Source: Candidatus Micrarchaeota archaeon (lineage in GTDB: Archaea > Micrarchaeota > Micrarchaeia > Norongarragalinales > WALN01). From it: a stretch of 35,117 bases of DNA. The stretch covers positions 1-35,117 of the forward strand of contig WALN01000064.1 of NCBI GenBank assembly GCA_015522865.1, given 5' to 3'. The position numbers and the translations under genes were made by a program. Within the stretch, counting starts at the first letter, position 1. The number at the start of each line of letters is the position of its first letter. The notes under the pieces are model-generated. The model was given only the letters and a program-made list of their open reading frames with translations. It did no database searches and was not told the origin of the DNA. This document shows, piece after piece, positions 1-35,117 of this stretch.

Positions 1-1
1 G

Positions 2-595
2 CTTTTGACAGTCGGCTTTGTAGAACGTTTCAACCCAGGTGTTCAGAAATTTATTGAATTGCTTAAAGATGGCAAGCTTGGTAAGCTCTATGCCATTCGC
101 TCCCACAGAAGAGGACCATTCCCCCCGAGAATAAAGGATGTGGGCGTGGTTATAGATTTAGCAGTTCATGATTTAGACATAATTACCCAATGTGACAAAA
201 ATAAAATCGAGAGAATTTACGCTGAAACTGCGAGAAATGTCAACAGTAAATACGAGGATATTTTGTTTGCTCTGATGAGATTTTCTGATGGAGTGATCGC
301 TTCTGTTGATGTTGACTGGCTTTCTCCAAAGAAGATAAGGAATATAGGTGCAATCGGAGAGAGAGGAAGCCTGTGGTTGGATTATATTACGCAGGATTTG
401 TACTATTATCCTCCGAGGAAAAATGGCTCTTTAGTGAGGGAGCATATCGAGCTAAGGGAAGTTGAGCCATTAAAAAACGAACTTTCGCATTTTATTAGTT
501 GTATCACTGATAAAAGACAGCCAGAAGTTACCGCAGAAGAAGGTGTTTTAGTTCTAAAATTGGCTAAAGAAGTTCTGAAGGACGCATATATTTAA
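2..595 (+). CDS. Gfo/Idh/MocA-family sugar oxidoreductase, C-terminal part (5' end lies upstream of the window)
   Basis: The frame is open from the window edge. The translation (..VGFVERFNPGVQKF.., ..DVDWLSPKKIRN.., ..PLKNELSHFISCI..) resembles the C-terminal dimerisation domain of Gfo/Idh/MocA enzymes. TAA stop at 593-595. It sits next to glycan-synthesis genes. Confidence 0.7.
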   Translation, partial: LLTVGFVERFNPGVQKFIELLKDGKLGKLYAIRSHRRGPFPPRIKDVGVVIDLAVHDLDIITQCDKNKIERIYAETARNVNSKYEDILFALMRFSDGVIASVDVDWLSPKKIRNIGAIGERGSLWLDYITQDLYYYPPRKNGSLVREHIELREVEPLKNELSHFISCITDKRQPEVTAEEGVLVLKLAKEVLKDAYI

Positions 596-599
596 AATT
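584..599. repeat. 16-nt direct repeat gcatatatttaaaatt, left copy (overlaps the stop codon of the oxidoreductase gene)
   Basis: Exact 16/16 match to 1190-1205. The two copies bracket the toxin-antitoxin cassette. Confidence 0.85.
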
Positions 600-602
600 G
601 AA

Positions 603-869
603 TTATTTTTTGTATACTCTATCGTGGTGCTCAAAATCTACTAATGTAACTGTTTTTGTATTTTTGTCAACAGAAAAAATTAATACAAAATGTTTGTCTA
701 TGTGTACTCTTTTGAAGCACTGCATTGGAGCCCGCAAATTTTTGTAGTGTTACGGGTCTTGCACAATTTTTTCAACCTTTTTCATGATTGTTTTATATAA
801 TTTTGCGTTCTTTTCGAATAACTTTTTAAGTTTTTTATCTAGAGCTGGTTTGATTTCGAGGCGGTACAC
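603..869 (-). pseudogene. RelE/ParE-superfamily toxin gene interrupted by an in-frame TAA (750-752)
   Basis: Not in the ORF track. The minus-strand frame starting at GTG 869-867, directly after the antitoxin TGA, reads VYRLEIKPALDKKLKKLFEKNAKLYKTIMKKVEKIVQDP-stop-HYKNLRAPMQCFKRVHIDKHFVLIFSVDKNTKTVTLVDFEHHDRVYKK-stop. The length (~87 codons) and pattern fit RelE/YoeB-like toxins encoded downstream of their antitoxin. Confidence 0.6.
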
Positions 870-1112
870 TCATTTCATCTCGTATCGCTTTCTTAGGTTT
901 CCTAAGCTGCCTACTTTAACGGATTTTTCTTTCTTGATTTTCCCTAGTTTTTTGATGTATTCTGGCCTGAGCTGTGGCTCTAAAATCTCCTCTGCATACT
1001 CTTCAGTTACAATATTTATTGCTTCGGATTTATTTTTGAGATCATATTTAGCCTTTACAATATTCAGAATTCTATTTGCTTTTTTATTTATATTAATAAT
1101 TGCCTGCACCAT
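870..1112 (-). CDS. Putative antitoxin (small DNA-binding protein) of the adjacent RelE-like toxin
   Basis: 80 aa, MVQAIININKKANRILNIVKAKYDLKNKSEAINIVTEEY.., typical of small archaeal antitoxins. GGGGG Shine-Dalgarno-like run 5 nt upstream. Its stop abuts the toxin start. The overlapping + strand ORF 784-1125 is low-complexity and was rejected. Confidence 0.6.
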   Translation of the reverse strand: MVQAIININKKANRILNIVKAKYDLKNKSEAINIVTEEYAEEILEPQLRPEYIKKLGKIKKEKSVKVGSLGNLRKRYEMK

Positions 1113-1129
1113 AATAACCCCCTAATATT

Positions 1130-1150
1130 ATATTAATATCATATTAATAA
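1130..1150. promoter_or_regulatory. Tandem palindromic ATATTAATAT / ATATTAATAA elements upstream of the antitoxin (possible operator or TATA region)
   Basis: 1130-1139 is a perfect 10-nt palindrome. A 9/10 copy follows at 1141-1150, 18-40 nt upstream of the antitoxin ATG. Such strings are common in AT-rich DNA, so confidence is low. Confidence 0.25.
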
Positions 1151-1189
1151 ATATTTTCCGCTACACAAATTTCACTATTTTTAGAGAGT

Positions 1190-1205
1190 GCATATATTTA
1201 AAATT
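1190..1205. repeat. 16-nt direct repeat gcatatatttaaaatt, right copy; also a TATA-like element about 26 nt upstream of the ATG at 1224
   Basis: Exact match to 584-599. The TATA-like core atatttaaa and its spacing are consistent with a leaderless or short-leader archaeal transcript. Confidence 0.8.
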
Positions 1206-1223
1206 TAGAAGTGTACGCTATTT

Positions 1224-2204
1224 ATGCATCTGAGTTTTCTTGTGATTTTGGAAGTATTTTTTGCGTTTTTAATTGCTTATTTTTCTGTTCCTGTACTTAT
1301 ACGAAAAGTTAAACAGAGAGGATTTTTGGCCCCCGATATTTACAAACCTAAACACCCCAAAATTCCCGAACTTGGAGGTTTAGCTATTTTTATTGGCTAT
1401 ATTTTACCACTTCTCTTTGTTCTTCCTTTTATCCCATATCTGGACCAATATCACCTACTTGCAGTTATCGCCACTGTAATTTTAGTTGAGCTTATAGGTA
1501 TTATAGATGATATTTTTGCTATACGCCAAAGCGTGAAAGTCATCCTTCCACTTTTCGCTGCGATACCACTTATGGTAACAGAAGCAGGAACAAGTTCAAT
1601 GTTTTTTCCACTTATTGGAACTGTAAATTTTGGAATATTCTATGCTCTAATTTTAATTCCAATCGGCATAACTGCAGCCGCGAACTTAACAAATATGCTC
1701 GCTGGCTTTAATGGGCTGGAAGCAGGCAACGGGTTCATTGCTGTTCTAACTGTTGCAGTTGCAGCATTGTTACTTGGACATATGGAAACAGTAGTTATTC
1801 TTGCCCCGCTTTTAGGTGCTTTGCTCGCTTTCCTCAAATATAATTGGTACCCTGCTAAAATATTTCCTGGAGACTGCGGAACTTTGCTGATTGGGACGGT
1901 AATAGCAAGCGCGGTAATAGTTGGGAATATGGAGCTGGTTGGCGTGCTTTCCCTTTCCCTTTACATTTTTAACTTCCTTTTGTTTATTTTCATAGTTAAC
2001 AAATATTCTCCGAAGTATAAATTTGGAAAAGTTGACAGCAAAGGGTATATTCATCCACCCGCCAAGGAGTATTTTTATTCGCTCTATTTTCTTATAGCCA
2101 AATACAAAAAAGTGAAAGAAAAAGATATCGTAAAAATTATACTGAAACTTCAGTTGCTTGTTTCCCTGGCTGTTGTTTTATGGGTCTGCTCTCTCGTTTG
2201 GTAA
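1224..2204 (+). CDS. Glycosyltransferase family 4: UDP-GlcNAc:dolichyl-phosphate GlcNAc-1-phosphate transferase (AglH/Alg7/MraY-WecA family)
   Basis: Polytopic membrane protein with the IIDD motif and NLTNMLAGFNGLEAG motif characteristic of the family, and WYPAKIFPGD near the C-terminal part. Confidence 0.8.
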   Translation: MHLSFLVILEVFFAFLIAYFSVPVLIRKVKQRGFLAPDIYKPKHPKIPELGGLAIFIGYILPLLFVLPFIPYLDQYHLLAVIATVILVELIGIIDDIFAIRQSVKVILPLFAAIPLMVTEAGTSSMFFPLIGTVNFGIFYALILIPIGITAAANLTNMLAGFNGLEAGNGFIAVLTVAVAALLLGHMETVVILAPLLGALLAFLKYNWYPAKIFPGDCGTLLIGTVIASAVIVGNMELVGVLSLSLYIFNFLLFIFIVNKYSPKYKFGKVDSKGYIHPPAKEYFYSLYFLIAKYKKVKEKDIVKIILKLQLLVSLAVVLWVCSLVW

Positions 2205-2211
2205 TATTATT

Positions 2212-3219
2212 TTAGAGTGTAATAAAAGCTATTGAAAAAATAGCAAATAAGATTTGAATTAGCCATAATGAATATACTATTTGTTTCTCATTTAAGTTGA
2301 AGTATTTCATTAGTACATGGGAAAGCGAATAAATTTTTCCGTTATATTTTAAATTTTTGTTCTTATCCAACCTCCCGAAATTTTCTGCTTGAAATTTACT
2401 TCTTGCCTTTAGAAAAAACTCGATAATTTGGGGCCCCATCAATATTATCGCTGCAACTTCTACATTTGCAATTATTGAAATAGTTCCTATTGCTCCTCCT
2501 ATTAAATATGTGAGCGAGTTACCGCCCAAAATTTTCGCTGGATACCAGTTATAAATTAAGAATCCCAAGCATACTGCAACAAGCGCGGTTGATAATAATG
2601 TTCCTATCTGGGAGCCAGCTATAAAGGAAATTAATGCCATAGTGATGCCCGCGATTATTCCAATACCTACTTCCAAACCATTAAACCCTGCCAGTAAATT
2701 AACTAAATTTGAGGAGGCAACTATCCAGAGCGGAATAAAAATTATTGAATATGCAACACCAAAATTTACTACGCCTAAAAACGGTATTAGAATCAATGTA
2801 GAATGAAAAACAGCAATGAGCGGAAGTGATGCAAACAGTGGAAGAAAAACTCTATAAATTTGCTTCATATGAACAAAATCCTCAACAATACCAATAGTTG
2901 CAATCAGAGTAATTGAAAGAATAGCTGCCAAGTAGTAAATTAGTTCTTCTTTTGCTATAAAACTCATAATAATTAAAGCCGTTACAAGAAGAGAGAAGGT
3001 CACTGCTATACCTCCTCCGTTCACCACTCTGTATTTAGCAAATTTTTCCGAATATTCTTCTTTCAGTTTCTTTATCTCTCTCAATGAGAGCTTTTGTGGA
3101 ACTTTGTTTAAATCCACTATGAAAAATTTTCTTTTTTCAAAAGCAGCCAAAACAGCAAAGGTTGAAAATAAAGAAAGTAAAAAAGCAAATAAAAAAATTC
3201 CACAAAGCACTAAACACAT
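2212..3219 (-). CDS. Second glycosyltransferase family 4 GlcNAc-1-P transferase paralog
   Basis: Has VEDF, NLVNLLAGFNGLEVG and WYPAKILGGN motifs parallel to the neighbouring paralog. Convergent with 1224-2204, with only 7 nt between the stops. Confidence 0.8.
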   Translation of the reverse strand: MCLVLCGIFLFAFLLSLFSTFAVLAAFEKRKFFIVDLNKVPQKLSLREIKKLKEEYSEKFAKYRVVNGGGIAVTFSLLVTALIIMSFIAKEELIYYLAAILSITLIATIGIVEDFVHMKQIYRVFLPLFASLPLIAVFHSTLILIPFLGVVNFGVAYSIIFIPLWIVASSNLVNLLAGFNGLEVGIGIIAGITMALISFIAGSQIGTLLSTALVAVCLGFLIYNWYPAKILGGNSLTYLIGGAIGTISIIANVEVAAIILMGPQIIEFFLKARSKFQAENFGRLDKNKNLKYNGKIYSLSHVLMKYFNLNEKQIVYSLWLIQILFAIFSIAFITL

Positions 3220-3236
3220 ACCTCAATTTGTAGTTT

Positions 3237-3248
3237 TATATTTAAAAT
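3237..3248 (+). promoter_or_regulatory. TATA-like box tatatttaaaat upstream of the flippase gene
   Basis: Same atatttaaaat core as at 1194-1204, located about 20-30 nt upstream of the ATG at 3267. Confidence 0.3.
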
Positions 3249-3266
3249 CCTGTCCCTAATTACTTT

Positions 3267-4742
3267 ATGTCATTTAAAAAATTCCTAGAACGTACCGGAG
3301 CAGTCACTTTGTTAAATGTTCTTATGCAGCTTAGAGGTTTGCTCTACTTGCCTGTTCTCTCAAAAATATGGGGGACTTTCTATTACGGAGTTTGGTCGCA
3401 GGTGACTGTTACACTCGGGGTTTTTCTTCCATTTGTTGCGCTTGGAATTCCAACTGCGATGAACAGATTTTTACCAATTAAAAAAGGAAGAGAATTAAGC
3501 AAGGGATTTTATTCTGCTTTTCTAGTAATGTTTCTGAGTTCTATTTTTGTCGGGGCATTGATTTTAATTTTTTCTTCCTCCCTTGCGGCTTATTTCTTTG
3601 GAGGGGCGGCTCAGGCAGTTGTTGTAAAAATAATTACGCTTTTGTTGGCTTCGCTTGTACTCAATCATTCTATTGCCGCTCTATTGCAAGCAAAAAGGAG
3701 GATTAAGTTGTATACCTCCATATCCACAGTTCAGCTGATTATTGAAACTGTTGGTGTAATAGCGATGGTTTTGTTTAATTTTGCAATTGTTCCAGTTCTG
3801 CTCTTCTTAGTTGCAACTAAGATTGTTATTTTTGCTGCTGTTTGGCTCTTCTGGGTCCTCCCAGAAATTGGTATTTCCTACCCGCAATTCTCAATAATGA
3901 AAAAATATCTGAAATTTGGCGTTCCAACTATTTTTGCAGGTTTTGGCTATTGGCTACTAAATGTTGGAGACAGGTACGTTATCGCTTTCTTTAAGGGAGC
4001 CTCTGATGTTGGGATTTATTCTGTGGCTTATAAAACCGGTGCTATTTTACTGCTTGTGATATACGCAATTTACTTTGTATTATTTCCAACTCTTTCGAAG
4101 CTTAGAGATGAAAAACAGTTTAACGAAATAAAAAAATATGTTGCGAGAATATTCAAGCTCTTTATTATATTTTCTCTGCCTGCATTCTTTGGTTTGTTGG
4201 CTCTTTCTCATCCAATTATACGCTCAATCTCAACGATAGAATTTGCATCCAAGAGCGGTCTTGTCGCTCCGATAGTATCGCTCGGTATTCTATTTTATGG
4301 AATATTTTTGTTGTATGCGCTTGTTATTTTAGCTGAAAACAAAACAAAATTGTATGCAAAAATATTGCTTTTGGGCGCTGCAATTAATTTAATCTTAAAT
4401 CTTTGGCTTGTCCCAATTTACGGAATTGAAGCTGCCGCCTGGACTACTTTATTCTCATTTCTCCTTATTGCCATATTGGCCTATTACTTTGCTCCAAATT
4501 ACTGCAAAACGAAGATGAAATTTGTTTATATGCTTAAATCATTTATTGCGTCTTTGTTGATGTACTTTGCAATTTCTTTGTTTAATTTGCAGTATGTAAG
4601 ATGGTATGGCGTGTTGGCAGTAGTTGCTCTTGGGGCATTAGTATATTTGTTTTTCGTATGGCTGCTCAGAGTTTTTGACAAGAAAGAGCAGCAATTTATT
4701 TTTTCTCTTTTAGCTGCAATTACCTCTAAATTTTCCAGATAG
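3267..4742 (+). CDS. Polysaccharide/oligosaccharide flippase (MOP superfamily, Wzx/RfbX-like)
   Basis: 491 aa with about 12-14 predicted TM helices and the typical N-terminal LLNVLMQLRGLLYLPVLSK segment. Lies next to the GT4 genes. Confidence 0.7.
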   Translation: MSFKKFLERTGAVTLLNVLMQLRGLLYLPVLSKIWGTFYYGVWSQVTVTLGVFLPFVALGIPTAMNRFLPIKKGRELSKGFYSAFLVMFLSSIFVGALILIFSSSLAAYFFGGAAQAVVVKIITLLLASLVLNHSIAALLQAKRRIKLYTSISTVQLIIETVGVIAMVLFNFAIVPVLLFLVATKIVIFAAVWLFWVLPEIGISYPQFSIMKKYLKFGVPTIFAGFGYWLLNVGDRYVIAFFKGASDVGIYSVAYKTGAILLLVIYAIYFVLFPTLSKLRDEKQFNEIKKYVARIFKLFIIFSLPAFFGLLALSHPIIRSISTIEFASKSGLVAPIVSLGILFYGIFLLYALVILAENKTKLYAKILLLGAAINLILNLWLVPIYGIEAAAWTTLFSFLLIAILAYYFAPNYCKTKMKFVYMLKSFIASLLMYFAISLFNLQYVRWYGVLAVVALGALVYLFFVWLLRVFDKKEQQFIFSLLAAITSKFSR

Positions 4743-4790
4743 CTCATTTTATTTAACAATTTAGTTTTGTGGTCTATATTTTAATAGCGT

Positions 4791-4979
4791 CTAAGCTTTC
4801 AGTAAAATACATACAACAAATCCAGCAAGAAAAGCGAGAATTATCCATGTCCAATTTATGCCTGCGTTTCTATACGCTCCAAGTCCCTGCCTCTGCGCAG
4901 GTGGCTCTGACTCTTCTCCATATTTCGCTTTATGTGTTTCTATCCTTTCCTCTTCAGTCTTTGGCACTCCGTACGGCAT
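4791..4979 (-). CDS. Small tail-anchored membrane protein (hypothetical)
   Basis: 62 aa with a charged N-terminal half and a single C-terminal TM (WTWIILAFLAGFVVCILL). Its composition is more protein-like than the overlapping + strand ORF. No clear RBS. Confidence 0.3.
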   Translation of the reverse strand: MPYGVPKTEEERIETHKAKYGEESEPPAQRQGLGAYRNAGINWTWIILAFLAGFVVCILLKA

Positions 4980-5078
4980 ATAGCTATTTGCTTTTTGCTG
5001 TTTTTATTTCTATCTTTTTTTATCTATATTTATGAAAGCTGAATAAACATATTTTAACTATTATTGCTTAATGTTTCT

Positions 5079-6353
5079 ATGTTGCTCATAAAAAATGCGA
5101 CAATTATAACGCAGAACTCAAAGCGCCAAATCCTCAGAGATTATGATGTTCTGATTGAAAAGAACAAAATAGCAAAAATCGGCAGAGGTCTGCGCGCGCC
5201 GAGTGCGGAAACAATAGATGCTCATAGAAAAGTAGTTTTGCCCTCGTTTGTCAATACGCACACGCATATAGCAATGGCAATTTTGAGGGGCTATGCAGAT
5301 GATTTGAAATTGAAAGAGTGGCTGGAAAAGGAAATATGGCCGATGGAAGCTCAGATGAAAAAAGAGGATATTTACTGGGGCTCAATGCTCGGAATTGCCG
5401 AACTGATTCACTCAGGCATTTCCGCCTTTTTGGATATGTATTTCTTTCCGGAGGCTACTGCAAAGGCAGTTGAAGAAAGCGGTTTGAGAGCGAATATATC
5501 CTTTGTTATGCTTGACGAAGATTTGAGCAATCCTAAAGATTACAATTTTAAAGTACCCGAATGGAAAAGCGAGAGAGTAGATTATTCAATAGGCCCGCAC
5601 GCCCCTTATTCTGTTTCAGAAAAAAATTTAATATACGCAAGAAAATTTTCAAAAGAGCATAATGTATTGGTTCACACACATCTCAGTGAGACAGAAGAGG
5701 AGGTGAGAGAGATAAAAAAAAGAACTGGCAAATCTCCAGTTGAGTATCTGCGCTCTCTTGGTCTGCTTGGTAAAAACACAGTAGCAGCACATTGCGTTCA
5801 TTTATCCAAAAATGATATTAAGCTGCTAAAAGAGACGCAGACAAATGTTTCGCATAATCCAACAAGCAATTTGAAGCTTGCTTCTGGCATTTCGCCAGTC
5901 CAGCAATTGCTGAACAGTAATATAAACGTCTCGCTTGGGACTGATGGCGCAGCTTCAAACAACTCGCTTTCAATTATTTATGAGGCAAAATTGGCTGCCC
6001 TTTTGCAAAAATATTTGACAAATGACCCAACTGCGCTAAATGCGCAAAAAGCGCTGGACATGGCGACATTAAACGGAGCAAAGGCCCTGCGATTTAACGC
6101 TGGTTCTATTGAGGAAGGAAAGCTGGCTGATTTAGTTCTGCTGGATTTGAAAAATTCCAGGATGAACCCAGAATATAATTTAGTTTCTAACATTATTTAC
6201 TCTTCAAATTCCTCATGCGTTTCAGACTTGATAGTTAATGGAAAACTAGTGATGAAAGATGGAAAAATACTGACTTTTGATGAGAGAAAGGTTGTTGGGA
6301 GGGCGCAGGAAGTTGCCGAAAACCTGAAGAAAAGAGCAGAGGTGAAAAAATGA
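5079..6353 (+). CDS. mtaD: 5-methylthioadenosine/S-adenosylhomocysteine deaminase-type amidohydrolase
   Basis: Metal-dependent amidohydrolase motifs NTHTHIAM, HLSETEEE, HCVHL and GTDGAASNN. Start moved to the first ATG (MLLIKNATII); the track start at 5064 is a TTG. Confidence 0.85.
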   Translation: MLLIKNATIITQNSKRQILRDYDVLIEKNKIAKIGRGLRAPSAETIDAHRKVVLPSFVNTHTHIAMAILRGYADDLKLKEWLEKEIWPMEAQMKKEDIYWGSMLGIAELIHSGISAFLDMYFFPEATAKAVEESGLRANISFVMLDEDLSNPKDYNFKVPEWKSERVDYSIGPHAPYSVSEKNLIYARKFSKEHNVLVHTHLSETEEEVREIKKRTGKSPVEYLRSLGLLGKNTVAAHCVHLSKNDIKLLKETQTNVSHNPTSNLKLASGISPVQQLLNSNINVSLGTDGAASNNSLSIIYEAKLAALLQKYLTNDPTALNAQKALDMATLNGAKALRFNAGSIEEGKLADLVLLDLKNSRMNPEYNLVSNIIYSSNSSCVSDLIVNGKLVMKDGKILTFDERKVVGRAQEVAENLKKRAEVKK

Positions 6354-7057
6354 AAATAGCTGTGATAGGCGGAAGCGGCTTGTACTCGCTTTTGAAAAAT
6401 GCTGAAACAAAAATGGTTGCAACAAAGTATGGAAAGGCGAAGGTGCACTGCGGAAAGATAGGAAAAAATGAAGTGTTTTTTGTTGCCCGGCATGGCGAAA
6501 AACACACTCTGCCGCCGCACAGAGTAAATTATAAAGCGAACATCTCGGCACTTAAAAAATTGGGCGTAGAAAAAATTATAGCAACTGCTGCGTGCGGTGC
6601 GATTTCAAAATATGCGCCAGGGGATTTAGTTATCGCCGAGGACATGATCGGTTTTTTTGCTCCAATAACTTTTTTTGATGGCAAAGTAGTTCATACTGAT
6701 TTTTCGCATCCCTATTCTCAAAAATTGAACAAGGTGTTGATTGAAGCGGCAAAGAGAAATAAAATTAATATGAAAAGAGGAGGAATTATAGCGACTATGC
6801 GCGGACCTAGATTTGAGACGCCTGCCGAAATCAGAGCGTTGAAATCAATGGGGGCAAATCTCGTTAATATGACAAATGCATATGAATGTGTTCTTTCGCG
6901 AGAGGTTGGGATAGAATACTCTACTTTAATAGTTGTCACAAATTATGCTGCAGGCATCTCCAAGCGCCCACTTTCGCATAAAGAGACTATAGAAATGGTA
7001 AAAAAGAAGGAGCACGACCTTCTGGCACTAATAAAGAGCGCCTGTTCTGTCCTTTAA
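6350..7057 (+). CDS. mtnP: Methylthioadenosine/purine nucleoside phosphorylase (PNP/MTAP family)
   Basis: MKIAVIGGSGLY N-terminus, ARHG..H and RGPRFETPAE..MGANLVNMT motifs. ATGA start/stop overlap with the deaminase gene. Confidence 0.85.
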   Translation: MKIAVIGGSGLYSLLKNAETKMVATKYGKAKVHCGKIGKNEVFFVARHGEKHTLPPHRVNYKANISALKKLGVEKIIATAACGAISKYAPGDLVIAEDMIGFFAPITFFDGKVVHTDFSHPYSQKLNKVLIEAAKRNKINMKRGGIIATMRGPRFETPAEIRALKSMGANLVNMTNAYECVLSREVGIEYSTLIVVTNYAAGISKRPLSHKETIEMVKKKEHDLLALIKSACSVL

Positions 7058-7108
7058 TTCTAAATGCTTGGAAAAACAATTATAAATGCTTGAACAGCTT
7101 ATTCCTTT

Positions 7109-7693
7109 ATGGGCACTAACAATCCAGAGAGCGGACCTGAGGTAGATGGAAATAAAAAAATTTTTATCGCTGTATTTGCTATTGTTGTAATTATTGTGGC
7201 TGCACTTTCAGCGCTGTACCTGTCCGGAGTTTTCGGGACAAAGGGAAAAGAAGTGAGCGCCACACCTCCGGGTGTCTCTGCGCATGCGACCTCAGAAGCG
7301 ACGGCAACTCCAGTAGCACTTACAGAAAAAGAACAAACATTGAAATCAGAAATTGAGCTGATGCTGCAGCAAGAATTTCCTTTACTAACTTTTGAAGGTT
7401 ATAAAAAAATATTAGAGTATACTCAGTTAAATTACTCTGCCGAAGAAAACATGTCAAAAGAAGAGTTTATGAAAATTGAAGGCTCCTTAGCTAAAGTTTT
7501 ACGAAATAGTGGATATCAGATTAAGTCTACTTTTTCTGTCGGGCAGGGGACTATGCAGATAGGGGGCAAAAGCATCTCAACACCAGCACAAATACAGATA
7601 GACTCTATTAAGCAAGGCTCTGAAATAATTTTTAAAATAGAGAAAATGGACAAAAAAATAAAAGTCGAAATTCAGATAGCTCCAATCAAATAG
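7109..7693 (+). CDS. Membrane-anchored hypothetical protein (N-terminal TM, Ser/Thr/Ala-rich linker, extracytoplasmic domain)
   Basis: ORF with a TM segment IFIAVFAIVVIIVAALSALYL followed by a low-complexity linker. I recognise no family. Confidence 0.45.
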   Translation: MGTNNPESGPEVDGNKKIFIAVFAIVVIIVAALSALYLSGVFGTKGKEVSATPPGVSAHATSEATATPVALTEKEQTLKSEIELMLQQEFPLLTFEGYKKILEYTQLNYSAEENMSKEEFMKIEGSLAKVLRNSGYQIKSTFSVGQGTMQIGGKSISTPAQIQIDSIKQGSEIIFKIEKMDKKIKVEIQIAPIK

Positions 7694-7787
7694 GTTTACT
7701 GTTCGCATGTAAATGTTTTTAGAGTAGGGAAATATCAACCCCCTAAAACATGAAAATGTTTAAATAATTCGGGAGAGAAATTAGTTT

Positions 7788-8507
7788 ATGAAATTGCGCT
7801 ATGGGAGTATTATTGACTTCAGCGACAAAGATTTTCCAGACCACGCTGCTTCTATCCTTCTGCTAGGCGGCTGCCCATTTAGATGTCCCTATTGCTATGT
7901 TCCTCTGCTTCTCAGTGATGAACACTGTGATGAAAAATCAATTGATTATTTTGTGGAGCATTTCAGGAAGCACAGCGATGAGATTGAGGGGGTGGTCATT
8001 TCTGGGGGGGAACCATTACAACAGGCGAATGCAGTTATTGAGCTATCAAAGCGCCTGAAAGAGCAGGGGCTCTTGGTGAAAATAGAAACAAACGGCTTTT
8101 ATGCTGGAGAGCTTAGCACTTTGTTGAAATATGTTGATTATGTAGCTATTGATGTAAAAACAAAACTGGAAGCCGATGCGTACAAACAAATTACCGGCTA
8201 TGACGGAGATAAAAATTTGTTAATTGCAAGAGTTTTACAGTCCCTTGCATTTTTACAAAGGTCACCGGTAACAGTTGAAGTGCGCACCACAATAGTGCCC
8301 ACTTTAAATGATTCTCCAGAAATTGTCAGGAATATAGCAAAGCATATTAAATGGGCAGATCTGTATGTGTTGCAACAATTCAGAACAGATTTAGCACTAG
8401 TTGACCCCGAACTGAGGAAAGTTGGGCAGACAACTAAGAAGAAACTAAAGGAACTCGCCTCTGTTGCAAAAAAATATGTTGATAAAGTTGAGATCAGGAC
8501 CAAGTGA
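7788..8507 (+). CDS. Radical SAM activating enzyme (anaerobic ribonucleotide reductase activase NrdG-like)
   Basis: CPFRCPYC (CxxxCxxC) cluster motif after GG, and a VVISGGEPL SAM-binding motif. The ~240 aa size is typical of archaeal NrdG-like activases. Confidence 0.75.
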   Translation: MKLRYGSIIDFSDKDFPDHAASILLLGGCPFRCPYCYVPLLLSDEHCDEKSIDYFVEHFRKHSDEIEGVVISGGEPLQQANAVIELSKRLKEQGLLVKIETNGFYAGELSTLLKYVDYVAIDVKTKLEADAYKQITGYDGDKNLLIARVLQSLAFLQRSPVTVEVRTTIVPTLNDSPEIVRNIAKHIKWADLYVLQQFRTDLALVDPELRKVGQTTKKKLKELASVAKKYVDKVEIRTK

Positions 8508-8511
8508 TAAA

Positions 8512-9099
8512 ATGCTGGCTAATATTGAAAAGCTAGTTAGCAAGCCAGGAAATATTCAAATTTTTTCTGATGAAAAGATTAGAAGCAAGAAACCAAGCAT
8601 AACTGAAGAGGACAAAGTCCCCCTCATAAATACTTTAAAAAAGCCTTTTATAGAAGTTTATAAGTATAGCCCAGAGCTATATGACAAAGTTTCAGGAAGG
8701 TTTTCGATGCATCACTATAATCTCGATAATGAAATGGGCGGAACAAAGCCCATCGAAGGATATCTTTTTTTCCATTTACATTTTAATGTTATGGGTCCTC
8801 CTGGAGAAGTAAGCACTTTCAAAGAAATTACAAAAAACTTTTTAAAGATGAAGGGCGTCTCTCTTGAGTTTGATATTAGACGCTTAGATAAAGAATTAGA
8901 GGAAGCTAAAAAAACACATAAAGAGTTAGCAGATGCAATTTCTACTATTAAAGATTCCATCTCAAAACGGTCAGGTTCAAAAATTGGCGTTTATAATTTT
9001 CGTATTCATATTCACTCGCACCCACTTGCAGACCACAAAAAATTAATACAATTAATAGCACAGTATGTTGAATTGGTGAAGAATCATTCAGTCCGTTGA
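8512..9099 (+). CDS. Hypothetical protein
   Basis: Start moved to the ATG at 8512, 4 nt after the activase stop; the track start at 8464 would overlap by 44 nt. I recognise no family. His-rich C-terminal part (HIHSHPLADH). Confidence 0.45.
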   Translation: MLANIEKLVSKPGNIQIFSDEKIRSKKPSITEEDKVPLINTLKKPFIEVYKYSPELYDKVSGRFSMHHYNLDNEMGGTKPIEGYLFFHLHFNVMGPPGEVSTFKEITKNFLKMKGVSLEFDIRRLDKELEEAKKTHKELADAISTIKDSISKRSGSKIGVYNFRIHIHSHPLADHKKLIQLIAQYVELVKNHSVR

Positions 9100-9100
9100 A

Positions 9101-11017
9101 CTATAAAATAATTGGTAATATCATCGCAGCTATTCCGCCCACAAAGATAGCAAATGCTATTTCAAATACAGATATTACTATTGCCTTTTTTACTCCAAGT
9201 TCTTTTATCAAAGCCGCTATTGTAGCCACACATGGAATATAAAGCATACTAACTATTGCGAATACCATCATTTGAACTGAGGATAGTACCAATGAAAAAT
9301 TAGTTGTGTTAAATATAGACGCAAGCATAACGAGGATAAGTTCCTTGCGGAGAATTCCGAATATGAGTAGCGTCCCTGTTATTGTTGGTAGATGCAACCA
9401 CCCCACAGTTATTGGGCCAATTAGCTCAGACATTACTCTTAACCATCCTAATATTTGCATTATTCTTATAAGGACTGTTACTGCGATAATTACAGGAAAT
9501 GCGATATATATAAACTCCTTAATTCTGAACCACGCCTGCTTTAAAGCTATTTTTATCTGCGGTATGTGATATCTCGGCATCTCCATTATTAGCCCTACTG
9601 GCTTTCCAGGAAGTATAAAATTCACTGTTTTCCCAATTAGAAATATAATTACTAAATCTAGAGCATAGAGCGCAAAGGCCCATTTTATGCCCACAAATTT
9701 TCCTACGAGCCCCAGTATTATAACTGTTCTTGCAGCGCACGGAACTAAAGTAGAGAGAAAAGCAGTAATTGTTTTTTCCCTTTCCGTTTCCATTATCCTG
9801 CTTGCGAGAACTGCCGGCACATTGCAACCATAGCCTAAAAACATTGGTATGAATGCTTTTCCATGGATACCTAACTTGTGCATAATATTGTCTGTAAGAA
9901 ATGCAATTCTTGCGAGATACCCCGAATCTTCGAGAAGTGCCAACAATATGTAGAAAGGTGCGATGTACGGAAGCACTATCACCAGCGCTGCTACTATTCC
10001 CTCATAAGCCGAAGAAATTATTTCTCTTAGCCAAACATTTTTGACCCAATGAGAAATTAGCATATTCGCGCCACTTAGAAATTCTTCCAGATATCCCGAA
10101 AACAAATCTCCCAATTTAAATATTGTATAAAGTATTATTCCTATAACAAGGGCCATGATAATGTAACCTAAAACAGGATGAGTAGTGAGTTCATCTAATT
10201 TTTCTTCCAGAGATATTGCAGTTTTACCTTTTTTCAGTACTTTCTTTATTATTTCCGCAACCAGTTTGTATCTTTCCATTGCGAATATTTGTCCTATTTT
10301 TTTGTGAAAAATTTTTTCCAGTTCTTTTCTGTATGCCGTAGCCTTCTGCAAAATTTTTCTGTCTTTTGTTTCTCTAACTATTTTCTTGTCATTTTCAATT
10401 AATCGTATAGCAGTCCACCTGGGAAAGTCGCTTAATTTTTTGCCTGAAAGTTGCTCTTTCAGTTTGGATATTTTGCACTCTATTCTATTTTCGAATTTTA
10501 TAGTTGCAGGTTTTTCCTTTTTTCTATATGCCTCTATTGTTTTTTCAATCAATTTGTATGTTCCTTTCCCTTCAGTAGCCACCATAGGGACAACAGGGGC
10601 GCCTAAAATTTTGGATATTTTTTTGTAATTTATTTTTATTCCGTTTTTCTTTGCAACATCAATTTGATTTAACCCTACAACTGTTGGAATTCCCAGCTCT
10701 AAAAGCTGTAATGTGAAGAATAAATTTCTTTCAAGATTTGCAGCATCTATTATATTTATGATTACATCTGGTTTTTCAGTGATTATAAATTCTCTTGAAA
10801 CTATTTCTTCCTCAGAAAATGTCGAAAACGAGTATATGCCCGGCAGGTCTATTATTTCTATTTCGTAATTTTTAAAAAACAATTTTCCTTCCGCTTTCTC
10901 TATAGTTTTTCCGGGCCAGTTACCTATGTGCTGATGAAAGCCCGTCAATTGATTAAACACAACTGACTTTCCGACATTGGCATTACCTGCCAGAACCACC
11001 TTCAATTTCTTTTTCAT
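9101..11017 (-). CDS. feoB: Ferrous iron transporter FeoB
   Basis: N-terminal G-domain (GNANVGKS, DLPG, NQID) followed by a large polytopic membrane domain. Confidence 0.9.
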   Translation of the reverse strand: MKKKLKVVLAGNANVGKSVVFNQLTGFHQHIGNWPGKTIEKAEGKLFFKNYEIEIIDLPGIYSFSTFSEEEIVSREFIITEKPDVIINIIDAANLERNLFFTLQLLELGIPTVVGLNQIDVAKKNGIKINYKKISKILGAPVVPMVATEGKGTYKLIEKTIEAYRKKEKPATIKFENRIECKISKLKEQLSGKKLSDFPRWTAIRLIENDKKIVRETKDRKILQKATAYRKELEKIFHKKIGQIFAMERYKLVAEIIKKVLKKGKTAISLEEKLDELTTHPVLGYIIMALVIGIILYTIFKLGDLFSGYLEEFLSGANMLISHWVKNVWLREIISSAYEGIVAALVIVLPYIAPFYILLALLEDSGYLARIAFLTDNIMHKLGIHGKAFIPMFLGYGCNVPAVLASRIMETEREKTITAFLSTLVPCAARTVIILGLVGKFVGIKWAFALYALDLVIIFLIGKTVNFILPGKPVGLIMEMPRYHIPQIKIALKQAWFRIKEFIYIAFPVIIAVTVLIRIMQILGWLRVMSELIGPITVGWLHLPTITGTLLIFGILRKELILVMLASIFNTTNFSLVLSSVQMMVFAIVSMLYIPCVATIAALIKELGVKKAIVISVFEIAFAIFVGGIAAMILPIIL

Positions 11018-11258
11018 TAATTTTCACCAAAATTTTTGCAGCAAGCCCCCTTCCAATCACAAGTCTCGATCCCCTAACGTACAATTCAACCGGCCCTCTG
11101 AAGCTACTATTTCTCAAAATTTTTATTTTTGTGTTTGAAGTTAGCCCCATTTCAGCAAGCCGCTGCGTAGAAGTAATGCCGCCCATTATTTCCACTATCT
11201 TTGCTTGCTCTCCTCTTTTCAACGATAATAATGGGACGGTTTTGTACAATTTTATCAC
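10983..11258 (-). CDS. feoA: FeoA-family small iron-transport protein
   Basis: SH3-like FeoA pattern (LSLKRGEQAKIVEI..RLAEMGL..G..I). Lies immediately upstream of, and overlaps, feoB. Confidence 0.75.
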   Translation of the reverse strand: MIKLYKTVPLLSLKRGEQAKIVEIMGGITSTQRLAEMGLTSNTKIKILRNSSFRGPVELYVRGSRLVIGRGLAAKILVKINEKEIEGGSGR

Positions 11259-11326
11259 ATAAATGAAATGAAGATATTTCTTAATTTTTCCAATTTTTTT
11301 AAACGTTTTGCTTATGGAAATTAAGC

Positions 11327-12349
11327 CTACCCAAAAAAGCTTCTTGCAAGTTCGTATAATTCTGCATTAACCGTTTTTGTTCCTTCTGTAGCTTTTTTTA
11401 AATCAACTGGCGTTATTTCTTCGCCTTTAACTGCAGCCATCTTCCCAAACCTACCTTCATCAACAAAATCTATTGCAGCAGCTCCCAGTCTAGTCCCCCA
11501 TATTCTGTCAGTTGATGTTGGCGCGCCGCTTCTTTGAATATGCCCTAAAACAACTGCCCTTGTTTCAATGCCTGTTTTCTTTTGTATTAATTTTGCGATT
11601 CTCTCGCCAGTTTTCAATTCAGATAAATTGATATGGCCGAAGGCGTCTTTCTCCACCTTTTCCAGAACATCCACTTTCACCCCTTCAGAAACCGCTATAA
11701 TTGCATAGCTTTTTCCCTGCTTTTTTCTCTCCACCAATCTCTCGCATAATCCGTCCAAATCAAGTGGGACTTCTGGAATTAGTACTGCATGCGCTCCTCC
11801 TGCCAAGCCAGCCATCAACGTAATCCAGCCCGCCTGCCTTCCCATTAGTTCAACAACAATAATTCTGTGATGGGATTTCGCTGTTGAATGCAGACGTTCA
11901 ATAGCATTTGTTGCTGTTTGTGTTGCAGTATCAAAGCCCAATGTGTAGTCTGTGAAATTTAAATCTCTGTCAATTGTTTTTGGAACCCCGACAATACGCG
12001 CTCCTTTTTCATACAACTTAGCAGCAACTCCCAACGTGTCCTCGCCGCCCATTGCGATTAATGCGTTAATTTCTAATTTTTCTAAATTTTTGATTATTTG
12101 CTCTGAGCCGCCTTCGATAGCAAATGGGTTTGTCCTTGAACTTCCCAAAATAGTTCCACCCTCTTTATAAATATCTTCAACATCTTTTCTTTTCAACTCA
12201 AATATTTGTGGGGGGCTAAGCAATCCTTTCCATCCATCTCTTATCCCGACAATTTCATAACCTTTTTCGATCCCTCTTATAACTACCGCTCTTATCGCTG
12301 CATTAAGGCCGGGCGCATCTCCCCCGCCTGTCAGAACACCTATTTTCAT
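11327..12349 (-). CDS. pfk: 6-phosphofructokinase, PfkA family, with residues suggesting PPi dependence
   Basis: MKIGVLTGGGDAPGLNAAIR N-terminus, MGGEDTLG and VGVPKTIDRD motifs. Confidence 0.9.
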   Translation of the reverse strand: MKIGVLTGGGDAPGLNAAIRAVVIRGIEKGYEIVGIRDGWKGLLSPPQIFELKRKDVEDIYKEGGTILGSSRTNPFAIEGGSEQIIKNLEKLEINALIAMGGEDTLGVAAKLYEKGARIVGVPKTIDRDLNFTDYTLGFDTATQTATNAIERLHSTAKSHHRIIVVELMGRQAGWITLMAGLAGGAHAVLIPEVPLDLDGLCERLVERKKQGKSYAIIAVSEGVKVDVLEKVEKDAFGHINLSELKTGERIAKLIQKKTGIETRAVVLGHIQRSGAPTSTDRIWGTRLGAAAIDFVDEGRFGKMAAVKGEEITPVDLKKATEGTKTVNAELYELARSFFG

Positions 12350-12417
12350 TTTCCTGCCTCGCTTAATTTACAAATTTACGCCGTAAGTTTAAAATTCTTA
12401 AATTAAAAATCTAAAAA

Positions 12418-13434
12418 TTATTCTCCTCTTATTACTTCAACATCTTCGATTCTTTCAGCATATTTTTTATACCATGGAGTTCCGTGTTCTCTTACTATTG
12501 ATGAAAGCTCATTTAATCTTTCTATTCCGGTTGTTTTTAGAAATTGTTCTAAGTTTTTGTTAATCACTCCTTCTTTCCATATCGCTCTCCCAGCAAGAAA
12601 TCCGGAAGCGCCATTTCTCGCTGCATACTTTACATTCTCTTTGAACTCTGGATAATCCACTCCAGCACTGAGCACAACCCACGGAGTCCTCGAAGCTGTA
12701 TCCAATCTTCTGCATGCTACGTCCGGGTCTTGTTTGAGTGATTTTGCATATTTTAAGTTGAGCGGGAATTCTGATTTTAAGACATCTATTCCGTATTCTT
12801 CTCTTGTCAGCTCTTCGGCGGTTTCGATGACAATATCCGGCTTGAGCTTAGCAAATTTTTCTGGTTCTTTTTTTGGATGCGGTTCCCCCTCAATTGGGTG
12901 TGCCACTGGTTCAAGCAAGAATGCGATATCAAATTTTTTGCATGCCTCTCCCACTTTCCTTATCATTTCTTCCTGATGCTCATGTGTTGGTCCATTTTTT
13001 CTATAATAAACAAGCATTTTCACTGCAGCTCCTCCCCTCTTTTTTATTTTTTCTACTGCTCCCTCCGCGTCCAGGCCATCGAATATACTTACCTTTGGAG
13101 CGTATTCTCCTTGTCCGCCATAGCCAGAGGATTCAATTCCCATAAGCATCCCTACATATGACTTAATCTCGCAGCTTTTTAGGAATTCTCTCTCGTACGA
13201 AAATTGAGGGTCAACTAATACTCCAGATGCGGTATTCTGCGTGCCTCTGCCCGCCAAATATTTTATTAAATCTCTTTTAACTTCCTTCATTTGTTCTGGG
13301 GTTACTGAACCTGGGTCTTTTGGATTAATCATTTTTTTGAGCGAGCCTCTCTGGTCTGTTGCCACCATCATGAATAGCCCTTCTATACTTGCAATATGTA
13401 TAATACCTTCAAATTTTCCATTTGTTATTTCCAT
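12418..13434 (-). CDS. Class I tagatose/fructose-1,6-bisphosphate aldolase, LacD family
   Basis: Collinear similarity to LacD: DQRGSLKKM, VLVDPQF, AVKMLVYY, FLLEPV, DVLKSEFP (Schiff-base Lys context), VVLSAGVDYPEF and GFLAGRAIW. Confidence 0.85.
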   Translation of the reverse strand: MEITNGKFEGIIHIASIEGLFMMVATDQRGSLKKMINPKDPGSVTPEQMKEVKRDLIKYLAGRGTQNTASGVLVDPQFSYEREFLKSCEIKSYVGMLMGIESSGYGGQGEYAPKVSIFDGLDAEGAVEKIKKRGGAAVKMLVYYRKNGPTHEHQEEMIRKVGEACKKFDIAFLLEPVAHPIEGEPHPKKEPEKFAKLKPDIVIETAEELTREEYGIDVLKSEFPLNLKYAKSLKQDPDVACRRLDTASRTPWVVLSAGVDYPEFKENVKYAARNGASGFLAGRAIWKEGVINKNLEQFLKTTGIERLNELSSIVREHGTPWYKKYAERIEDVEVIRGE

Positions 13435-13498
13435 ATAACCTCCTCTTATATTTGTAAATTAAAATAAATAATTTTGTATTTTTTTATATTTTTTTAGT

Positions 13499-13783
13499 CT
13501 ATGTCTTTGTCAATTCTTCAACTTCTTTCTTTCCTTTCTCTATTTCCTGTACTTGCTTTTCGTCCATTTTTTTCAACATCTCTAAGAATTCTCCAACATG
13601 TGTTTTTTCTTCATTTGCTATGTCTGTTAAAACTACTTTTATGTTCTCATTATTAGTTTCCTCAGCTAACTGCTCGTAGAAATTAATAGCATCTAACTCC
13701 GCAATCAGCCCCCACCTTAAAATTTCTTTATCTTTGAGTTTCTGGTTGAGATTTTTCAAGCTCATAGGAACGCTACCAAGCAT
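13499..13783 (-). CDS. Ferritin-like / encapsulated-ferritin (EncFtn)-like small protein
   Basis: 94 aa. ELDAINFYEQ...ANEEKTHVGEF matches the E..Y / EExxH di-iron ligand pattern of EncFtn/rubrerythrin-like helices. Confidence 0.65.
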   Translation of the reverse strand: MLGSVPMSLKNLNQKLKDKEILRWGLIAELDAINFYEQLAEETNNENIKVVLTDIANEEKTHVGEFLEMLKKMDEKQVQEIEKGKKEVEELTKT

Positions 13784-13834
13784 CTTATCGCCTTTTTAAT
13801 TAACCTTACTTCTTTTTTAAATATTATCCATTAA

Positions 13835-14869
<1,035 letters not shown>

Positions 14870-14904
14870 TTCTCCCCAACAAAATAAAGTTAAGGAGTGA
14901 ATGC

Positions 14905-16122
14905 ATGGAATTCTATACATGGAAAGATTTTCAACTCAAAGAAAAAAAAATTTTGCTAAGGTTAGACTTGAATTCCCCAGTTAAAAATGGAATTGTTGAA
15001 GATTCGCCGAGGATGAAAGCACATGCATCTACTGTTGAGTTGTTGTTAAAAGAAGGTGCAGGCGTGGTGGTTTTAGCGCATCAGAGCAGGAGGGGAAAAG
15101 CTGATTTTACAGACCTTTCTCAGCATGCACGACTTCTTGAAGAACACTTAGGAAGGGAAGTAAAATTCGTTGATGATGTGATTGGAGAGAAAGCAAAAAG
15201 CGCTATTAAGGAGTTGAAAAGTGGAGAGGTGTTGATGCTTGATAATGTTAGGAAACTTGACAGTGAAACTGCAAAGCTCTCACCAGAGGAGCACGCAAAA
15301 GGAGAGGTGGTTTTGGCACTCGCCCCTTTTTTCGACTATTACATCAATGATGCGTTTTCAGTCTGCCATCGTTCTCAAGCGAGCATAGTTGGCTTCCCCT
15401 TAGTTCTGAGGTCAGGGGCAGGGCCCGTTTTGGTGGGTGAGTATACCGCAGCACAAAAATTAATCGCTGAAATTAAGCGCCCTGTTGTTTATCTAATCGG
15501 CGGAAAAAAAATTGATGAGGTTTTTGAATTAATGAAGACGAATCTTGAGAACGGAAAAGTTGATAAAATATTAGTTGTGGGGGCAATTGCTCAGTTAGCT
15601 TTAGCTGCAAAAGGAGAGGAGTTGAGCGAATCAAACAGAAGCTTTGTTACCCAGAATTATGCCGGGTGGATCGATAAAATGAAAGAGTTGCTTACAAAAT
15701 TTTCTGACAAAATTGTTTTGCCTGTAGATTTTGCCGTTGAGGAAAATGCAGGCAGAGTGGAGTACGAGCTTGATAAATTGCCAGATGTTCTAATAGGCGA
15801 TATTGGCGAAAAAACTATAGCTCAATACAAAGAGATATTAGAAAATGCTAAAACTATTTTTGTCAAAGGGCCCGCAGGAATTTTTGAGAATTCATTGTTC
15901 ATGAAAGGAACAAAAGAATTGTTCAGTTTTGTCGCAGATTTGGATGCGTTTTCCCTCTTGGGCGGAGGGCATTCTTCAACTGCTCTCGAGCAGATTGGGA
16001 TTGAGGAAGGCAAATTCTCACACATCTCTCTTTCCGGCGGAGCACTTGTAGAGTTTTTAACTGGCAAGCCTCTACCTGGAATCGAGGCGCTGAAAAGATC
16101 AAAGCAGTTGTTCTCCTCCTGA
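14905..16122 (+). CDS. pgk: Phosphoglycerate kinase (archaeal type)
   Basis: 405 aa with LRLDLNSP, LAHQSRRG, ND.F...HR and GGGHS motifs. AAGGAGTG SD upstream. Confidence 0.9.
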   Translation: MEFYTWKDFQLKEKKILLRLDLNSPVKNGIVEDSPRMKAHASTVELLLKEGAGVVVLAHQSRRGKADFTDLSQHARLLEEHLGREVKFVDDVIGEKAKSAIKELKSGEVLMLDNVRKLDSETAKLSPEEHAKGEVVLALAPFFDYYINDAFSVCHRSQASIVGFPLVLRSGAGPVLVGEYTAAQKLIAEIKRPVVYLIGGKKIDEVFELMKTNLENGKVDKILVVGAIAQLALAAKGEELSESNRSFVTQNYAGWIDKMKELLTKFSDKIVLPVDFAVEENAGRVEYELDKLPDVLIGDIGEKTIAQYKEILENAKTIFVKGPAGIFENSLFMKGTKELFSFVADLDAFSLLGGGHSSTALEQIGIEEGKFSHISLSGGALVEFLTGKPLPGIEALKRSKQLFSS

Positions 16123-16287
16123 GATTCTACTGAAACCTATGGTTAAATCACAGAGAAATTGCTCCTATGATTTACGTGTTTTAAATACCGAGCTGATGGT
16201 TGTTGCAAATAGCAAAAGCTTATCCAGCGTTTATATTTATTAAATTTTCTGCACCAATTTATTTATCATTTATATTAACGCGATTAT

Positions 16288-17604
16288 ATGAAAATTATAA
16301 GACAGGCATATTACCTTCTTCTTGCTATAGTTTTTGTTCTGTTTGTTTATACCGTCTCCCTCCCAGTAGACAATGTTTTAAAGCTGTTGTTTGCTGTGGT
16401 TGAGCTGCTCAGCGCAAGCTACATACTCCAGCATTTGTTTAATTTTCAGCAGCAATACGGCATGCTTCTAATAAGAACAAAAAAAGGAGTACGTTTTGTA
16501 GATGTTGTTGCCAAAAAGTGGAAGAAATATTGGAAGTATGCGGTTGAGTTTGGTTTGGTTGCTGGCTTTGGGTTAATTTACGGCTATTTTGTGACCAAGA
16601 ATAAACGCAGATACGCAATATATTCTCTCATCACTCTTGTTTTCTTTGTGCTGATGGGATACTCTTTACTTCCTTCAGTACGGGCATTAAAGTTCTTAGT
16701 TATTGGCAGCGGTGCTGTTGGAGGTCTTTTTGGCTTTGGTTTATTTTTCATTCTATTTCAGGCCTTCAAAATTCTTACAATCCCAAATACGCCCGCTGGT
16801 ATCCAACCAGTTATACCGGGAACTGCGGGCTTCCCCTTTTTTGAGACCATAATTGCCATTATAATTATTGCAGTTACGCATGAACTTGCCCACGCAGTAA
16901 TTGCAAGAACCTGGAAAATAAAATTAAAATCGTTTGGTGCTCTTTTGTTCGGCTTCATCCCTGTTGGTGCATTTACAGAACCAGATGAAAAACAGCTTGA
17001 AAAATCAAATATCCAAGCAAGGAGAGAGGTGCTTGTTGCGGGAAGCACTGCAAACCTTATTTTCTTCCCGATTTTTATTTTACTGATGCTTCCGCTTGCT
17101 TTTCTCGCCTCGAGCATGGTTAATGGTGTGCAAATTCAAAATGTTGTTGCTAATAGCAGTGCTTCTAATGTATTGCATGAGGGAGAGCTAATTGTTTCAG
17201 TTAATGGAATTCAAATTAACAATACAAAAGATTTATCATATATTCTGAAAAATAAGAAAGAGGGCGATGAGCTGTTGGTAAAAACTGATGAAGGTATTAA
17301 AAAAATTATTTTAGGTAAGGGGGGGAAAATAGGCATATTTGTAAAAGAAGTTGTTTTACCTTCTAACAAATTCTTCTTTGCAATACTTTCATTTGTCGGC
17401 CGCATATTCTTCCTCTCAGCTCAACTTTCCTTTGCCTTAGCAGTTATTAATCTTCTCCCGCTCTTTATAACCGACGGCCATAGGATAATATTTGAAGAGC
17501 TGCGGGAAAAATTCGGCATTAAAAGAGCAGCAAAATATTCTGCGATAATCGGTATAATTACGCTCGCTATACTAGCATTGAATGCGCTCCCCTATTTCAC
17601 ATAG
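16288..17604 (+). CDS. Site-2 protease family (M50) intramembrane metalloprotease with PDZ domain
   Basis: HELAHAV (HExxH) in a TM region, a central PDZ-like segment, and a NLLPLFITDG motif near the C-terminus. Confidence 0.85.
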   Translation: MKIIRQAYYLLLAIVFVLFVYTVSLPVDNVLKLLFAVVELLSASYILQHLFNFQQQYGMLLIRTKKGVRFVDVVAKKWKKYWKYAVEFGLVAGFGLIYGYFVTKNKRRYAIYSLITLVFFVLMGYSLLPSVRALKFLVIGSGAVGGLFGFGLFFILFQAFKILTIPNTPAGIQPVIPGTAGFPFFETIIAIIIIAVTHELAHAVIARTWKIKLKSFGALLFGFIPVGAFTEPDEKQLEKSNIQARREVLVAGSTANLIFFPIFILLMLPLAFLASSMVNGVQIQNVVANSSASNVLHEGELIVSVNGIQINNTKDLSYILKNKKEGDELLVKTDEGIKKIILGKGGKIGIFVKEVVLPSNKFFFAILSFVGRIFFLSAQLSFALAVINLLPLFITDGHRIIFEELREKFGIKRAAKYSAIIGIITLAILALNALPYFT

Positions 17605-17673
17605 CTTGAGCTTAACGCCCCCCAAATATAAGAAAAGTTTTTAACTTCTTTCTCCCTATTCTCTTTAGGTTGT

Positions 17674-17961
17674 ATGAAAATAGAGATTTCTGGCCTTCCG
17701 AAAGGCGAAAAACTGTTTAAAGAGTCTATTCAGTATATCTGCGAAAAATCACTTTCAAAATTCGAATCTAGCATTAAATATTTCAAGCTGTATGTAAAAT
17801 CAATTCATGAGGGGCATGGCAAGAAAAAGTTTGAGTTAAACGCTCAGGTCGACCTTCTCAGGGGCCATTTCTCGGTTAGTATTGTTGACTGGGATATTTA
17901 TTTCGCTATAAAGAAACTGCTTAAAGAAGTGGAAGGCAAGCTAATTAAACTTAAAAAATAA
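17674..17961 (+). CDS. HPF/RaiA (ribosomal S30AE / sigma-54 modulation)-like protein
   Basis: 95 aa. MKIEISG.. start and DWDIYFAIKKLLKEVEGKLIKLKK end follow the HPF family pattern (..dlY.AID...dkLe.ql.k.k). Assigned by pattern only. Confidence 0.4.
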   Translation: MKIEISGLPKGEKLFKESIQYICEKSLSKFESSIKYFKLYVKSIHEGHGKKKFELNAQVDLLRGHFSVSIVDWDIYFAIKKLLKEVEGKLIKLKK

Positions 17962-18013
17962 ACTATCGAGTTAAAAAAGATGCAGTCTATTATTTAGTAA
18001 GGGGGTGTAAAAT

Positions 18014-18319
18014 TTGAATAAAAAAATTATGAGTTTAGTGATGGTCGTGATTGGACTTTGTGCTACCGCTCTCTTTGTTTATCAGTTGAATCAGTACATT
18101 TCCACAAGTGCAACGTTTGGGCCGACAATGTCCAAACTAAATTCCTTAGCAGACAATCCATCTTCGCTTGCGGCACTCGGGATGAGTGCATCTGACATTG
18201 AGGCAACCAAAAATATTATTTATGGAACTACCAGCGGTATCATGAACGCTGCTGTATTAGACGTTGTAATCGCAGTAGTTTTTCTCGCAGCTGGACTTTT
18301 GACTTATCCAAACAAGTGA
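18014..18319 (+). CDS. Small two-TM membrane protein (hypothetical)
   Basis: TTG start 6 nt after a GGGGGTG SD. Hydrophobic segments at both ends. Confidence 0.45.
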   Translation: MNKKIMSLVMVVIGLCATALFVYQLNQYISTSATFGPTMSKLNSLADNPSSLAALGMSASDIEATKNIIYGTTSGIMNAAVLDVVIAVVFLAAGLLTYPNK

Positions 18320-18415
18320 TTTCATGAAAAAGGAAATTCTTTAATCTTTTAATTTATTATAGCTGTGGTGATGAACTCTGTGGATATGCAGCCGTTTGGA
18401 AAGAGAAGTCTTAAT

Positions 18416-21400
18416 TTATTTTCCTTGTTGCTCCAGTTTAACATGAACTAGTTGCGAGCCCGCCTTAGTCATAGCTACCCCTATTAATGTATCTGCTTTT
18501 CTATATACGTCAAGATTGTGGGAAATCACTATAATTTGAGATTTATTTGATGCAAGTTTTTTTAATAATAGCGCGAGCTTGCGCGAGTTTTCGGGATCTA
18601 AAGCGGCGTCTGCTTCATCTAATATATAAATTGAAGAAGGATTGTACATTTGTATTGCAAGGATAAAAAGTAACGCGACCAGACTCTTTTCCCCCCCAGA
18701 CATGAGCTCTAGATATTTAATTGGTTTTCTTTCAAGTTTTATTTCCATAGTCAGCCCGCCTTCAAACGGTTGTTCTGGGTTTTCGAGTACCAGCGAGCCC
18801 TCTCCTGTAAAAATATGTTTAAATAATTTTTTAAAGTTTAAATTAAGGACGTCAAAAGTTTTCATGAAAGTGTTTGTTTTTTTAGTTTCTATTTCATTTA
18901 TTAAACCAATAACTGCTTCCTTTTCTCTCTCGAGTTGTTGCACCTGTTCAATCTGCGCTTCATACTGTTTCTTTTTTTCTTTAAACGCTTCTATCGACCT
19001 TAAATTTACCTCGCCTAAATCTGCGATTTTTCCTTCCAGTTCTTTTCTCTCTACGAATAGCTTCTCTTTTTTTTCGTTTATTATTTCTATAGACTCAAAC
19101 TCTTCGAATTCTGCTTTAAATATTGCAAGCGAGGATTCTAAAGACGCTTTTTCAGTTTCTAATTTGTGCAGTTCTCTTTCTATTTTCTCTTTCTCGAATT
19201 CTTTTTTGCCTTTTTCATTTCCAATTTTCGTTATTTGAGCGTCTATCTCTTCTCTCTGCTTAAAAAGCGATTGGAGTCTTGAGGAGATATTCTCCTGCTC
19301 TTTCTTTTTCTCACCCAGCTCCTTGGAGAGTTCTTTTATTCTTTCTTTATGCTCTTTAATTTCTTTAGATTTAGCTTCAATTTTTTTCATCGATTCTTCG
19401 AGGTTTTTCTTCAAATTTTTTATTTGTTTAATACGCATTTCATATGAATTGCCCAAAGATTTTATTTCGCTCTCCAATTCAACAATTTTGATTTTTAATT
19501 CAGACAAGTTTTTTTCTTTCTCCTTTATCTGCATCCCAAGCGTTTTTTCTTTTTCTACGTCCACATATTGCCTCGCGTCTACCAATTCTACATTTATCTT
19601 AGAGATTCTACGCACCAATTCATTTCTTTTTTCGTCCATTTTCTGTATATTCTCTTCAAGTTCTTTCACTTCTTCCATTGCTTTTCCAATAGCCTGCTTC
19701 AAATTATATTTTTTCTCCTCATCTTCAAGTTCTTTCTTATTTAAGTGCTCTAGCTCCAGCTCCTTTGACTTGCTTTCTATTTCTATCTTTGCCTTTTCTT
19801 TTCTTTTTTCTCTAATGCCTTTGTTTAGCTCGGCAACTTCTATTATTAATTTTTGCTTCTCTTCCTTATATTTTTCTATTTTTGCCTTCAACTCTTCCAT
19901 TTTTTTTTCTGCTCTAAGCGGATCAAAAATTACTGTTTTCCTACCGCCGCTTATTACGCCCGATTTTTCTACTATTTCTCCTTCTAATGTAACTATCCTT
20001 ACTTTATTTGCAAATTTTTTTGCTTCATTGATATTTTCTACTATAAGCGTGTTGGCACATGCATATTCAAAAGCTTTAGAAAATTTTTTGTCAAATTTTA
20101 AAATGTCCACTACATAGTCTATTGCCCCCTTTTCTCTTAGTAGCTTCTTGTCTCTCGCGTTTATGTAATAGAGCTTGTCCAATGGAATAAAAGACGCCTG
20201 TCCGCCCTTCTTCTTGAGAAATTCTACTGCTCTAATTCCGTCGTCAAATCTCTCTGCTATAAAATAATCTAAACGTTTTCCAAGTGCGGCCTCGACAGCT
20301 AACTCATACTTCTGGCTATAACTACACAAATTGTAAAGGGGCCCATTTATTCCTTTAAGCTGCCCTATCTGTTTGTATAAGTTTATTTTTTCGCTTCCTT
20401 TTTCTCCATAAGCTTTTACTCTAGCATTTAGGTTCATTATTTCTTCTCTTACGTTCAGAATGAGGTCTTCCAATATGCCTATCCTTCCATTTATTTCTTC
20501 AATTTTTTTATTATCTTCTTCAATTCCCCTTTCCAGCTTTTCATAATTTCCTTTTAAATCTTTCATTTTGTTTTCAATAGCTTTTTTTTGGATAGAATAA
20601 TCTTCCACTCTTCCTATTCTTAGCCTTTCAATTTCATCTCTTTTAACTCTTTTTACTTCGTCAAGTTTGCTTATTTCTCCCTGAATCTCAGCGAGGGCTT
20701 CCTTAGTTTTAATCATTTCTTCATTCAGTACTTCTATTCTCTTTTTAGATTCAAAATATTTACTCGAGAATTTCTCCGAAGCTTCCGTAATTTCTTTTAA
20801 TTCATTTCTTTTATTTTTTAGTATTTCCTGCACGCTATGAAGCTCCTCCTCCTTTTCCTTTTTTTGCTTTTCTAATGCCCTGCTTTCTTCTTCTATATTT
20901 TTCAGTTCTATACCCTCTTCTCTTTGCTTAGTTTCTGCTTCTTCTATTTCTTCTTTATCGTGCTTTATCATCGTTTGTCCTTCGCTCATCTTGCTGCTCA
21001 GCGTATCTATTTCTTTCTGAAGTTCTATTTCTCTATTCTGGCCCTTTTCCGAAATTATTTTGTTTATCTCATCTTTCTGTTTTTGTTTTTGCTTGATATT
21101 CTCTTCCAACTTACTGATTTCTTCTTTTAATTTAGAGGAGGACTCGCTAAATCCTTCCATTTTCTTCTCCGCACTTTTTAACTTGTCTTCCGTGTTTTTC
21201 AGGTCGCCATAAATTAAACTCCCTTTTACTTTTTTGAGCTGTTCCTGCAACTTAAGATAGCTTTCAGCATTTTCCTTTTCTCTTTCCAGTTCTTCTAGGT
21301 ATCCTTTTCTTTCTGAGAGTATAGCGGACGCACTGTTTAATTTGTCCTCCACTTCTTTTAGCTTTTCATACGCTTCTTTTTTCTTCTGCTCGTATTCAGC

Positions 21401-21847
21401 GACGCTAGCTACCTCATCCACCAACGCCCTTCTTTCTTTTGGGCTCATTTCAACTATTTTTTGAACTGCTCCCTGCATAATTACGTTGTTGGTTGATAGC
21501 CTATGAGCTGCGAGAAAATCATCAATAACATATTTTTTTACTCTTTTTCCGTCAAGGTAATAATTTTGATTCCCCTTTCTTTGGATTGTTCTTTCTATAA
21601 CATGTGATGGATTCTCGAAATAAAGGGTAACACTTGAAACCTTTGAATTTTTGAATGTTAAGTCAGAAGCTTTTTTGGCTCTTAGCTGCTTCATGCTACT
21701 TTCTCCAAAAGCAAAAAGGGTAGCATCCACTATATTAGATTTGCCGCTGCCATTAGGCCCAACTATGCTGTTAAACCCCTCCCTAAATACCAATTGCGCG
21801 TTTTTAAAAGACTTAAAATTGTGCAGTTTTAGCTTACTTATAAACAT
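18416..21847 (-). CDS. smc: Chromosome segregation protein SMC
   Basis: 1143 aa with Walker A GPNGSGKSN, long coiled coils, a central hinge, the LSGGEKSLVALLF signature and Walker B ILDEADAALD. Confidence 0.95.
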   Translation of the reverse strand: MFISKLKLHNFKSFKNAQLVFREGFNSIVGPNGSGKSNIVDATLFAFGESSMKQLRAKKASDLTFKNSKVSSVTLYFENPSHVIERTIQRKGNQNYYLDGKRVKKYVIDDFLAAHRLSTNNVIMQGAVQKIVEMSPKERRALVDEVASVAEYEQKKKEAYEKLKEVEDKLNSASAILSERKGYLEELEREKENAESYLKLQEQLKKVKGSLIYGDLKNTEDKLKSAEKKMEGFSESSSKLKEEISKLEENIKQKQKQKDEINKIISEKGQNREIELQKEIDTLSSKMSEGQTMIKHDKEEIEEAETKQREEGIELKNIEEESRALEKQKKEKEEELHSVQEILKNKRNELKEITEASEKFSSKYFESKKRIEVLNEEMIKTKEALAEIQGEISKLDEVKRVKRDEIERLRIGRVEDYSIQKKAIENKMKDLKGNYEKLERGIEEDNKKIEEINGRIGILEDLILNVREEIMNLNARVKAYGEKGSEKINLYKQIGQLKGINGPLYNLCSYSQKYELAVEAALGKRLDYFIAERFDDGIRAVEFLKKKGGQASFIPLDKLYYINARDKKLLREKGAIDYVVDILKFDKKFSKAFEYACANTLIVENINEAKKFANKVRIVTLEGEIVEKSGVISGGRKTVIFDPLRAEKKMEELKAKIEKYKEEKQKLIIEVAELNKGIREKRKEKAKIEIESKSKELELEHLNKKELEDEEKKYNLKQAIGKAMEEVKELEENIQKMDEKRNELVRRISKINVELVDARQYVDVEKEKTLGMQIKEKEKNLSELKIKIVELESEIKSLGNSYEMRIKQIKNLKKNLEESMKKIEAKSKEIKEHKERIKELSKELGEKKKEQENISSRLQSLFKQREEIDAQITKIGNEKGKKEFEKEKIERELHKLETEKASLESSLAIFKAEFEEFESIEIINEKKEKLFVERKELEGKIADLGEVNLRSIEAFKEKKKQYEAQIEQVQQLEREKEAVIGLINEIETKKTNTFMKTFDVLNLNFKKLFKHIFTGEGSLVLENPEQPFEGGLTMEIKLERKPIKYLELMSGGEKSLVALLFILAIQMYNPSSIYILDEADAALDPENSRKLALLLKKLASNKSQIIVISHNLDVYRKADTLIGVAMTKAGSQLVHVKLEQQGK

Positions 21848-22091
21848 ATGGAGGTATAAGGAAAGATAATTTATTATACATTTTCCTTTACTATTTCAGT
21901 GGTAGCGACCTCCCCCCCACATTTTGTTTTTAAACAAGCGGTGCCGACTTAATTGGTGATAGCATGAAAATAGACGTAAGTACGCTTTCGTATCGCGAAG
22001 CAGCCGGCTTGATAAAAAACACAAAGAGAGAAATTACCGGTTTTTCAAAAGTAAATAATACTGTTTTTTTATTTTTTTGATTTCTATTTTT

Positions 22092-22727
22092 TTATATACT
22101 CTTTGTGGGTGGTTGCTGCTCTTCTCTCAGAATTATACTGATAAATTTCCATATAGATGTTGCAAGCGGAGTATTTGAAACAACACCATAAATTTTATTT
22201 TTGCTTTTAATCTGCCCTGCAAGCCCCTTTATTCCTATTGGTGCTTCTGATACTATTTTGATAAGCAAAAATGGTTTTCTGCATAAAATGATCAACGAGT
22301 TTTTGTCCGAGAAGAGTATATAGTATTTTATCTTTTTAGTTACAAGCACATGAAGAACCCTGGCGCGGATTACTTCTAATGAAAGCTCAGTATCTATTTT
22401 ATTTTTGGCTTTTTTCGAGAGCGAGTTTTTTACATAGAATAAACATAGCCAGTAAACCACCATATAAACGAAAAGAGGGATAAAAATTGCTACTAGTAGT
22501 AGTGCTACCTTTCCATAAAGTCCAAATTTATTTGCAAGCTCAACATACATGAAGGCGGAAAAAAATGCAACGATTAATATAACTATTGCTTTGCCTTCAA
22601 AACTTTTCAATTTTAGAAGCAATTTTGAAATTAACTCCGCTGCTTTCATATTATTACCACTTAAAACATTAATAAAAACATAACTATTAGCTGAAACAAT
22701 GGGTAGGAATAAAAAATTATTCTTCAT
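22092..22727 (-). CDS. Membrane protein, hypothetical (start uncertain; internal ATG at 22649 is possible)
   Basis: Three hydrophobic helices followed by a soluble C-terminal domain. The first 26 codons would overlap the likely tRNA-Gln promoter region. Confidence 0.45.
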   Translation of the reverse strand: MKNNFLFLPIVSANSYVFINVLSGNNMKAAELISKLLLKLKSFEGKAIVILIVAFFSAFMYVELANKFGLYGKVALLLVAIFIPLFVYMVVYWLCLFYVKNSLSKKAKNKIDTELSLEVIRARVLHVLVTKKIKYYILFSDKNSLIILCRKPFLLIKIVSEAPIGIKGLAGQIKSKNKIYGVVSNTPLATSIWKFISIILREEQQPPTKSI

Positions 22728-22848
22728 GTTTTATTTATAGTCCCGTAGTCTAGTGGCCAAGGATGACAGGCTTTGGACGAAGCTCTCTTTTTCTTGTAAG
22801 AAAAAGAGACCTTCAGGAGAGAAAAAGAACGGGTTGTAGAAGACCTTC

Positions 22849-22912
22849 AGGAGAGAAAAAGAACAAAAATGAAAGAAGAACTTCTTGATGCAGCTTCTTT
22901 CTAAGAAGCTGC
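22849..22912 (+). repeat. 64-nt intra-intron direct repeat, copy 1
   Basis: aggagagaaaaagaacaaaaatgaaagaagaacttcttgatgcaGcttctttctaagaagCtgc is 62/64 identical to 23027-23090. The shorter repeat gaccttcaggagagaaaaagaac also occurs at 22808-22830 and 22842-22864. Confidence 0.9.
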
Positions 22913-22960
22913 TTTGGAACATCTTAGTACTTTCTTTCTTCTTAAGAAAGAAAGGACCAG
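22912..22960 (+). repeat. 49-nt module shared with the tRNA-His downstream repeats
   Basis: ctttggaacatcttagtactttctttcttcttaagaaagaaaggaccag matches 34938-34986 and 35038-35086 at 47/49 positions. Confidence 0.9.
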
Positions 22961-22990
22961 CACCTCTCTTAAAAAGAGAGCTGCACCAGA

Positions 22991-23025
22991 GAACTTCTTG
23001 ATGCAACTTCTTTCTAAGAAGTTGC
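22991..23025 (+). repeat. Partial (35-nt) third copy of the hairpin part of the 64-nt repeat
   Basis: gaacttcttgatgcaacttctttctaagaagttgc is identical to 23056-23090. Confidence 0.9.
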
Positions 23026-23026
23026 T

Positions 23027-23090
23027 AGGAGAGAAAAAGAACAAAAATGAAAGAAGAACTTCTTGATGCAACTTCTTTCTAAGAAGTTGC
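23027..23090 (+). repeat. 64-nt intra-intron direct repeat, copy 2
   Basis: See copy 1. It differs only at 23071 (A versus G22893) and 23087 (T versus C22909), which are the two partners of one stem base pair. Confidence 0.9.
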
Positions 23091-23170
23091 GGAGAAACCT
23101 GTAGACGCCGGTTCGAATCCGGTCGGGACTATTTAAAGAATAATGGTGAAATAATATAGGTGAGATTGAA

Positions 23171-23359
23171 TTGGGCAGAGTAAAAGGAGTTATGATTAGA
23201 AAAACGGCTGAGGTCTTACTTAAGAAATTGGAGTTTTCTTCTGATTTCGATTACAACAAGAAGAAACTTAAAGAAGTACCCGGCCTTAATAGTAAACTAT
23301 TCAGAAATAAGATAGCTGGCTATATAAGCAAAAAACTGCATAATGAATCAAATGTTTAA
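23171..23359 (+). CDS. rps17e: Ribosomal protein S17e
   Basis: xGRVKGVMIRKTAEVLLKKL.. matches the S17e N-terminus. The first codon of the open frame is ATT, directly after an in-frame TGA at 23168-23170. GGTGA SD at 23160-23164. Confidence 0.8.
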   Translation: MGRVKGVMIRKTAEVLLKKLEFSSDFDYNKKKLKEVPGLNSKLFRNKIAGYISKKLHNESNV

Positions 23360-24837
23360 TACTGCCTGGCTACGTAGACTTTATATCTAGCTGGCTTTCC
23401 GCATATTATGCATTTTTCATTAGTTTTTTCTATTTTTGTTAAATTAGTTGAACTCGTGTTTGTGTCTGCAATTATTCCCCTTACTTTTGCTCTAGTTTTT
23501 TCCTGCAGCTCAGCAGCGCATTTTTCTCCCTCTTTTTCAATAGAGCAAAACGGCACTTTTGCTATGCCTTTGTTATCCAATATTTTTTCAACTTCTTCCA
23601 AGCTATGCGCTTCAATTATGTGCTCTGAAAAATATTTTTCTGCCCTTTTTTTCAACCTCAGGTCAAAAGAATTTAGTTCTCTTTTTATTGCTCCCACTAT
23701 CTCCTCTTCCTTTACTCTTATTTTCTCCTTGTTGTCTCTAAAGACTACGGTCATTTCCTTTTGCGCTACCTCTTTTTCTCCTATTTCTATTCTTATCGGC
23801 ACTCCCAGCATTTCCCATTTGTTGAATTTGAATCCGGGGGTTTTTTCTGAGCTGTCCACCTTAGCGGATATACTTTCCTTCTCCAGTAATTTTTCTGTTT
23901 TGGCGCATCTGCTTAAAACTTCTTTTTTGTTTTTTTCTTTAAAAATAGGTATAATTATTACTTTTAGTGATGCGACAGAAGAAGGTAAAATTAACCCCTT
24001 TTTATCTCCGTGAATACTCACTATTGCTGCAAGTATCCTCCATACGCCCGGCCCAAAACAGGTCTGATAGACATATTTTGCCTCTCCCTTTTTGCTTCTA
24101 TATTTTATATTGAACGGTTTTGAGAAGTTTTGGCCAAGCAGATGCGTGGTTGCAATTTGCAACACTTTTCCATCCGGCATCAGAATATCGTATGCAAATG
24201 TTTTCTCAGCGCCCGGGAAGGTGTCCCAATAGGGTCTTTGAAAAACTAAGAACGGAATTTGCAATTTATTTTTAAAAATTTTTTCAGTGATTTCCATATC
24301 TTTTTTAACTTGTTTGACCGCCTCCTCGCTGCTTGCAAAAACATCATGAGTCTCTATCCACAAAAACTCTTTGCCTCTTAAAAATGGTGCAGGTTCTTTC
24401 TCGTTTCGGAATACAGAGCAGGACTGAAAGAATTTGAAAGGCAGTTGAGACTCTTCTCTGAGCCAGAGCGAATACATTTTATAAAACGCAGTTTCGCTTG
24501 TTGGTCTCAGAAAAAGCTTTCTTTCCAATTTTTCACTGCCGGCTTCTGTAATCCAAAATACCTCCGGGATAAAACCTTCCAGATGTTCTTTTTCTTTTTC
24601 TAAATTCTCCTCTGGTATAACCGTGGGAAATAGAACTTGCTCATGAGCATCTTTTTTTAGCTCGCTCTCAAAAAATGCATATATTTTATTTAGGATGAAC
24701 ATCGCTCTTGGCTTGTGGACTATAAACCCTTTCACATTATATCTGTTGTCTGCCAAATCTGCCGCATAAATTATAGTGTTGTACCACTCTGAAAAATTTT
24801 TCTCTTTATCAATATCAAACTCTCTTTTTTCCATCAT
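23356..24837 (-). CDS. proS: Prolyl-tRNA synthetase, archaeal/eukaryal type
   Basis: FSEWYNTII.., class II motifs (FRNE.., TCFGPG), an anticodon-binding domain, and a C-terminal zinc-binding extension ending ..CIICGKPARYKVYVARQY. Confidence 0.95.
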   Translation of the reverse strand: MMEKREFDIDKEKNFSEWYNTIIYAADLADNRYNVKGFIVHKPRAMFILNKIYAFFESELKKDAHEQVLFPTVIPEENLEKEKEHLEGFIPEVFWITEAGSEKLERKLFLRPTSETAFYKMYSLWLREESQLPFKFFQSCSVFRNEKEPAPFLRGKEFLWIETHDVFASSEEAVKQVKKDMEITEKIFKNKLQIPFLVFQRPYWDTFPGAEKTFAYDILMPDGKVLQIATTHLLGQNFSKPFNIKYRSKKGEAKYVYQTCFGPGVWRILAAIVSIHGDKKGLILPSSVASLKVIIIPIFKEKNKKEVLSRCAKTEKLLEKESISAKVDSSEKTPGFKFNKWEMLGVPIRIEIGEKEVAQKEMTVVFRDNKEKIRVKEEEIVGAIKRELNSFDLRLKKRAEKYFSEHIIEAHSLEEVEKILDNKGIAKVPFCSIEKEGEKCAAELQEKTRAKVRGIIADTNTSSTNLTKIEKTNEKCIICGKPARYKVYVARQY

Positions 24838-24924
24838 GCATTAATATATGCTCCAATATTTAAAAAACTAGAGATGCCCTACTCTCTGCGAAATCTATAA
24901 ATTTGGCAAAGAACATAGACATTT

Positions 24925-25860
24925 ATGAAACTATTTGGGAAGAGGCGCGTAGAGCTAGAACAATTGAAAGGCCGAAGAACGCCGCAAAATATCGCGCTTA
25001 GAGCAGTGATGAGGAAATCTCCCGAAGTTGCAAAGAGATTTTTAGATGCGCTCAGTGAAAGCCAATATAAAAAATTTGAAAAACTTGGAACGCGCTATGT
25101 GAGATTTTTGGTCTACAAAAAAAGAGAGATTCCCCCAGAAGCGCTTAAAAATGTGCTTTACGGGAGGGAACTCTCAGATGAAGAGAAAGAAAGAATAAAG
25201 AAAGGATATGAATGGTATCTTACACATTTTACAAACAAATCCCCAGAAATTAGAAAAAGATTAGTCGAGGAGGCTATGGAACACACCAGATATTTTAGCG
25301 CCGCAGAGCCTTTTTTCTTCGGTCCTCATTCAGTTCCAAATATTCGACACAAAAAACTGGAAATTGAAAGGATAAAGAAATGGGGGTTATACCCCGACTA
25401 TGGCATGGTGCGGCGCAATATGTTTTATCAAACGGACGTTATATCTTTACACAAAATCCCATTCGAAGCCATTTCAGCTCATGAATTCTATCATTTTAGA
25501 GCCATGGGTCAAAATCTTAATTCTGAGATTACTGCCAACGCCATCACTACTTTTTTAGCGAGGAGAAGGCTGTTTTCTCCTTCGCTCAAAACAAAACTAA
25601 TTATAACTTTAAATCGCCTAAAAATTTTGAAAAATATTCCGTATAGCGCGCATAATGCTTTCCTCTATTTAGTAGGCCAAAAAGTGGGATATATAGCTCA
25701 AAAATTTGAAAGAAAAAAAGAGGGCCGGGGAGTAGCATTTATGAGATTTCTTGATAGAAAAATGAGAGAAAAGTTCAAAAGTGAAAAGGAAATTACGCCC
25801 GCAATTTTCGACAGTTTTCTAAAAAGCTCTCTAAGAGGATTTAAAAATACTGGCTCCTAA
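24925..25860 (+). CDS. Basic hypothetical protein with an HExxH motif (AHEFYHF)
   Basis: 311-aa ORF. The single HEFYH string is a possible zinc-metallopeptidase motif. I recognise no family. Confidence 0.5.
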   Translation: MKLFGKRRVELEQLKGRRTPQNIALRAVMRKSPEVAKRFLDALSESQYKKFEKLGTRYVRFLVYKKREIPPEALKNVLYGRELSDEEKERIKKGYEWYLTHFTNKSPEIRKRLVEEAMEHTRYFSAAEPFFFGPHSVPNIRHKKLEIERIKKWGLYPDYGMVRRNMFYQTDVISLHKIPFEAISAHEFYHFRAMGQNLNSEITANAITTFLARRRLFSPSLKTKLIITLNRLKILKNIPYSAHNAFLYLVGQKVGYIAQKFERKKEGRGVAFMRFLDRKMREKFKSEKEITPAIFDSFLKSSLRGFKNTGS

Positions 25861-25888
25861 TCGTTATGTTTGCTGTCGGTGTAGTTAT

Positions 25889-26103
25889 ATGAAAGTAGTG
25901 ATTATTGGAGCCAGTCCGGCACTCTTCTTTATGCCCCCGAGATCAAATTCCACGCAATAGAAGTATCGGTAAATGCTGACATGCAGACGCCTGTGAAGGG
26001 ACTCTATGCAATAGGAGATGGGGCAAGAGTTTCTCGCGGTATTGTTACTGCCGCAGCAAGCGGCTTGTTAGCTGCCCAGTCCATTAACTCCGAAAAATAT
26101 TAA
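25889..26103 (+). pseudogene. Remnant of an FAD-dependent dehydrogenase: N-terminal dinucleotide-binding stub fused out of frame to the C-terminal ~50 codons
   Basis: Frame 1 reads MKVVIIGASPALFF.. then stops at 25958-25960. A shifted frame reads ..APEIKFHAIEVSVNADMQTPVKGLYAIGDGARVSRGIVTAAASGLLAAQSINSEKY-stop (26101-26103), typical of the C-terminal FAD-binding GD motif region. Confidence 0.5.
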
Positions 26104-26133
26104 TAAGTAATTTACCATTATATTACTGATACC

Positions 26134-26991
26134 ATGTTTAGACCTCAAGAGCACATAAAATTGGTAAAATCAGAAATGAGAGCTAATGAACAGTTGCGCA
26201 ATATTCTTAAGAAGCATAAAGAAGACTTAGTTTTGGGGCGATTTAATATAGAGAGCGCTTATCCCAAAGCTAACCTGCCCGAAAGAAAAAGTTTGGCAGG
26301 TAGGCTTAAGTACAATTTTGTGGTTCACCTGAGGAAATTGAGGAATCGAGACCTGAGAGAGCTATTTGAAAAAGTTGGAGACCTGAAAAAAATGAACAAA
26401 ATTGCAAGAAAAAAATTAGTGCCTTTAATTAAAAAAGAAGGAAAGGAATATCTCCGGTCCAGGAAGGAAAAAATCAAGACTCAAAACTTCAAGCAAGCTT
26501 TAGACGAGATAGAAAATATTAAAAAAGAAAATAAGAAGGCGGTTGAAGATAAAATAAAAGAGTTGGAGGAGCGCAATAAATATTTAAACCAATATCTATC
26601 TCATCTAACCTCTATTTCTATTACTTCCTCTGGCGGAGCTTCTTTTGAAGATGTTTTAGGCAATCTAAAAAATAAGAATAAACAATTACTTCGTGAATTA
26701 GAGAAACATAAGAGCAAGGTAGATTCTCTTAAAGAGGCGCTTAATGCGGCCGAAGCGGATGCGCGCTCTGCAAAGAAAGAAAGGGAAAAGTTGTTAAAAG
26801 AAAGAGAGAAGCTAAATAAACAAATATTGCAGCATCAAAAAAGGGTAGAGGAGCTTGCTCACCAACTCAACGTCTTGTTGAAGCTGGCCCCCCAGAAAGA
26901 GCTTAAAAAAAGAATAATTAACAAAGAGCTGCTACCACTGCTTAAAAATATAGAGAAGGCGAAGGCAAAACCGCCGAAACGCAAAAAATAA
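26134..26991 (+). CDS. Lys/Glu-rich coiled-coil protein (hypothetical)
   Basis: 285 aa with heptad-like charged repeats and a basic tail KAKAKPPKRKK. Confidence 0.5.
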   Translation: MFRPQEHIKLVKSEMRANEQLRNILKKHKEDLVLGRFNIESAYPKANLPERKSLAGRLKYNFVVHLRKLRNRDLRELFEKVGDLKKMNKIARKKLVPLIKKEGKEYLRSRKEKIKTQNFKQALDEIENIKKENKKAVEDKIKELEERNKYLNQYLSHLTSISITSSGGASFEDVLGNLKNKNKQLLRELEKHKSKVDSLKEALNAAEADARSAKKEREKLLKEREKLNKQILQHQKRVEELAHQLNVLLKLAPQKELKKRIINKELLPLLKNIEKAKAKPPKRKK

Positions 26992-27267
26992 CTACTTCAT
27001 ATATACCGGCATACATTCCTCTGCTTGGCATTTACAGCCTGCGATGTTATATTCTTTTCTACAATCTGTGTTGCACGTTTTATTCTCAACATCTTCTGGT
27101 CTCTGTCCTTTGGTGTAGCATTTACAGTCGCATAAGCTCAAAGAACAATTTTTGAAAGAAGTGCATTTGTTGGCATTTGTTTTGCCAGCGGGATATTCTA
27201 TAATTATTGCAATAATTGATATTAGTACTATCACTCCTATAATTATACCTATCAAATATTTTTTCAT
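26992..27267 (-). CDS. Small membrane-anchored cysteine-rich protein (10 Cys in about 60 extracytoplasmic residues)
   Basis: N-terminal TM LIGIIIGVIVLISIIAIII, then CTSFKNCSLSLCDCKCY...CNTDC...CKCQAEEC. ATGA overlap with the ileS stop. Confidence 0.5.
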   Translation of the reverse strand: MKKYLIGIIIGVIVLISIIAIIIEYPAGKTNANKCTSFKNCSLSLCDCKCYTKGQRPEDVENKTCNTDCRKEYNIAGCKCQAEECMPVYMK

Positions 27268-30263
27268 TTGCTCACTCTGCTAAAGCGCGCATTTATCTCG
27301 ACATTCTCAAATTTTGCGTTTGCTTCAACTTCTCCGTTAAGTATGCCTATATCTATTTTTTCTGCCCCAACAGTTTTAGCAATTTCTTCCTTCCTTCTCT
27401 CAAAAAGTTCCTGAATTTTTTCGTTTGACCTTAAAGTTAAATTTATTTTCTCCTGTACTTTAAATCCATTTTTCTTCCTTGCCTCTTGGATTGCTCGGGT
27501 AGTTTCTTTTATTATTGCTTCTTCTTCGCATTCCTTATCCAGCTGATTGTCTATAAATATCGTGCCCCCTTCAAATTCTGCTTTGGTAAATTTTTCCTCG
27601 TCTACCTGCTCTTTAACAATTTCGACTTTTTTAACATTCGCGAGTTTTCTTATAGTATCTTCCACTTCCTCTAAGGGGCGTTCTTCCACTTCATTTAATT
27701 TTATTATTGCTCTTGGTATTGGCCATCTCAACCTTAATTTAGCCTTCTGCCTTGCGCTCATAATAGCTTCTATTATTTTTGCCGCCCTCTCCATTTTTTC
27801 TTCTAATTCTAAATCTATTAACGTATCATCCGCTTCTGGATACAGTTCAAAATGTATCGATTCTAAATTCAAATTATTGTCTATCTCCTTAAGTTTGCTG
27901 TAAATATATTCTGAGATAAATGGAGTTATAGGGGCGAGTAGTTTAGCAGTTGAAAGCAAACAATAATTAATCGTATTAATACATTTGCTTTTGCTTTCAT
28001 CTTTTGAGTGTATATCCATTCTGTCTCTTACTAATTTAATGTATGTTCTCGAAAATTTATCATTTACAAATTTTATTATTTCTCTGCCTGCTTTATGAAA
28101 TTCGAAATTCTCTAAATGCTTTGTAACTTTTTTAGTCAGCGAATTATTTGCTGAAATTATCCATCTGTCCTCTACCGGATACTCTTTCATATTTTCTATT
28201 CCTTCTGGTTTGATTTCTCCCCTGTAGTTTGTATAAAATTCCAAAATATTAAGCAAAATATTTAAAGATTTTTTAACTTCTTTTGCCCTTGAGAAACTAA
28301 ATCTCTGCACTTCAGATGGCGGGACCTCAAAAGAGAAGTAGAGGCGTATAGTGTCTGCTCCTAGCTTTTCTATTCCTTCCAATGCACTTATTACATTTCC
28401 TCTGCTCTTGCTCATTTTTTCCCCATTTTCATCAACAACCCACCCCATCATTGCAACATTTTTATATGAAGGGATATCAAAGGTAGCTATACCGTAGAAC
28501 ATTAGAGCATAGAACCATCCTCTTATCTGGTCCTGCGACTCGTTTATTAAATCAACTGGAAATAATTTTTCGAACAGCTCCTTATTTTTATATGGGTATC
28601 CCATAGATGCCCACGGAGAAATGCCGGAATCAAACCACACATTGAAAATGTCTTTTACTCTATGCATTGTCCCTCCACATTCATCGCATTTGAGTTCTAT
28701 TTTGTCTATGTTGTGCCTATGCAGGTCGTTAATATCTTTTGGAGCGTTAATTGCTTTTTTTAGCAGCTCTTCCTTGCTACCAATTACTTCTGTTTTACCG
28801 CACTTGTCGCAGACCCATATAGGCATGGGAATGCCCCAATACCTCTGCTGCGATATACACCAATCTCCAGAACCCTCAAGCCAGTTCGCAAACATCTCTC
28901 TCCCGGACTCAGGCATCCAGTTGACTTTTTTGTTTGCTTCGATCATTTTTTGCTTTATCGGCTCAATCGAAAAATACCATTGTTTGCTCATCCTAAATAT
29001 TAATTTGCTCTTGCATCTCCAACATAAAGGATAGCTGTGTACTATTGTCTCTTCTCTCAATAACTTATTCTCCTTTTTAAGCAATTCTATTATCTCTTTA
29101 TCTGCATCCTTAACAAATACTCCTTCAAATCGCTTCACTTTCTCAGTGAATCTTCCTTTTTCATCAACTGGCGATACAGCAGGCAGGCCGTAGTGTTGGC
29201 CAACTAAATAGTCAGTTGCCCCATGTCCCGGTGCACAGTGCACTATCCCGCTTCCCTCATCCATAGTTACGAACTCTTCAAATTCTTCTTTTCCTTCTTC
29301 GCTCTCCTTCATTTTGTGTTTTTTATACTGTTTTTTCTTCATTATTGAGATGCTTAAATAGATTTTATGGGCTTTTTCTCCGAGCTCTTTTTGCTGTTCT
29401 ACATCTAAGAGAGGCTCGTATTCCATTCCATCCAATTCTACTCCCTTAAACTTTTTTACTATTTTATATTTCGTATCTTTGAGTACTTCTGGCACTCTCT
29501 TTGCTCCAAGTATATAATATTCTTCGCCCACTTTCACTTTTACATACTCTTCCTTTGGATGAACAAAAAGAGCTACATTTGCAGGCAGGGTCCATGGCGT
29601 TGTAGTCCAGACTATAAAATAAGTTTTTTCTTCTCCTTTCACTTTAAATTTTACAAATACGCTAGGATCTTCTACATCTGTATAGCTATCGCTTACTTCA
29701 TAGCCACTTAACGCTGTTTCGCAGTGAGGGCACCAATATATTGGCTTTTCACCTGCATACAGCATAGATTTTTCATGCAATTTCTTCGCAGTCCACCAAC
29801 CACTTTCAATGTAGTAGTCCTTATATGTAAGATAAGGAGCAAAGAAGCCCCTCCACGCCCCGAGTTTTTTGTAGTATCCCAGCCACGCGCTCTCATTATT
29901 TCTTACTTTCTCAAGGCATTTCTTGTCGAACTCTTCTATACCTATTTTTTCTTCTATATCTGATTTTGAAGTAATGCCTAACTCCTTTTCAACTGCTACT
30001 TCTACTGGCAGGCCGTGGCAGTCAAAACCGGGTTGTATAAATGTGCTGTATCCCTGCATATATTTGAAGCGCGTCCAGATGTCCTTGTATGTTGTTGTTT
30101 TTACATGCCCTACGTGGGGGGTTCCATTCACATATGGCGGGCCATCTAGCAGAAAAAATTTTTTCTTCCCCTTTCTCCTCTCTTCCAGCTTTCCCGCTAT
30201 ATCCTCTTTCATCCAGTACTCTAAAACTTCTTTTTCTATCTTTTTTGGGTCGTAGTATACCAT
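27264..30263 (-). CDS. ileS: Isoleucyl-tRNA synthetase
   Basis: Class I HIGH (PHVGH) and KMSKS motifs, a CP1 editing domain, and Cys-pair zinc motifs (CWRCKS, CDKCG, CDECGG). Confidence 0.95.
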   Translation of the reverse strand: MVYYDPKKIEKEVLEYWMKEDIAGKLEERRKGKKKFFLLDGPPYVNGTPHVGHVKTTTYKDIWTRFKYMQGYSTFIQPGFDCHGLPVEVAVEKELGITSKSDIEEKIGIEEFDKKCLEKVRNNESAWLGYYKKLGAWRGFFAPYLTYKDYYIESGWWTAKKLHEKSMLYAGEKPIYWCPHCETALSGYEVSDSYTDVEDPSVFVKFKVKGEEKTYFIVWTTTPWTLPANVALFVHPKEEYVKVKVGEEYYILGAKRVPEVLKDTKYKIVKKFKGVELDGMEYEPLLDVEQQKELGEKAHKIYLSISIMKKKQYKKHKMKESEEGKEEFEEFVTMDEGSGIVHCAPGHGATDYLVGQHYGLPAVSPVDEKGRFTEKVKRFEGVFVKDADKEIIELLKKENKLLREETIVHSYPLCWRCKSKLIFRMSKQWYFSIEPIKQKMIEANKKVNWMPESGREMFANWLEGSGDWCISQQRYWGIPMPIWVCDKCGKTEVIGSKEELLKKAINAPKDINDLHRHNIDKIELKCDECGGTMHRVKDIFNVWFDSGISPWASMGYPYKNKELFEKLFPVDLINESQDQIRGWFYALMFYGIATFDIPSYKNVAMMGWVVDENGEKMSKSRGNVISALEGIEKLGADTIRLYFSFEVPPSEVQRFSFSRAKEVKKSLNILLNILEFYTNYRGEIKPEGIENMKEYPVEDRWIISANNSLTKKVTKHLENFEFHKAGREIIKFVNDKFSRTYIKLVRDRMDIHSKDESKSKCINTINYCLLSTAKLLAPITPFISEYIYSKLKEIDNNLNLESIHFELYPEADDTLIDLELEEKMERAAKIIEAIMSARQKAKLRLRWPIPRAIIKLNEVEERPLEEVEDTIRKLANVKKVEIVKEQVDEEKFTKAEFEGGTIFIDNQLDKECEEEAIIKETTRAIQEARKKNGFKVQEKINLTLRSNEKIQELFERRKEEIAKTVGAEKIDIGILNGEVEANAKFENVEINARFSRVSK

Positions 30264-30311
30264 GGCTTTATTTATCTCTTAAAATTTAAAATGTTTGCTT
30301 CTGCACTTTCT

Positions 30312-31595
30312 TTAAATTTGCCTTTTTTGTGATTTTAAATACTCTATTATGCTGTCTAAGCTTAACATTTTTTCTTCGCCGGTTTTCATATTCTTCAATT
30401 TTAACTTGTTTTCTTCGATCTCTTTTTTTCCCATAATTGCTACGTACGGGATGTCTCTCTTTGATGCATAGTCTAAATTTTTTGAGATCCCCCTGTCCAT
30501 TAAATCGATGTCCGCATTTATTTCTTCACTTCTCAACTTTTCGGTTACTTCTAGTGCTGTGTTAAATGTTTTGATGGGTATTACGAAAACTTTTATTTTC
30601 GTTTTCTTTTTGTATTTTCCTCCAAGCGCTTCGCATATTCTTTCAGTTCCAAAACTTATTCCGACTGCGGGATATTCTCCCCTACCAATAAATTTCCCAA
30701 TCATTCGATTATATCTTCCGCCAGATGCTACTGCTGTTTTTACCTCAGAATTTTTCAAAAAAGTTTCAAAAATTGTCGAAGTGTAATAGCTCAGCCCTCT
30801 TGCAAGGGATAAGTCAATTTTTATATTTTTCAACGACAATATTTTTACAAAACTCAGCAAATTTTCCAGCTCCGTCACCCCCTCCTTTCCTTCGTCATTT
30901 AAATTCAACTTTTTCAGCTTCTGTAAAATTTCATCGTTTTCTCCGACAATTTCAAATAAAGAAAATAATTTTTCAATTACTTTTTTCGGAACTTCTTTAT
31001 TTTTCAGCTCGTCTTCAACCTCCTTTTTGCCGATTTTTTCGAGTTTGTCTATTGAGAGAATCACACTTTCTGCTTTCTCGTTTTCTACGCCCGCGTATTT
31101 TACAAGCCCATTGAGTAGTTTTCTGTTGTTAAGTTTTATTTCAAACTCCAAACCTATTCTCTTGAACACCTCGAACGTAAGCGCCAGTATCTCTGCTTCT
31201 GCTTTCATACTTTTTACTCCAATAATGTCTGCATCGCATTGCGTGAACTCTCTTAATCTGGTTGAGGAAACCGGTCCGTCTCTCCACGCTTCGCCAATCT
31301 GGTAACGCTTGAACGGCAATTTTAAATTCGGATTTTCTTTGATATAACGAGCAAGCGGAACAGTCAGGTCATATCTCAGGCCCAATTTTCTTCTTCCCTG
31401 GTCCTCTAATTTATATGTTTCTTTCAGAATTTCTTCGCCGCCCCCATATTTCGACGCAAGTGTTTCCCACTTTTCCAGAGCAGGCGTTTTAATTGGAACA
31501 TACCCGTATTTCTCAAAAATATTTTTTATAATTTTGATTAGCTCTTGCCTCTGAAATTCTTCCTCTGGCCCGTAGTCTCTGAATCCTTTCAACAT
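30312..31595 (-). CDS. hisS: Histidyl-tRNA synthetase
   Basis: MLKGFRDY.., LRYDLTVPLARY, FKRYQIGEAWRDG, GGRY and GISFG motifs. Start set at the first ATG; the track start at 31607 is a TTG. Confidence 0.9.
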   Translation of the reverse strand: MLKGFRDYGPEEEFQRQELIKIIKNIFEKYGYVPIKTPALEKWETLASKYGGGEEILKETYKLEDQGRRKLGLRYDLTVPLARYIKENPNLKLPFKRYQIGEAWRDGPVSSTRLREFTQCDADIIGVKSMKAEAEILALTFEVFKRIGLEFEIKLNNRKLLNGLVKYAGVENEKAESVILSIDKLEKIGKKEVEDELKNKEVPKKVIEKLFSLFEIVGENDEILQKLKKLNLNDEGKEGVTELENLLSFVKILSLKNIKIDLSLARGLSYYTSTIFETFLKNSEVKTAVASGGRYNRMIGKFIGRGEYPAVGISFGTERICEALGGKYKKKTKIKVFVIPIKTFNTALEVTEKLRSEEINADIDLMDRGISKNLDYASKRDIPYVAIMGKKEIEENKLKLKNMKTGEEKMLSLDSIIEYLKSQKRQI

Positions 31596-31712
31596 GTTAC
31601 CACACAAATTATGAATTAGTTATTTAAATAATTGATTAGGCAACTAATAATTTCCCTGTTTATATTTTGTGCAGCGCAGTTAATTATTTAACTAAAATTT
31701 AAGTAATGGAAT

Positions 31713-33185
31713 TTGGGGGATACTATCAAATATATTTATGTAGCAGGGCAGCGCAAAACGTTAATTGCCACTTTTCTGAAAAAGGGTACCTTTACGGCTT
31801 CGTATGCCTACTTCAACAACAACGTCGAACCAAATTTCATAATTTTTAGGCACAATTTAAATGCAGAGTACTGGGTGCCGGAATCTGAGGTGCTCAGGAT
31901 GAACAAATTCGGAGAAAAATACTTGGGCCGTCGGTTTACTGAGAGCATATTAAATAAAGTTAAGCTGAATGTTAATGCTGCATGGAAGATGGTGGAAAAA
32001 TTAAATAGGCTTGAATTTTCTGCGCTATCTAACGCAAAGCTTATTGAGTTATTTTCCCAAATAAATTCAATACTTTTGCAGCTGATGGGCGATTTATTTT
32101 TATCGCAGGATTTTTATACTAAAGCAGTGGAGGAGCGGCTCATCTCTTTGCTCTCGTCCAAATTCAAAGACAGGAAAAAAGTTGATTATTATCTAGGAAT
32201 TTTACTTAAAGATTATGATTTGGATGCAATCCAACGCGAAGAGATAGATTGGTATAATTATGTGCTGAACCACAAAAATATAAAACGTGAGGAACTGATG
32301 AGTTATGTTTTGCGCAATGGATGGATGATTTATAATGCATTTGATTATGAAACTGCGTACAATTTTATATTGGAGAGATATAGAAAGACTGAAAATATGG
32401 GCGAGAAAGAAATTCAAAAGAGAATTAAAAATATTCTGCTCAATAAACAAAAAGCCAGAGAAGAATTTAATGCTCAAAGCGAAAAACTTACCCCCAAAAT
32501 GCTTGAGTTAGCTACCATCTTGCGGGATTTAGCTAAGAACAGGCTCGAAGTGAAATTGGCTACGAATTCCTTAGAAGTCGCTCTAAACCTCAAATTATTG
32601 TATTTCCTTTCCAAAAAATTTAACTTAAATTTCTGTGATTTGTTGGATGGATATTTGCCTGGAGATATAAGGAAGTTGTTGGAAAGTGGCTTTCGTGTTT
32701 CTGGTGATAAAATTAAGAGACGGAAGGAGTTCGTCTCGTTTGTTCAAATTAACGGAAAATTTGATGTTGCGAGCGGTAATGACGCTATGAATAAAATTGA
32801 TAATTTATTAAGTAGTTCGAGACCAAAGAAAGAGCAGAAAGTGCTGAAAGGTAATGTTGCTTCTATTGGCAGTCCCTCAGTTGTAACTGCTACCGCAAGG
32901 ATAATACGTTTGGGAAATGATTCCGAGTTGAGAGAAGACATAAACAGATTTCAAAAAGGCGAAATAATCGTTACTATTATGACTCAGCCCAATATGGTCC
33001 CAATAATGAAAAAAGCTGCAGCGGTTATTACTGACGAAGGAGGCATATGCAGCCACGCAGCTATTATTTCCAGAGAATTTAACATCCCATGTATAGTAGG
33101 AACAAGGGCAGCAACAAAAATTATAAAAAATGGCGACAAAGTCACAATAGACACTTCAGAAGGAATTGTCAGAATTATAAAATAG
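31713..33185 (+). CDS. PEP-utilizer swivel (phosphohistidine) domain protein with an uncharacterised ~390-aa helical N-terminal region
   Basis: The C-terminal ~100 aa read ..GEIIVTIMTQPNMVPIMKKAAAVITDEGGICSHAAIISREFNIPCIVGT.., the PEP-utilizing enzyme mobile domain with the catalytic His. No ATP-grasp (PPDK_N) domain or PEP/pyruvate TIM barrel is visible. TTG start. Confidence 0.7.
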   Translation: MGDTIKYIYVAGQRKTLIATFLKKGTFTASYAYFNNNVEPNFIIFRHNLNAEYWVPESEVLRMNKFGEKYLGRRFTESILNKVKLNVNAAWKMVEKLNRLEFSALSNAKLIELFSQINSILLQLMGDLFLSQDFYTKAVEERLISLLSSKFKDRKKVDYYLGILLKDYDLDAIQREEIDWYNYVLNHKNIKREELMSYVLRNGWMIYNAFDYETAYNFILERYRKTENMGEKEIQKRIKNILLNKQKAREEFNAQSEKLTPKMLELATILRDLAKNRLEVKLATNSLEVALNLKLLYFLSKKFNLNFCDLLDGYLPGDIRKLLESGFRVSGDKIKRRKEFVSFVQINGKFDVASGNDAMNKIDNLLSSSRPKKEQKVLKGNVASIGSPSVVTATARIIRLGNDSELREDINRFQKGEIIVTIMTQPNMVPIMKKAAAVITDEGGICSHAAIISREFNIPCIVGTRAATKIIKNGDKVTIDTSEGIVRIIK

Positions 33186-33191
33186 TTTCAG

Positions 33192-34700
33192 TCACCTGCT
33201 TTTTATAATTCTTACAACGCCATTATTTGCATCCACCTCTACAAATTTTCCGTCTTTCAAAATTGATGTTGCTATTTTTGTTCCCATAACGCACGGTATG
33301 CCCAAAGCCTTTGAAATTAATGCGGCGTGGCAGGTAACCCCATTTAAATCAGTTACAATTGCTGACGCTTTCATCATAGCGGGCAATATATTTGGGTCTG
33401 TTTGGTAGGCTACAAGTATATCGCCTTTTTTCATTTTTTTCATTTCTTTAGGGTCTTCTATTATTTTCGCTACTCCCCTTACTTTGCCCGGATATGCACA
33501 CAGTCCACTTAAAAATTTCGTTTTTCTTTTTTTCTCTTTTTTTATGTTTATTTTCTCCATGAATTTTCTTGCTTTTTTTCCAGTCAGCCATTTTTCTCCC
33601 TTTTGGGTAAAATCTCCAACAGTGTATTTGAGCCTTTCATTAAGCTCTTTCCTTGAAAATTTTCTTTTGAGTATCGCATCCCTCATCTCGAATGGGCTGA
33701 TCACGCGCATCTGCTCCAAATTCAGCCCGGCTCTTTTTCCCATTTCTCTAAGAAGAGATTCTGTTGCATAATATCCATAGAACATTGCATCTTTTCTGAA
33801 AGCTTTTATTGAAATTATTTTTCTTGCCTGTTCAAAAAGCAACTGATGTTTCTTGTCTATGCCAATTGTTCTTGTGTAGTGTTCCTGCATTTTCTTAATT
33901 CTCAAAGGAGTCCGTTCCATTTTTTTGACCATTTTTTGTACGTCTATATCCTGAGAAATTAAATCTACCAGTCGCTCAATAATCATCTTTTTGTTCCAAG
34001 CAGGGCCTTTGTATTCATATCCTATCCAACCAAATTTTTCCACATGCTCTTCGATTTCCTTTCCGGCTATCCTGTTTATTCTTTTTTCAATCTCTTTTTT
34101 TGTCCTTTTGTCTCTAATTGTATTTTTGAGTTTGTTGGCAATCTTCAAAATATTTTGTTCTTCTTTTCTTTCAATACTTTCTTCTGTGGGCGTACTTAGT
34201 ATTGCGTATACTTCCTCTACTCCATATTTTAATCCCTTCCTTTTTATCTGCTGCGAAAGGTATTTTTTGAGATGAGTAGATAATAGATGATCCTTAATTT
34301 CTATAATGAACGGAACGATTCCCGGCAGTATTGCTTCCTGATTAGCTTTCCAGAACCTTTCATATAATTTTATGAGCTTTTCATCAGAGTATTGTGGCAT
34401 ATTCATTTTATAAATCGCTCTAGAAACCTTAAATAAATTTTTAGCATTTTTGAAATGTATTTTATGTAATTTATCGAACCATGCAAGATTATTTAACATT
34501 TTTCTAAAAGCATATTTTTCTTTGCTCTCGAATTCTTTTTTATCTAGAAAATAATTCGAGTTTCCCTTTTTTATTTCTATTATAAACTCTCTGAACAAAG
34601 GTATGCTTACTATGTTTAGCCTGCGGGTGAAAAGATACGCAGAATAGGCATGCATAAAAACTTCTCTTCTAACTTTTAATATCGCAATCCATTCTTTCAT
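33192..34700 (-). CDS. Paralogous PEP-utilizer swivel domain protein
   Basis: C-terminal ..GDILVAYQTDPNILPAMMKASAIVTDLNGVTCHAALISKALGIPCVMGT... The N-terminal region is collinear with 31713-33185 (for example YSDEKLIKLY versus LSNAKLIELF, and FGWIGYEY versus NGWMIYNAF). Confidence 0.7.
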   Translation of the reverse strand: MKEWIAILKVRREVFMHAYSAYLFTRRLNIVSIPLFREFIIEIKKGNSNYFLDKKEFESKEKYAFRKMLNNLAWFDKLHKIHFKNAKNLFKVSRAIYKMNMPQYSDEKLIKLYERFWKANQEAILPGIVPFIIEIKDHLLSTHLKKYLSQQIKRKGLKYGVEEVYAILSTPTEESIERKEEQNILKIANKLKNTIRDKRTKKEIEKRINRIAGKEIEEHVEKFGWIGYEYKGPAWNKKMIIERLVDLISQDIDVQKMVKKMERTPLRIKKMQEHYTRTIGIDKKHQLLFEQARKIISIKAFRKDAMFYGYYATESLLREMGKRAGLNLEQMRVISPFEMRDAILKRKFSRKELNERLKYTVGDFTQKGEKWLTGKKARKFMEKINIKKEKKRKTKFLSGLCAYPGKVRGVAKIIEDPKEMKKMKKGDILVAYQTDPNILPAMMKASAIVTDLNGVTCHAALISKALGIPCVMGTKIATSILKDGKFVEVDANNGVVRIIKSR

Positions 34701-34751
34701 ACGCTACACTAGGAGCTTCTCTTTAAATATTTTTTCTGAAATGGGCTGAAG

Positions 34752-34766
34752 TAATTTAAACTTTTA
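34752..34766 (+). promoter_or_regulatory. TATA-like element taatttaaactttta about 27 nt upstream of tRNA-His
   Basis: Position and composition only. Confidence 0.3.
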
Positions 34767-34783
34767 TCTCGCAATGATTATGT

Positions 34784-34906
34784 GGCGGCGATGGTGCAGT
34801 GGTTAACATCTCGGACTGTGGATCCGAGGACCCGAGAAGCCTTTCTTTCTGAAGAAAGAAATCCTTGGGAAAGAAAGACAAGGGAATTCGAGTCTCGGTC
34901 GCCGCC
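34784..34906 (+). tRNA. tRNA-His (anticodon GTG at 34818-34820) with encoded G-1 and a 50-nt intron in the T-arm (between positions 53 and 54); CCA not encoded
   Basis: Eight-bp acceptor including G-1:C73 (GGCGGCGA / TCGCCGCC), T8, A14, anticodon stem TCGGA/TCCGA, loop CTGTGGA. The T-stem CCGAG (34832-34836) is separated from T-loop TTCGAGT plus CTCGG (34887-34898) by 34837-34886. Confidence 0.75.
34837..34886 (+). other. Non-canonical tRNA-His intron (position 53/54)
   Basis: aagcctttctttctgaagaaagaaatccttgggaaagaaagacaagggaa contains a CTTTCTTTC/GAAAGAAAG-type hairpin (34842-34861) of the same family as in the 49-nt module. Confidence 0.7.
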
Positions 34907-34937
34907 CTTAGCTCTCATTCTATTCTTAGCATTCTTT

Positions 34938-34986
34938 CTTTGGAACAACTTAGTACTTTCTTTCTTTTTAAGAAAGAAAGGACCAG
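34938..34986 (+). repeat. 49-nt shared module, His repeat unit 1
   Basis: ctttggaacaacttagtactttctttctttttaagaaagaaaggaccag is 47/49 identical to 22912-22960. Contains an 11-bp hairpin at 34956-34980. Confidence 0.9.
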
Positions 34987-35037
34987 TTCGAGTCTCGGTC
35001 GCCGCCCTTAGCTCTCATTCTATTCTTAGCATTCTTT

Positions 35038-35086
35038 CTTTGGAACAACTTAGTACTTTCTTTCTTTTTAAGAAAGAAAGGACCAG
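35038..35086 (+). repeat. 49-nt shared module, His repeat unit 2
   Basis: Identical to 34938-34986. Confidence 0.9.
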
Positions 35087-35117
35087 TTCGAGTCTCGGTC
35101 GCCGCCCTTAGCTCTCA

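Follow-up and report, generated by a model that had tools for sequence, protein, structure and literature searches.

A 320-nt, hairpin-rich candidate intron at position 37/38 of an archaeal tRNA-Gln(UUG) gene, apparently enlarged by module duplication

What separates the two halves of the tRNA-Gln(UUG) gene in this contig of an uncultured, DPANN-type archaeon, and could a tRNA still be spliced from it? In the window (the whole stretch of 35,117 nt that was analyzed), the exons and the intervening sequence are arranged as follows.

22739 to 22776, plus strand: tRNA-Gln(UUG) exon 1, positions 1-37 (acceptor 5' strand, D arm, 5' strand of the anticodon stem, C32 to G37)
22777 to 23096, plus strand: 320-nt intron at site 37/38, given as i(38,320) by ARAGORN -i
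23097 to 23131, plus strand: tRNA-Gln exon 2, positions 38-73 (3' strand of the anticodon stem to acceptor 3' strand)

After joining of the exons, ARAGORN returned a 73-nt tRNA-Gln(ttg) with every stem intact, including a 7-bp acceptor stem, a 5-bp anticodon stem, a TTCGAAT T-loop, and the pair A1-U72, which is typical of archaeal tRNA-Gln. Exon 2 provides a 4-nt variable loop, the T arm, and the discriminator A; CCA is absent from the gene. The exon coordinates and the textbook cloverleaf proposed in an earlier note on this DNA were thus confirmed. The same holds for the insertion at the canonical position 37/38, since the relaxed-length search proposed there, performed as ARAGORN with long introns permitted, reports the 320-nt intron. 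Because A22777 equals A23097, the intron boundary can be moved by 1 nt. At other loci, the long-intron calls of ARAGORN were mostly chimeras of neighboring bacterial tRNAs, and such a call alone is therefore not evidence. A split, trans-spliced tRNA of the Nanoarchaeum type was considered and rejected: the halves share one strand with 320 nt between them and show no long leader/trailer complementarity.

The insert, or at least its length, might stem from mis-joined short repeats. Internal repeats of 36-64 nt are open to miscounting, and other assemblies break within the intron, the ENA scaffold in hairpin 1 and a Logan contig in hairpin 6 (hairpins are described below). Breaks at palindromes and repeats are, however, what k-mer assemblers would give. 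Contig JALTDX010000041.1 of assembly GCA_027007975.1 covers positions 14765-23935 of the window, its 5 SNPs all lying outside the tRNA and the intron, and ENA scaffold_1718 matches 22800-23096 exactly (297 nt). As the locus is identical in a second assembly and, over 297 nt, in an ENA scaffold, it is not a single-assembly artefact, and we consider mis-assembly extremely unlikely.

Archaeal tRNA introns range from 11 to 129 nt, and their medians lie at 12-25 nt (2014 review, PMC4090602). With 320 nt, the tRNA-Gln intron is approximately 2.5 times as long as the longest one in that review, in line with the initial claim that it far exceeds the usual size. The claim that it holds no credible open reading frame also stood: no ORF on the plus strand of the intron exceeds about 45 codons, and a 91-aa ORF on the minus strand is of low complexity and had no homologues when its translation was used to find related repeats annotated elsewhere as genes by mistake. 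Size and location in the anticodon loop would be compatible with another intron class, either a small self-splicing group I intron or a guide-RNA intron like the C/D intron of archaeal tRNA-Trp. Group I, C/D, and H/ACA models were, however, unmatched even at E ≤ 10 (the group I core, Intron_gpI, across 22650-23250). Rfam searches of the intron at E ≤ 10 gave spurious miRNA-hairpin matches only, and snoRNA model matches scored far below the gathering level. Even with one mismatch allowed, neither strand of the intron contains a C-box; its sense strand is free of CUGA, and H/ACA features are missing too. The sequence consists of low-complexity perfect hairpins. The probability of another intron class is, in our view, close to negligible.

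The intron type common in archaea is recognized by a bulge-helix-bulge (BHB) at the exon-intron junctions. The elements of this motif at the tRNA-Gln locus are listed here.

22766 to 22770, plus strand: BHB helix h, ACAGG (5' strand of the anticodon stem); pairs with CCTGT at 23098-23102, 5 of 5 pairs standard
22771 to 22774, plus strand: 5' strand of the central helix H, C32 U33 U34 U35; pairs with GGAG at 23091-23094
22775 to 22777, plus strand: bulge of the 5' splice site, G36 G37 / A (GGA); unclosed by h', giving a junction or loop of the hBH/BHL type
23091 to 23097, plus strand: 3' strand of H, GGAG (23091-23094), and bulge of the 3' splice site, AAA (23095-23097)

Helix H consists of the pairs C22771:G23094, T22772:A23093, T22773:G23092, and T22774:G23091 (CG, UA, UG, and UG), and is weak on account of its two G-U pairs. 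Pairing and bulges are as first described; the 3' bulge comprises two A residues of the intron followed by A38 of exon 2. A junction scan yielded h = 5, H = 4, and h' = 0, which agrees with the relaxed BHB lacking an outer intron helix that had been drawn before. The locus thus departs from the strict hBHBh' form (two 3-nt bulges, a 4-bp helix, h and h') by the missing h' and conforms to the relaxed hBH/BHL form, in which a single proper bulge is accompanied by a 4-bp helix correctly registered for both cuts. Cuts after G37 and before A38 would lie 2 nt into each of the 3-nt segments beside H. Hairpin 6 adjoins H directly, its 3' arm being contiguous with the 3' strand of H, and can stack on H as a surrogate for the missing h'. 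The BHB fold (-127.4 kcal/mol) is predicted to be 4-8 kcal/mol less stable than the optimal folds (-131.3 and -135.6 kcal/mol); folding is unreliable as a BHB test, because the same program misfolds even the mature tRNA. A scan for nested or stepwise splicing motifs returned 53 BHB-like motifs, compared with a shuffle mean of 42 and a maximum of 69, so that such motifs are not enriched over shuffled sequence.

The tRNA-Gln intron resembles canonical 37/38 BHB introns, for which EndA is the endonuclease and RtcB the ligase, in its site, its complete exons, its non-coding sequence, and the 3-4-3 geometry of the 3' side, where nucleotides 32-35 pair with the 3' end of the intron. It differs from them in its length of 320 nt, the lack of h', and a body made of duplicated perfect hairpins. 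The ORF-less BHB introns of archaeal rRNA genes, which can be processed and circularized at lengths of several hundred nucleotides, are mostly closed by a long helix; the tRNA-Gln intron interrupts an anticodon loop and lacks such a helix. Similar in junction architecture are the hBH/BHL introns of ARMAN-2, Candidatus Micrarchaeum acidiphilum (PMC3239211, PMC12397907), which likewise combine one good bulge and a 4-bp helix with a looped second site. The epsilon2 endonuclease of ARMAN-2 cleaves relaxed hBH substrates in vitro (PMC3239211). ARMAN-2 apparently belongs to the phylum of the host, and 53/54 introns are present in both (in tRNA-Pro of ARMAN-2 and in tRNA-His here). The tested ARMAN-2 substrates had introns of 13 and 25 nt, whereas the 'loop' of the tRNA-Gln intron comprises about 300 nt. 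No tRNA_int_endo domain was found within the window.

Alternatively, the locus might be a dead gene, namely a tRNA-Gln copy that was broken by repetitive hairpin DNA and stays unspliced, with a functional tRNA-Gln(UUG) encoded elsewhere. The repeats within the intron are very young (97-100% identity), so the intact exons prove no function, and both the absence of h' and a BHB that is not the predicted optimum would fit a dead gene. Moreover, non-functional tRNA-His 3'-end copies nearby show that debris gathers at the tRNA genes of this genome. The insertion, however, is located exactly at 37/38, one of about 72 possible sites, and the end of the intron can pair with nucleotides 32-35 in precisely the register of a BHB; by our arithmetic, four allowed H pairs in this register have a chance of about 0.02. 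The locus is also free of polymorphism between two assemblies that differ elsewhere. Heavy CAA usage points in the same direction: the Gln codons of the window comprise 120 CAA and 103 CAG, and a UUG tRNA is required because CAA is the commoner codon. To our knowledge, archaeal genomes, above all the small ones of DPANN, nearly always carry one gene per anticodon, which also counts against a dead gene. The tRNA-Gln(UUG) gene is probably the working copy of the organism, and we regard a dead gene as unlikely.

The body of the intron is a mosaic of direct repeats, with 64-, 36-, and 24-nt copies of 97-100% identity.

22807 to 22830 and 22841 to 22864, plus strand: 24-nt direct repeats, two perfect copies of AGACCTTCAGGAGAGAAAAAGAAC
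22849 to 22912, plus strand: 64-nt repeat, copy 1 (purine box, spacer, and hairpin 2)
22990 to 23025, plus strand: 36-nt partial repeat that holds hairpin 5, 100% identical to 23055-23090 (blastn)
23027 to 23090, plus strand: 64-nt repeat, copy 2, which ends in hairpin 6

The purine box AGGAGAGAAAAAGAAC, contained in the 24-nt repeats, recurs at 23027-23042. The two copies of the 64-nt repeat are identical except for 23071 and 23087 of copy 2, which pair with each other and change together from G-C to A-U. A compensatory substitution together with a matched T/A insertion was also found in a paralogous hairpin, in the contig with the diverged last unit of the tRNA-His array (see below). Such compensatory changes in palindromes may come from hairpin-templated DNA repair and not only from selection at the RNA level. 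Judged by its repeats, the intron is a young mosaic that was recently expanded by module duplication, a feature unnoticed in the earlier note. Six hairpins are embedded in this mosaic.

22779 to 22814, plus strand: hairpin 1, type I, an inverted repeat; 15 bp, -15.9 kcal/mol, z = -4.2
22890 to 22912, plus strand: hairpin 2, GCAGCTTCTT TCT AAGAAGCTGC; 10 bp, -13.5 kcal/mol
22927 to 22957, plus strand: hairpin 3; 11-13 bp
22960 to 22984, plus strand: hairpin 4, a type I relative, GCACCTCTCTT AAA AAGAGAGCTGC; 10 bp
23003 to 23025, plus strand: hairpin 5; 10 bp
23068 to 23090, plus strand: hairpin 6; 10 bp

All six hairpins that had been predicted are present, each with z = -2.8 to -4.5 relative to shuffled sequences. 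The 15-bp hairpin said to open the intron was recovered as well: hairpin 1, with the layout GAAG-C-TCTCTTTTTCT / AGAAAAAGAGA-C-CTTC, begins 2 nt past the 5' splice site. The description of the arms as all-pyrimidine and all-purine applies to the hairpin cores, whereas both purines and pyrimidines occur on each side of the outer pairs (GCAG/CTGC, GAAG/CTTC). The 3' arm of hairpin 4 is a perfect 12-nt complement to the 5' arm of hairpin 1. A K-turn or L7Ae site beside UGAUG-flanked hairpins was discarded on inspection, the flanks of the three copies being inconsistent with such a site.

Such an array could have been selected for a job of its own after splicing and circularization, possibly as a stable, structured circular RNA that acts as a scaffold or regulator or as a sponge for proteins or ribosomes. 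The local structure is strong (folding z = -6.9 for the whole precursor and -4.4 for the intron alone), compensatory changes keep the hairpins in three paralogues, SD-like AGGAG boxes are repeated, and the purine box mirrors the purine arm of hairpin 1. However, a palindrome of pyrimidines followed by purines reads alike on both strands and therefore carries no strand information; the antisense strand is equally structured (z = -8.0), as plain palindromes predict. The architecture resembles recent duplication and not a conserved design. Homologous sequences were also missing: the intron module pattern gave 0 matches in 185,579 species genomes, both this pattern and a tRNA-His 3'-end pattern gave 0 matches in viral contigs, and plasmid and phage sequences yielded no blastn match to the intron. 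The idea, raised in the earlier note, that the excised circular intron has its own function found no support, as it matches no Rfam family and has no C/D or H/ACA features, and a selected function seems improbable to us. Duplicated modules, one of them in common with the tRNA-His locus, point to expansion or selfish spread rather than to a designed structured RNA.

The connection with the tRNA-His locus involves the following features.

22912 to 22960, plus strand: 49-nt module with hairpin 3, 47/49 identical to 34938-34986 and 35038-35086
34784 to 34906, plus strand: tRNA-His(GUG), G-1 encoded, with a 50-nt insertion at 53/54 (34837-34886)
34887 to 35117, plus strand: tandem array beside tRNA-His (TRF: period 100, 2.3 copies, 100% match)

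The 49-nt module and the tRNA-His spacers, 12 kb apart, are 96% identical (blastn, E = 2.6e-18), with a local alignment score of 88 versus a shuffle maximum of 26. Further copies of the module were not detected by blastn in the window beyond the two tRNA loci. Rfam scored the tRNA-His as a tRNA with 35.4 bits and a 57-nt insert in the T-loop; the spliced form is a clean tRNA-His, and the insertion holds a type-III hairpin, CTTTCTTT/AAAGAAAG. Each unit of the array consists of the 21-nt tRNA-His 3' end and a 79-nt spacer containing the shared module. The array reaches the contig end, and another contig has an identical end. In a third contig, the last unit of the array is diverged and followed by unique DNA.

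A non-autonomous mobile element, MITE/PATE-like or the remnant of an integrating element, might have landed in the anticodon loop. This would account for a module at 96% identity in two tRNA loci and for the att-like duplication of tRNA-His 3'-end segments, and tRNA-Gln 3' halves have been duplicated by integrating elements in other archaea, as seen at a metagenome locus. On the other hand, the intron ends lack terminal inverted repeats, the target duplication is only 1 nt (A/A), and according to blastn a copy of exon 2 is found neither inside nor beside the intron. There is no integrase or cargo gene nearby, no other copy of the module in the remaining 34 kb, and no match in viral, plasmid, or phage collections. 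An att-type test of the tRNA-His locus revealed a repeated 3' segment, but the spacers are only 79 nt long and housekeeping genes lie beyond. We therefore rate a mobile element as very unlikely. In the model derived from Caldiarchaeum, integrating elements disrupt tRNA genes, and duplication of tRNA fragments is tied to intron gain (PMC3293823). Duplicated tRNA fragments adjoin a tRNA gene here, too, in the form of the tRNA-His 3'-end array. Unlike in that model, recombinase and cargo are missing, the units are tandem, identical, and 100 nt long, and the tRNA-Gln locus shows no exon duplication.

Near-identical introns are described at different tRNA genes and positions within single genomes of Thermoproteales (Fujishima et al., 2010, as cited in PMC4090602 and PMC3239211), which implies that intron-derived sequence moves between tRNA loci. 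Compared with these Thermoproteales intron clusters, only a 49-nt sub-module is shared in the present case, the lineage is DPANN, and the shared module at the tRNA-His locus sits in spacers between copies of the 3' exon and not within a demonstrable intron. The hairpin modules might even constitute an unrecognized self-propagating family specific to tRNA splice junctions of this DPANN lineage, a proposal that we consider doubtful. Copying within and between tRNA genes would proceed perhaps by reverse splicing or by template switching at palindromes. The modules would be harmless because a permissive endonuclease excises them, and the outcome would be the giant tRNA-Gln intron and the 3'-exon arrays of tRNA-His. 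The 320-nt circle might then sequester ribosomes or proteins through AGGAG boxes or triplex-capable hairpins.

Taken as a whole, the data favor, with a probability of roughly 0.7, a genuine endonuclease-spliced intron that swelled as its modules were duplicated; the host would be a Micrarchaeota-like lineage whose splicing endonuclease has broad specificity. Complete exons, the exact 37/38 site, and the in-register helix H argue for an endonuclease-type intron. The tRNA-His intron at 53/54, a non-canonical site, lends indirect support by analogy, as it suggests permissive splicing machinery. The weak H, the absent h', the non-optimal BHB fold, and a T5 run within the intron (at 22788) count against splicing; on the sense strands, 87 T5 runs compare with 294 A5 runs, so T5 is under-represented yet clearly tolerated. 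The lineage assignment is consistent with ProRS, whose closest homologue is 58% identical and whose best named relatives are Micrarchaeota. Among these relatives, a tRNA-Gln gene is located beside ProRS, and it is an intron-less tRNA-Gln(CUG).

From the sequence we infer the following route. The gene would be transcribed into a single precursor of roughly 400 nt, in which each module would fold as a local hairpin, keeping pyrimidine and purine tracts off the tRNA body and compacting the intron. Nucleotides 32-35 (CUUU) would pair with the GGAG that shortly precedes the 3' splice site, thereby forming h, the AAA bulge of the 3' site, and the 4-bp helix H. The 5' site, GG/A, would lie in the junction beyond H, with hairpin 6 stacked on H in place of h'. 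A broad-specificity endonuclease, either an epsilon2 or an (alpha-beta)2 enzyme, would dock on the well-formed half and cut both sites at a fixed distance across H. The tRNA ligase would then seal the exons and circularize the intron, as with other archaeal introns, the bulk of the intron presumably being tolerated baggage rather than functional RNA.

When 22778-23067 are removed in silico, the 30 nt of intron that remain, A + hairpin 6 + GGAGAA, form a strict hBHBh' motif with the exons. The locus can thus be described as an ordinary intron plus about 290 nt of inserted hairpin modules. These duplicated modules would have entered between the 5' bulge and h' of the ancestral 30-nt intron; some would have been copied from the original hairpin, and the tRNA-His locus shares one of them. 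Our best reading is that the tRNA-Gln intron represents a giant, module-duplicated form of the known archaeal endonuclease-type tRNA intron.

If spliced, the intron would extend the size range known for endonuclease-type tRNA introns to about 2.5 times its present upper limit and imply that a relaxed half-BHB suffices even with a 'loop' of about 300 nt. It would also provide a test case for the way in which broad-specificity endonucleases measure their substrates. With its internal duplications, compensatory changes, and shared module, it offers a rare view of an intron in mid-growth and bears on the long-debated origin and spread of tRNA introns and of disrupted tRNA genes. A degenerate pattern of tRNA-Gln exon 1 gave 0 matches in 185,579 species genomes, so that among these representatives the exon is not shared by any close relative. 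A metagenome scan with a 22-mer from exon 2 retrieved mostly bacterial tRNA-Glu, together with about a dozen archaeal tRNA-Gln genes, which had introns of 0, 16, about 21, or about 61 nt and no long intron. The tRNA-Gln gene analyzed here was overlooked by ARAGORN with default settings and at the Rfam gathering threshold. Since default tRNA finders miss such a gene, essential tRNAs of DPANN archaea may be scored as 'absent', which would skew completeness estimates and decoding inferences.

The exons 22739-22776 and 23097-23131 of the window, an entire contig of 35,117 nt with a G+C content of 36%, join into a 73-nt tRNA-Gln(UUG) in ARAGORN, with a perfect 7-bp acceptor stem, a 5-bp anticodon stem, the T-loop TTCGAAT and A1-U72. 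The exon boundaries and clean cloverleaf proposed in the earlier note were thus reproduced. The search with relaxed intron length that it had suggested recovered the gene with a 320-nt intron when ARAGORN was allowed long introns; neither default ARAGORN nor Rfam at the gathering threshold detected it. Because the long-intron mode gives many chimeric false calls across bacterial tRNA clusters, the assignment rests on the complementarity between the halves, the absence of further tRNA-like sequence between them, and the exact 37/38 site. CAA slightly exceeds CAG among the glutamine codons of the window ORFs (120 versus 103), so a UUG tRNA is needed.

At the junction, CUUU (nucleotides 32-35, 22771-22774) pairs with GGAG (23091-23094) as C-G, U-A, U-G and U-G to form the central helix H; by our own arithmetic, four allowed pairs in this exact register have a chance of ~0.02. 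On the 3' side of H, the bulge A-A-A38, with the splice site before A38, leads into the anticodon stem. The 5' side reads G36-G37-A, with the splice site before the A, and is followed by no intron-intron helix in the motif scan (anticodon-stem helix h = 5, H = 4, outer helix h' = 0). The junction is the relaxed hBH/BHL form. The earlier note had drawn the same central helix and 3' AAA bulge, had failed to find an outer helix, and had placed a hairpin 2 nt past the 5' splice site, all of which we see; this is hairpin 1. Since the 3' arm of hairpin 6 is contiguous with the 3' strand of H, this hairpin can stack on H at the usual h' place. Removal of 22778-23067 leaves a 30-nt intron (A, hairpin 6 and GGAGAA) with a strict hBHBh' motif, which would be the ancestral form, the other 290 nt being additions.

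The best explanation, to which we give a probability of about 0.7, is that a broad-specificity endonuclease, anchored on the well-formed 3' half, splices the precursor in cis; this and everything else beyond the sequence facts we infer. The enzyme would anchor on h-B-H and cut the 5' site at a symmetric distance across the 4-bp helix, after which the exons would be ligated and the intron circularised. When the cloverleaf is the sole constraint on folding, CUUUGG prefers CCAGAG at 22985-22990 as its partner. At 22911-22918 and 22985-22993, the intron also holds a copy of the octamer GCTTTGGA of the anticodon loop and 5' junction, and ACCAGAGAAC, which resembles the 3' junction GGAGAAAC. Such sites may act as decoys for pairing or be left over from duplications of the junctions.

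The at least six hairpins announced in the earlier note are present: six fold at -10 to -16 kcal/mol (z = -2.8 to -4.5), and the entire precursor reaches z = -6.9. Folding is just as strong on the antisense strand (z = -8.0), a necessary property of palindromes. Judged by its sequence, the intron is a young mosaic of the following repeats:

22849-22912 and 23027-23090, plus strand: 64-nt unit (purine box, spacer, hairpin), copies 97% identical
22990-23025, plus strand: 36-nt partial copy, 100% identical to 23055-23090
22807-22830 and 22841-22864, plus strand: 24-nt unit, two copies, 100% identity

The 64-nt copies differ solely at 22893/23071 (G/A) and 22909/23087 (C/T), which are partners in one stem pair (G-C to A-U); two random substitutions would pair in this way with an estimated chance of ~0.002. 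Repeats this young would suit a recently disrupted pseudogene, a reading we consider unlikely, as both the insertion exactly at 37/38 and the complementarity within H would then be coincidental. Under the splicing model, the modules would fold locally, keeping long purine/pyrimidine tracts off the tRNA body and the ends together, and the intron would have grown by duplication of segments near its own 3' junction. A function of the excised RNA, although compatible with splicing, is doubtful, having no positive support besides the structure. Nothing so far points to a new function or mechanism.

The purine box AGGAGAGAAAAAGAAC occurs in three copies (within 22798-22830, 22849-22864 and 23027-23042). 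It holds an exact 12-nt mirror image of the hairpin 1 purine arm (chance roughly a few per cent), the layout that H-DNA or a purine-motif (R*R-Y) triplex within one molecule requires. Both 64-nt repeats carry an SD-like AGGAG and, ~15 nt on, an ATG opening an 11-codon ORF that ends in the hairpin loop (22850-22904, MKEELLDAASF; 23028-23082, MKEELLDATSF), probably by coincidence.

Could the insert be an assembly artefact? This is very improbable, being contradicted by three assemblies. JALTDX010000041.1 (GCA_027007975.1) spans 14765-23935; it differs there by five SNPs, of which one falls in SMC and four fall in ProRS, and is identical over the tRNA-Gln and complete intron. ENA scaffold_1718 matches 22800-23096 exactly and ends inside hairpin 1, and a Logan contig is interrupted in hairpin 6; k-mer assemblers break at palindromes and at 36-64-nt repeats. 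The intron sequence is real, and the repeat copy number alone is slightly uncertain.

Another intron class can be practically dismissed, as tests for its defining features came out negative: Rfam, including group I, C/D and H/ACA models, gave no family match even at E <= 10, and the intron holds no C-box within one mismatch. No ORF lies on the sense strand, and the one of 91 aa on the antisense strand is without homologues, in keeping with the earlier note. Insertion of a mobile element is highly unlikely, its hallmarks being absent: we found neither terminal inverted repeats nor a target duplication at the intron, no similar DNA in viral contigs, species genomes, plasmids or phages, and no integrase or transposase among the window genes.

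Within the window, copies of intron modules occur at one other tRNA locus and nowhere else:

34784-34906, plus strand: tRNA-His(GUG), encoded G-1, 50-nt insertion at 53/54 (T-loop); found by Rfam, missed by ARAGORN
34887-35117, also 1-230 of a GCA_027007975.1 contig (L002) and 3540-3650 of an ENA scaffold (L001): perfect 100-nt tandem array, last 21 nt of tRNA-His plus 79-nt spacer

Without the insertion, tRNA-His forms a clean cloverleaf. Its bulge-helix-bulge is poor (CCC/GGG plus a G.A mismatch, h just 2 bp). A 53/54 intron site is known in Micrarchaeum ARMAN-2 (PMC3239211); in vitro, the epsilon2 endonuclease of this archaeon accepts strict as well as relaxed (hBH) substrates for cleavage (PMC3239211, PMC12397907). 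The array terminates two independent contigs, the window and L002. In L001 it is collapsed, and the last diverged unit, with the T-loop TTCAAAT, ends in TTCAAATCTCGGTCGCCGCCC before unique housekeeping DNA. A 49-nt spacer module matches intron 22912-22960 at 47/49 positions (E = 2.6e-18; score 88 versus a shuffle maximum of 26), with weaker similarity for ~20 nt more. In the hairpin of the diverged unit, a U-A pair is replaced by C-G in a compensatory manner, and there is a matched T/A insertion; compensatory changes at the two loci may reflect a local-folding requirement or hairpin-templated DNA repair. The same duplication tendency would here have extended across the exon boundary, and the array copies may be remnant att sites, decoys or alternative 3' exons.

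In its proposed mode of working, the Gln intron resembles archaeal introns of the relaxed ARMAN-2 type, from which it differs in having an abutting hairpin in place of h' and in being built from modular repeats. Known archaeal tRNA introns measure 11-129 nt (PMC4090602), whereas this one has 320 nt; those of the archaeal tRNA-Gln genes recovered from metagenomes measure 0-61 nt. The module common to another tRNA locus is reminiscent of the Thermoproteales intron-similarity clusters. The intron is a genuine outlier that holds promise for work on intron growth and has a practical consequence for tRNA annotation.

ARAGORN also missed or miscalled two archaeal tRNA-Gln(CUG) genes from metagenomes, in which the D-loop is interrupted by introns of ~61 nt (Ga0315286_10423261) and ~21 nt (Ga0265296_1022840); in the former intron, a pyrimidine run (CCCTTTTCC) pairs with a purine run (GGAAAATGG), as in the window intron. 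In OBEQ010072776.1 (7043-7963), an archaeal tRNA-Gln(UUG) has a 3'-half copy 900 nt downstream, and both copies flank a ribbon-helix-helix-like gene, a textbook att duplication of an integrated element, in contrast to the Gln locus of the window.

The window genes are archaeal housekeeping genes, among them S17e, archaeal-type ProRS, IleRS, HisRS, SMC and a glycolysis block; no splicing endonuclease is encoded in the window. The closest ProRS homologue shows 58% identity, and Candidatus Micrarchaeota supply the named matches that score best. The host therefore belongs to an isolated DPANN lineage, probably within or near Micrarchaeota. Adjacency of tRNA-Gln and ProRS is common to three Micrarchaeia relatives, with an intron-less tRNA-Gln(CUG) after ProRS. 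The three aminoacyl-tRNA synthetase genes of the window (ProRS, IleRS, HisRS) are grouped between tRNA-Gln and tRNA-His (23356-34700), HisRS lying 3 kb from tRNA-His. Two adjacent convergent paralogues of ~500 aa each (31713-33185, plus strand; 33192-34700, minus strand) have an uncharacterised N-terminal 400 aa and are recognisable solely by a C-terminal PEP-utilizers mobile domain. The intron contains one T5 run (22788-22792). On the coding sense strands of all ORFs, A5+ runs outnumber T5+ runs 3.4-fold (294 versus 87), which fits the idea that this organism avoids oligo-T terminators to some degree.

Follow-up and report, generated by a model that had tools for sequence, protein, structure and literature searches.

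The locus described here raises the question of how one short hairpin-forming sequence, referred to below as the module, comes to lie both inside the intron of a tRNA-Gln gene and beside repeated 3' ends of a tRNA-His gene. The window, by which we mean the whole contig of 35,117 nt, carries an ordinary chromosomal gene content, including glycolysis genes and genes for SMC, ProRS, IleRS and HisRS, and no integrase, transposase or splicing endonuclease (EndA) genes were found in it. The answer that we favour, and consider rather probable, is that DPANN archaea, both Micrarchaeota-like and Diapherotrites-like, harbour a family of bulge-helix-bulge (BHB) tRNA introns of which the module is the exon-proximal end, and that this family spreads as DNA from one tRNA gene to another and from genome to genome.

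Occurrence and anatomy of the module

A pattern search of the window with the 49-mer originally reported returned exactly three matches on the + strand, at 22912-22960 (no mismatches), 34938-34986 and 35038-35086 (two mismatches each), while none was found on the - strand of the window or in 100 dinucleotide-preserving shuffles. These are the positions, and the 47/49 identity between the two loci, given in the earlier note, which was also correct in assigning one of the two differences to the hairpin loop (C/T at module position 30); the other, T/A at position 11, lies in the linker. Its claim that the module occurs nowhere else in the window is supported by a profile search and a hairpin scan: no hairpin of 10 bp or more with a pyrimidine and a purine arm was placed outside the tRNA-Gln and tRNA-His loci.

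When copies from different genomes (see below) are aligned in one orientation, the conserved unit extends over about 55-62 nt and consists of a pyrimidine tract Y1, a linker, a hairpin formed by a pyrimidine arm Y2, a loop and a purine arm R, and a CCAG tail. The 49-mer is thus genuine but represents only the core of this unit, the copy in the tRNA-Gln intron being truncated at its 5' end. An example of Y1 is TTCTTTCTTT, and the linker, which is unpaired and conserved across genomes, has the consensus GG NNN CAAC TTAG YA (GG..CAACTTAG.AC). The arms Y2 (CTTTCTTTCTT) and R (AAGAAAGAAAG) form a hairpin of 11-14 bp, in which an A.G mismatch three pairs above the stem base is conserved, and the tail reads G R C CAG. 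Coordinates of all features are listed in Table 1.

Table 1. Features of the tRNA-Gln and tRNA-His loci in the window
Feature	Positions	Strand	Basis and details
tRNA-Gln(UUG) 5' exon, positions 1-37	22739-22776	+	splicing accepted by ARAGORN
tRNA-Gln intron, 320 nt, position 37/38	22777-23096	+	spliced tRNA, hairpin and fold analysis
64-nt direct repeat D1, three copies around the module	22849-22912, 22962-23025 (64% identical), 23027-23090 (97%)	+	repeat comparison
Module copy 1, core form	22912-22960	+	Y2 arm 22930-22940, loop 22941-22943, R arm 22944-22954, tail GGACCAG to 22960
tRNA-Gln 3' exon, positions 38-73	23097-23131	+	ARAGORN on spliced sequence
tRNA-His(GUG) 5' exon, including encoded G-1	34784-34836	+	Rfam, ARAGORN on spliced sequence
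tRNA-His intron, 50 nt, position 53/54 (T-loop)	34837-34886	+	splicing; profile search, E about 0.01
tRNA-His 3' exon, positions 54-73, first array member	34887-34906	+	Rfam, TRF, splicing
Trailer, from 3' exon to extended module	34907-34931; recurs at 35007-35031	+	two CTTAGC motifs
Module copy 2, extended	34932-34986	+	Y1 34932-34941, linker 34942-34955, Y2 34956-34966, loop 34967-34969, R 34970-34980, tail to 34986
Extra tRNA-His 3'-exon copy	34987-35006	+	TRF; no BHB central helix with 5' exon
Module copy 3, extended	35032-35086	+	identical to copy 2
Third tRNA-His 3'-exon copy (35087-35106) and start of trailer, to contig end	35087-35117	+	TRF

The tRNA-Gln and tRNA-His loci

Both genes are easily overlooked. 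ARAGORN run without its intron option detected no tRNA in the window, and Rfam at the gathering score yielded tRNA-His (match 34785-34906) but not tRNA-Gln. Removal of 34837-34886 from the Rfam match gives tRNA-His(gtg), and ARAGORN accepts 22739-22776 joined to 23097-23131 as tRNA-Gln(ttg), which defines 22777-23096 as the intron. The latter consists of six pyrimidine-arm/purine-arm hairpins and internal repeats and it folds with a minimum free energy of -135.6 kcal/mol (z -6.4). The module is sense-oriented and lies well inside it, separated from the 5' and 3' ends by 135 and 136 nt, respectively. Since this copy is internal, lacks an upstream Y1 tract and is bracketed by the three 64-nt repeats, the tRNA-Gln intron looks like a composite made by local duplication. 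From window position 22798 onwards it also occurs, with an identical module context, in ENA scaffold_1718.

In the 50-nt tRNA-His intron, a pyrimidine/purine hairpin starts 4 nt past the 5' splice site and is followed by a CCTTG/CAAGG hairpin with a purine tract in its loop. The earlier note had seen a relative of the module here, and this holds: the intron shows the same two-hairpin plan and is a degenerate module of the antisense type. Downstream, TRF defines an array of 100-nt units at 34887-35117, 100% identical to one another and present in 2.3 copies, a figure that counts only up to the contig end into which the array runs. Each unit comprises the 20-nt 3' exon, a 31-nt trailer and the module, such that copy 2 directly adjoins the next copy of the tRNA-His 3' exon. 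The possibility that the extra 3'-exon copies act as alternative exons was discarded: they form none of the four central-helix pairs with the 5' exon (two of four for a diverged copy in ENA scaffold_1718), nor do the extra 3' pieces have a visible promoter or any complementarity with the 5' exon. Duplication has probably produced them, and the array as a whole is probably a non-functional tandem duplication of 3' exon, trailer and module.

Four other contigs of the same population cover the tRNA-Gln and tRNA-His loci at 99.8-100% identity. One of them, in GCA_027007975.1, carries the same tandem tRNA-His units and, like the window, breaks off inside them, only a few bases away from the corresponding point. 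ENA scaffold_1718 continues further: tRNA-His and an identical trailer are succeeded by a module and a 3'-exon copy (AATTCAAATCTCGGTCGCCGCCC) that have both diverged, and beyond these lie housekeeping genes (ThyX, SHMT). This diverged module is 84% identical to the tRNA-His copy of the window and 77% to the tRNA-Gln copy, against a background of 99.8%, and its presence next to a diverged 3' exon indicates that the junction of the module with the tRNA-His 3' end is real. The concern voiced in the earlier note, that the two contexts might have been brought together by a chimeric assembly, is removed by their recurrence in these assemblies. Contigs of five assemblies end inside module-bearing introns, as is typical of repeated sequence. 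The 47/49 identity between the tRNA-Gln and tRNA-His copies of the window, compared with 84% at the same tRNA-His locus in ENA scaffold_1718, suggests that the module has been copied recently within this genome.

The module in other genomes

The search of genomes and metagenomes proposed in the earlier note was performed as a scan with a strict degenerate pattern. Among the matches listed for 185,579 species genomes, a single genome, the Micrarchaeota metagenome-assembled genome JAHJUD01, carried the module, while at least nine contigs matched in the JGI metagenome contig collection and none in a viral contig collection. The scans required exact pattern matches, and about nine independent copies of the module are covered in all. 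Those with both the linker and the CCAG tail were, among the matches listed, all located inside tRNA genes, namely tRNA-Asp(GUC) of JAHJUD01 and tRNA-Cys(GCA) of the loci L010/L013 and L012, and the association with tRNA genes thus extends beyond the window to introns of two further tRNAs in other DPANN archaea. Four additional pattern matches (L008, L009, L011 and L015) have neither the linker nor the CCAG tail, are found within or behind ORFs, and were set aside as chance matches or other hairpins.

The tRNA-Asp(GUC) intron of 141 nt carries a sense module ending 2 nt before the 3' exon and an antisense copy 1-4 nt past the 5' exon (nhmmer E 6e-6), inverted copies at its two ends. It folds into one long stem (-45.6 kcal/mol, z -4.9) in which the inverted modules are predicted to pair lengthwise and generate a long inner helix. 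The module of tRNA-Cys(GCA) in L010/L013 and L012 runs antisense to the tRNA and begins right at the 5' splice site (CAG/CTGG..., the slash marking the site). No transposase, integrase, homing endonuclease or reverse transcriptase was found near any copy of the module.

The hosts appear to be only distantly related. ProRS of the window is at most 57% identical to any homologue and its named neighbours are Micrarchaeota, while the best named relatives of L10e from L010 are Diapherotrites, at 67-73%, the assignment to Micrarchaeota-like and Diapherotrites-like groups being made by the names of such database neighbours. When synteny was followed through the closest ProRS homologues, at 57% identity, the one locus checked was not syntenic.

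Polarity and splicing geometry

The CCAG end of the module points towards the exon in all seven junction-adjacent copies, in whichever orientation the module lies (p = 0.008). In the antisense-type introns (tRNA-Cys and the 50-nt tRNA-His intron) the equivalent of Y1 is located in the loop of a second hairpin, hairpin B, the stem of which covaries (CCCAA/TTGGG, CCTAAA/TTTGGG, GCCC/GGGC and CCTTG/CAAGG).

Once the introns are removed, a cloverleaf is restored and ARAGORN returns valid tRNA-Gln(ttg), tRNA-His(gtg), tRNA-Asp(gtc) and tRNA-Cys(gca). Assuming the canonical geometry at position 37/38, in which a 4-bp central helix separates two 3-nt bulges that are each cut behind their second nucleotide, the tRNA-Gln, tRNA-Asp and both tRNA-Cys introns show an outer helix of 5-6 bp, three or four of the four central pairs, 3-nt bulges and a weak or absent inner helix. 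For tRNA-Gln the outer helix is 5 bp, the 4-bp central helix is CTTT/GGAG and there is no inner helix. The tRNA-His intron at 53/54 has a weaker motif, with a 2-bp outer helix and three of four central pairs, and the extra tRNA-His units fail to form one. By this geometry, the tRNA-Gln, tRNA-Asp and tRNA-Cys introns belong to the relaxed hBH type, the kind that is cut by the epsilon2 endonuclease of Micrarchaeum (PMC3239211).

Several other roles were considered for the module and rejected. A nested mini-intron, with a CTTT/AAAG central helix and GGA/GAC bulges, would have its outer helix (GCTG/CAGC) in the tRNA-Gln copy but not in the tRNA-His copies and is not conserved. The module carries no boxes of a C/D-box or H/ACA guide RNA, and its single A.G mismatch does not constitute the tandem sheared pair of a K-turn. 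Neither do the introns resemble those of the tRNA-Trp type carrying C/D box sRNAs (RUGAUGA and CUGA boxes with a K-turn); a UGAUGC sequence in the D1 unit of the tRNA-Gln intron has no D-box partner, and Rfam scans at E values up to 1 gave miRNA- and sRNA-type matches far below their gathering scores and no C/D-box family. A terminator function was also discounted, given that the T5 runs in the loops at the tRNA-His locus are present inside the tRNA-Gln and tRNA-Asp introns as well and do not separate intronic from extragenic copies.

Turnover at the tRNA-Cys gene

A tRNA-Cys gene adjacent to a gene for a THUMP-domain protein provides a view of the same site in different relatives. It lacks an intron in L018 and carries the module in L010, L012, L020 and L028, with the tracts changed to period 5 in L020. 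In L028, where the THUMP protein is only 38% identical, the hairpin and the distal tract are split by three inserted hairpins and the architecture is nevertheless kept. The closest relative of L010, L021, has an unrelated 87-nt intron in this gene and L032 has a mosaic intron. The site is found empty, filled or replaced among relatives, and a comparison of filled with empty sites revealed no target-site duplication.

L010 and L012 have identical exons and agree at 57 of the first 62 intron positions, which correspond to the module, whereas outside the module there are two large intron indels, the flanks are unalignable and the adjacent gene shows 68% nucleotide identity. Two of the module substitutions yield G.U pairs on the transcribed strand only. 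Together, these observations argue that the module is not neutral filler, and the sequences suggest that either it works in the precursor tRNA or it is homogenised against other copies. The tRNA-His copy of the window is as similar to the L010 tRNA-Cys copy (93%) as the latter is to L012 (93%), and both values exceed that for L010 and L020 (77%).

In the sense used for transposed tRNA introns (Fujishima 2010), the family spans different isoacceptors, tRNA-Gln, tRNA-Asp and tRNA-Cys at 37/38 and tRNA-His at 53/54, the last with a degenerate copy in the intron and further copies flanking the gene, with the qualification that the shared similarity covers the module and not the entire intron. The turnover at the orthologous site, the pattern of identities, the copying within the genome and the contig ends together match the signature from which intron transposition was inferred in the Thermoproteales.

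Complementarity of the three tracts

Y1 complements R in the parallel sense, with T standing against A and C against G in the same 5' to 3' direction, in all eight complete copies. The match spans the whole of Y1 (9-12 nt) in six of the eight; in two tRNA-Cys copies (Cys_10 and Cys_20) it extends over 10 of 11 and 12 of 13 nt, with one or two flanking C's left over. MAFFT alignment of the copies misplaced run-length indels and the tract blocks were therefore scored directly. The lengths of the T-blocks of Y1 (distal/proximal) and of the A-blocks of R occur in six states, 2/3, 2/4, 4/3, 5/3, 5/4 and 1/3, all of which agree, while the antiparallel expectation, that of Watson-Crick pairing with direct-repeat order, fails in all six and one of 720 permutations reproduces the match. 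Y1 follows R even where R has an additional A that falls in the loop and does not pair with Y2 (the sense copy of tRNA-Asp and the L020 tRNA-Cys copy).

Alternatively, Y1 and R can always be drawn as a Watson-Crick helix of 7-11 bp, which is formed in the predicted fold of the tRNA-His intron. Such a helix could close the intron, but on this model it would fail to explain the mirrored changes in length. In sequence the tracts follow the code of an intramolecular pyrimidine-motif triplex, with the complementary strand obeying the purine-motif code. We tentatively propose, as a minority possibility, that the module is a natural single-stranded element in which Y1, Y2 and R together adopt a triple helix of the Y*R:Y kind with 9-12 triples, U.A-U and C+.G-C when the strand is sense RNA or ssDNA. 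On this reading the three-way co-variation of tract lengths, with insertions and changes made jointly in all three tracts, would be its signature, and the triple helix, rather than the hairpin, may be what is selected, either for compacting the intron around its splice sites or as a recognition structure for propagation.

Pyrimidine-motif intramolecular triplexes are known from H-DNA mirror repeats, and U.A-U triplexes in RNA from, for example, the ENE elements of MALAT1 and PAN. The module resembles these in having a purine tract, a pyrimidine tract that pairs with it in Watson-Crick fashion and a further pyrimidine tract complementary to it in parallel, but differs in that half of its copies are transcribed in antisense, which would produce a purine-purine-pyrimidine arrangement. 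To our knowledge, stable purine-purine-pyrimidine RNA triplexes are not established, and we know of no triplex-type element in tRNA introns. If correct, the co-variation of three tracts represents an unusual natural nucleic acid motif.

A probable propagating intron family and its alternatives

If the module does mark the ends of a mobile intron family, its members would be tolerated owing to their removal by the tRNA splicing endonuclease. A complete member would be represented by the tRNA-Asp intron, in which the inverted terminal modules could pair in the RNA and bring the splice sites together, whereas the tRNA-Cys and 50-nt tRNA-His introns would have kept one module copy, at the 5' end. 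The tRNA-Gln intron would then be a composite of duplicated hairpin units holding one truncated internal copy, and the tRNA-His array a tandem duplicate of exon, trailer and module; from their sequences, these duplicates look unspliceable. The suggestion in the earlier note, of a small element spreading among tRNA genes, is borne out as regards distribution, which is as expected of such an element (different tRNAs, two intron positions, both orientations, presence or absence, and 93% identity between distant hosts); movement itself is read from this distribution rather than from a mechanism or an enzyme.

The most serious alternative, which we judge unlikely but deserving of attention, is that the module is a vertically inherited, non-mobile cis-element of the precursor tRNA. 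It would act as a folding scaffold that closes the BHB motif, through a helix beside the 5' bulge or by docking of the distal tract on the hairpin, its constancy being due to selection and its presence in several tRNAs being ancient. The strong purifying conservation in tRNA-Cys across lineages with unalignable flanks favours this view, as do the architecture retained in L028, the G.U pairs confined to the transcribed strand, the covarying stem of hairpin B and the short distance, 2-5 nt, between the 5' cleavage site and the beginning of the hairpin in tRNA-Cys, tRNA-Asp and tRNA-His introns. Vertical inheritance under selection can, moreover, produce high identity without transfer. Against it stands the sporadic distribution, with one of 185,579 species genomes among the matches listed, and the sister lineages that are intron-less or carry an unrelated intron at the same site. 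The module also occurs in both orientations and at two intron positions, the tRNA-Gln copy is internal and truncated, the downstream tRNA-His copies lie outside a spliceable intron, and identity across hosts named as different DPANN groups equals that within a clade.

Partial 3' duplications of a tRNA beside the intact gene are a classic footprint of archaeal integrases, and the repeated tRNA-His 3' ends might be what remains of the attachment sites used by an integrative plasmid or virus targeting tRNA-His, with the module in the attP arm. We consider this improbable. The diverged 3'-exon copy that follows in ENA scaffold_1718 and a partial 5'-exon duplicate upstream of tRNA-Asp in L007 count in its favour, and a model tying mobile-element integration to tRNA fragments and intron gain is available (Sugahara 2012). 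However, there is neither integrase nor cargo at the locus. The 3'-exon copies are 80 nt apart, repeating every 100 nt, neighbouring ORFs are housekeeping genes or lack a domain match, the genes that follow are ThyX and SHMT, and the scan of viral contigs was empty. This explanation would also leave unaccounted for the presence of the module at splice junctions of the tRNA-Gln, tRNA-Asp and tRNA-Cys introns.

We give still less credence to the module being a generic low-complexity hairpin, a terminator or a palindrome derived from a (CTTT)n microsatellite, lying near tRNAs by chance. It is true that the T5 run in the loops at the tRNA-His locus falls 31 nt past the tRNA, that similar pyrimidine/purine hairpins follow an ORF in L008 and that the 57-nt module alone folds with a z-score of only -2. 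Yet its unpaired linker and CCAG tail have been conserved from genome to genome, matches by chance are not expected, those observed sit at splice junctions with a fixed polarity, and intronic copies must be transcribed through. An assembly artefact, whether a chimeric join or a de Bruijn-graph loop generating the repeat units, is the least credible explanation of all: although the array reaches the contig end with identical units and several assemblies break there, the tRNA-Gln context recurs in ENA scaffold_1718 and the tRNA-His units in GCA_027007975.1, the junction of module and 3' exon is present in diverged form in the former, and the same module adjoins tRNA exons in unrelated genomes.

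Two classes of small mobile element were also compared. The hairpin ends of IS200/IS605 elements lie on one strand in the same orientation; this class was rejected, as the module copies are inverted and there is no tnpA or tnpB nearby. The module also does not fit a MITE or other DNA transposon derivative, with no target-site duplication, no copies outside tRNA genes among the matches listed, and inverted ends in the tRNA-Asp intron only.

Significance and comparison with known systems

Transposition of archaeal tRNA introns has so far been inferred from similarity, without a defined cis-element or mechanism, and the module offers a handle on it. It is recognisable and polar and adjoins the splice junction, introns from no fewer than four tRNA species share it across several lineages of DPANN archaea, and one orthologous locus is available in empty, filled and replaced states. 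There is also a practical consequence: since standard tRNA finders miss both genes and assemblies break at such introns, the tRNA complements of DPANN archaea and estimates of genome completeness are affected.

The earlier note knew of no comparable family of archaeal tRNA introns, but a precedent exists in the Thermoproteales. There, near-identical introns occur in different tRNA genes ("intron transposition") and their gain was reportedly recent and at the DNA level (Fujishima 2010, Mol Biol Evol 27:2233, as cited in PMC4090602 and PMC3239211). The two systems share the proposed gain at the DNA level, and for neither is a mobility enzyme known. They differ in that the present hosts are DPANN archaea and not Crenarchaeota, that a terminal module and not the whole intron is shared, and that this module occurs in both orientations, with its polarity fixed relative to the exon and with inverted ends in one intron. 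Furthermore, the introns described here are much longer (74-320 nt), the similarity extends across differently named DPANN groups, and the three tracts are complementary.

Among related organisms, Candidatus Micrarchaeum acidiphilum ARMAN-2 has heavily disrupted tRNAs, with introns at 37/38 and, in the T-loop, at 53/54 and 59/60, and the Micrarchaeum epsilon2 endonuclease cleaves relaxed BHB/hBH motifs that lack an inner helix (PMC3239211). Introns at 37/38 and in the T-loop and the relaxed hBH type are shared with the present systems, but the ARMAN-2 introns are only 13-25 nt and no shared module has been reported for them (PMC3239211). The split and tri-split tRNAs of Nanoarchaeum equitans and Caldivirga maquilingensis (PMC4090602) are similar in that long complementary sequences flanking the BHB motif join the parts, as the inverted modules of tRNA-Asp may do, and in their stand-alone 3' pieces; here, in contrast, the exons are contiguous on one transcript.

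In Caldiarchaeum subterraneum, tRNA fragments have been left by integrating mobile elements (PMC3293823). As in the present tRNA-His locus, a partial tRNA copy lies beside an intact intron-bearing gene and intron content is heterogeneous within the population, but the tRNA-His locus has no recombinase-bearing insert and its copies, 100 nt apart, form a perfect tandem array. MITE and foldback elements are also short, non-coding and rich in hairpins, they resemble the one member with inverted ends, and they too break assemblies, whereas the module shows no target-site duplications and its ends coincide with RNA splice sites. The module was not found in Rfam or in the literature searched. A precedent for intron transposition is known, and what sets the present case apart is a discrete, polar terminal module in the tRNA introns of DPANN archaea.

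Possible intron recombination and exon fragments in relatives

Introns in the tRNA-Cys genes located beside a THUMP gene in related contigs vary in their composition. The 149-nt intron of L032 is a mosaic, in which the 5' part matches the intron type of L021, unrelated to the introns carrying the module, while the 3' part carries the module-like pieces GCCC AGAAGAAAAA GGG and CCC TTTCTTTTCTTT GGG, and this suggests modular recombination between intron types. In the distant relative L028, with a THUMP protein 38% identical, the Y/R hairpin is kept 3 nt past the 5' splice site and the tract GGTTGCCC + AAAGAAAAGAAA is also kept, about 100 nt beyond the hairpin; an insertion of three unrelated hairpins separates the two. 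In the 3' part of the module-bearing L012 intron, directly before GGCT|AGCCGAAG, the stretch AGCCGATCGGAAGC resembles the first bases of the tRNA-Cys 3' exon and is a partial exon duplication within the intron.

On the Micrarchaeota contig L007 (JAHJUD010000024.1), the tRNA-Asp 5' exon is partly duplicated: a 16-nt copy of part of it, GCCCTGGTAGTCTAGC, is located some 50 nt upstream of the genuine gene, and after this copy come a small hairpin and the copy's reverse complement, TAGACTACCAG. This is a second case of tRNA-end fragments adjoining module-bearing genes. Two further contigs, L006 and L016, share the same module and tRNA-Asp 3' exon and then differ in their downstream sequences. This reflects either variation between strains or another, free-standing copy of module plus 3' exon, as at tRNA-His.

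Coordinates of features in the window and in related contigs
Sequence	Position	Strand	Feature
Window	22771-22777		CTTTGGA, tRNA-Gln anticodon loop C32-A38
Window	22912-22918		CTTTGGA, module start
Window	22849-23090		D1 repeat
Window	23356-31607		ProRS, IleRS and HisRS genes
Window	31713-33185	+	490-aa ORF
Window	33192-34700	-	502-aa ORF
Window	22798, 23072; 35117		Break points
L006, L007	ends		Break points
L023	1		Break point
L032	52-275	-	tRNA-Cys, mosaic intron
L028	2631-2852	-	tRNA-Cys intron
L012	~2975-3000	plus-strand coordinates	Partial exon duplication
L007	277-262	-	5' exon duplicate
L007	240-221	-	Reverse complement of the duplicate
L006	3610-3749		Module, tRNA-Asp 3' exon
L016	13411-13533		Module, tRNA-Asp 3' exon
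L008	1225-1345		Two Y/R hairpins

The tRNA-Gln intron and neighbouring genes

The start of the module in the tRNA-Gln intron is identical to the anticodon loop of the same gene, such that a 7-nt direct repeat brackets the initial 135 nt of the intron. It may represent microhomology or a coincidence, the latter being possible because CTTTGG is part of every module copy. The 64-nt D1 repeat of this intron contains a C-box-like UGAUGC and shows a Y-linker-Y-loop-R order of its own (CTTCTT GATGCAA CTTCTT TCT AAGAAG), and it may constitute a second, smaller module type.

The region between the two tRNA genes with introns holds a cluster of three aminoacyl-tRNA synthetase genes, with HisRS 3 kb from tRNA-His. 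A convergent pair of paralogous ORFs is also present; their only Pfam match is to a short, C-terminal PEP-utilizers mobile domain, and their large N-terminal parts yielded no Pfam match.

Hairpins outside tRNA genes and assembly breaks

The metagenome contig L008 (56% GC) has a pair of similarly built Y/R hairpins, GTACTTTTCTTTC GGGT GAAAGAAAAGTAC and GTTCCTTTCTTTTCCGAAAAGAAAGGAAC. They follow an ORF, lie outside any tRNA and carry neither the module linker nor the CCAG tail.

Five different assemblies have contigs that end within these tRNA introns or within the repeat units. MAGs from these lineages are therefore likely to under-represent their intron-bearing tRNA genes or to contain them in truncated form.

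Follow-up and report, generated by a model that had tools for sequence, protein, structure and literature searches.

A predicted 320-nt intron of repeated hairpin modules in a Micrarchaeota tRNA-Gln gene, with hairpin variants that suggest preserved pairing

Archaeal BHB tRNA introns at position 37/38 are cut by EndA and joined by RtcB. The published lengths of archaeal tRNA introns lie between 11 and 129 nt, the median being 12-25 nt (PMC4090602), and in the Asgard archaea the median is ~22 nt (bioRxiv 10.64898/2026.10.13.758758). In ARMAN-2 (Candidatus Micrarchaeum), introns of 25 nt and 13 nt at positions 37/38 and 59/60 are cut by the epsilon2 endonuclease, a broad-specificity enzyme that cleaves relaxed-motif introns at both sites (PMC3239211). 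In the Thermoproteales, introns of very similar sequence occur in different isoacceptor tRNA genes, at canonical and non-canonical sites (Fujishima 2010, as summarised in PMC4090602); introns so similar in different tRNA genes point to copying between those genes at the DNA level. The origin and spread of archaeal tRNA introns is an open question, and no general route of arrival emerged from the 2026 census of Asgard tRNA introns (bioRxiv 10.64898/2026.10.13.758758). A literature search retrieved no description of introns of several hundred nt built from repeats in Micrarchaeota.

In the present study we have analysed a 35,117-nt stretch of DNA (the window), which is contig C64 of a Candidatus Micrarchaeota genome of 652 kb in 65 contigs, with 38% G+C and ~80% completeness. 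Its prolyl-tRNA synthetase shares no more than 57% identity with any other sequence, and the named best matches belong to Candidatus Micrarchaeota/Micrarchaeia. Under default settings ARAGORN finds no tRNA in the window, and Rfam reports tRNA-His alone there. Once introns are permitted, ARAGORN reports a tRNA-Gln(UUG) gene containing a 320-nt intron, with the following parts:

22739..22776, plus strand: 5' exon of tRNA-Gln(UUG), tRNA positions 1-37, anticodon TTG at 22773-22775 (sequence; ARAGORN on the joined exons)
22777..23096, plus strand: 320-nt intron at the canonical position 37/38, composed of hairpin modules (ARAGORN with introns; in-silico splicing)
23091..23097, plus strand: proposed 3' splice motif (inferred from the sequence)
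23097..23131, plus strand: 3' exon, from position 38 to the discriminator A, CCA not encoded (sequence; in-silico splicing)

The exons joined without 22777-23096 are recognised by ARAGORN as a complete tRNA-Gln(ttg), as is expected of the exons around an archaeal BHB-type tRNA intron. A reading made beforehand from the sequence alone (the sequence-only reading) had placed a duplicated 64-nt segment in an intron, and this segment is indeed located inside 22777-23096. The predicted folding energy of the whole pre-tRNA-Gln(UUG) is -135.6 kcal/mol, far below that of its shuffles (z = -5.25), and the 320-nt intron contains no known Rfam family. By inspection, GGAG (23091-23094) can pair with C32-U35 (CUUU) in a 4-bp central helix with two G.U pairs; A23095, A23096 and A38 (23097) would form a 3-nt bulge adjoining the anticodon stem; and the 5' splice site would be situated between the 4-bp helix and the first hairpin of the intron (hairpin A), in a multi-branch loop, an arrangement of the relaxed hBH type. 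Minimum-free-energy folding of the pre-tRNA does not recover this weak splice-site helix, and the splice motif is therefore counted as inferred. A genome from a different family keeps the 3' motif in its own tRNA-Gln intron, as GGAGGAA/A (the slash marks the splice site), and the tRNA-Gln(CUG) intron of the present genome (contig C14) ends alike in ...AAGAAGTTGC-GGAGAA/A, that is, ...GTTGC-GGAGAA/A.

Judged from these features, the 320-nt intron would be of the splicing-endonuclease type (BHB-like) at position 37/38. Like BHB introns, it starts one base 3' of the anticodon and its exons rebuild a complete tRNA, and the predicted 4-bp helix between positions 32-35 and the 3' end of the intron, with its 3-nt bulge by the anticodon stem, would be a further likeness; unlike them, it is a 320-nt mosaic of hairpins with a relaxed hBH 5' site, and its splicing is predicted. 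With ARMAN-2 the present genome has the phylum and intron sites in common, and by analogy its relaxed motifs would be expected to be cleavable, whereas the introns tested in ARMAN-2 are 25 and 13 nt long and those described here measure 170-450 nt and are made of common repeat modules. A crude search with loose motifs and phmmer over the six-frame ORFs of this ~80% complete genome gave no candidate for a splicing endonuclease gene. An Orc1/Cdc6-like ATPase matched by phmmer in that search was discarded as false by its own sequence, the seed sequence having served as a locator only. No uninterrupted tRNA-Gln turned up in the genome at this degree of completeness.

The intron can be divided into the following modules:

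22779..22814, plus strand: hairpin A, the 5' module, with a pyrimidine arm, a GT loop, a purine arm and a conserved C.C mismatch (inverted repeat I3)
22815..22830, plus strand: mirror strand R1 (AGGAGAGAAAAAGAAC), which holds the exact mirror of the purine arm of hairpin A (12-nt mirror match)
22841..22864, plus strand: second copy, 24 nt long, of the final part of hairpin A with its mirror strand, the last 16 nt being R2 (direct repeat D2, 100% identical to 22807-22830)
22849..22912, plus strand: 64-nt unit, copy 1, comprising R2, a linker, the leader GAACTTCTTGAT and hairpin B in the G:C state (repeat comparison)
22890..22912, plus strand: hairpin B, copy 1, with G22893:C22909, one of two G:C copies genome-wide (genome comparison; folding)
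22913..22959, plus strand: module C, with a hairpin at 22927-22957 and a conserved A.G mismatch (inverted repeat I7)
22960..22989, plus strand: module D, hairpin GCACCTCTCTT-AAA-AAGAGAGCTGC with a C.C mismatch, followed by ACCAG (module comparison)
22991..23025, plus strand: hairpin B, copy 2, with its leader, in the A:T state (third partial copy; identity to 23055-23090)
23027..23090, plus strand: 64-nt unit, copy 2, comprising R3, the linker, the leader and hairpin B in the A:T state, A23071:T23087 (repeat comparison)
23068..23090, plus strand: terminal hairpin B, abutting the 3' splice-site helix, with GGAGAA next (sequence)

The first 64-nt unit is opened by R2, and its linker and its hairpin B with leader occupy 22865-22912. 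Module C is common to the tail of the tRNA-His region and to many T-loop introns, with BLAST copies on contigs C14, C38, C47, C49 and C56 and at 34938/35038 of the window. The ORFs of the intron are short, of low complexity and located on both strands, and were treated as spurious.

When the gene is aligned to its own genome by BLAST, the modules are located on ~20 contigs and in every case within or next to tRNA genes, and the same modules build introns of 170-450 nt in at least 10 other tRNA genes. Eight further tRNA genes give complete tRNAs after removal of 172-450-nt introns in silico, and tRNA-Gln(CUG) does likewise. In-silico splicing yields the following introns:

tRNA-Tyr: two introns, of 30 nt in the anticodon loop and 450 nt in the T-loop
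T-loop introns: Thr-UGU 321 nt, Lys 172 nt, Leu-GAG 274 nt, Arg-GCG 305 nt
Anticodon-loop introns: Ala-CGC 325 nt, Gly-CCC 191 nt, Ser-GCU 202 nt, together with both Gln genes

A second site of the module family is found in the window:

34785..35117, plus strand: tRNA-His(GUG) gene whose T-arm contains an intron; after it come 100-nt tandem repeats made of the gene's 3' end and module C

The intron sites used in the genome are 37/38, and 53/54 and 59/60 in the T-arm. The hairpin A module, with compensated variants in its sequence, is also the first module in the anticodon loop of Gln-CUG, Ala, Thr, Glu, Arg, Tyr and Gly introns. A few arrays are positioned just outside tRNA genes, namely upstream of tRNA-Asn (contig C23), beside a tRNA 3' end (contig C38) and in the tRNA-His tail (34887-35117). 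Contig C1 is a near-duplicate of the tRNA-His region (94% identical), a strain or paralog mixture. The two tRNA-Gln introns have common ends (A with R; B with GGAGAA) and different tandem middles, built of the 64-nt unit in one and of a 101-nt unit in the other (C14), which suggests that the ends of the introns are stable while the middle is turning over by duplication. The module junctions are variable, and the arrays would grow and be reshuffled as stretches are duplicated locally, in tandem or as segments, and as introns exchange sequence; as palindromes, the modules can recombine in either orientation.

In the Thermoproteales it is whole short introns that are alike, whereas here modules smaller than the intron are shuffled, tandemly amplified and inverted; furthermore, unlike in that group, some of the arrays are found just outside tRNA genes. 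The modules resemble REP/BIME and MITE repeats in being short, multi-copy, imperfect palindromes, non-coding, clustered and present in both orientations, and they differ from them in being confined to tRNA introns and their flanks, and in having strictly a pyrimidine arm followed by a purine arm, with a mirror strand; neither terminal inverted repeats nor target duplications nor a linked transposase were noted in the arrays read. The introns of many tRNA genes in this genome are several times above the published length range, and because they visibly share, duplicate and invert small modules, copying between tRNA genes becomes readable from the sequence. Standard tRNA finders overlook genes with such giant introns, so that the tRNA sets of such genomes are under-called.

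Outside this genome, the region was compared by BLAST with 67 further genomes of its order; none gave a hairpin B, and one gave C/D-like modules. Exact-pattern scans for hairpin B gave no match in collections of genome contigs and metagenome contigs, and patterns for hairpin B and modules D and C gave none in a viral contig collection, which leaves a viral source of the modules unsupported. The D-module pattern is absent from the metagenome contigs and is found in one other Micrarchaeota MAG (NC_groundwater_1743), of another family, where the stem reads CTCTTTT/AAAAGAG instead of CTCTCTT/AAGAGAG, a compensated change. One genome of another family thus has C/D-like modules and the general architecture. 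By this sequence comparison, the hairpin modules that build the giant tRNA introns appear to be a lineage-specific family.

The sequence-only reading started from the duplicated 64-nt unit, for which it claimed that the two copies differ at exactly two positions, that these positions pair with each other in a stem, and that a third partial copy carries the A:T version. All three observations are reproduced here. The copies at 22849-22912 and 23027-23090 are identical at 62/64 positions, both in the repeat search and in an explicit comparison, and G22893 versus A23071 and C22909 versus T23087 are their sole differences. The two positions are the partners of pair 4 in the perfect 10-bp stem GCA(G/A)CTTCTT-TCT-AAGAAG(C/T)TGC, the hairpin that RNA folding predicts in both units. 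The partial copy carries the A:T state, since the 36 nt of 22990-23025 match 23055-23090 at every position. The unit is also present in the tRNA-Thr intron (C3:3755-3818), there in the G:T state, and its three copies show all three states of pair 4: G:C, A:T and G:T. Their predicted folding energies are -15.3 kcal/mol for G:C, -12.9 for A:U and -12.9 for G.U; an A.C version, which is never observed, would fold at -8.6 kcal/mol, a cost of ~4 kcal/mol. The 64-nt unit alone does not fold much better than its shuffles (z ~ -1.7), because pyrimidine and purine tracts of such composition pair readily.

The chance that two random substitutions in 64 nt fall on the two members of the same stem pair, with 10 pairs available, is ~0.005, or 0.0017 if the specific complementary base is demanded, and the two differences are thus not due to chance under a model of independent substitutions. 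This model is itself doubtful for the 64-nt unit, because both versions of hairpin B and the G:T intermediate pre-exist elsewhere in the genome, and one duplication or conversion event could therefore yield both differences together. As hairpin B has three states genome-wide, the two 64-nt copies differ by which hairpin allele each carries, and the difference is better described as allelic variation in a recombining repeat family than as a change after this duplication. The base-pair difference need not have arisen in the duplicated unit and may predate the duplication. A search via the neighbouring proteins found no sister-strain copy of the tRNA-Gln(UUG) locus on record.

Hairpin B with the leader CTTGAT occurs at 32 loci on 15 contigs, 16 of them in sense and 16 in antisense relative to the host tRNA, multi-copy, dispersed and in two orientations as palindromic repeats are. 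At pair 4, 25 loci have A:T, five G:T, two G:C (the tRNA-Gln(UUG) intron and contig C59) and none A:C; a terminal mismatch, from G to A, is seen in a single copy. The loops read TTT, TCT, TTA, GTG or TTG, and since all four combinations of pair state and loop are present, the history of hairpin B is either reticulate, through recombination, or marked by recurrent mutation. The G:T copies amount to 5/16 of those in host-sense orientation, in which the transcript reads G.U, and to 0/16 of the antisense ones (Fisher one-sided 0.022, from few independent events). These five may represent 2-3 events only, and the hairpin B counts are in general not independent, because the copies are paralogs that exchange sequence. 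Gene conversion between just two alleles had been named beforehand as one observation that would undo the structural reading; the alleles do pre-exist, and the family has three states.

The sequence-only reading had looked to homologous introns of related genomes for a test of covariation. The comparison made here is limited to paralogs, as hairpin B is found in none of the other genomes searched: among 11 distinct rows, one of 10 pairs covaries and eight are invariant, and 87/500 shuffles reach the score, so that the covariation is not significant and hairpin B does not show the covariation of a structured RNA element. The caution that a single covarying pair is suggestive and not conclusive was well placed. 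The loop positions are more variable than the stem positions (P ~0.013). When ~80 module hairpins are oriented by their hosts, the isolated non-conserved mismatches are 7 G.T/T.G, 0 A.C and 1 T.T; the stems are nearly all Watson-Crick, with ~8 non-conserved mismatches in ~900 pairs. The stems of diverged sister modules differ at many positions and are still complementary. A census of perfect hairpins was used for sequence diversity alone, since it is circular for the first 9 pairs, the hairpins having been chosen as perfect. In the sister modules D/E/F, a C.C mismatch is conserved at the position homologous to the clamp, which indicates that pairing there is not generally required. The orientation of module F with its UUCG tetraloop was considered as an RNA-level marker and dropped as uninformative, because module F is found both ways relative to its hosts.

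On this evidence, we consider it moderately probable that hairpin formation is constrained within a family of modules that duplicate and exchange. The selection on structure proposed in the sequence-only reading survives in part: the absence of A.C, the restriction of G:T to the sense orientation, the undiminished stability of the G.U fold, the more variable loops and the complementary stems of diverged sister modules speak for it; the hairpin is a 32-copy paralogous repeat and no unique structured element, and its covariation is not significant. As a sign that the ability to form the hairpin is preserved, the hairpin B variants are weak but real evidence. Pair 4 would change from A:U through G.U to G:C, or in the reverse direction, by way of a wobble intermediate that has no stability cost in RNA. 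Long introns would need self-contained local hairpins in order that the exons form the cloverleaf and the endonuclease splice-site helix, and the terminal hairpin B would stack directly on this helix. The hairpin B series offers a handle on the question of whether such modules are tolerated DNA palindromes or RNA folds needed for pre-tRNA splicing.

The near-perfection of the stems exceeds the need of RNA-level selection and fits equally well with very young copies or with palindrome correction at the DNA level. It is here that an origin at the DNA level has to be weighed, in which intrastrand template switching or gene conversion among the 32 copies acts without selection on RNA, the stems are perfect through the copying mechanism and the youth of the copies, and complementary double differences arise in one step. 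Template switching in palindromes is known to make and keep perfect hairpins and to produce multibase 'compensatory' changes (PMC8794818; PMC7202029; PMC3820800). Quasipalindrome template switching (PMC8794818, PMC7202029) would account for the complementary double changes and for the near-perfect Watson-Crick stems with very few wobble pairs, and the presence of modules in both orientations relative to the host gene, the four pair-state/loop combinations with the recombination or recurrence that they indicate, the pre-existence of the G:C and A:T alleles elsewhere and the non-significant covariation of hairpin B are all in its favour. It does not predict that five uncorrected G:T copies persist, all oriented so that the transcript has G.U. 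The A.C intermediate should arise just as often, and it is absent (7 G.T to 0 A.C when all module hairpins are counted). Furthermore, the C.C and A.G mismatches of modules A, C and D remain uncorrected in many copies and in another genome, and this persistence argues against efficient correction from arm to arm. Taken together, we regard a purely DNA-level origin as improbable, though a serious contender to constrained hairpin formation.

The purine arms have a further property. An exact mirror of the arm is found within 35 nt downstream for 13/15 distinct arms, which 0/2000 permutations reach, and the mirror strand covaries with the arm, changing when the arm changes. Purine arm and mirror are joined by a turn, either CCTTCAGG or a small stem-loop. 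The mirror strand for hairpin A makes up the first 16 nt of the 64-nt unit, and the rule also holds in another genome (L002). Mirror repeats are a hallmark of H-DNA, and the modules, hairpin A with 22815-22830 among them, have the exact homopurine/homopyrimidine mirror symmetry of H-DNA-like repeats. The parts are arranged, from the pyrimidine arm through the loop, the purine arm and a short turn to the mirror purine strand, in the geometry of an intramolecular purine-motif triplex.

These observations lead to a reading in which the modules are functional themselves, as a putative triplex or protein-binding element, as a stable excised and probably circularised intron RNA, or as H-DNA; the conserved base pairing would then be a consequence of such a function. 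The mirror rule with its covarying strand, the triplex geometry, the extension of the rule to a second genome and the conservation of module D and of the splice motif across families agree with such a function. We nevertheless hold it to be unlikely, as hairpin B is in no other genome or collection searched and is randomly oriented relative to the transcript, the copy number and order of the modules differ even between the two tRNA-Gln paralogs, no Rfam family matches, and purine-motif triplexes are considered weak in RNA. The weakest reading, very improbable in our view, is that independent complementary neutral substitutions or an assembly error in a repeat-rich short-read metagenome bin produced the pattern: the bin has 65 contigs, module arrays are often at contig ends and many of them break contigs, and strains or paralogs are mixed at the tRNA-His region, but the chance probability given above is low, the three states of hairpin B recur at many loci with unique flanks, and the repeats of 35-64 nt are shorter than typical reads, contig C64 continuing through the tRNA-Gln(UUG) intron into unique genes on both sides.

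Beyond the constraint on pairing, we tentatively suggest, as a possibility that we would not call probable, that hairpin and mirror together are selected, triplex-capable units of a proliferating element specific to tRNA introns in Micrarchaeota, which would have inflated BHB introns to 170-450 nt. The units would be copied between tRNA genes, tandemly amplified and inverted. If this were true, the modules would provide a route, visible in the sequence, for the gain, growth and spread of archaeal tRNA introns, and the A:U/G.U/G:C series of hairpin B would be one trace of selection at the RNA level.

The tRNA-Trp box C/D guide intron is also a long archaeal tRNA intron, and a functional one; the tRNA-Gln intron differs from it in having no C/D boxes, kink-turn signature or Rfam match. 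The CUUGAUGC leader was considered as part of a box C/D or kink-turn element, a reading that the variable 3' flanks of hairpin B led us to reject: the leader CUUGAUGCA resembles a C box, and no conserved D box or G.A pairs follow hairpin B. A permissive Rfam scan of 22650-23200 returned sub-threshold, hairpin-like miRNA/sRNA noise alone. In the present genome, the tRNA-Trp gene on contig C18 has an 80-nt intron with C- and D-box-like motifs.

The pyrimidine-loop-purine hairpins, short repeat modules from which the long tRNA introns of this genome are built, are each followed on the 3' side, after a short turn, by an exact mirror image of the purine arm. This mirror rule is kept by 13 of the 15 distinct purine arms and was matched in none of 2000 permutations, and the mirror sequence covaries with its purine arm. 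Read from the sequence, the succession of hairpin, turn and mirror strand is the geometry of a putative intramolecular triplex. The hairpins with mirror strand and the sister modules are located as follows:

Window 22779-22830, hairpin and mirror strand in the tRNA-Gln(UUG) intron; further cases on contigs C3, C14, C22, C27, C31, C33, C47 and C48 of the same genome and in L002, from another Micrarchaeota genome
Window 22960-22984, example of the sister modules D, E and F; others on contigs C34, C49, C51 and C56

The sister hairpins D, E and F have a GCA...TGC clamp in common. At the place where hairpin B, the 10-bp hairpin of the tRNA-Gln(UUG) intron, has its variable A:T, G:T or G:C pair, they carry a C.C mismatch that is conserved, or else a 2x2 internal loop. 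In one orientation module F is closed by a C(UUCG)G tetraloop.

Default ARAGORN found no tRNA in the whole window, tRNA-His was the only match there at the Rfam gathering threshold, and only 15 tRNAs pass Rfam genome-wide. Given the failure of default detection here, the number of tRNAs is underestimated in genomes of this kind. Further tRNA genes with introns, and module arrays outside tRNA genes, are:

Window 34785-35117, tRNA-His(GUG) and repeat tail; second version at contig C1:1-229
Contig C34:2170-2740, tRNA-Tyr(GUA) with two introns
Contig C18:14127-14280, tRNA-Trp(CCA) with an 80-nt intron
Contigs C23:7028-7300 and C38:1780-2060, module arrays outside tRNA genes

tRNA-Tyr(GUA), directly followed by tRNA-Asp, is interrupted by 30 nt in the anticodon loop and by about 450 nt in the T-loop, the latter intron being the longest found in the genome and made from the same hairpin modules. 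These modules are absent from the tRNA-Trp(CCA) intron, which has motifs resembling a C box (GCGATGATT) and a D box (CTGA) and is probably a classical intron-encoded box C/D guide RNA. In tRNA-His(GUG) an intron of about 50 nt lies between T-stem and T-loop; downstream of the gene stand exact tandem repeats of 100 nt, each composed of the gene's last 21 nt and module C (also present in the tRNA-Gln intron), which extend past the contig end. The C1 copy is 94% identical and has one repeat only.

The assembly is limited by the module repeats. Contigs end inside module arrays at the C27 end and C37 start, and at the C3 and C38 ends. The tRNA-Glu(UUC) 5' exon on C27 and 3' exon on C37, with array sequence common to both, are evidently parts of one gene. 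The C38 end bears a 3' exon whose acceptor is matched by the tRNA-Thr 5' exon on C3. Of the arrays outside tRNA genes, that on C23 directly adjoins an opposite-strand tRNA-Asn gene at the gene's 5' end, and that on C38 consists of 84-nt tandem units beside a tRNA 3' end; thus, the modules accompany tRNA genes without being strictly confined to introns.

Follow-up and report, generated by a model that had tools for sequence, protein, structure and literature searches.

Two-component small-molecule dikinases have been described as HpeHI of Rhodococcus, CreHI of Corynebacterium, and the phenylphosphate synthase PpsAB of Thauera (PMC12167813), and the biochemistry of HpeHI established that such a split architecture functions as a dikinase (PMC12167813; Dexter 2025). 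In rifampin phosphotransferase (RPH), residues R666, E667, and K670 hold the phosphate in the acceptor site (PMC4844700). The split RPH-type enzymes have so far been known as one-grasp, one-acceptor systems of bacterial phenol and acetophenone catabolism. A literature search found no description of the expansion of the family reported here, only passing annotations as "phenylphosphate synthase" in DPANN MAGs (PMC8091004) and as rph-like hits in CPR (PMC8651080). The window analyzed in this study comprises 35,117 nucleotides of a Candidatus Micrarchaeota archaeon (assembly GCA_015522865.1, contig WALN01000064.1, positions 1 to 35,117) and contains two genes, termed A and B, whose products are likely to be acceptor subunits, comparable to HpeH, CreH, and PpsA, of a split RPH-type dikinase that would use ATP to phosphorylate small molecules. 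The split dikinase itself is a published enzyme type.

Genomic setting of genes A and B

According to the ORF listing, gene A (nucleotides 31713 to 33185, + strand) starts with TTG and encodes 490 residues, while gene B (33192 to 34700, − strand) encodes 502 residues. The genes are convergent, with stop codons 6 nt apart. Divergent from gene A lies hisS, encoding histidyl-tRNA synthetase (30312 to 31607, − strand; PF13393, E = 9e-52), and beyond gene B lies a tRNA-His gene (34785 to 34906, + strand; Rfam RF00005, 35.4 bits), whose GTG anticodon and intron of approximately 50 nt were read from the sequence. Both neighbors, which had been named in an earlier sequence-only reading of this DNA, were thus confirmed; they are context and lie outside the system. 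ARAGORN reported no tRNA in the window, where Rfam did detect the one at 34785 to 34906. The scan for sigma-70 promoters and terminators was uninformative, the host being an archaeon.

Predicted domain architecture of A and B

A Pfam search returned a single match for each protein, the PEP-utilizers swivel domain PF00391. In A, it covers residues 413 to 484 (nucleotides 32949 to 33164, + strand; E = 3e-25) and includes the motif GGICSHAAII with the catalytic His448 (nucleotides 33054 to 33056; GGICSHAAIISRE); in B, it covers residues 424 to 494 (nucleotides 33219 to 33431, − strand; E = 2e-22) and includes NGVTCHAALI with the catalytic His458 (nucleotides 33327 to 33329; NGVTCHAALISKA). The catalytic histidine is invariant in both family alignments. 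Neither PPDK_N (PF01326) nor PEP-utilizers_C matched A or B, which bears out the initial proposal that both proteins end in a swivel domain and possess neither an ATP-grasp domain nor a PEP/pyruvate barrel. The NCBIfam PRK08296 models matched the swivel end only, with scores far under the cutoff.

The N-terminal region, to which the sequence-only reading could assign no family, is, judged from a family profile and from predicted structures, a homolog of the acceptor (rifampin)-binding domain of RPH; in A, it spans approximately residues 1 to 372 (nucleotides 31713 to 32828, + strand). Specifically, positions 185 to 478 of the family profile A1 align with residues 579 to 878 of RPH-Lm (E = 4e-27), i.e., from inside the rifampin-binding domain to the C terminus. 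A profile was needed to reach this domain, as single-sequence phmmer searches against PDB sequences gave swivel matches only.

AlphaFold2 models were obtained for A (pLDDT 94.4, pTM 0.91) and B (pLDDT 86.2), and they display their secondary structure elements in the same order. The N-terminal domain of A is predicted to be mainly helical, with small β-hairpins at residues 7 to 14, 42 to 56, and 340 to 354. In both models the acceptor domain begins at about residue 1. The six best Foldseek matches were RPH-Lm for the model of A (E = 1e-12, approximately 600 aligned columns) as well as for that of B (E = 1.6e-13 to 1e-11, with TMq values reaching 0.53); over their whole length the two models matched RPH-Lm only, all other matches being confined to the swivel domain. 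The suggested RPH-like layout lacking an ATP-grasp module is supported by these results and by the profile alignment. A and B have the swivel and acceptor-binding domains of the RPH-type small-molecule dikinase superfamily (RPH, PigC/RedH, PRK06241), but not its ATP-grasp domain in the same chain. The possibility that the N-terminal region is a divergent ATP-grasp domain, which would have refuted the suggestion, is rejected in view of the model of A, the profile alignment, and the matches of both models to RPH-Lm.

That the N-terminal regions of A and B are homologous to each other had been claimed before, but a direct BLASTP comparison aligned only the C-terminal ~190 residues. Homology became apparent with a family HMM of 364 positions, to which A matches from 3 to 363 and B from 2 to 361, and the shared order of secondary structure elements agrees with it. 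A word-index search with the N-terminal domain of B retrieved one distant homolog only. In the profile alignment, R277 and K281 of A line up with R666 and K670 of RPH, and R277 is kept in at least 90% of the A1 alignment. The position of E667 is occupied by Leu in A, and its equivalent is not conserved. In B and the other paralogs, a basic cluster is situated at this site in uncertain register, and the equivalent of R666 in B is aligned only approximately. An arginine ahead of the swivel linker (R356 in B) is invariant in both clades of the family. Gene A is annotated as encoding a putative acceptor subunit of a split dikinase, composed of an RPH-type acceptor-binding domain and a swivel phosphohistidine domain, and B shares this two-domain layout.

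Twelve copies in a reduced genome

The pair is not isolated, since the genome carries 12 such genes, dispersed over a 652-kb assembly that is approximately 80% complete (79.5%) and broken at paralog repeats. About 3% of the assembled DNA consists of these 12 diverged acceptor modules. The catalytic histidine is present in all 10 complete copies and in both 75-residue C-terminal fragments, and the swivel segments are nearly identical among otherwise diverged copies. An all-against-all comparison of flanking genes revealed no conserved partner gene adjoining any of the 12 copies. In the family tree, A and B fall into two deep clades, and the term paralogs, used for them earlier, therefore holds in a distant sense only. 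The paralogs of this genome group with paralogs from other families of the order, which argues that they represent ancient orthogroups under maintenance rather than copies in decay. Nearly all of the difference between A and B lies in the acceptor domain, and the two should therefore have different substrates.

ATP-grasp genes accompany the modules in related genomes

A phmmer search with the N-terminal domain of A alone retrieved 121 clusters. Relatives of the same order possess 1 to 29 copies each, and in most cases these form operon-like clusters that include a single gene for a stand-alone ATP-grasp protein. Reading from the tables of 40 same-order genomes, a stand-alone PPDK_N ORF of approximately 320 residues was present in 13 of the 17 genomes with at least six swivel hits and in none of those having one or two. 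At each of nine loci examined, the grasp gene shares its strand with one to four modules and lies either beside them or within approximately 2 kb. Moreover, fused proteins of both orders, grasp–N-domain–swivel and N-domain–swivel–grasp, occur among the phmmer matches, one fused protein of 1,295 residues combining one grasp domain with two swivel domains. Regulators of the HTH_10 type and a HAD phosphatase also adjoin modules in relatives; strong HTH_10 hits (E < 1e-12) are nearly confined to genomes with at least three swivel hits, and HTH domains are fused to a few proteins of the family. Each of the close relatives of A that lie on contigs of bacterial type (likely CPR) is followed by a histidine-phosphatase-like gene with an RHG motif.

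In the present 652-kb, 79.5%-complete assembly, searches with PF01326 and with a stand-alone grasp of a relative as protein query detected no stand-alone ATP-grasp protein. The kinase partner of the split system that the sequence-only reading had proposed can be identified in relatives as a stand-alone PEP synthase-like grasp gene next to the modules, a link confirmed by the fusion proteins, but was not found here. The sole PF01326 and the sole PF02896 domain of the genome are both part of a 778-residue PEP synthase encoded on contig C22. When the cluster partners of the relatives (stand-alone grasp, HTH_10 regulator, HAD phosphatase, and several ORFs) were sought in this genome, only the PEP synthase and an unrelated HAD protein emerged; neither an HTH_10 gene nor a homolog of the histidine-phosphatase-like gene was found. 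The related genome G019 likewise yielded no stand-alone ATP-grasp (18 swivel hits on 8 contigs, approximately 90% completeness). As most expanded relatives have an adjacent grasp gene, the absence in our assembly may reflect incompleteness. Either the grasp gene belongs to the ~20% of the genome that is missing from the assembly, or its role falls to the grasp domain of the PEP synthase.

Proposed mechanism and the source of the phosphate

In the mechanism that we propose, ATP would be bound by an ATP-grasp module belonging to another chain. The swivel domain at the C terminus of A or B would dock on this module, and His448 or His458 would attack the β-phosphate and become (pyro)phosphorylated. 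The swivel would then return to its own N-terminal helical domain, where a bound hydroxyl-bearing small molecule would accept the phosphate, giving phospho-substrate, AMP, and Pi as products. In relatives, the donor would be one stand-alone PEP synthase-like ATP-grasp protein encoded beside several modules.

An alternative that we consider unlikely dispenses with a stand-alone subunit and makes the one PEP synthase of the genome the donor, its ATP-grasp domain charging all 12 modules in trans. This enzyme holds the only grasp domain found in the 652-kb assembly, the situation in G019 is the same, and its grasp domain is 50% identical to the stand-alone grasp of a relative. The module swivels are also PEP synthase-like: they share 43 to 58% identity with the swivel of the PEP synthase that this genome encodes and keep the Thr position of GGxT[CS]H, which RPH and HpeH do not have. 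(PSRP/DUF299, the candidate kinase for this conserved Thr, was not found.) Against this stands the stand-alone gene in 13 of 17 expanded relatives, and in a genome that is 79.5% complete and broken at paralog repeats the absence of a grasp gene is not established. Furthermore, the archaeal PEP synthase entries 8a8e and 9dae of the PDB comprise 24 chains each, and if the enzyme of this archaeon forms such a multimer, its grasp domain already serves a tethered swivel; no trans-charging by a PEP synthase has been reported. A version of this scenario to which we give, if anything, slightly less credence is that this archaeon and relatives such as G019 have no dedicated grasp subunit and that the PEP synthase is the shared donor for a dozen or more modules, whose swivel segments would be held similar by gene conversion and so continue to fit the one donor. 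If the PEP synthase is the donor, the modules would constitute a one-to-many phosphorylation battery run by a housekeeping enzyme.

It appears improbable that the modules need no ATP-grasp at all, being either phosphotransferases that pass phosphate from small phospho-donors to acceptors or ligand sensors with a regulatory or phospho-relay role. HpeH alone does move phosphate from 4-phosphoacetophenone to acetovanillone (PMC12167813), and the histidine-phosphatase-like gene located 3' of the close relatives of A, the HTH_10 regulators and HAD phosphatase near modules in relatives, and the few HTH fusions would suit such roles. However, gene order and both fusion orders link the module to ATP-grasp, a regulator beside an inducible enzyme gene is an ordinary arrangement that implies no relay, and the HTH_10 and phosphatase-like genes are both absent from this genome. 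Finally, the view that the genes are non-functional leftovers, derived from a PEP synthase or RPH through loss of the ATP-grasp, can be set aside almost entirely. One might cite for it that no such domain lies within or next to the proteins and that the copies C44 and C57 have internal deletions within the N-terminal domain. However, the frames are intact, the catalytic histidine is invariant, the folds are confidently predicted, the swivel segments are nearly identical between otherwise diverged copies, the orthogroups recur in other families of the order, and 121 clusters of the same architecture are present in public data.

Discussion

An archaeon of the host-dependent type, with a genome of approximately 0.65 to 0.8 Mb, thus keeps 12 modules that differ in the binding domain and conserve the phosphate-carrying domain. 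If each of them phosphorylates a different small molecule, this would represent a sizeable, unstudied share of the chemistry of ultra-small archaea and bacteria; trapping of scavenged compounds, inactivation of toxic ones, and modification of compounds are plausible roles. The family also offers a natural test case of one ATP module serving many partners. None of the current labels, i.e., "PEP-utilizing enzyme," "PEP synthase," "phenylphosphate synthase," and "rifampicin phosphotransferase," is justified.

Among known systems, archaeal PEP synthase (8a8e, 9dae) is nearest to A and B in swivel sequence (E = 1e-24, and 1e-43 with a profile). In contrast to A and B, PEP synthase possesses an ATP-grasp domain and a PEP/pyruvate TIM barrel, its swivel is central and not C-terminal, and it has no counterpart of their N-terminal domain. 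RPH-Lm (PDB 5FBS/5FBT/5FBU and 5HV1-3; PMC4844700) is the only solved structure aligned over the full length of A and B, but there the ATP-grasp domain, missing from the A and B chains, is part of the same polypeptide; identity is 13 to 17%, and nothing points to rifamycins as substrates of A or B. The split dikinases share the domain layout of the present system: like HpeH, CreH, and PpsA, A and B are predicted to join an acceptor-binding domain of the RPH type to a swivel His domain at the C terminus, with no grasp in the chain, and as is normal for HpeHI, CreHI, and PpsAB, a grasp gene is adjacent to the modules in relatives of this archaeon. Unlike HpeH (71 kDa), A and B are shorter (approximately 490 to 500 residues), and the swivel motif of their family is PEP synthase-like (GGxT[CS]H), without the Met of HpeH at that position. 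The separate grasp subunit of HpeHI, CreHI, and PpsAB was not found in our 79.5%-complete assembly, and whereas each of those systems has a single acceptor subunit, 12 dispersed copies are present here, in a DPANN-type archaeon that, unlike their hosts, is without aromatic catabolism.

Gene organization and domain content of A and B

Genes A (positions 31713-33185, forward strand; 490 aa, TTG start) and B (33192-34700, reverse strand; 502 aa) are convergent open reading frames with 6 nt between their stop codons. The PEP-utilizers swivel domain (PF00391) is the sole Pfam domain in each, at residues 413-484 of A (E 3e-25) and 424-494 of B (E 2e-22); Pfam matched neither the PPDK_N ATP-grasp domain nor the PEP-utilizers_C barrel in either protein, in agreement with the sequence-only reading, which had described swivel-domain proteins without an ATP-grasp domain or TIM barrel. 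The NCBIfam models for PEP synthase, rifampin phosphotransferase (RPH), PigC/RedH, and the PRK08296 "hypothetical protein" group match only the last ~110 to 120 residues of A and B, with scores all far under the model cut-offs.

As also noted from the sequence, the pair lies between hisS and a tRNA-His gene. The HisRS gene (30312-31607) neighbors A; the tRNA gene (34785-34906) was detected by Rfam and missed by ARAGORN, and its GTG (His) anticodon and a ~50-nt intron near the T-arm were read from the sequence. The contig closes with 2.3 copies, 100% identical, of a 100-bp unit (34887-35117), each of which opens with the terminal 3′ part of tRNA-His (TTCGAGTCTCGGTCGCCGCCC...). Integration at the tRNA could have left these copies as att-like duplications, or they could be a contig-end assembly artefact. 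The remaining genes of the window are housekeeping genes (IleRS, ProRS, SMC, PGK, GAPDH, PFK, FeoB, and glycosyltransferases). They include an ordinary glycolytic run at 11327-16122 (PFK, a DeoC/LacD-family aldolase, GAPDH, and PGK), so the organism retains lower glycolysis.

Identity and relatedness of the N-terminal domains

PDB sequences were searched with a profile of 41 full-length A homologs. Positions 185 to 478 of the profile align with residues 579 to 878 of Listeria RPH (5HV1-3, 5FBS-U; E 4e-27), and the alignment extends far inside the RIF-binding domain. The AlphaFold2 model of A (pLDDT 94.4, pTM 0.91) gave a consistent picture in Foldseek: the best six PDB matches are all Listeria RPH (E 1e-12, ~600 aligned columns, TMq ~0.5), and the matches to other proteins span the swivel domain alone. 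The same pattern was obtained for the model of B (pLDDT 86.2; E 1.6e-13 to 1e-11, TMq up to 0.53). Judged from sequence profile and predicted structure, the N-terminal region of A and B is an RPH-type acceptor-binding domain. Thus, the RPH-like layout minus the ATP-grasp module proposed from the sequence is borne out by the profile match and by both models, and the region for which no family had been recognized is now assigned. The divergent ATP-grasp domain against which that reading had been weighed was not found; a degenerate ATP-grasp is rejected, since profile and Foldseek both place the RPH acceptor-binding domain there.

In the profile alignment, R277 and K281 of A fall on R666 and K670 of RPH, which hold the transferred phosphate; an R666A exchange abolishes rifampin phosphorylation (PMC4844700). 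R277 is kept in at least 90% of the aligned homologs; the position of RPH E667 is not conserved. B has a basic cluster near the RPH R666 region, where the alignment register is uncertain. Both clades of the family tree described below have an invariant arginine directly ahead of the swivel linker (R356 in B).

The N-terminal regions of A and B had been described as homologous to each other. Direct BLASTP comparison does not bring this out, as the alignment is confined to the C-terminal ~190 residues; global identity is ~25% in the N-domain versus ~45 to 52% in the swivel domain. However, an HMM of the N-domain (length 364), built from copies of the same genome and database homologs, matches A over positions 3 to 363 (E 2e-102) and B over positions 2 to 361 (E 1e-66), and the AlphaFold models have a common order of elements, i.e., two N-terminal β-hairpins, a long helical region, a hairpin, and the swivel domain. 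These HMM matches and predicted structures indicate that the two N-domains are homologous, though very distant.

A dispersed module family in the same genome

Searched in six frames, the whole assembly (652 kb in 65 contigs, 79.5% complete) has 15 PF00391 matches. One lies in a complete 778-aa PEP synthase on contig C22, whose PPDK_N and PEP-utilizers_C domains are each the sole one of the genome. The others belong to 12 A/B-type genes (modules, consisting of N-domain and swivel domain), 10 of them complete and 2 split over contig ends. Each of the 10 complete copies has the catalytic histidine (His448 in A, His458 in B), as do the two 75-aa C-terminal fragments belonging to the split genes. 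The 12 copies are dispersed, and comparison of their flanking genes revealed no recurrent neighbor. About 2.4 kb upstream of one module, contig C35 has three tandem paralogs of one family (2-3190, reverse strand), which are 420, 320, and 242 aa long and match each other at E 1e-64 to 1e-137.

The split genes on C4 and C5 each join C3 or C50 via a common stretch of 121 identical nt. This stretch lies at the contig end in all four (within the first ~130 nt) and falls within the swivel His motif of two recent paralogs. It is a repeat at which the assembly is interrupted, so that members of the family themselves cause contig ends. At the DNA level, the paralogs of this genome are alike only over their last ~120 to 250 nt. 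The copies on C29 and C35 are 90.6% identical across 180 nt, with nothing detectable in the rest of the genes; the identity between C4a and C50 is 83.5%; and C4b and C5 are 77% identical overall and 100% across the last 121 nt, with a continuation (C3b/C50) of 97.7% identity. Gene conversion would fit such similar swivel-coding ends, as would a very strong constraint on the segment that has to dock on a common donor.

Candidate phosphoryl donors

In the 40 genomes searched within this order, the number of PF00391 copies ranges from 1 to 29. By reading of the tabulated matches, a stand-alone PPDK_N open reading frame of ~320 to 370 aa is present in 13 of the 17 genomes with at least six PF00391 matches, these being related genomes and not independent samples, and in none of those with one or two. 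In the loci fetched, the ATP-grasp gene is on the same strand as the modules and beside or within ~2 kb of one to four of them; in one locus (L010), it directly follows four modules. The relatives' stand-alone protein is of the PEP synthase/RPH/HpeI-like type (264 bits to archaeal PEP synthase 8a8e, 214 to the RPH ATP-grasp 5hv6, and 189 to 9goj). Fusions provide a further line of evidence. A phmmer search with the N-domain of A alone against 1.84 billion representative proteins yielded 121 clusters, mostly of 460 to 500 aa and some longer, and Pfam analysis of eight of the longer proteins revealed both orders, PPDK_N + N-domain + swivel and N-domain + swivel + PPDK_N. The public metagenome protein P0128 (1295 aa) carries one PPDK_N and two swivel domains, that is, a predicted donor and two acceptor modules in a single chain. 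Taken together, the gene order, the co-occurrence, and the fused proteins support a layout in which one ATP-grasp donor would serve several acceptor modules. In another relative (G033:C6:6027-8528), the PPDK_N match of a PEP synthase is in two parts ~1.5 kb apart within one 1305-aa open frame, which points to an intein-like insertion within its ATP-grasp domain.

A split system with its kinase partner out of view had been proposed for the window, and this holds for the assembly as a whole: no stand-alone ATP-grasp was found in it (79.5% complete) with either the Pfam model or a relative's protein as the query, the PEP synthase domain being the only one returned. Since the assembly is not complete and paralog repeats interrupt it, the missing gene may be unassembled. 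Alternatively, PEP synthase might charge the modules in trans. This explanation stays live because a relative with 18 PF00391 matches (G019; 8 contigs, ~90% complete) likewise has only a PEP synthase-embedded ATP-grasp, because the module swivel domains are 43 to 58% identical to that of the genome's own PEP synthase, and because the ATP-grasp domain of the latter shares 50% identity with the stand-alone protein of a relative; we consider it less likely than a dedicated donor.

The surroundings of the modules in relatives bear on a further alternative, namely, that they are regulatory or relay proteins. Regulators of ~220 aa with an HTH_10 domain adjoin modules, as does a HAD phosphatase in two loci, and a histidine-phosphatase-like gene is also found (see below). 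By reading of the tables, strong HTH_10 matches (E<1e-12) are confined to genomes with at least three swivel matches, the majority of them expanded, and for most such matches a listed swivel match is no more than a few kb away; the genome under study has no HTH_10 regulator. These associations would fit inducible enzyme modules, and we assign the regulatory or relay function a low probability.

Phylogeny and distribution

A tree of 77 sequences displays two deep clades. That of B includes nine other copies of the genome and all cluster genes of relatives, and that of A includes the copies on C44 and C57 and database homologs. Several copies have their tree partner in another family of the order (SH-aLRT 97 to 100), implying old, maintained orthogroups; the sole recent duplicate is C4b/C5. 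The closest relatives of A share 43 to 50% identity with it, and at least two of these relatives are on contigs that carry genes of bacterial type (hrcA-grpE-dnaK-dnaJ, EF-Ts) and probably come from CPR bacteria. At two loci (L020, 11472-12320; L022, 11469-12362), a histidine-phosphatase-like gene of ~280 to 300 aa with an RHG motif follows an A relative (46 to 47% identical) in what looks like a conserved pair; it has no homolog in the genome under study.

In a sample of 120 genomes from the phylum, almost all with a completeness of 80% or more, those outside the order mostly have 0 to 2 copies, with a maximum of 4 to 6, so that large expansions are concentrated in this order. For DPANN and CPR, the literature searches yielded only passing automated annotations, of "phenylphosphate synthase" without carboxylase for DPANN (PMC8091004) and of rph-like matches for CPR (PMC8651080); they turned up no account of module expansion or of a one-to-many layout. 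The genome described here is a case with 12 dispersed modules, no dedicated ATP-grasp assembled, and a DNA-level sign of homogenized swivel segments.

Comparison with characterized dikinases

The enzyme type of A and B is already known. In HpeHI, characterized by Dexter et al. in 2025, HpeI is a stand-alone ATP-grasp protein and HpeH combines an RPH-like binding domain with a swivel domain whose conserved histidine is essential; CreHI and the phenylphosphate synthase PpsAB are homologs (PMC12167813). A and B have the layout of HpeH but are shorter, and the PRK08296 models reach them at the swivel end only. Moreover, A and B retain the GGxT[CS]H motif of the PEP synthase type, whereas HpeH and RPH have a methionine there.

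What the first reader, a model, noticed from the sequence alone, without database searches (positions are those of the whole stretch)
34887..35117. The tRNA-His 3' exon is tandemly repeated with an exact 100-bp period, running off the window end
The last 20-21 nt of tRNA-His (T-loop, 3' T-stem strand, 3' acceptor strand, C73) plus 79-80 nt of downstream sequence are repeated head to tail. Copies lie at 34887-34986 and 34987-35086, with a truncated copy at 35087-35117, and I saw no mismatch between them. Each extra 3' exon is preceded by ggaccag, a degenerate echo of the variable-loop and T-stem string ggacccgag that precedes the intron in the real gene. Four readings are possible. The copies could be alternative or spare 3' exons for cis or trans splicing, comparable to split and tri-split archaeal tRNAs that share a 3' half. 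They could be scars of repeated integration or excision at a tRNA att site. They could be slippage amplification of the hairpin module. Or they could be a collapsed or expanded repeat at a contig end.
Basis: seen in the sequence. Interest (0 to 1): 0.8.

Follow-up and report, generated by a model that had tools for sequence, protein, structure and literature searches.

The report
Tandem repeat of tRNA-His 3' end
In a small AT-rich archaeal genome, the last 21 bases of an intron-split tRNA-His gene plus 79 bases downstream are duplicated head to tail; the extra copies look like non-functional by-products of an unstable local duplication that assemblers cannot resolve, not spare gene parts.

Summary
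Positions 34887-35117 hold 2.3 exact copies of a 100-bp unit that starts at the 3' splice site of a tRNA-His(GTG) gene with a 50-nt intron at position 53/54. The window end is a contig end.

Four other contigs of the same species bear on it. An NCBI MAG contig stops 227 nt into the repeat. A Logan contig stops 30 nt in. The neighbouring MAG contig enters from downstream through a diverged terminal unit (S2 + A', 'TTCAAATCTCGG...'). An ENA scaffold passes straight through with that unit only. Beyond it lie an orphan ORF, SHMT and ThyX, with no integrase.

The real locus is therefore intron-A-(S1-A)n-S2-A'-unique with n>=1, and the copy number is not measurable from assemblies.

The unit is composite: 21 nt of tRNA, a 30-nt trailer and a 49-nt hairpin module. 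That module is 47/49 identical to a piece of a 320-nt intron in a previously undetected tRNA-Gln 12 kb upstream. So 'ggaccag' is the module's end, not an echo of the T-stem.

Only the first copy has bulge-helix-bulge pairing with the 5' splice site (3/4 + 2 bp; extra copies 0/4). Best reading: unstable tandem duplication producing pseudo-3'-halves. Moderately interesting.

The parts
34755..34760 (+). TTTAAA, a TATA-box-like element about 27 nt upstream of the tRNA-His 5' end (candidate archaeal promoter)
   Evidence: Read directly from the sequence. The spacing is typical of archaeal promoters by established knowledge. Function was not tested.
34784..34836 (+). tRNA-His(GTG) 5' exon: encoded G-1 through position 53 (5' strand of the T-stem)
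   Evidence: Rfam tRNA hit 34785-34906; the spliced construct gives ARAGORN tRNA-His(gtg).
34837..34886 (+). 50-nt intron at non-canonical position 53/54. It contains a CTTTCTTTCT-GAAG-AAAGAAA hairpin homologous to the module M hairpin.
   Evidence: The 57-nt block in the Rfam alignment is the 7-nt T-loop plus 50 nt. BHB geometry gives H 3/4 plus h 2 bp, with background probability 0.0088. The BHB-constrained fold is -46.0 against an MFE of -48.0 kcal/mol. Hairpin similarity to M scores 30 against shuffles of 11 +/- 2.3, 0 of 2000.
34887..34907 (+). A1: the functional 3' exon (positions 54-73 plus C74). It is also the first 21 nt of repeat unit 1.
   Evidence: It is the only copy with BHB-compatible upstream sequence (..AAGGGAA|TTC).
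34887..34986 (+). Repeat unit 1 (100 bp) = A (21) + L (30) + M (49)
   Evidence: TRF; blastn of the unit against the window.
34908..34937 (+). L: 30-nt tRNA trailer, unique to this locus
   Evidence: No significant match elsewhere in the window. It is identical in L001, L002 and L006.
34938..34986 (+). M: 49-nt hairpin module (11-bp stem CUUUCUUUCUU / AAGAAAGAAAG, T5 in and around the loop) ending in GGACCAG
   Evidence: 47/49 identical to 22912-22960. Fold. Two compensatory changes relative to M' in L001.
34987..35086 (+). Repeat unit 2, 100% identical to unit 1. It contains pseudo-3'-exon A2 (34987-35007) and the second M (35038-35086).
   Evidence: BHB test for A2: H 0/4.
35087..35117 (+). 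Truncated unit 3 (A3 plus 10 nt of L), cut by the contig end
   Evidence: The contig end is inferred.
22739..23131 (+). Related locus: tRNA-Gln(UUG) with a 320-nt intron (22777-23096) at 37/38, built from repeated hairpin modules. It includes a copy of M at 22912-22960.
   Evidence: The spliced construct gives ARAGORN tRNA-Gln(ttg), 73 nt. BHB H 4/4 plus h 5 bp. Internal repeat families D1 and D2 and hairpins I1-I3. Fold z-score -6.9. M copy.

Best explanation
The feature is an unstable tandem duplication at the 3' end of an intron-containing tRNA-His gene in a divergent DPANN archaeon (Woesearchaeota/Nanoarchaeota-like). The real locus reads: 5' exon, 50-nt intron, A, then (S1-A) repeated n times, then S2, A', then unique DNA. 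A is the 21-nt tRNA 3' end. S1 is a 79-nt spacer made of a 30-nt trailer and a 49-nt hairpin module M. S2-A' is an older terminal copy about 13% diverged. An early duplication copied the intron hairpin together with the 3' exon. Later, unequal recombination or replication slippage between the A copies (helped by the hairpin) produced the exact 100-bp units. Only the first A is joined to the 5' exon by the archaeal splicing endonuclease. The downstream copies are pseudo-3'-halves with no role in making tRNA-His. Transcription from the tRNA promoter probably stops at the T5 tract in the first M hairpin. Short-read assemblers cannot count the units, so contigs end there.

Shown: the repeat, its composite anatomy, the diverged exit unit, the downstream flank, the contig breaks, and the lack of BHB pairing for extra copies. 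Inferred: the recombination or slippage mechanism, the order of events, and termination at T5.
For: Exact 100-bp period over 231 nt. Independent contigs of the same species (99.8-100% identical over 5-12 kb) behave as follows. L002 (NCBI GCA_027007975.1 contig ...016) ends 227 nt into the exact repeat. L003 (Logan; I recall k=31, which is not a tool result) ends 30 nt in, which would be k-1, where a graph branch caused by an S1-tail/A junction falls. L006 (contig ...015 of the same MAG) begins at base 6 of an A copy and runs through Sc-S2-A' into unique DNA. L001 (ENA scaffold) reads intron-A-S2-A'-unique. L001 and L002 share the same 9 SNPs against the window, so they are one strain with two assembly paths. 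A model genome with n>=1 explains all pieces at k<=55. At k>=77 the window and L002 need n>=2 and L001 needs n=0. The downstream flank is an orphan 182-aa ORF, SHMT, ThyX and a GDSL lipase, with no integrase and no further A copy. BHB test: the first copy gives H 3/4 plus h 2 (P=0.0088), A2 gives 0/4 and A' gives 2/4; the tRNA-Gln control gives 4/4 plus 5. The same genome shows local duplication of similar hairpin modules inside the tRNA-Gln intron, so this kind of DNA is prone to duplication here. A relative's tRNA-His (L008) has neither intron nor repeat, so the array is lineage-specific and not conserved.
Against: No reads or long reads were available, so n is unknown. The printed 2.3 copies could be over-traversal of a graph loop. 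The exact repeat begins precisely at the 3' splice site, which a random duplication breakpoint would hit only by chance. I explain this by an older duplication that included intron sequence, because the intron tail and the M' tail are alignable, but that is inference. The two compensatory changes that keep the M hairpin, and the near-identity of M between two tRNA loci 12 kb apart, suggest the module is more than inert filler. A' differs from A only at two permissive T-loop positions, although the sample is too small to prove constraint.
Confidence: 0.6

Rival explanations
1. Module-driven remodelling. The 49-nt hairpin module M (and its relatives in the introns) is a mobile or actively recombining intron-type element. 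It spreads among tRNA loci, as in the 'intron transposition' inferred in Thermoproteales. The tRNA-His array arose because the module copied itself together with the adjacent 3' exon. The locus would then be a snapshot of tRNA gene fragmentation rather than a passive slippage product.
For: M is 47/49 identical between the tRNA-His unit and the tRNA-Gln intron, closer than S1 is to S2 at the same locus. In tRNA-Gln, M interrupts a GCTG|CACC motif that is intact about 30 nt downstream (read from the sequence). The tRNA-His intron carries the same hairpin. The hairpin is kept by two compensatory changes. The 320-nt tRNA-Gln intron is a mosaic of repeated modules. The literature records shared intron sequences among different tRNAs in Thermoproteales (PMC4090602).
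Against: No terminal inverted repeats or target-site duplication were seen. Only about 39 kb of this genome was available, so the copy number of M genome-wide is unknown. There are no matches in viral contigs. The motif is low-complexity (CTTTC/GAAAG), and gene conversion could equally explain the similarity. No mechanism for DNA-level mobility of BHB introns is established.
Confidence: 0.15
2. Attachment-site scars. The first duplicate of the tRNA 3' end was created when an integrative plasmid or virus recombined with the tRNA-His gene (attL/attR). The element was later lost or deleted, leaving closely spaced direct repeats that then amplified.
For: Direct repeats of tRNA 3' ends are the classic footprint of archaeal integrases (SSV1 and pNOB8 types; PMC3293823). 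That paper's model also has a tRNA intron gained from an attP that carried it. The duplicated segment ends at the tRNA 3' end plus 2 nt.
Against: There is no integrase, partitioned int gene or other element gene within 3.5 kb downstream (SHMT, ThyX and an orphan ORF) or in the 35-kb window. No further A copy lies downstream. Only 79-87 nt separate the copies. No viral contig carries the 21-mer. A' is preceded by intron-like sequence, not element sequence.
Confidence: 0.12
3. Spare or alternative 3' exons. The extra copies would be used in cis (long-intron splicing) or in trans (as shared 3' halves, as in split and tri-split tRNAs).
For: Each extra copy is an intact 21-nt 3' exon. The 3' arm of M (AGAAAGAAAGG) is complementary to the 5' part of the intron (CCUUUCUUUCU), so a long precursor could fold the copies near the 5' splice site (read). 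Very long introns evidently are tolerated in this organism, since tRNA-Gln has 320 nt.
Against: BHB geometry gives 0/4 central-helix pairs for A2 and A3 and 2/4 for A', against 3/4 plus 2 for A1. All exact copies would yield the same tRNA, so there is no gain. A T5 tract lies between A1 and A2 in every unit. The TATA-like TTTTTAAG in M sits only about 19 nt upstream of the next copy, too close for a transcript containing the whole exon. No other tRNA 5' halves occur in the window. The arrangement is absent in a relative.
Confidence: 0.04
4. Pure assembly artefact: no genome contains an extra exact copy, and the repeat was invented by the assembler at a contig end.
For: The contig ends in the repeat. 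One scaffold (L001) shows no exact unit. At k<=55 a graph loop can be walked any number of times.
Against: The S1 tail differs from the S2 tail by substitutions and indels, and it is joined to A and then to L again in two differently assembled contigs (the window and L002). An assembler with k>=31 needs real k-mers spanning S1-tail/A/L. The Logan contig stops exactly 30 nt into the repeat, where that junction would create a branch. The same MAG has a separate contig for the exit unit.
Confidence: 0.03

Closest known systems
Archaeal BHB introns at non-canonical positions (e.g. 53/54) cut by broad-specificity (alpha-beta)2 or epsilon2 splicing endonucleases
   Same: The intron lies between positions 53 and 54, a position listed for archaeal tRNAs (PMC4090602). 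Removing it restores a canonical tRNA-His. A relaxed BHB can form, with the 3' site in a 3-nt bulge flanked by 2- and 3-bp helices. T-arm introns and relaxed motifs are accepted by epsilon2 and (alpha-beta)2 enzymes (PMC5829648, PMC12397907).
   Different: The central helix has only 3 of 4 pairs and the 5' bulge is poorly formed. The endonuclease type of this organism is unknown. No known example that I could find has the 3' exon tandemly repeated after the gene.
tRNA gene fragments and intron gain at a polymorphic tRNA-Thr locus in Caldiarchaeum subterraneum (Sugahara et al. 2012, PMC3293823)
   Same: A partial copy of a tRNA lies next to an intron-containing version of the same gene. Different structures of the locus occur among near-identical genomes of one natural population (here).
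   Different: There, the fragment is a 5' piece 1.8 kb away, separated by an element that encodes a recombinase. Here, the copies are 3' pieces 79-87 nt apart in tandem, with no recombinase nearby.
Intron transposition in Thermoproteales (Fujishima et al. 2010, as summarised in PMC4090602)
   Same: Near-identical intron-type sequence is shared between unrelated tRNA genes of one genome: M in the tRNA-Gln intron and at tRNA-His.
   Different: Here one of the two sites is not inside an intron but in the 3' flank or tandem array. The shared piece is a sub-module of a much larger mosaic intron, not a whole intron.
Split and tri-split tRNA genes sharing a 3' half (Nanoarchaeum equitans, Caldivirga maquilingensis)
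   Same: Free-standing copies of a tRNA 3' portion exist apart from the 5' portion.
   Different: The copies are adjacent to an intact cis-spliced gene and identical to its own 3' exon. They lack BHB-forming complementarity. No partner 5' halves were found.
attL/attR direct repeats from integrase-mediated insertion into tRNA genes (SSV1, pNOB8 types)
   Same: A direct repeat of the 3' part of a tRNA gene ending at the tRNA 3' end.
   Different: There is no element between or beside the repeats. The arrangement is tandem with a 100-bp period, and intron-like sequence precedes the copies.

Membership tests
Archaeal BHB-type tRNA intron (non-canonical position 53/54) | Excision restores a canonical cloverleaf tRNA | tested here: met
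   The spliced 34784-34836 + 34887-34907 gives ARAGORN tRNA-His(gtg) with 7/3/5/5-bp stems. The Rfam tRNA hit scores 35.4 bits with the insert in the T-loop.
Archaeal BHB-type tRNA intron (non-canonical position 53/54) | Bulge-helix-bulge (two 3-nt bulges, 4-bp central helix) or an accepted relaxed form at the splice sites | tested here: inconclusive
   The central helix has 3/4 pairs (CCC:GGG plus G.A). The exon helix is 2 bp. The 3' bulge AA|U is well formed, while the 5' site sits in a 5x2 internal loop. The constrained fold is only 2 kcal/mol above the MFE. This is compatible with a relaxed hBH or BHL motif, not with a strict BHB.
Archaeal BHB-type tRNA intron (non-canonical position 53/54) | Host encodes a broad-specificity EndA ((alpha-beta)2 or epsilon2) | not testable with these tools
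   No EndA gene lies in the 35-kb window or in L001. The rest of the genome could not be retrieved.
Split / tri-split tRNA sharing a 3' half | Leader of the 3' half pairs with the trailer or intron of a 5' half to form a BHB at the junction | tested here: not met
   H pairs are 0/4 for the copies after M and 2/4 for A' in L001.
Split / tri-split tRNA sharing a 3' half | Separate 5'-half genes that need this 3' half | tested here: inconclusive
   None occur in the window by sensitive Rfam and T-arm scans. Only about 39 kb of the genome was available.
Integrated-element att duplication at a tRNA gene | Direct repeat of the tRNA 3' portion | tested here: met
Integrated-element att duplication at a tRNA gene | Integrase or element genes between or next to the repeats | tested here: not met
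   The spacing is 79-87 nt. Downstream lie a 182-aa orphan with no Pfam match, SHMT, ThyX, a 116-aa ORF and a GDSL lipase. Upstream lie PEP-utilizer paralogues and HisRS.
Integrated-element att duplication at a tRNA gene | A free element carrying the matching attP | tested here: not met
   No exact match of the 21-mer in IMG/VR viral contigs. Plasmids of this lineage are not represented in any collection searched.
Tandem duplication / VNTR generated by slippage or unequal recombination | Head-to-tail copies with near-perfect identity | tested here: met
   100% identity over 231 nt.
Tandem duplication / VNTR generated by slippage or unequal recombination | Older, diverged unit at the array edge | tested here: met
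   The S2-A' unit in L001 and L006 is about 87% identical to S1-A, with indels.
Tandem duplication / VNTR generated by slippage or unequal recombination | Copy-number differences between closely related genomes | tested here: inconclusive
   L001 needs n=0 and the window and L002 need n>=2 if k>=77. At k<=55 all are walks of one graph with n>=1. The assembler settings are unknown.

The most novel reading that the evidence does not exclude
In this DPANN lineage, short intron-type hairpin modules (the CTTTCTTTC...GAAAGAAAG family, including the 49-nt module M) would be actively proliferating elements that move or recombine between tRNA loci. They would have built a 320-nt mosaic intron in tRNA-Gln, about 2.5 times the 129-nt maximum given in the 2014 review I read. 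At tRNA-His they would have duplicated together with the 3' exon, giving a polymorphic array of 3' halves. On this reading the locus is a live intermediate in the fragmentation of tRNA genes, bearing on the origin of split tRNAs and of intron gain.
Probability: 0.13. Interest if true: 0.75.

Novelty: new variant of a known kind. Interest (0 to 1): 0.42.

Why it matters
How archaeal tRNA genes acquire introns and become split is an old open question. Most evidence is comparative, and only one population-level case was found in the literature searched (Caldiarchaeum tRNA-Thr). This locus offers a second natural case, in a different superphylum. It has a T-arm intron, a tandem and possibly polymorphic array of 3' halves, and an intron-type module shared with a second, grossly expanded tRNA intron.

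It is directly testable with the existing read sets and a PCR. On the practical side, standard tRNA finders miss both genes (ARAGORN default: 0 tRNAs). In intron mode ARAGORN mis-calls a 'tRNA-Val' that uses the second copy as its 3' end. MAG tRNA inventories for such lineages are therefore unreliable.

If the array is only a slippage product, the interest is modest: a minisatellite seeded by a tRNA fragment that breaks assemblies.

Tried and rejected
1. JGI metagenome contigs gave 0 hits for both the S1-tail/A junction and a gapped two-copy pattern. No further contigs crossing the array were obtained that way.

2. The genome-contig scan with the adjacent PEP-utilizer protein returned only an unrelated Desulfocapsa locus.

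3. Viral contigs gave 0 hits for the 21-mer, module M and the tRNA-Gln intron module.

4. Conservation by synteny failed. The PEP-utilizer has no homologue above 39% identity. HisRS relatives (53-56%) have different neighbourhoods. Only one relative showed a nearby tRNA-His, and it is intron-less and unrepeated.

5. Source names for the organism could not be found.

6. The idea that 'ggaccag' echoes the T-stem was rejected.

7. The idea that A' or a later copy is the true 3' exon of a very long intron was rejected on BHB geometry.

8. I tried to infer assembler k from where the contigs stop. The offsets are 30 nt; 227 nt (100+127 or 200+27); 231 nt (100+131 or 200+31); and 50 nt for L006. Only the Logan case has a single reading (k-1, if k=31 as I recall). 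The others are ambiguous and L006 does not fit k=127, so no copy number was derived.

9. I considered arguing that the tRNA-Gln copy of M avoids a T5 run because it sits in an intron. I dropped this because the same intron has another T5 run.

10. The sigma-70 promoter and intrinsic terminator scan was uninformative for an archaeon.
Full report
**1. The observation**

The window ends with 231 nt of perfectly periodic sequence. Tandem Repeats Finder gives 34887-35117, period 100, 2.3 copies, 100% matches and no indels. The 21-mer TTCGAGTCTCGGTCGCCGCCC occurs at 34887, 34987 and 35087 and nowhere else in the window, even with three mismatches; none is expected by chance.

ARAGORN in default mode finds no tRNA in the window. 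Rfam's tRNA model matches 34785-34906 at 35.4 bits (gathering score 29), with a 57-nt block where the 7-nt T-loop should be. Joining 34784-34836 to 34887-34907 in silico gives a textbook tRNA-His(GTG) with an encoded G-1.

The gene therefore has a 50-nt intron (34837-34886) between positions 53 and 54. The repeat starts exactly at the 3' splice site. The longest contig recorded for the adjacent protein is 35,117 nt, so the window end is a contig end.

**2. The organism**

The window is 34-41% G+C. It encodes HisRS, IleRS, an archaeal-type ProRS, SMC, glycolytic enzymes, MraY-like proteins and ribosomal protein S17e. The nearest HisRS homologues are only 53-56% identical. Where named, they are labelled Candidatus Woesearchaeota, Nanoarchaeota or Nanoarchaeia. 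This is a divergent DPANN archaeon. No source gives it a name.

**3. What lies beyond the contig end**

An exact-protein look-up of the adjacent PEP-utilizer gene found three other contigs of the same species. A look-up of the downstream orphan protein found a fourth. All are 99.8-100% identical to the window over 5-12 kb.

| Locus | Source | Behaviour at the array |
|---|---|---|
| L002 | NCBI GCA_027007975.1, contig ...016 | Carries the same exact repeat and ends 227 nt into it |
| L003 | Logan assembly of SRR10312495 | Ends 30 nt into the repeat |
| L006 | Contig ...015 of the same NCBI MAG | Comes from the other side; starts at base 6 of an A copy |
| L001 | ENA scaffold, BioSample SAMN12239303 | Passes straight through |

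- **L003.** From memory, not from a tool result, Logan assemblies use k=31. On that basis 30 nt is k-1, exactly where a de Bruijn branch caused by a second context of the 3' exon would fall.
- **L006.** After base 6 of A it continues through the first 34 nt of the spacer. It then runs through a diverged spacer tail (S2) and a diverged 3'-exon copy, A' = TTCAAATCTCGGTCGCCGCCC. Unique DNA follows.
- **L001.** It reads 5' exon, intron, A, S2, A', then unique DNA.

L001 and L002 share the same nine SNPs against the window. They are one strain assembled along two different paths.

Downstream of A' lie a 182-aa ORF, then SHMT, ThyX, a 116-aa ORF and a GDSL lipase. The 182-aa ORF has no Pfam match and no homologue other than itself among 5.8 billion proteins. 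No integrase and no further copy of the tRNA 3' end lies in those 3.5 kb.

**4. Reconciling the assemblies**

I built model loci of the form upstream-A-(S1-A)n-S2-A'-downstream and asked which contig pieces they contain.

- At k<=55, every piece (window tail, L002 tail, L006 head, L001 junction) is a valid walk through a genome with n>=1. This is because A plus the first 34 nt of the spacer (55 nt) is common to all units.
- At k>=77, the window and L002 need n>=2, and L001 needs n=0.

So either small-k path resolution produced both versions from one genome, or the population contains alleles with different copy numbers.

In either case at least one exact extra unit is real. The S1 tail differs from the S2 tail by several substitutions and indels. 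It is joined to A and then to the trailer again, and an assembler can only report that if k-mers spanning the junction exist in reads.

The printed copy number (2.3) is not a measurement. Trying to back-calculate k from the stopping points (227, 231 and 50 nt) gave ambiguous or inconsistent answers, so I draw nothing from it.

**5. Anatomy of the unit**

The 100-bp unit has three parts:

- **A (21 nt).** tRNA positions 54-73 plus C74.
- **L (30 nt).** A trailer found only here.
- **M (49 nt).** CTTTGGAACAACTTAGTACTTTCTTTCTTTTTAAGAAAGAAAGGACCAG, an 11-bp hairpin.

M is 47/49 identical (E 7.6e-19) to 22912-22960. That region holds a second disrupted tRNA that neither ARAGORN nor Rfam reported. 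It is tRNA-Gln(UUG), 22739-23131, with a 320-nt intron at the canonical 37/38 position.

Three results support the tRNA-Gln call. The spliced product is a clean 73-nt tRNA-Gln. Its splice sites form a full BHB, with a 4/4 central helix and the 5-bp anticodon stem. The precursor folds as a chain of hairpins with z = -6.9.

The intron is a mosaic of repeated modules: a 64-nt family in three copies, a 24-nt family in three copies, and several hairpins. A review gives 11-129 nt as the range for archaeal tRNA introns (PMC4090602).

The 'ggaccag' before each extra 3' exon is therefore simply the end of module M. It is not a remnant of the tRNA-His variable loop and T-stem.

The tRNA-His intron itself carries the same hairpin (CTTTCTTTCT-GAAG-AAAGAAA). 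Its local alignment score is 30 against 11 +/- 2.3 for shuffles, 0 of 2000. Its tail (..GAAAGAAAGACAAGGGAA|TTC) is alignable to the tail of the diverged unit (..GAAAGAAAAGGGCCAGAA|TTC). So the oldest duplication probably included intron sequence as well as the 3' exon.

Between M and the diverged M' the hairpin is kept by two compensatory events. An extra U in the 5' arm is matched by an extra A in the 3' arm. An outer U-A pair is replaced by C-G.

**6. Can the extra copies be used?**

I scored the archaeal bulge-helix-bulge geometry. It needs four nucleotides before the last two of the 5' exon to pair with intron positions -6 to -3. It also needs the exon helix to resume after the first nucleotide of the 3' exon.

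| Candidate 3' site | Central helix pairs | Exon helix |
|---|---|---|
| tRNA-Gln control (37/38) | 4/4 | 5 bp |
| tRNA-His, first copy (A1) | 3/4 | 2 bp |
| Copies after M (A2, A3) | 0/4 | 2 bp |
| A' in L001 | 2/4 | 2 bp |

The A1 combination occurs at only 0.9% of window positions. A fold constrained to this geometry is within 2 kcal/mol of the MFE. Relaxed motifs of this kind are accepted by (alpha-beta)2 and epsilon2 endonucleases (PMC5829648, PMC12397907). Position 53/54 is a documented intron site (PMC4090602).

Several further points argue against use of the extra copies:

- The exact copies would give the same tRNA.
- Each unit has a T5 run between successive copies.
- The TATA-like TTTTTAAG in M is too close (about 19 nt) to the next copy to drive a transcript containing it. 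By contrast, a TTTAAA sits about 27 nt upstream of the real gene.
- No 5' halves or other tRNA pieces occur in the window.

I therefore regard the extra copies as pseudo-3'-halves.

**7. Other origins considered**

The att-scar reading has the right kind of repeat but nothing else. There is no integrase or element, the spacing is only 79-87 nt, and no matching viral contig exists. It remains possible only as a remote origin.

A purely artefactual repeat is excluded by the S1-specific junctions found in independent assemblies.

A more interesting possibility is that M-type modules are themselves mobile or recombinogenic. On that view the tRNA-His array is a by-product of their activity. Three observations point that way:

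- the near-identity of M between two loci 12 kb apart;
- its insertion-like position in a GCTG|CACC motif of the tRNA-Gln intron;
- the compensatory changes that preserve its hairpin.

Against this, only about 39 kb of the genome was available. No element-like termini were seen, and the modules were not found in viral contigs.

**8. Conservation**

No close relatives exist in the collections. The PEP-utilizer's best homologue is 39% identical. The three closest HisRS-bearing contigs have different gene neighbourhoods. One of them (L008) has an uninterrupted 72-nt tRNA-His just upstream of HisG-HisRS, with no downstream repeat. The intron and the array are therefore lineage-specific, which argues against a conserved function.

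**9. Verdict**

The finding is real and correctly located. Its most likely explanation is ordinary in mechanism: an unstable tandem duplication seeded by an older partial duplication, which short-read assemblers cannot resolve.

The setting is less ordinary. It combines a T-arm intron, a possibly polymorphic array of 3' halves, and an intron-type module shared with a 320-nt mosaic intron in a neighbouring tRNA gene. I class it as a new variant of a known kind (tRNA fragments beside disrupted archaeal tRNA genes). Interest is 0.42, with a 13% chance that it reflects active module-driven remodelling of tRNA genes, which would be considerably more interesting.

Noticed in passing
window 22739-23131 (+): Undetected tRNA-Gln(UUG) with a 320-nt intron at 37/38 (intron 22777-23096). 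It has a full BHB (4/4 plus 5 bp) and is built of repeated hairpin modules. That is far longer than the 11-129 nt range quoted for archaeal tRNA introns in the 2014 review. ARAGORN default and Rfam both miss it.
   Followed up: partly
window 34785-35007 (+): ARAGORN with introns allowed mis-calls a 'tRNA-Val(aac)' with a 127-nt intron, using the second repeat copy as the 3' end. It also calls tRNA-Gln a 'tRNA-Stop(tta)'. This is an annotation pitfall for such loci.
   Followed up: yes
window 34782-35111 (+): A 109-aa GTG-initiated ORF runs through the tRNA-His gene and the repeat array. It is almost certainly spurious, but a gene caller could report it.
   Followed up: no
window 30312-31607 (-) and 34784-34907 (+); L008 8889-11275: tRNA-His lies 3 kb from HisRS here. 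In a Woesearchaeota-like relative an intron-less tRNA-His lies directly upstream of HisG-HisRS. tRNA-Gln sits beside S17e and ProRS. Whether linkage of a tRNA with its cognate synthetase is meaningful was not examined.
   Followed up: no
window 31713-33185 (+) and 33192-34700 (-): Two convergent paralogous proteins carry only a C-terminal PEP-utilizer mobile domain. The best homologues are 39% identical or less, and many are labelled Patescibacteria (CPR), which suggests exchange between ultrasmall bacteria and archaea.
   Followed up: no
L001 2988-3536 (+ in locus; reverse strand in window orientation): A 182-aa, highly charged (K/R/E-rich) ORF lies immediately downstream of the array. It has no Pfam match and no homologue other than itself among 5.8 billion proteins.
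   Followed up: partly
window 1224-2204 (+), 2212-3219 (-), 3267-4742 (+): Two divergent MraY-family paralogues lie next to a MurJ/Wzx-like flippase. They score weakly against the archaeal pseudomurein MraY model. This may be a cell-envelope glycan pathway in a DPANN archaeon.
   Followed up: no
window 22912-22960 versus about 22981: Module M in the tRNA-Gln intron splits a GCTG|CACC motif that recurs intact (GCTGCACC) about 30 nt downstream. It looks like an insertion. No target-site duplication or inverted termini were recognised.
   Followed up: partly

Follow-up and report, generated by a model that had tools for sequence, protein, structure and literature searches.

We identified a tRNA-His(GUG) gene at positions 34784-34906 of the window (the whole 35,117-nucleotide stretch of DNA analysed, contig C64 of assembly G000) in which a 50-nucleotide (nt) insert, 34837-34886, separates tRNA positions 53 and 54. 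The gene is likely functional, with the insert removed by proteins as an intron at a relaxed bulge-helix-bulge (BHB) motif. The first base pair, G-1:C73, is encoded, G-1 being 34784 and followed by the acceptor strand GCGGCGA, and CCA is not encoded after C73. The anticodon arm reads UCGGA-CUGUGGA-UCCGA, with GUG at 34818-34820. The insert fits no tRNA element and consists of an AAGC linker, a T-rich/A-rich hairpin (CTTTCTTTCT GA AGAAAGAAA) and a 3' end reading ...GACAAGGGAA. About 15-33 nt upstream of G-1 sits an A/T-rich box, a possible promoter that is placed as expected for an archaeal tRNA gene. Coordinates of these and related features are collected in Table 1.

Table 1. Features of the tRNA-His locus and of related interrupted tRNA genes (coordinates refer to the window unless a contig or locus is named; a slash within a sequence marks a splice site).
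Feature	Coordinates	Strand	Details and basis
hisS (histidyl-tRNA synthetase)	30312-31607	-	Pfam tRNA-synt_His, 8.8e-52, and HGTP anticodon-binding domain
A/T-rich box (ATTTAAACTTTTATC), candidate archaeal TATA-type promoter	34751-34770	+	Sequence reading only
Exon 1	34784-34836	+	G-1, acceptor 5' strand, D-arm, anticodon arm, 4-nt variable region and T-stem 5' strand CCGAG ending at 34836; Rfam, census, orthologue alignment
Putative relaxed BHB, 5' half	34829-34837	+	h strand 34829-34830; H strand 34831-34834 (CCCG)
Putative 5' bulge and splice site	34835-34837; cut 34836/34837	+	A, G / A; canonical register
53/54 intron, 50 nt	34837-34886	+	Excision restores the conserved T-arm; ends match same-genome tRNA-Pro 53/54 introns
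Putative relaxed BHB, 3' half	34881-34889	+	H strand 34881-34884 (AGGG); h strand 34888-34889
Putative 3' bulge and splice site	34885-34887; cut 34886/34887	+	A, A / U54; canonical register
Exon 2	34887-34906	+	T-loop TTCGAGT, T-stem 3' strand CTCGG, acceptor 3' strand TCGCCGC, C73
Perfect 100-nt tandem repeat	34887-35117	+	2.3 copies, running off the contig end
Hairpin module M1	34932-34986; 35032-35086	+	Dispersed repeat family in or beside tRNA genes
Extra exon-2 copies	34987-35006; 35087-35106	+	
tRNA-Pro(UGG)	C26:305-184	-	49-nt insert; Rfam 36.9 bits, alignment like that of tRNA-His; terminator right after gene
tRNA-Pro(CGG)	C31:262-9	-	145-nt insert; also D-loop insert; isotype in 81/81 solutions
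tRNA-Pro(GGG)	C38:2368-2024	-	226-nt insert; also D-loop insert; isotype in 81/81 solutions
tRNA-His(GUG) of G407 (another family)	L125 ~1334-1520 = G407:C157	+	Encoded G-1; 76-nt 37/38 intron; 44-nt 53/54 intron
tRNA-Gly(GCC) of G043	L108 1610-1366 = G043:C12	-	117-nt insert at 53/54, 53-nt insert at 59/60; by-eye reading

The assembly comprises 652 kb in 65 contigs (38% G+C) and is 79.5% complete. It is marked as that of a DPANN archaeon by its tRNAs with 37/38 introns, by RtcB and by the closest relatives of its histidyl-tRNA synthetase, which are 46-51% identical and come from bins labelled uncultured archaeon, Woesearchaeota and Micrarchaeota. A scan of metagenomes for a 21-nt word from exon 1 returned 0 matches. 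The synthetase gene, hisS, had been reported in the initial annotation about 3 kb upstream of the tRNA; we place it at about 3.2 kb upstream on the opposite strand, a proximity that looks coincidental. Two convergent paralogues of ~490-500 amino acids (aa) occupy 31713-33185 (+) and 33192-34700 (-) of the window; their Pfam match is restricted to a C-terminal PEP-utilising mobile domain, and the N-terminal ~400 aa are without a family hit.

The identity of the gene, including its encoded G-1, is confirmed by a full-length match of the Rfam tRNA model to 34785-34906 (35.4 bits against a gathering score of 29; E 5.7e-4), in which the surplus bases are put in the T-loop, and by alignment with orthologues. 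ARAGORN at default settings reported no tRNA anywhere in the window and so missed the gene. We located the insert with a rule-based census of the whole genome in which a T-stem, a TTCRAnn loop and an acceptor of 7 bp were obligatory and a split was allowed anywhere from 53/54 to 60/61; the only split with which tRNA-His was recovered immediately follows the T-stem strand, at 53/54. ARAGORN found uninterrupted tRNA-His(GUG) genes in seven order-level relatives, and in the alignment all seven encode G-1 and C73, so that an encoded G-1 is the norm in the order and nothing special in the window gene. Five of the seven have the T-arm GACCCGAG-TTCRAnT-CTCGG, and excision of 34837-34886, which joins ...GACCCGAG to TTCGAGTCTCGG, yields GACCCGAG-TTCGAGT-CTCGG, exactly as in these five. 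Removal of this one segment restores a canonical cloverleaf with the conserved nucleotides, and no other placement of the insert restores the T-arm conserved among orthologues. Position 53/54, as first proposed for a 50-nt intron in the T-arm, therefore holds independently of any splicing motif. Brute-force excision scored by ARAGORN was discarded as too permissive, because long variable arms absorb leftover insert and hundreds of 'valid' tRNAs result; such a scan is useful only with restricted product length and comparison with orthologues.

The assembly contains no uninterrupted tRNA-His gene, and the sole other copy has the same insert. Contig C1 begins inside this second copy, whose exons are identical to those of the window copy and whose intron carries CG in place of AA at 34880-34881, a 2-nt difference adjacent to the central helix of the splice motif.

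In the standard archaeal BHB motif, each bulge has 3 nt and is cut after its second base, and 4 bp separate one bulge from the other. A degenerate BHB had been drawn by eye for this gene, with C34831:G34884, C34832:G34883 and C34833:G34882 as its pairs; these are correct, fall in the canonical register and form the central helix (H) of a relaxed motif. The fourth H position is a G34834.A34881 mismatch in the window copy and G.G in the C1 copy, so that neither matches the strict motif, and the first intron-intron (h') pair is lost in both. Because the fourth H and first h' pairs are missing, the 5' site lies in a 5x2 internal loop, with no clean 3-nt bulge. The 3' site matches the relaxed motif (hBH, or BHL), with a clean bulge (A34885, A34886, U34887) between H (3 bp) and an outer helix h of 2 bp (A34830:U34888 and G34829:C34889).

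The unconstrained minimum free energy (MFE) fold of the precursor (-47.2 kcal/mol) contains no BHB and pairs CGAG with UUCG around a 3x3 loop, and conformers with the T-stem or the BHB register were computed at -45.5 and -45.2 kcal/mol, respectively. The BHB conformer thus lies 2 kcal/mol above the MFE, and the motif is predicted to be accessible but not to be the ground state. Since the MFE fold lacks it, the case for the motif is built on its canonical register and on comparison. When five distinct junctions were compared, 86% of cells were paired in the canonical register, against 71% and 57% for registers slid by -1 and -2 and 34% and 17% for +1 and +2. A covariation test on the same five junctions gave no signal beyond conservation, with 302 of 500 shuffles equally good; support for the proposed register comes from conservation and geometry, not from compensatory change. 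All 53/54 junctions examined have the same A-A-U 3' bulge and the same CCC:GGG pairs.

The census and a junction search revealed three further 53/54 inserts in G000, all in tRNA-Pro genes (Table 1). The exon flanks GACCCGAG/ and /TTCRAnTCTCGG are common to tRNA-His and the three tRNA-Pro genes, and all four introns begin with AAG or AAA and a T-rich hairpin arm and end with NGGGAA. The central helix in tRNA-Pro has 4 bp (CCCG:UGGG or CCCG:CGGG). The base facing G51 is C in tRNA-Pro(CGG) and tRNA-Pro(GGG), giving four Watson-Crick pairs with a larger 5' loop; it is U in tRNA-Pro(UGG), where a G:U pair forms and the constrained fold is a full hBHBh' that matches the strict motif; and it is A or G, unpaired, in the two tRNA-His copies. 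The tRNA-His intron agrees with that of tRNA-Pro(UGG) over its first 14 nt, one inserted C apart, and has the same last 5 nt. These shared parts comprise the linker, a hairpin arm of low complexity and bases that pairing constrains, and common descent of the tRNA-His and tRNA-Pro introns is plausible. The 226-nt intron of tRNA-Pro(GGG) holds four to five tandem copies of a ~33-nt module.

To look beyond G000, we used a 3'-junction pattern, GGGAATTCRANTCYCGG (GGGAA/TTCRAnTCYCGG), that cannot occur in an uninterrupted tRNA. In a phylum-wide sample of 401 genomes from 156 genera, it was detected in 32 genomes and 19 genera, and the reversed control gave 0 matches in the same sample. Most of the 14 pattern loci examined are tRNA-Pro genes; one is tRNA-Glu and one is the tRNA-His of G407, which has the same T-loop (TTCGAGT) and 3' T-stem strand (CTCGG) as the window gene and a strict motif at 53/54 (H CCCG:CGGG, h' AACCC:GGGUU, with A-G-A and A-A-U as the bulges). 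In the order-level relative G043, tRNA-Gly(GCC) gives a perfect cloverleaf only as a three-exon gene with a 6-nt micro-exon, TTCAAA; its 53/54 insert ends UGGGAA/UUC. The 59/60 junction of the same gene gave no obvious helix. The window intron is a member of a tRNA-Pro-centred 53/54 class that is widespread in this archaeal group, and the initial view that a T-arm position is uncommon does not apply to the lineage, in whose related genomes 53/54 introns are widespread.

With H reduced to three pairs in both tRNA-His copies, compared with four in the tRNA-Pro genes and in the G407 tRNA-His, and with the 3' exon tandemly duplicated, the locus could also be read as a decaying, non-functional copy with a degenerated BHB and repeat-scrambled surroundings, the working tRNA-His lying in the unassembled ~20% of a genome that is 79.5% complete. 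We consider this improbable. Both copies have the same flawless exons and differ only in the intron and the downstream sequence, and the spliced product matches the orthologues. Each relative's locus examined with ARAGORN has one tRNA-His. Moreover, an A opposite G51 recurs in the 53/54 intron of another genome (L134), and relaxed motifs are cleaved by epsilon2 and (alpha-beta)2 endonucleases (PMC3239211).

Downstream of the functional gene that we favour, the window continues as a tandem repeat whose 100-nt unit consists of exon 2 (20 nt), 25 nt and the 55-nt hairpin module M1. On C1, exon 2 is followed by an 88-nt diverged unit, exon 2 again (a spacing of 108 nt between exon-2 copies) and then unique DNA with oligo-T runs; the duplication of the 3' exon on C1 lies at C1:99-226. 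At least one 3'-exon duplication is real, because C1 carries a second, diverged version of the unit; the number of copies in the window may reflect an assembler loop. Judged from the extra exon-2 copies, the tRNA-His locus is in flux. The possibility that repeat-rich reads, mis-joined during metagenome assembly, created the insert or the repeat is suggested by the 100% identity between the repeat copies, by the array running off the contig end and by the many module-rich regions at contig ends. It is extremely unlikely as an account of the intron: exon 1, insert and exon 2 occur together on two contigs with different variants, and the same architecture recurs in three tRNA-Pro genes on other contigs and in other genomes, so that the doubt touches the repeat copy number only.

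The duplication also raises the question of which exon 2 is spliced. Removing 34837-34986 or 34837-35086 gives an identical mature tRNA, and M1 normally lies at the 3' end of G000 introns. On C1, terminator-like oligo-T runs (T5, then T8) begin within about 20 nt after the last exon-2 copy, and the first copy runs straight into the repeat unit. The true 3' exon might then be a downstream copy, with an intron of 150, 250 or more nt (158 nt in C1), or several 3' exons might be used. The bases preceding the downstream copies (..GGACCAG/ in the window, ..GGGCCAGAA/ in C1), however, cannot form the CCC:GGG helix with exon 1, and the window version lacks the A-A seen before the 3' splice site in every 53/54 junction examined; tRNA-Pro(UGG), in turn, shows the ~50-nt version complete, with a terminator immediately after the gene. 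A downstream acceptor is therefore very improbable, and we take the first exon-2 copy as the acceptor because the others cannot form this helix.

M1 belongs to a repeat family of G000. A query containing it gave 19 matches in G000; the order's other 67 genomes contained no full-length M1, their partial matches were mostly to the low-complexity hairpin, and two of these partial matches led to interrupted tRNAs in G034 and G043. The end of M1 (..AGGACCAG) resembles the tRNA's own ..AGGACCCGAG, a likeness by which illegitimate recombination may have been directed. Reverse-oriented arrays of M1 follow closely downstream of tRNA-Pro(GGG) (C38:1840-1978), and tRNA-Asn is directly preceded by module arrays (C23:7026-7283). 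As modules also occur outside tRNA genes, the repeats are associated with tRNA genes and not confined to introns. Elsewhere in the window (22750-23131), tRNA-Gln(UUG) carries a ~310-320-nt modular insert after the anticodon loop with an M1 copy at 22912-22960, and its sister gene tRNA-Gln(CUG) (C14:~6320-5930, -) contains module pairs of ~101 nt that are duplicated in tandem.

Interrupted genes make up more than half of the detectable tRNA genes of G000, and many of their introns are long and share recently duplicated modules. At least nine complete tRNA genes carry 45-450-nt T-loop inserts with 59/60-type geometry (Leu UAA, Tyr GUA, Phe GAA, Arg GCG, Ser GGA twice, Leu GAG, Thr UGU and Lys UUU; on C3, C34, C35 (two), C38 (two), C45, C47 and C56), and more are cut by contig ends (C8, C24, C51 and C49). 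Their junctions are conserved (TTCRAA/A(C/G)xCCCC... and ...GGRCCAG + 8 nt/T60), and base pairing between the 8-nt linker and the T-loop (UUCA:UGAA), like that in the 59/60 hBH motif of ARMAN-2, is seen in several. ARAGORN called 88-nt 'tRNA-Phe(aaa)' and 'tRNA-Leu(taa)' genes inside module arrays (C35:24787-24874, C51:7302-7389 and C22:19670-19757), which are almost certainly false positives from the hairpin repeats.

For the splicing machinery, RtcB is present (PF01139, 505 bits; C16:6580-9297, -) in one 952-aa open frame, in which an interruption of about 1.4 kb, probably an intein, divides the Pfam match into two parts (positions 1-50 and 46-426). The splicing endonuclease EndA was not found in the 652-kb, 79.5%-complete assembly with Pfam PF01974, TIGR00324, tblastn or an unfiltered custom profile. 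This absence is uninformative because the assembly is about 80% complete, and the gene, which most tRNA genes of G000 would require, presumably lies in the missing ~20% of the genome. Each of the 20 order-level relatives searched has one EndA gene. The four inspected encode proteins of 387-388 aa counted from the conserved N-terminus, and one matches the ARMAN-2 epsilon2 enzyme (PDB 4FZ2) over its full length (E 2e-125). The ARMAN-2 epsilon2 enzyme cuts relaxed T-loop motifs in vitro (PMC3239211, PMC3488258). The homologues indicate that the lineage has the broad-specificity epsilon2 enzyme needed by the relaxed motif, and for G000 itself we infer the same.

Transcription, cleavage and ligation of the tRNA-His precursor, and the type of endonuclease, can be proposed from these sequence features. 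The precursor would be transcribed from the upstream A/T box. The T-stem strand C48-C50 would pair with GGG near the 3' end of the intron to form H, and A47 and G46 would pair with U55 and C56 to form h. The 3' splice site would thereby come to lie in a bulge of 3 nt (A, A / U54) and the 5' site in a bulge or loop (A52, G53 / A), and both would be cut by a broad-specificity splicing endonuclease. RtcB would join the exons, after which the T-arm would refold; the encoded G-1 would be kept, as in relatives, and CCA added post-transcriptionally. Two other fates of the insert were rejected on general grounds: retention in the mature tRNA, where it would sit between G53:C61 and the T54-A58 stack, and self-splicing, for which it is too short and unstructured to be a group I or II intron.

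tRNA-His probably acquired the intron because its T-arm sequence is shared with tRNA-Pro. A broader and rather doubtful reading, to which we give some chance, is that the locus is a snapshot of the arrival of a tRNA intron as hairpin repeats spread in and around tRNA genes. If this were so, inserted module copies (for example M1, ending ..CCAG) would persist only where the flanks form a splice motif, the permitted sites in G000 being 37/38, 53/54 and 59/60. Recent recombination with a tRNA-Pro gene of the same T-arm would have brought the 53/54 intron into tRNA-His, the duplicated 3' exon and module would be the DNA footprint of that recombination or of an insertion, and the tRNA-His variants differing at the bases facing G51 would still be under selection for splice-site quality. 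How archaeal tRNA introns are gained is still a question in the field (for example, bioRxiv 10.64898/2026.10.13.758758), and loci such as this one could be used to test recombination-based spread. Their wider value lies in the modular intron family, the sharing between tRNA-His and tRNA-Pro, the variant copies and the duplicated exon.

With the window gene, tRNA-His joins the genes known to carry a 53/54 intron. We found no tRNA-His with such an intron in print, and both the position and a DPANN precedent have already been published. Incomplete tRNA sets in new DPANN genomes have been read as a sign of disrupted genes not yet identified (Kaneta et al. 2018, PMC5829648), and the failure of ARAGORN here illustrates that standard finders miss essential DPANN tRNA genes.

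Population or locus heterogeneity at one tRNA gene, with a duplicated tRNA fragment beside an intact gene, is known from Caldiarchaeum subterraneum, where mobile-element integration is involved (Sugahara et al. 2012, PMC3293823). In that case the duplicated fragment comes from the 5' part of the tRNA and is separated by a 1.8-kb recombinase-encoding element, whereas in G000 the repeated piece is the 3' exon, only 80-88 nt of non-coding sequence intervene, and we saw no recombinase. In Thermoproteales, similar introns have spread among different tRNAs (Fujishima 2010, Mol Biol Evol 27:2233; PMC4033280). G000 may offer a comparable case, in that tRNA-His and tRNA-Pro share intron ends and a hairpin module and other modules occur across many tRNAs. 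G000 differs from the transposed introns as described there in belonging to a different phylum, in its long, modular introns with tandemly duplicated modules, in the presence of modules outside tRNA genes and in the duplication of a 3' exon together with a module.

The closest parallels come from ARMAN-2, whose pre-tRNA-Pro(GGG) has introns at 53/54 and 59/60 (Fujishima et al. 2011, PMC3239211, Fig. 1C), an arrangement mirrored by the two inserts of the G043 tRNA-Gly. Like that gene, the window gene has an intron at 53/54 in a DPANN archaeon, of a BHB type that uses the T-stem strand; G000's own tRNA-Pro genes carry 53/54 introns, and the three-unit epsilon2 EndA of ARMAN-2 has full-length homologues in the order. 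The window gene differs from the published description in its host (tRNA-His), in a relaxed 3-bp H compared with a strict motif, in being without a second, T-loop intron and in having an intron that contains a hairpin of a genome-wide repeat family. ARMAN-2 epsilon2 also cuts the relaxed hBH intron at 59/60 of pre-tRNA-Cys in vitro (PMC3239211, Fig. 4). That intron is 13 nt long, whereas the window intron has 50 nt and lies at 53/54. In both, a relaxed T-arm motif has one clean bulge and the T-arm must refold after splicing (PMC3239211; PMC5829648, Fig. 6), and the 59/60 position itself has its counterparts in the nine or more T-loop inserts of G000.
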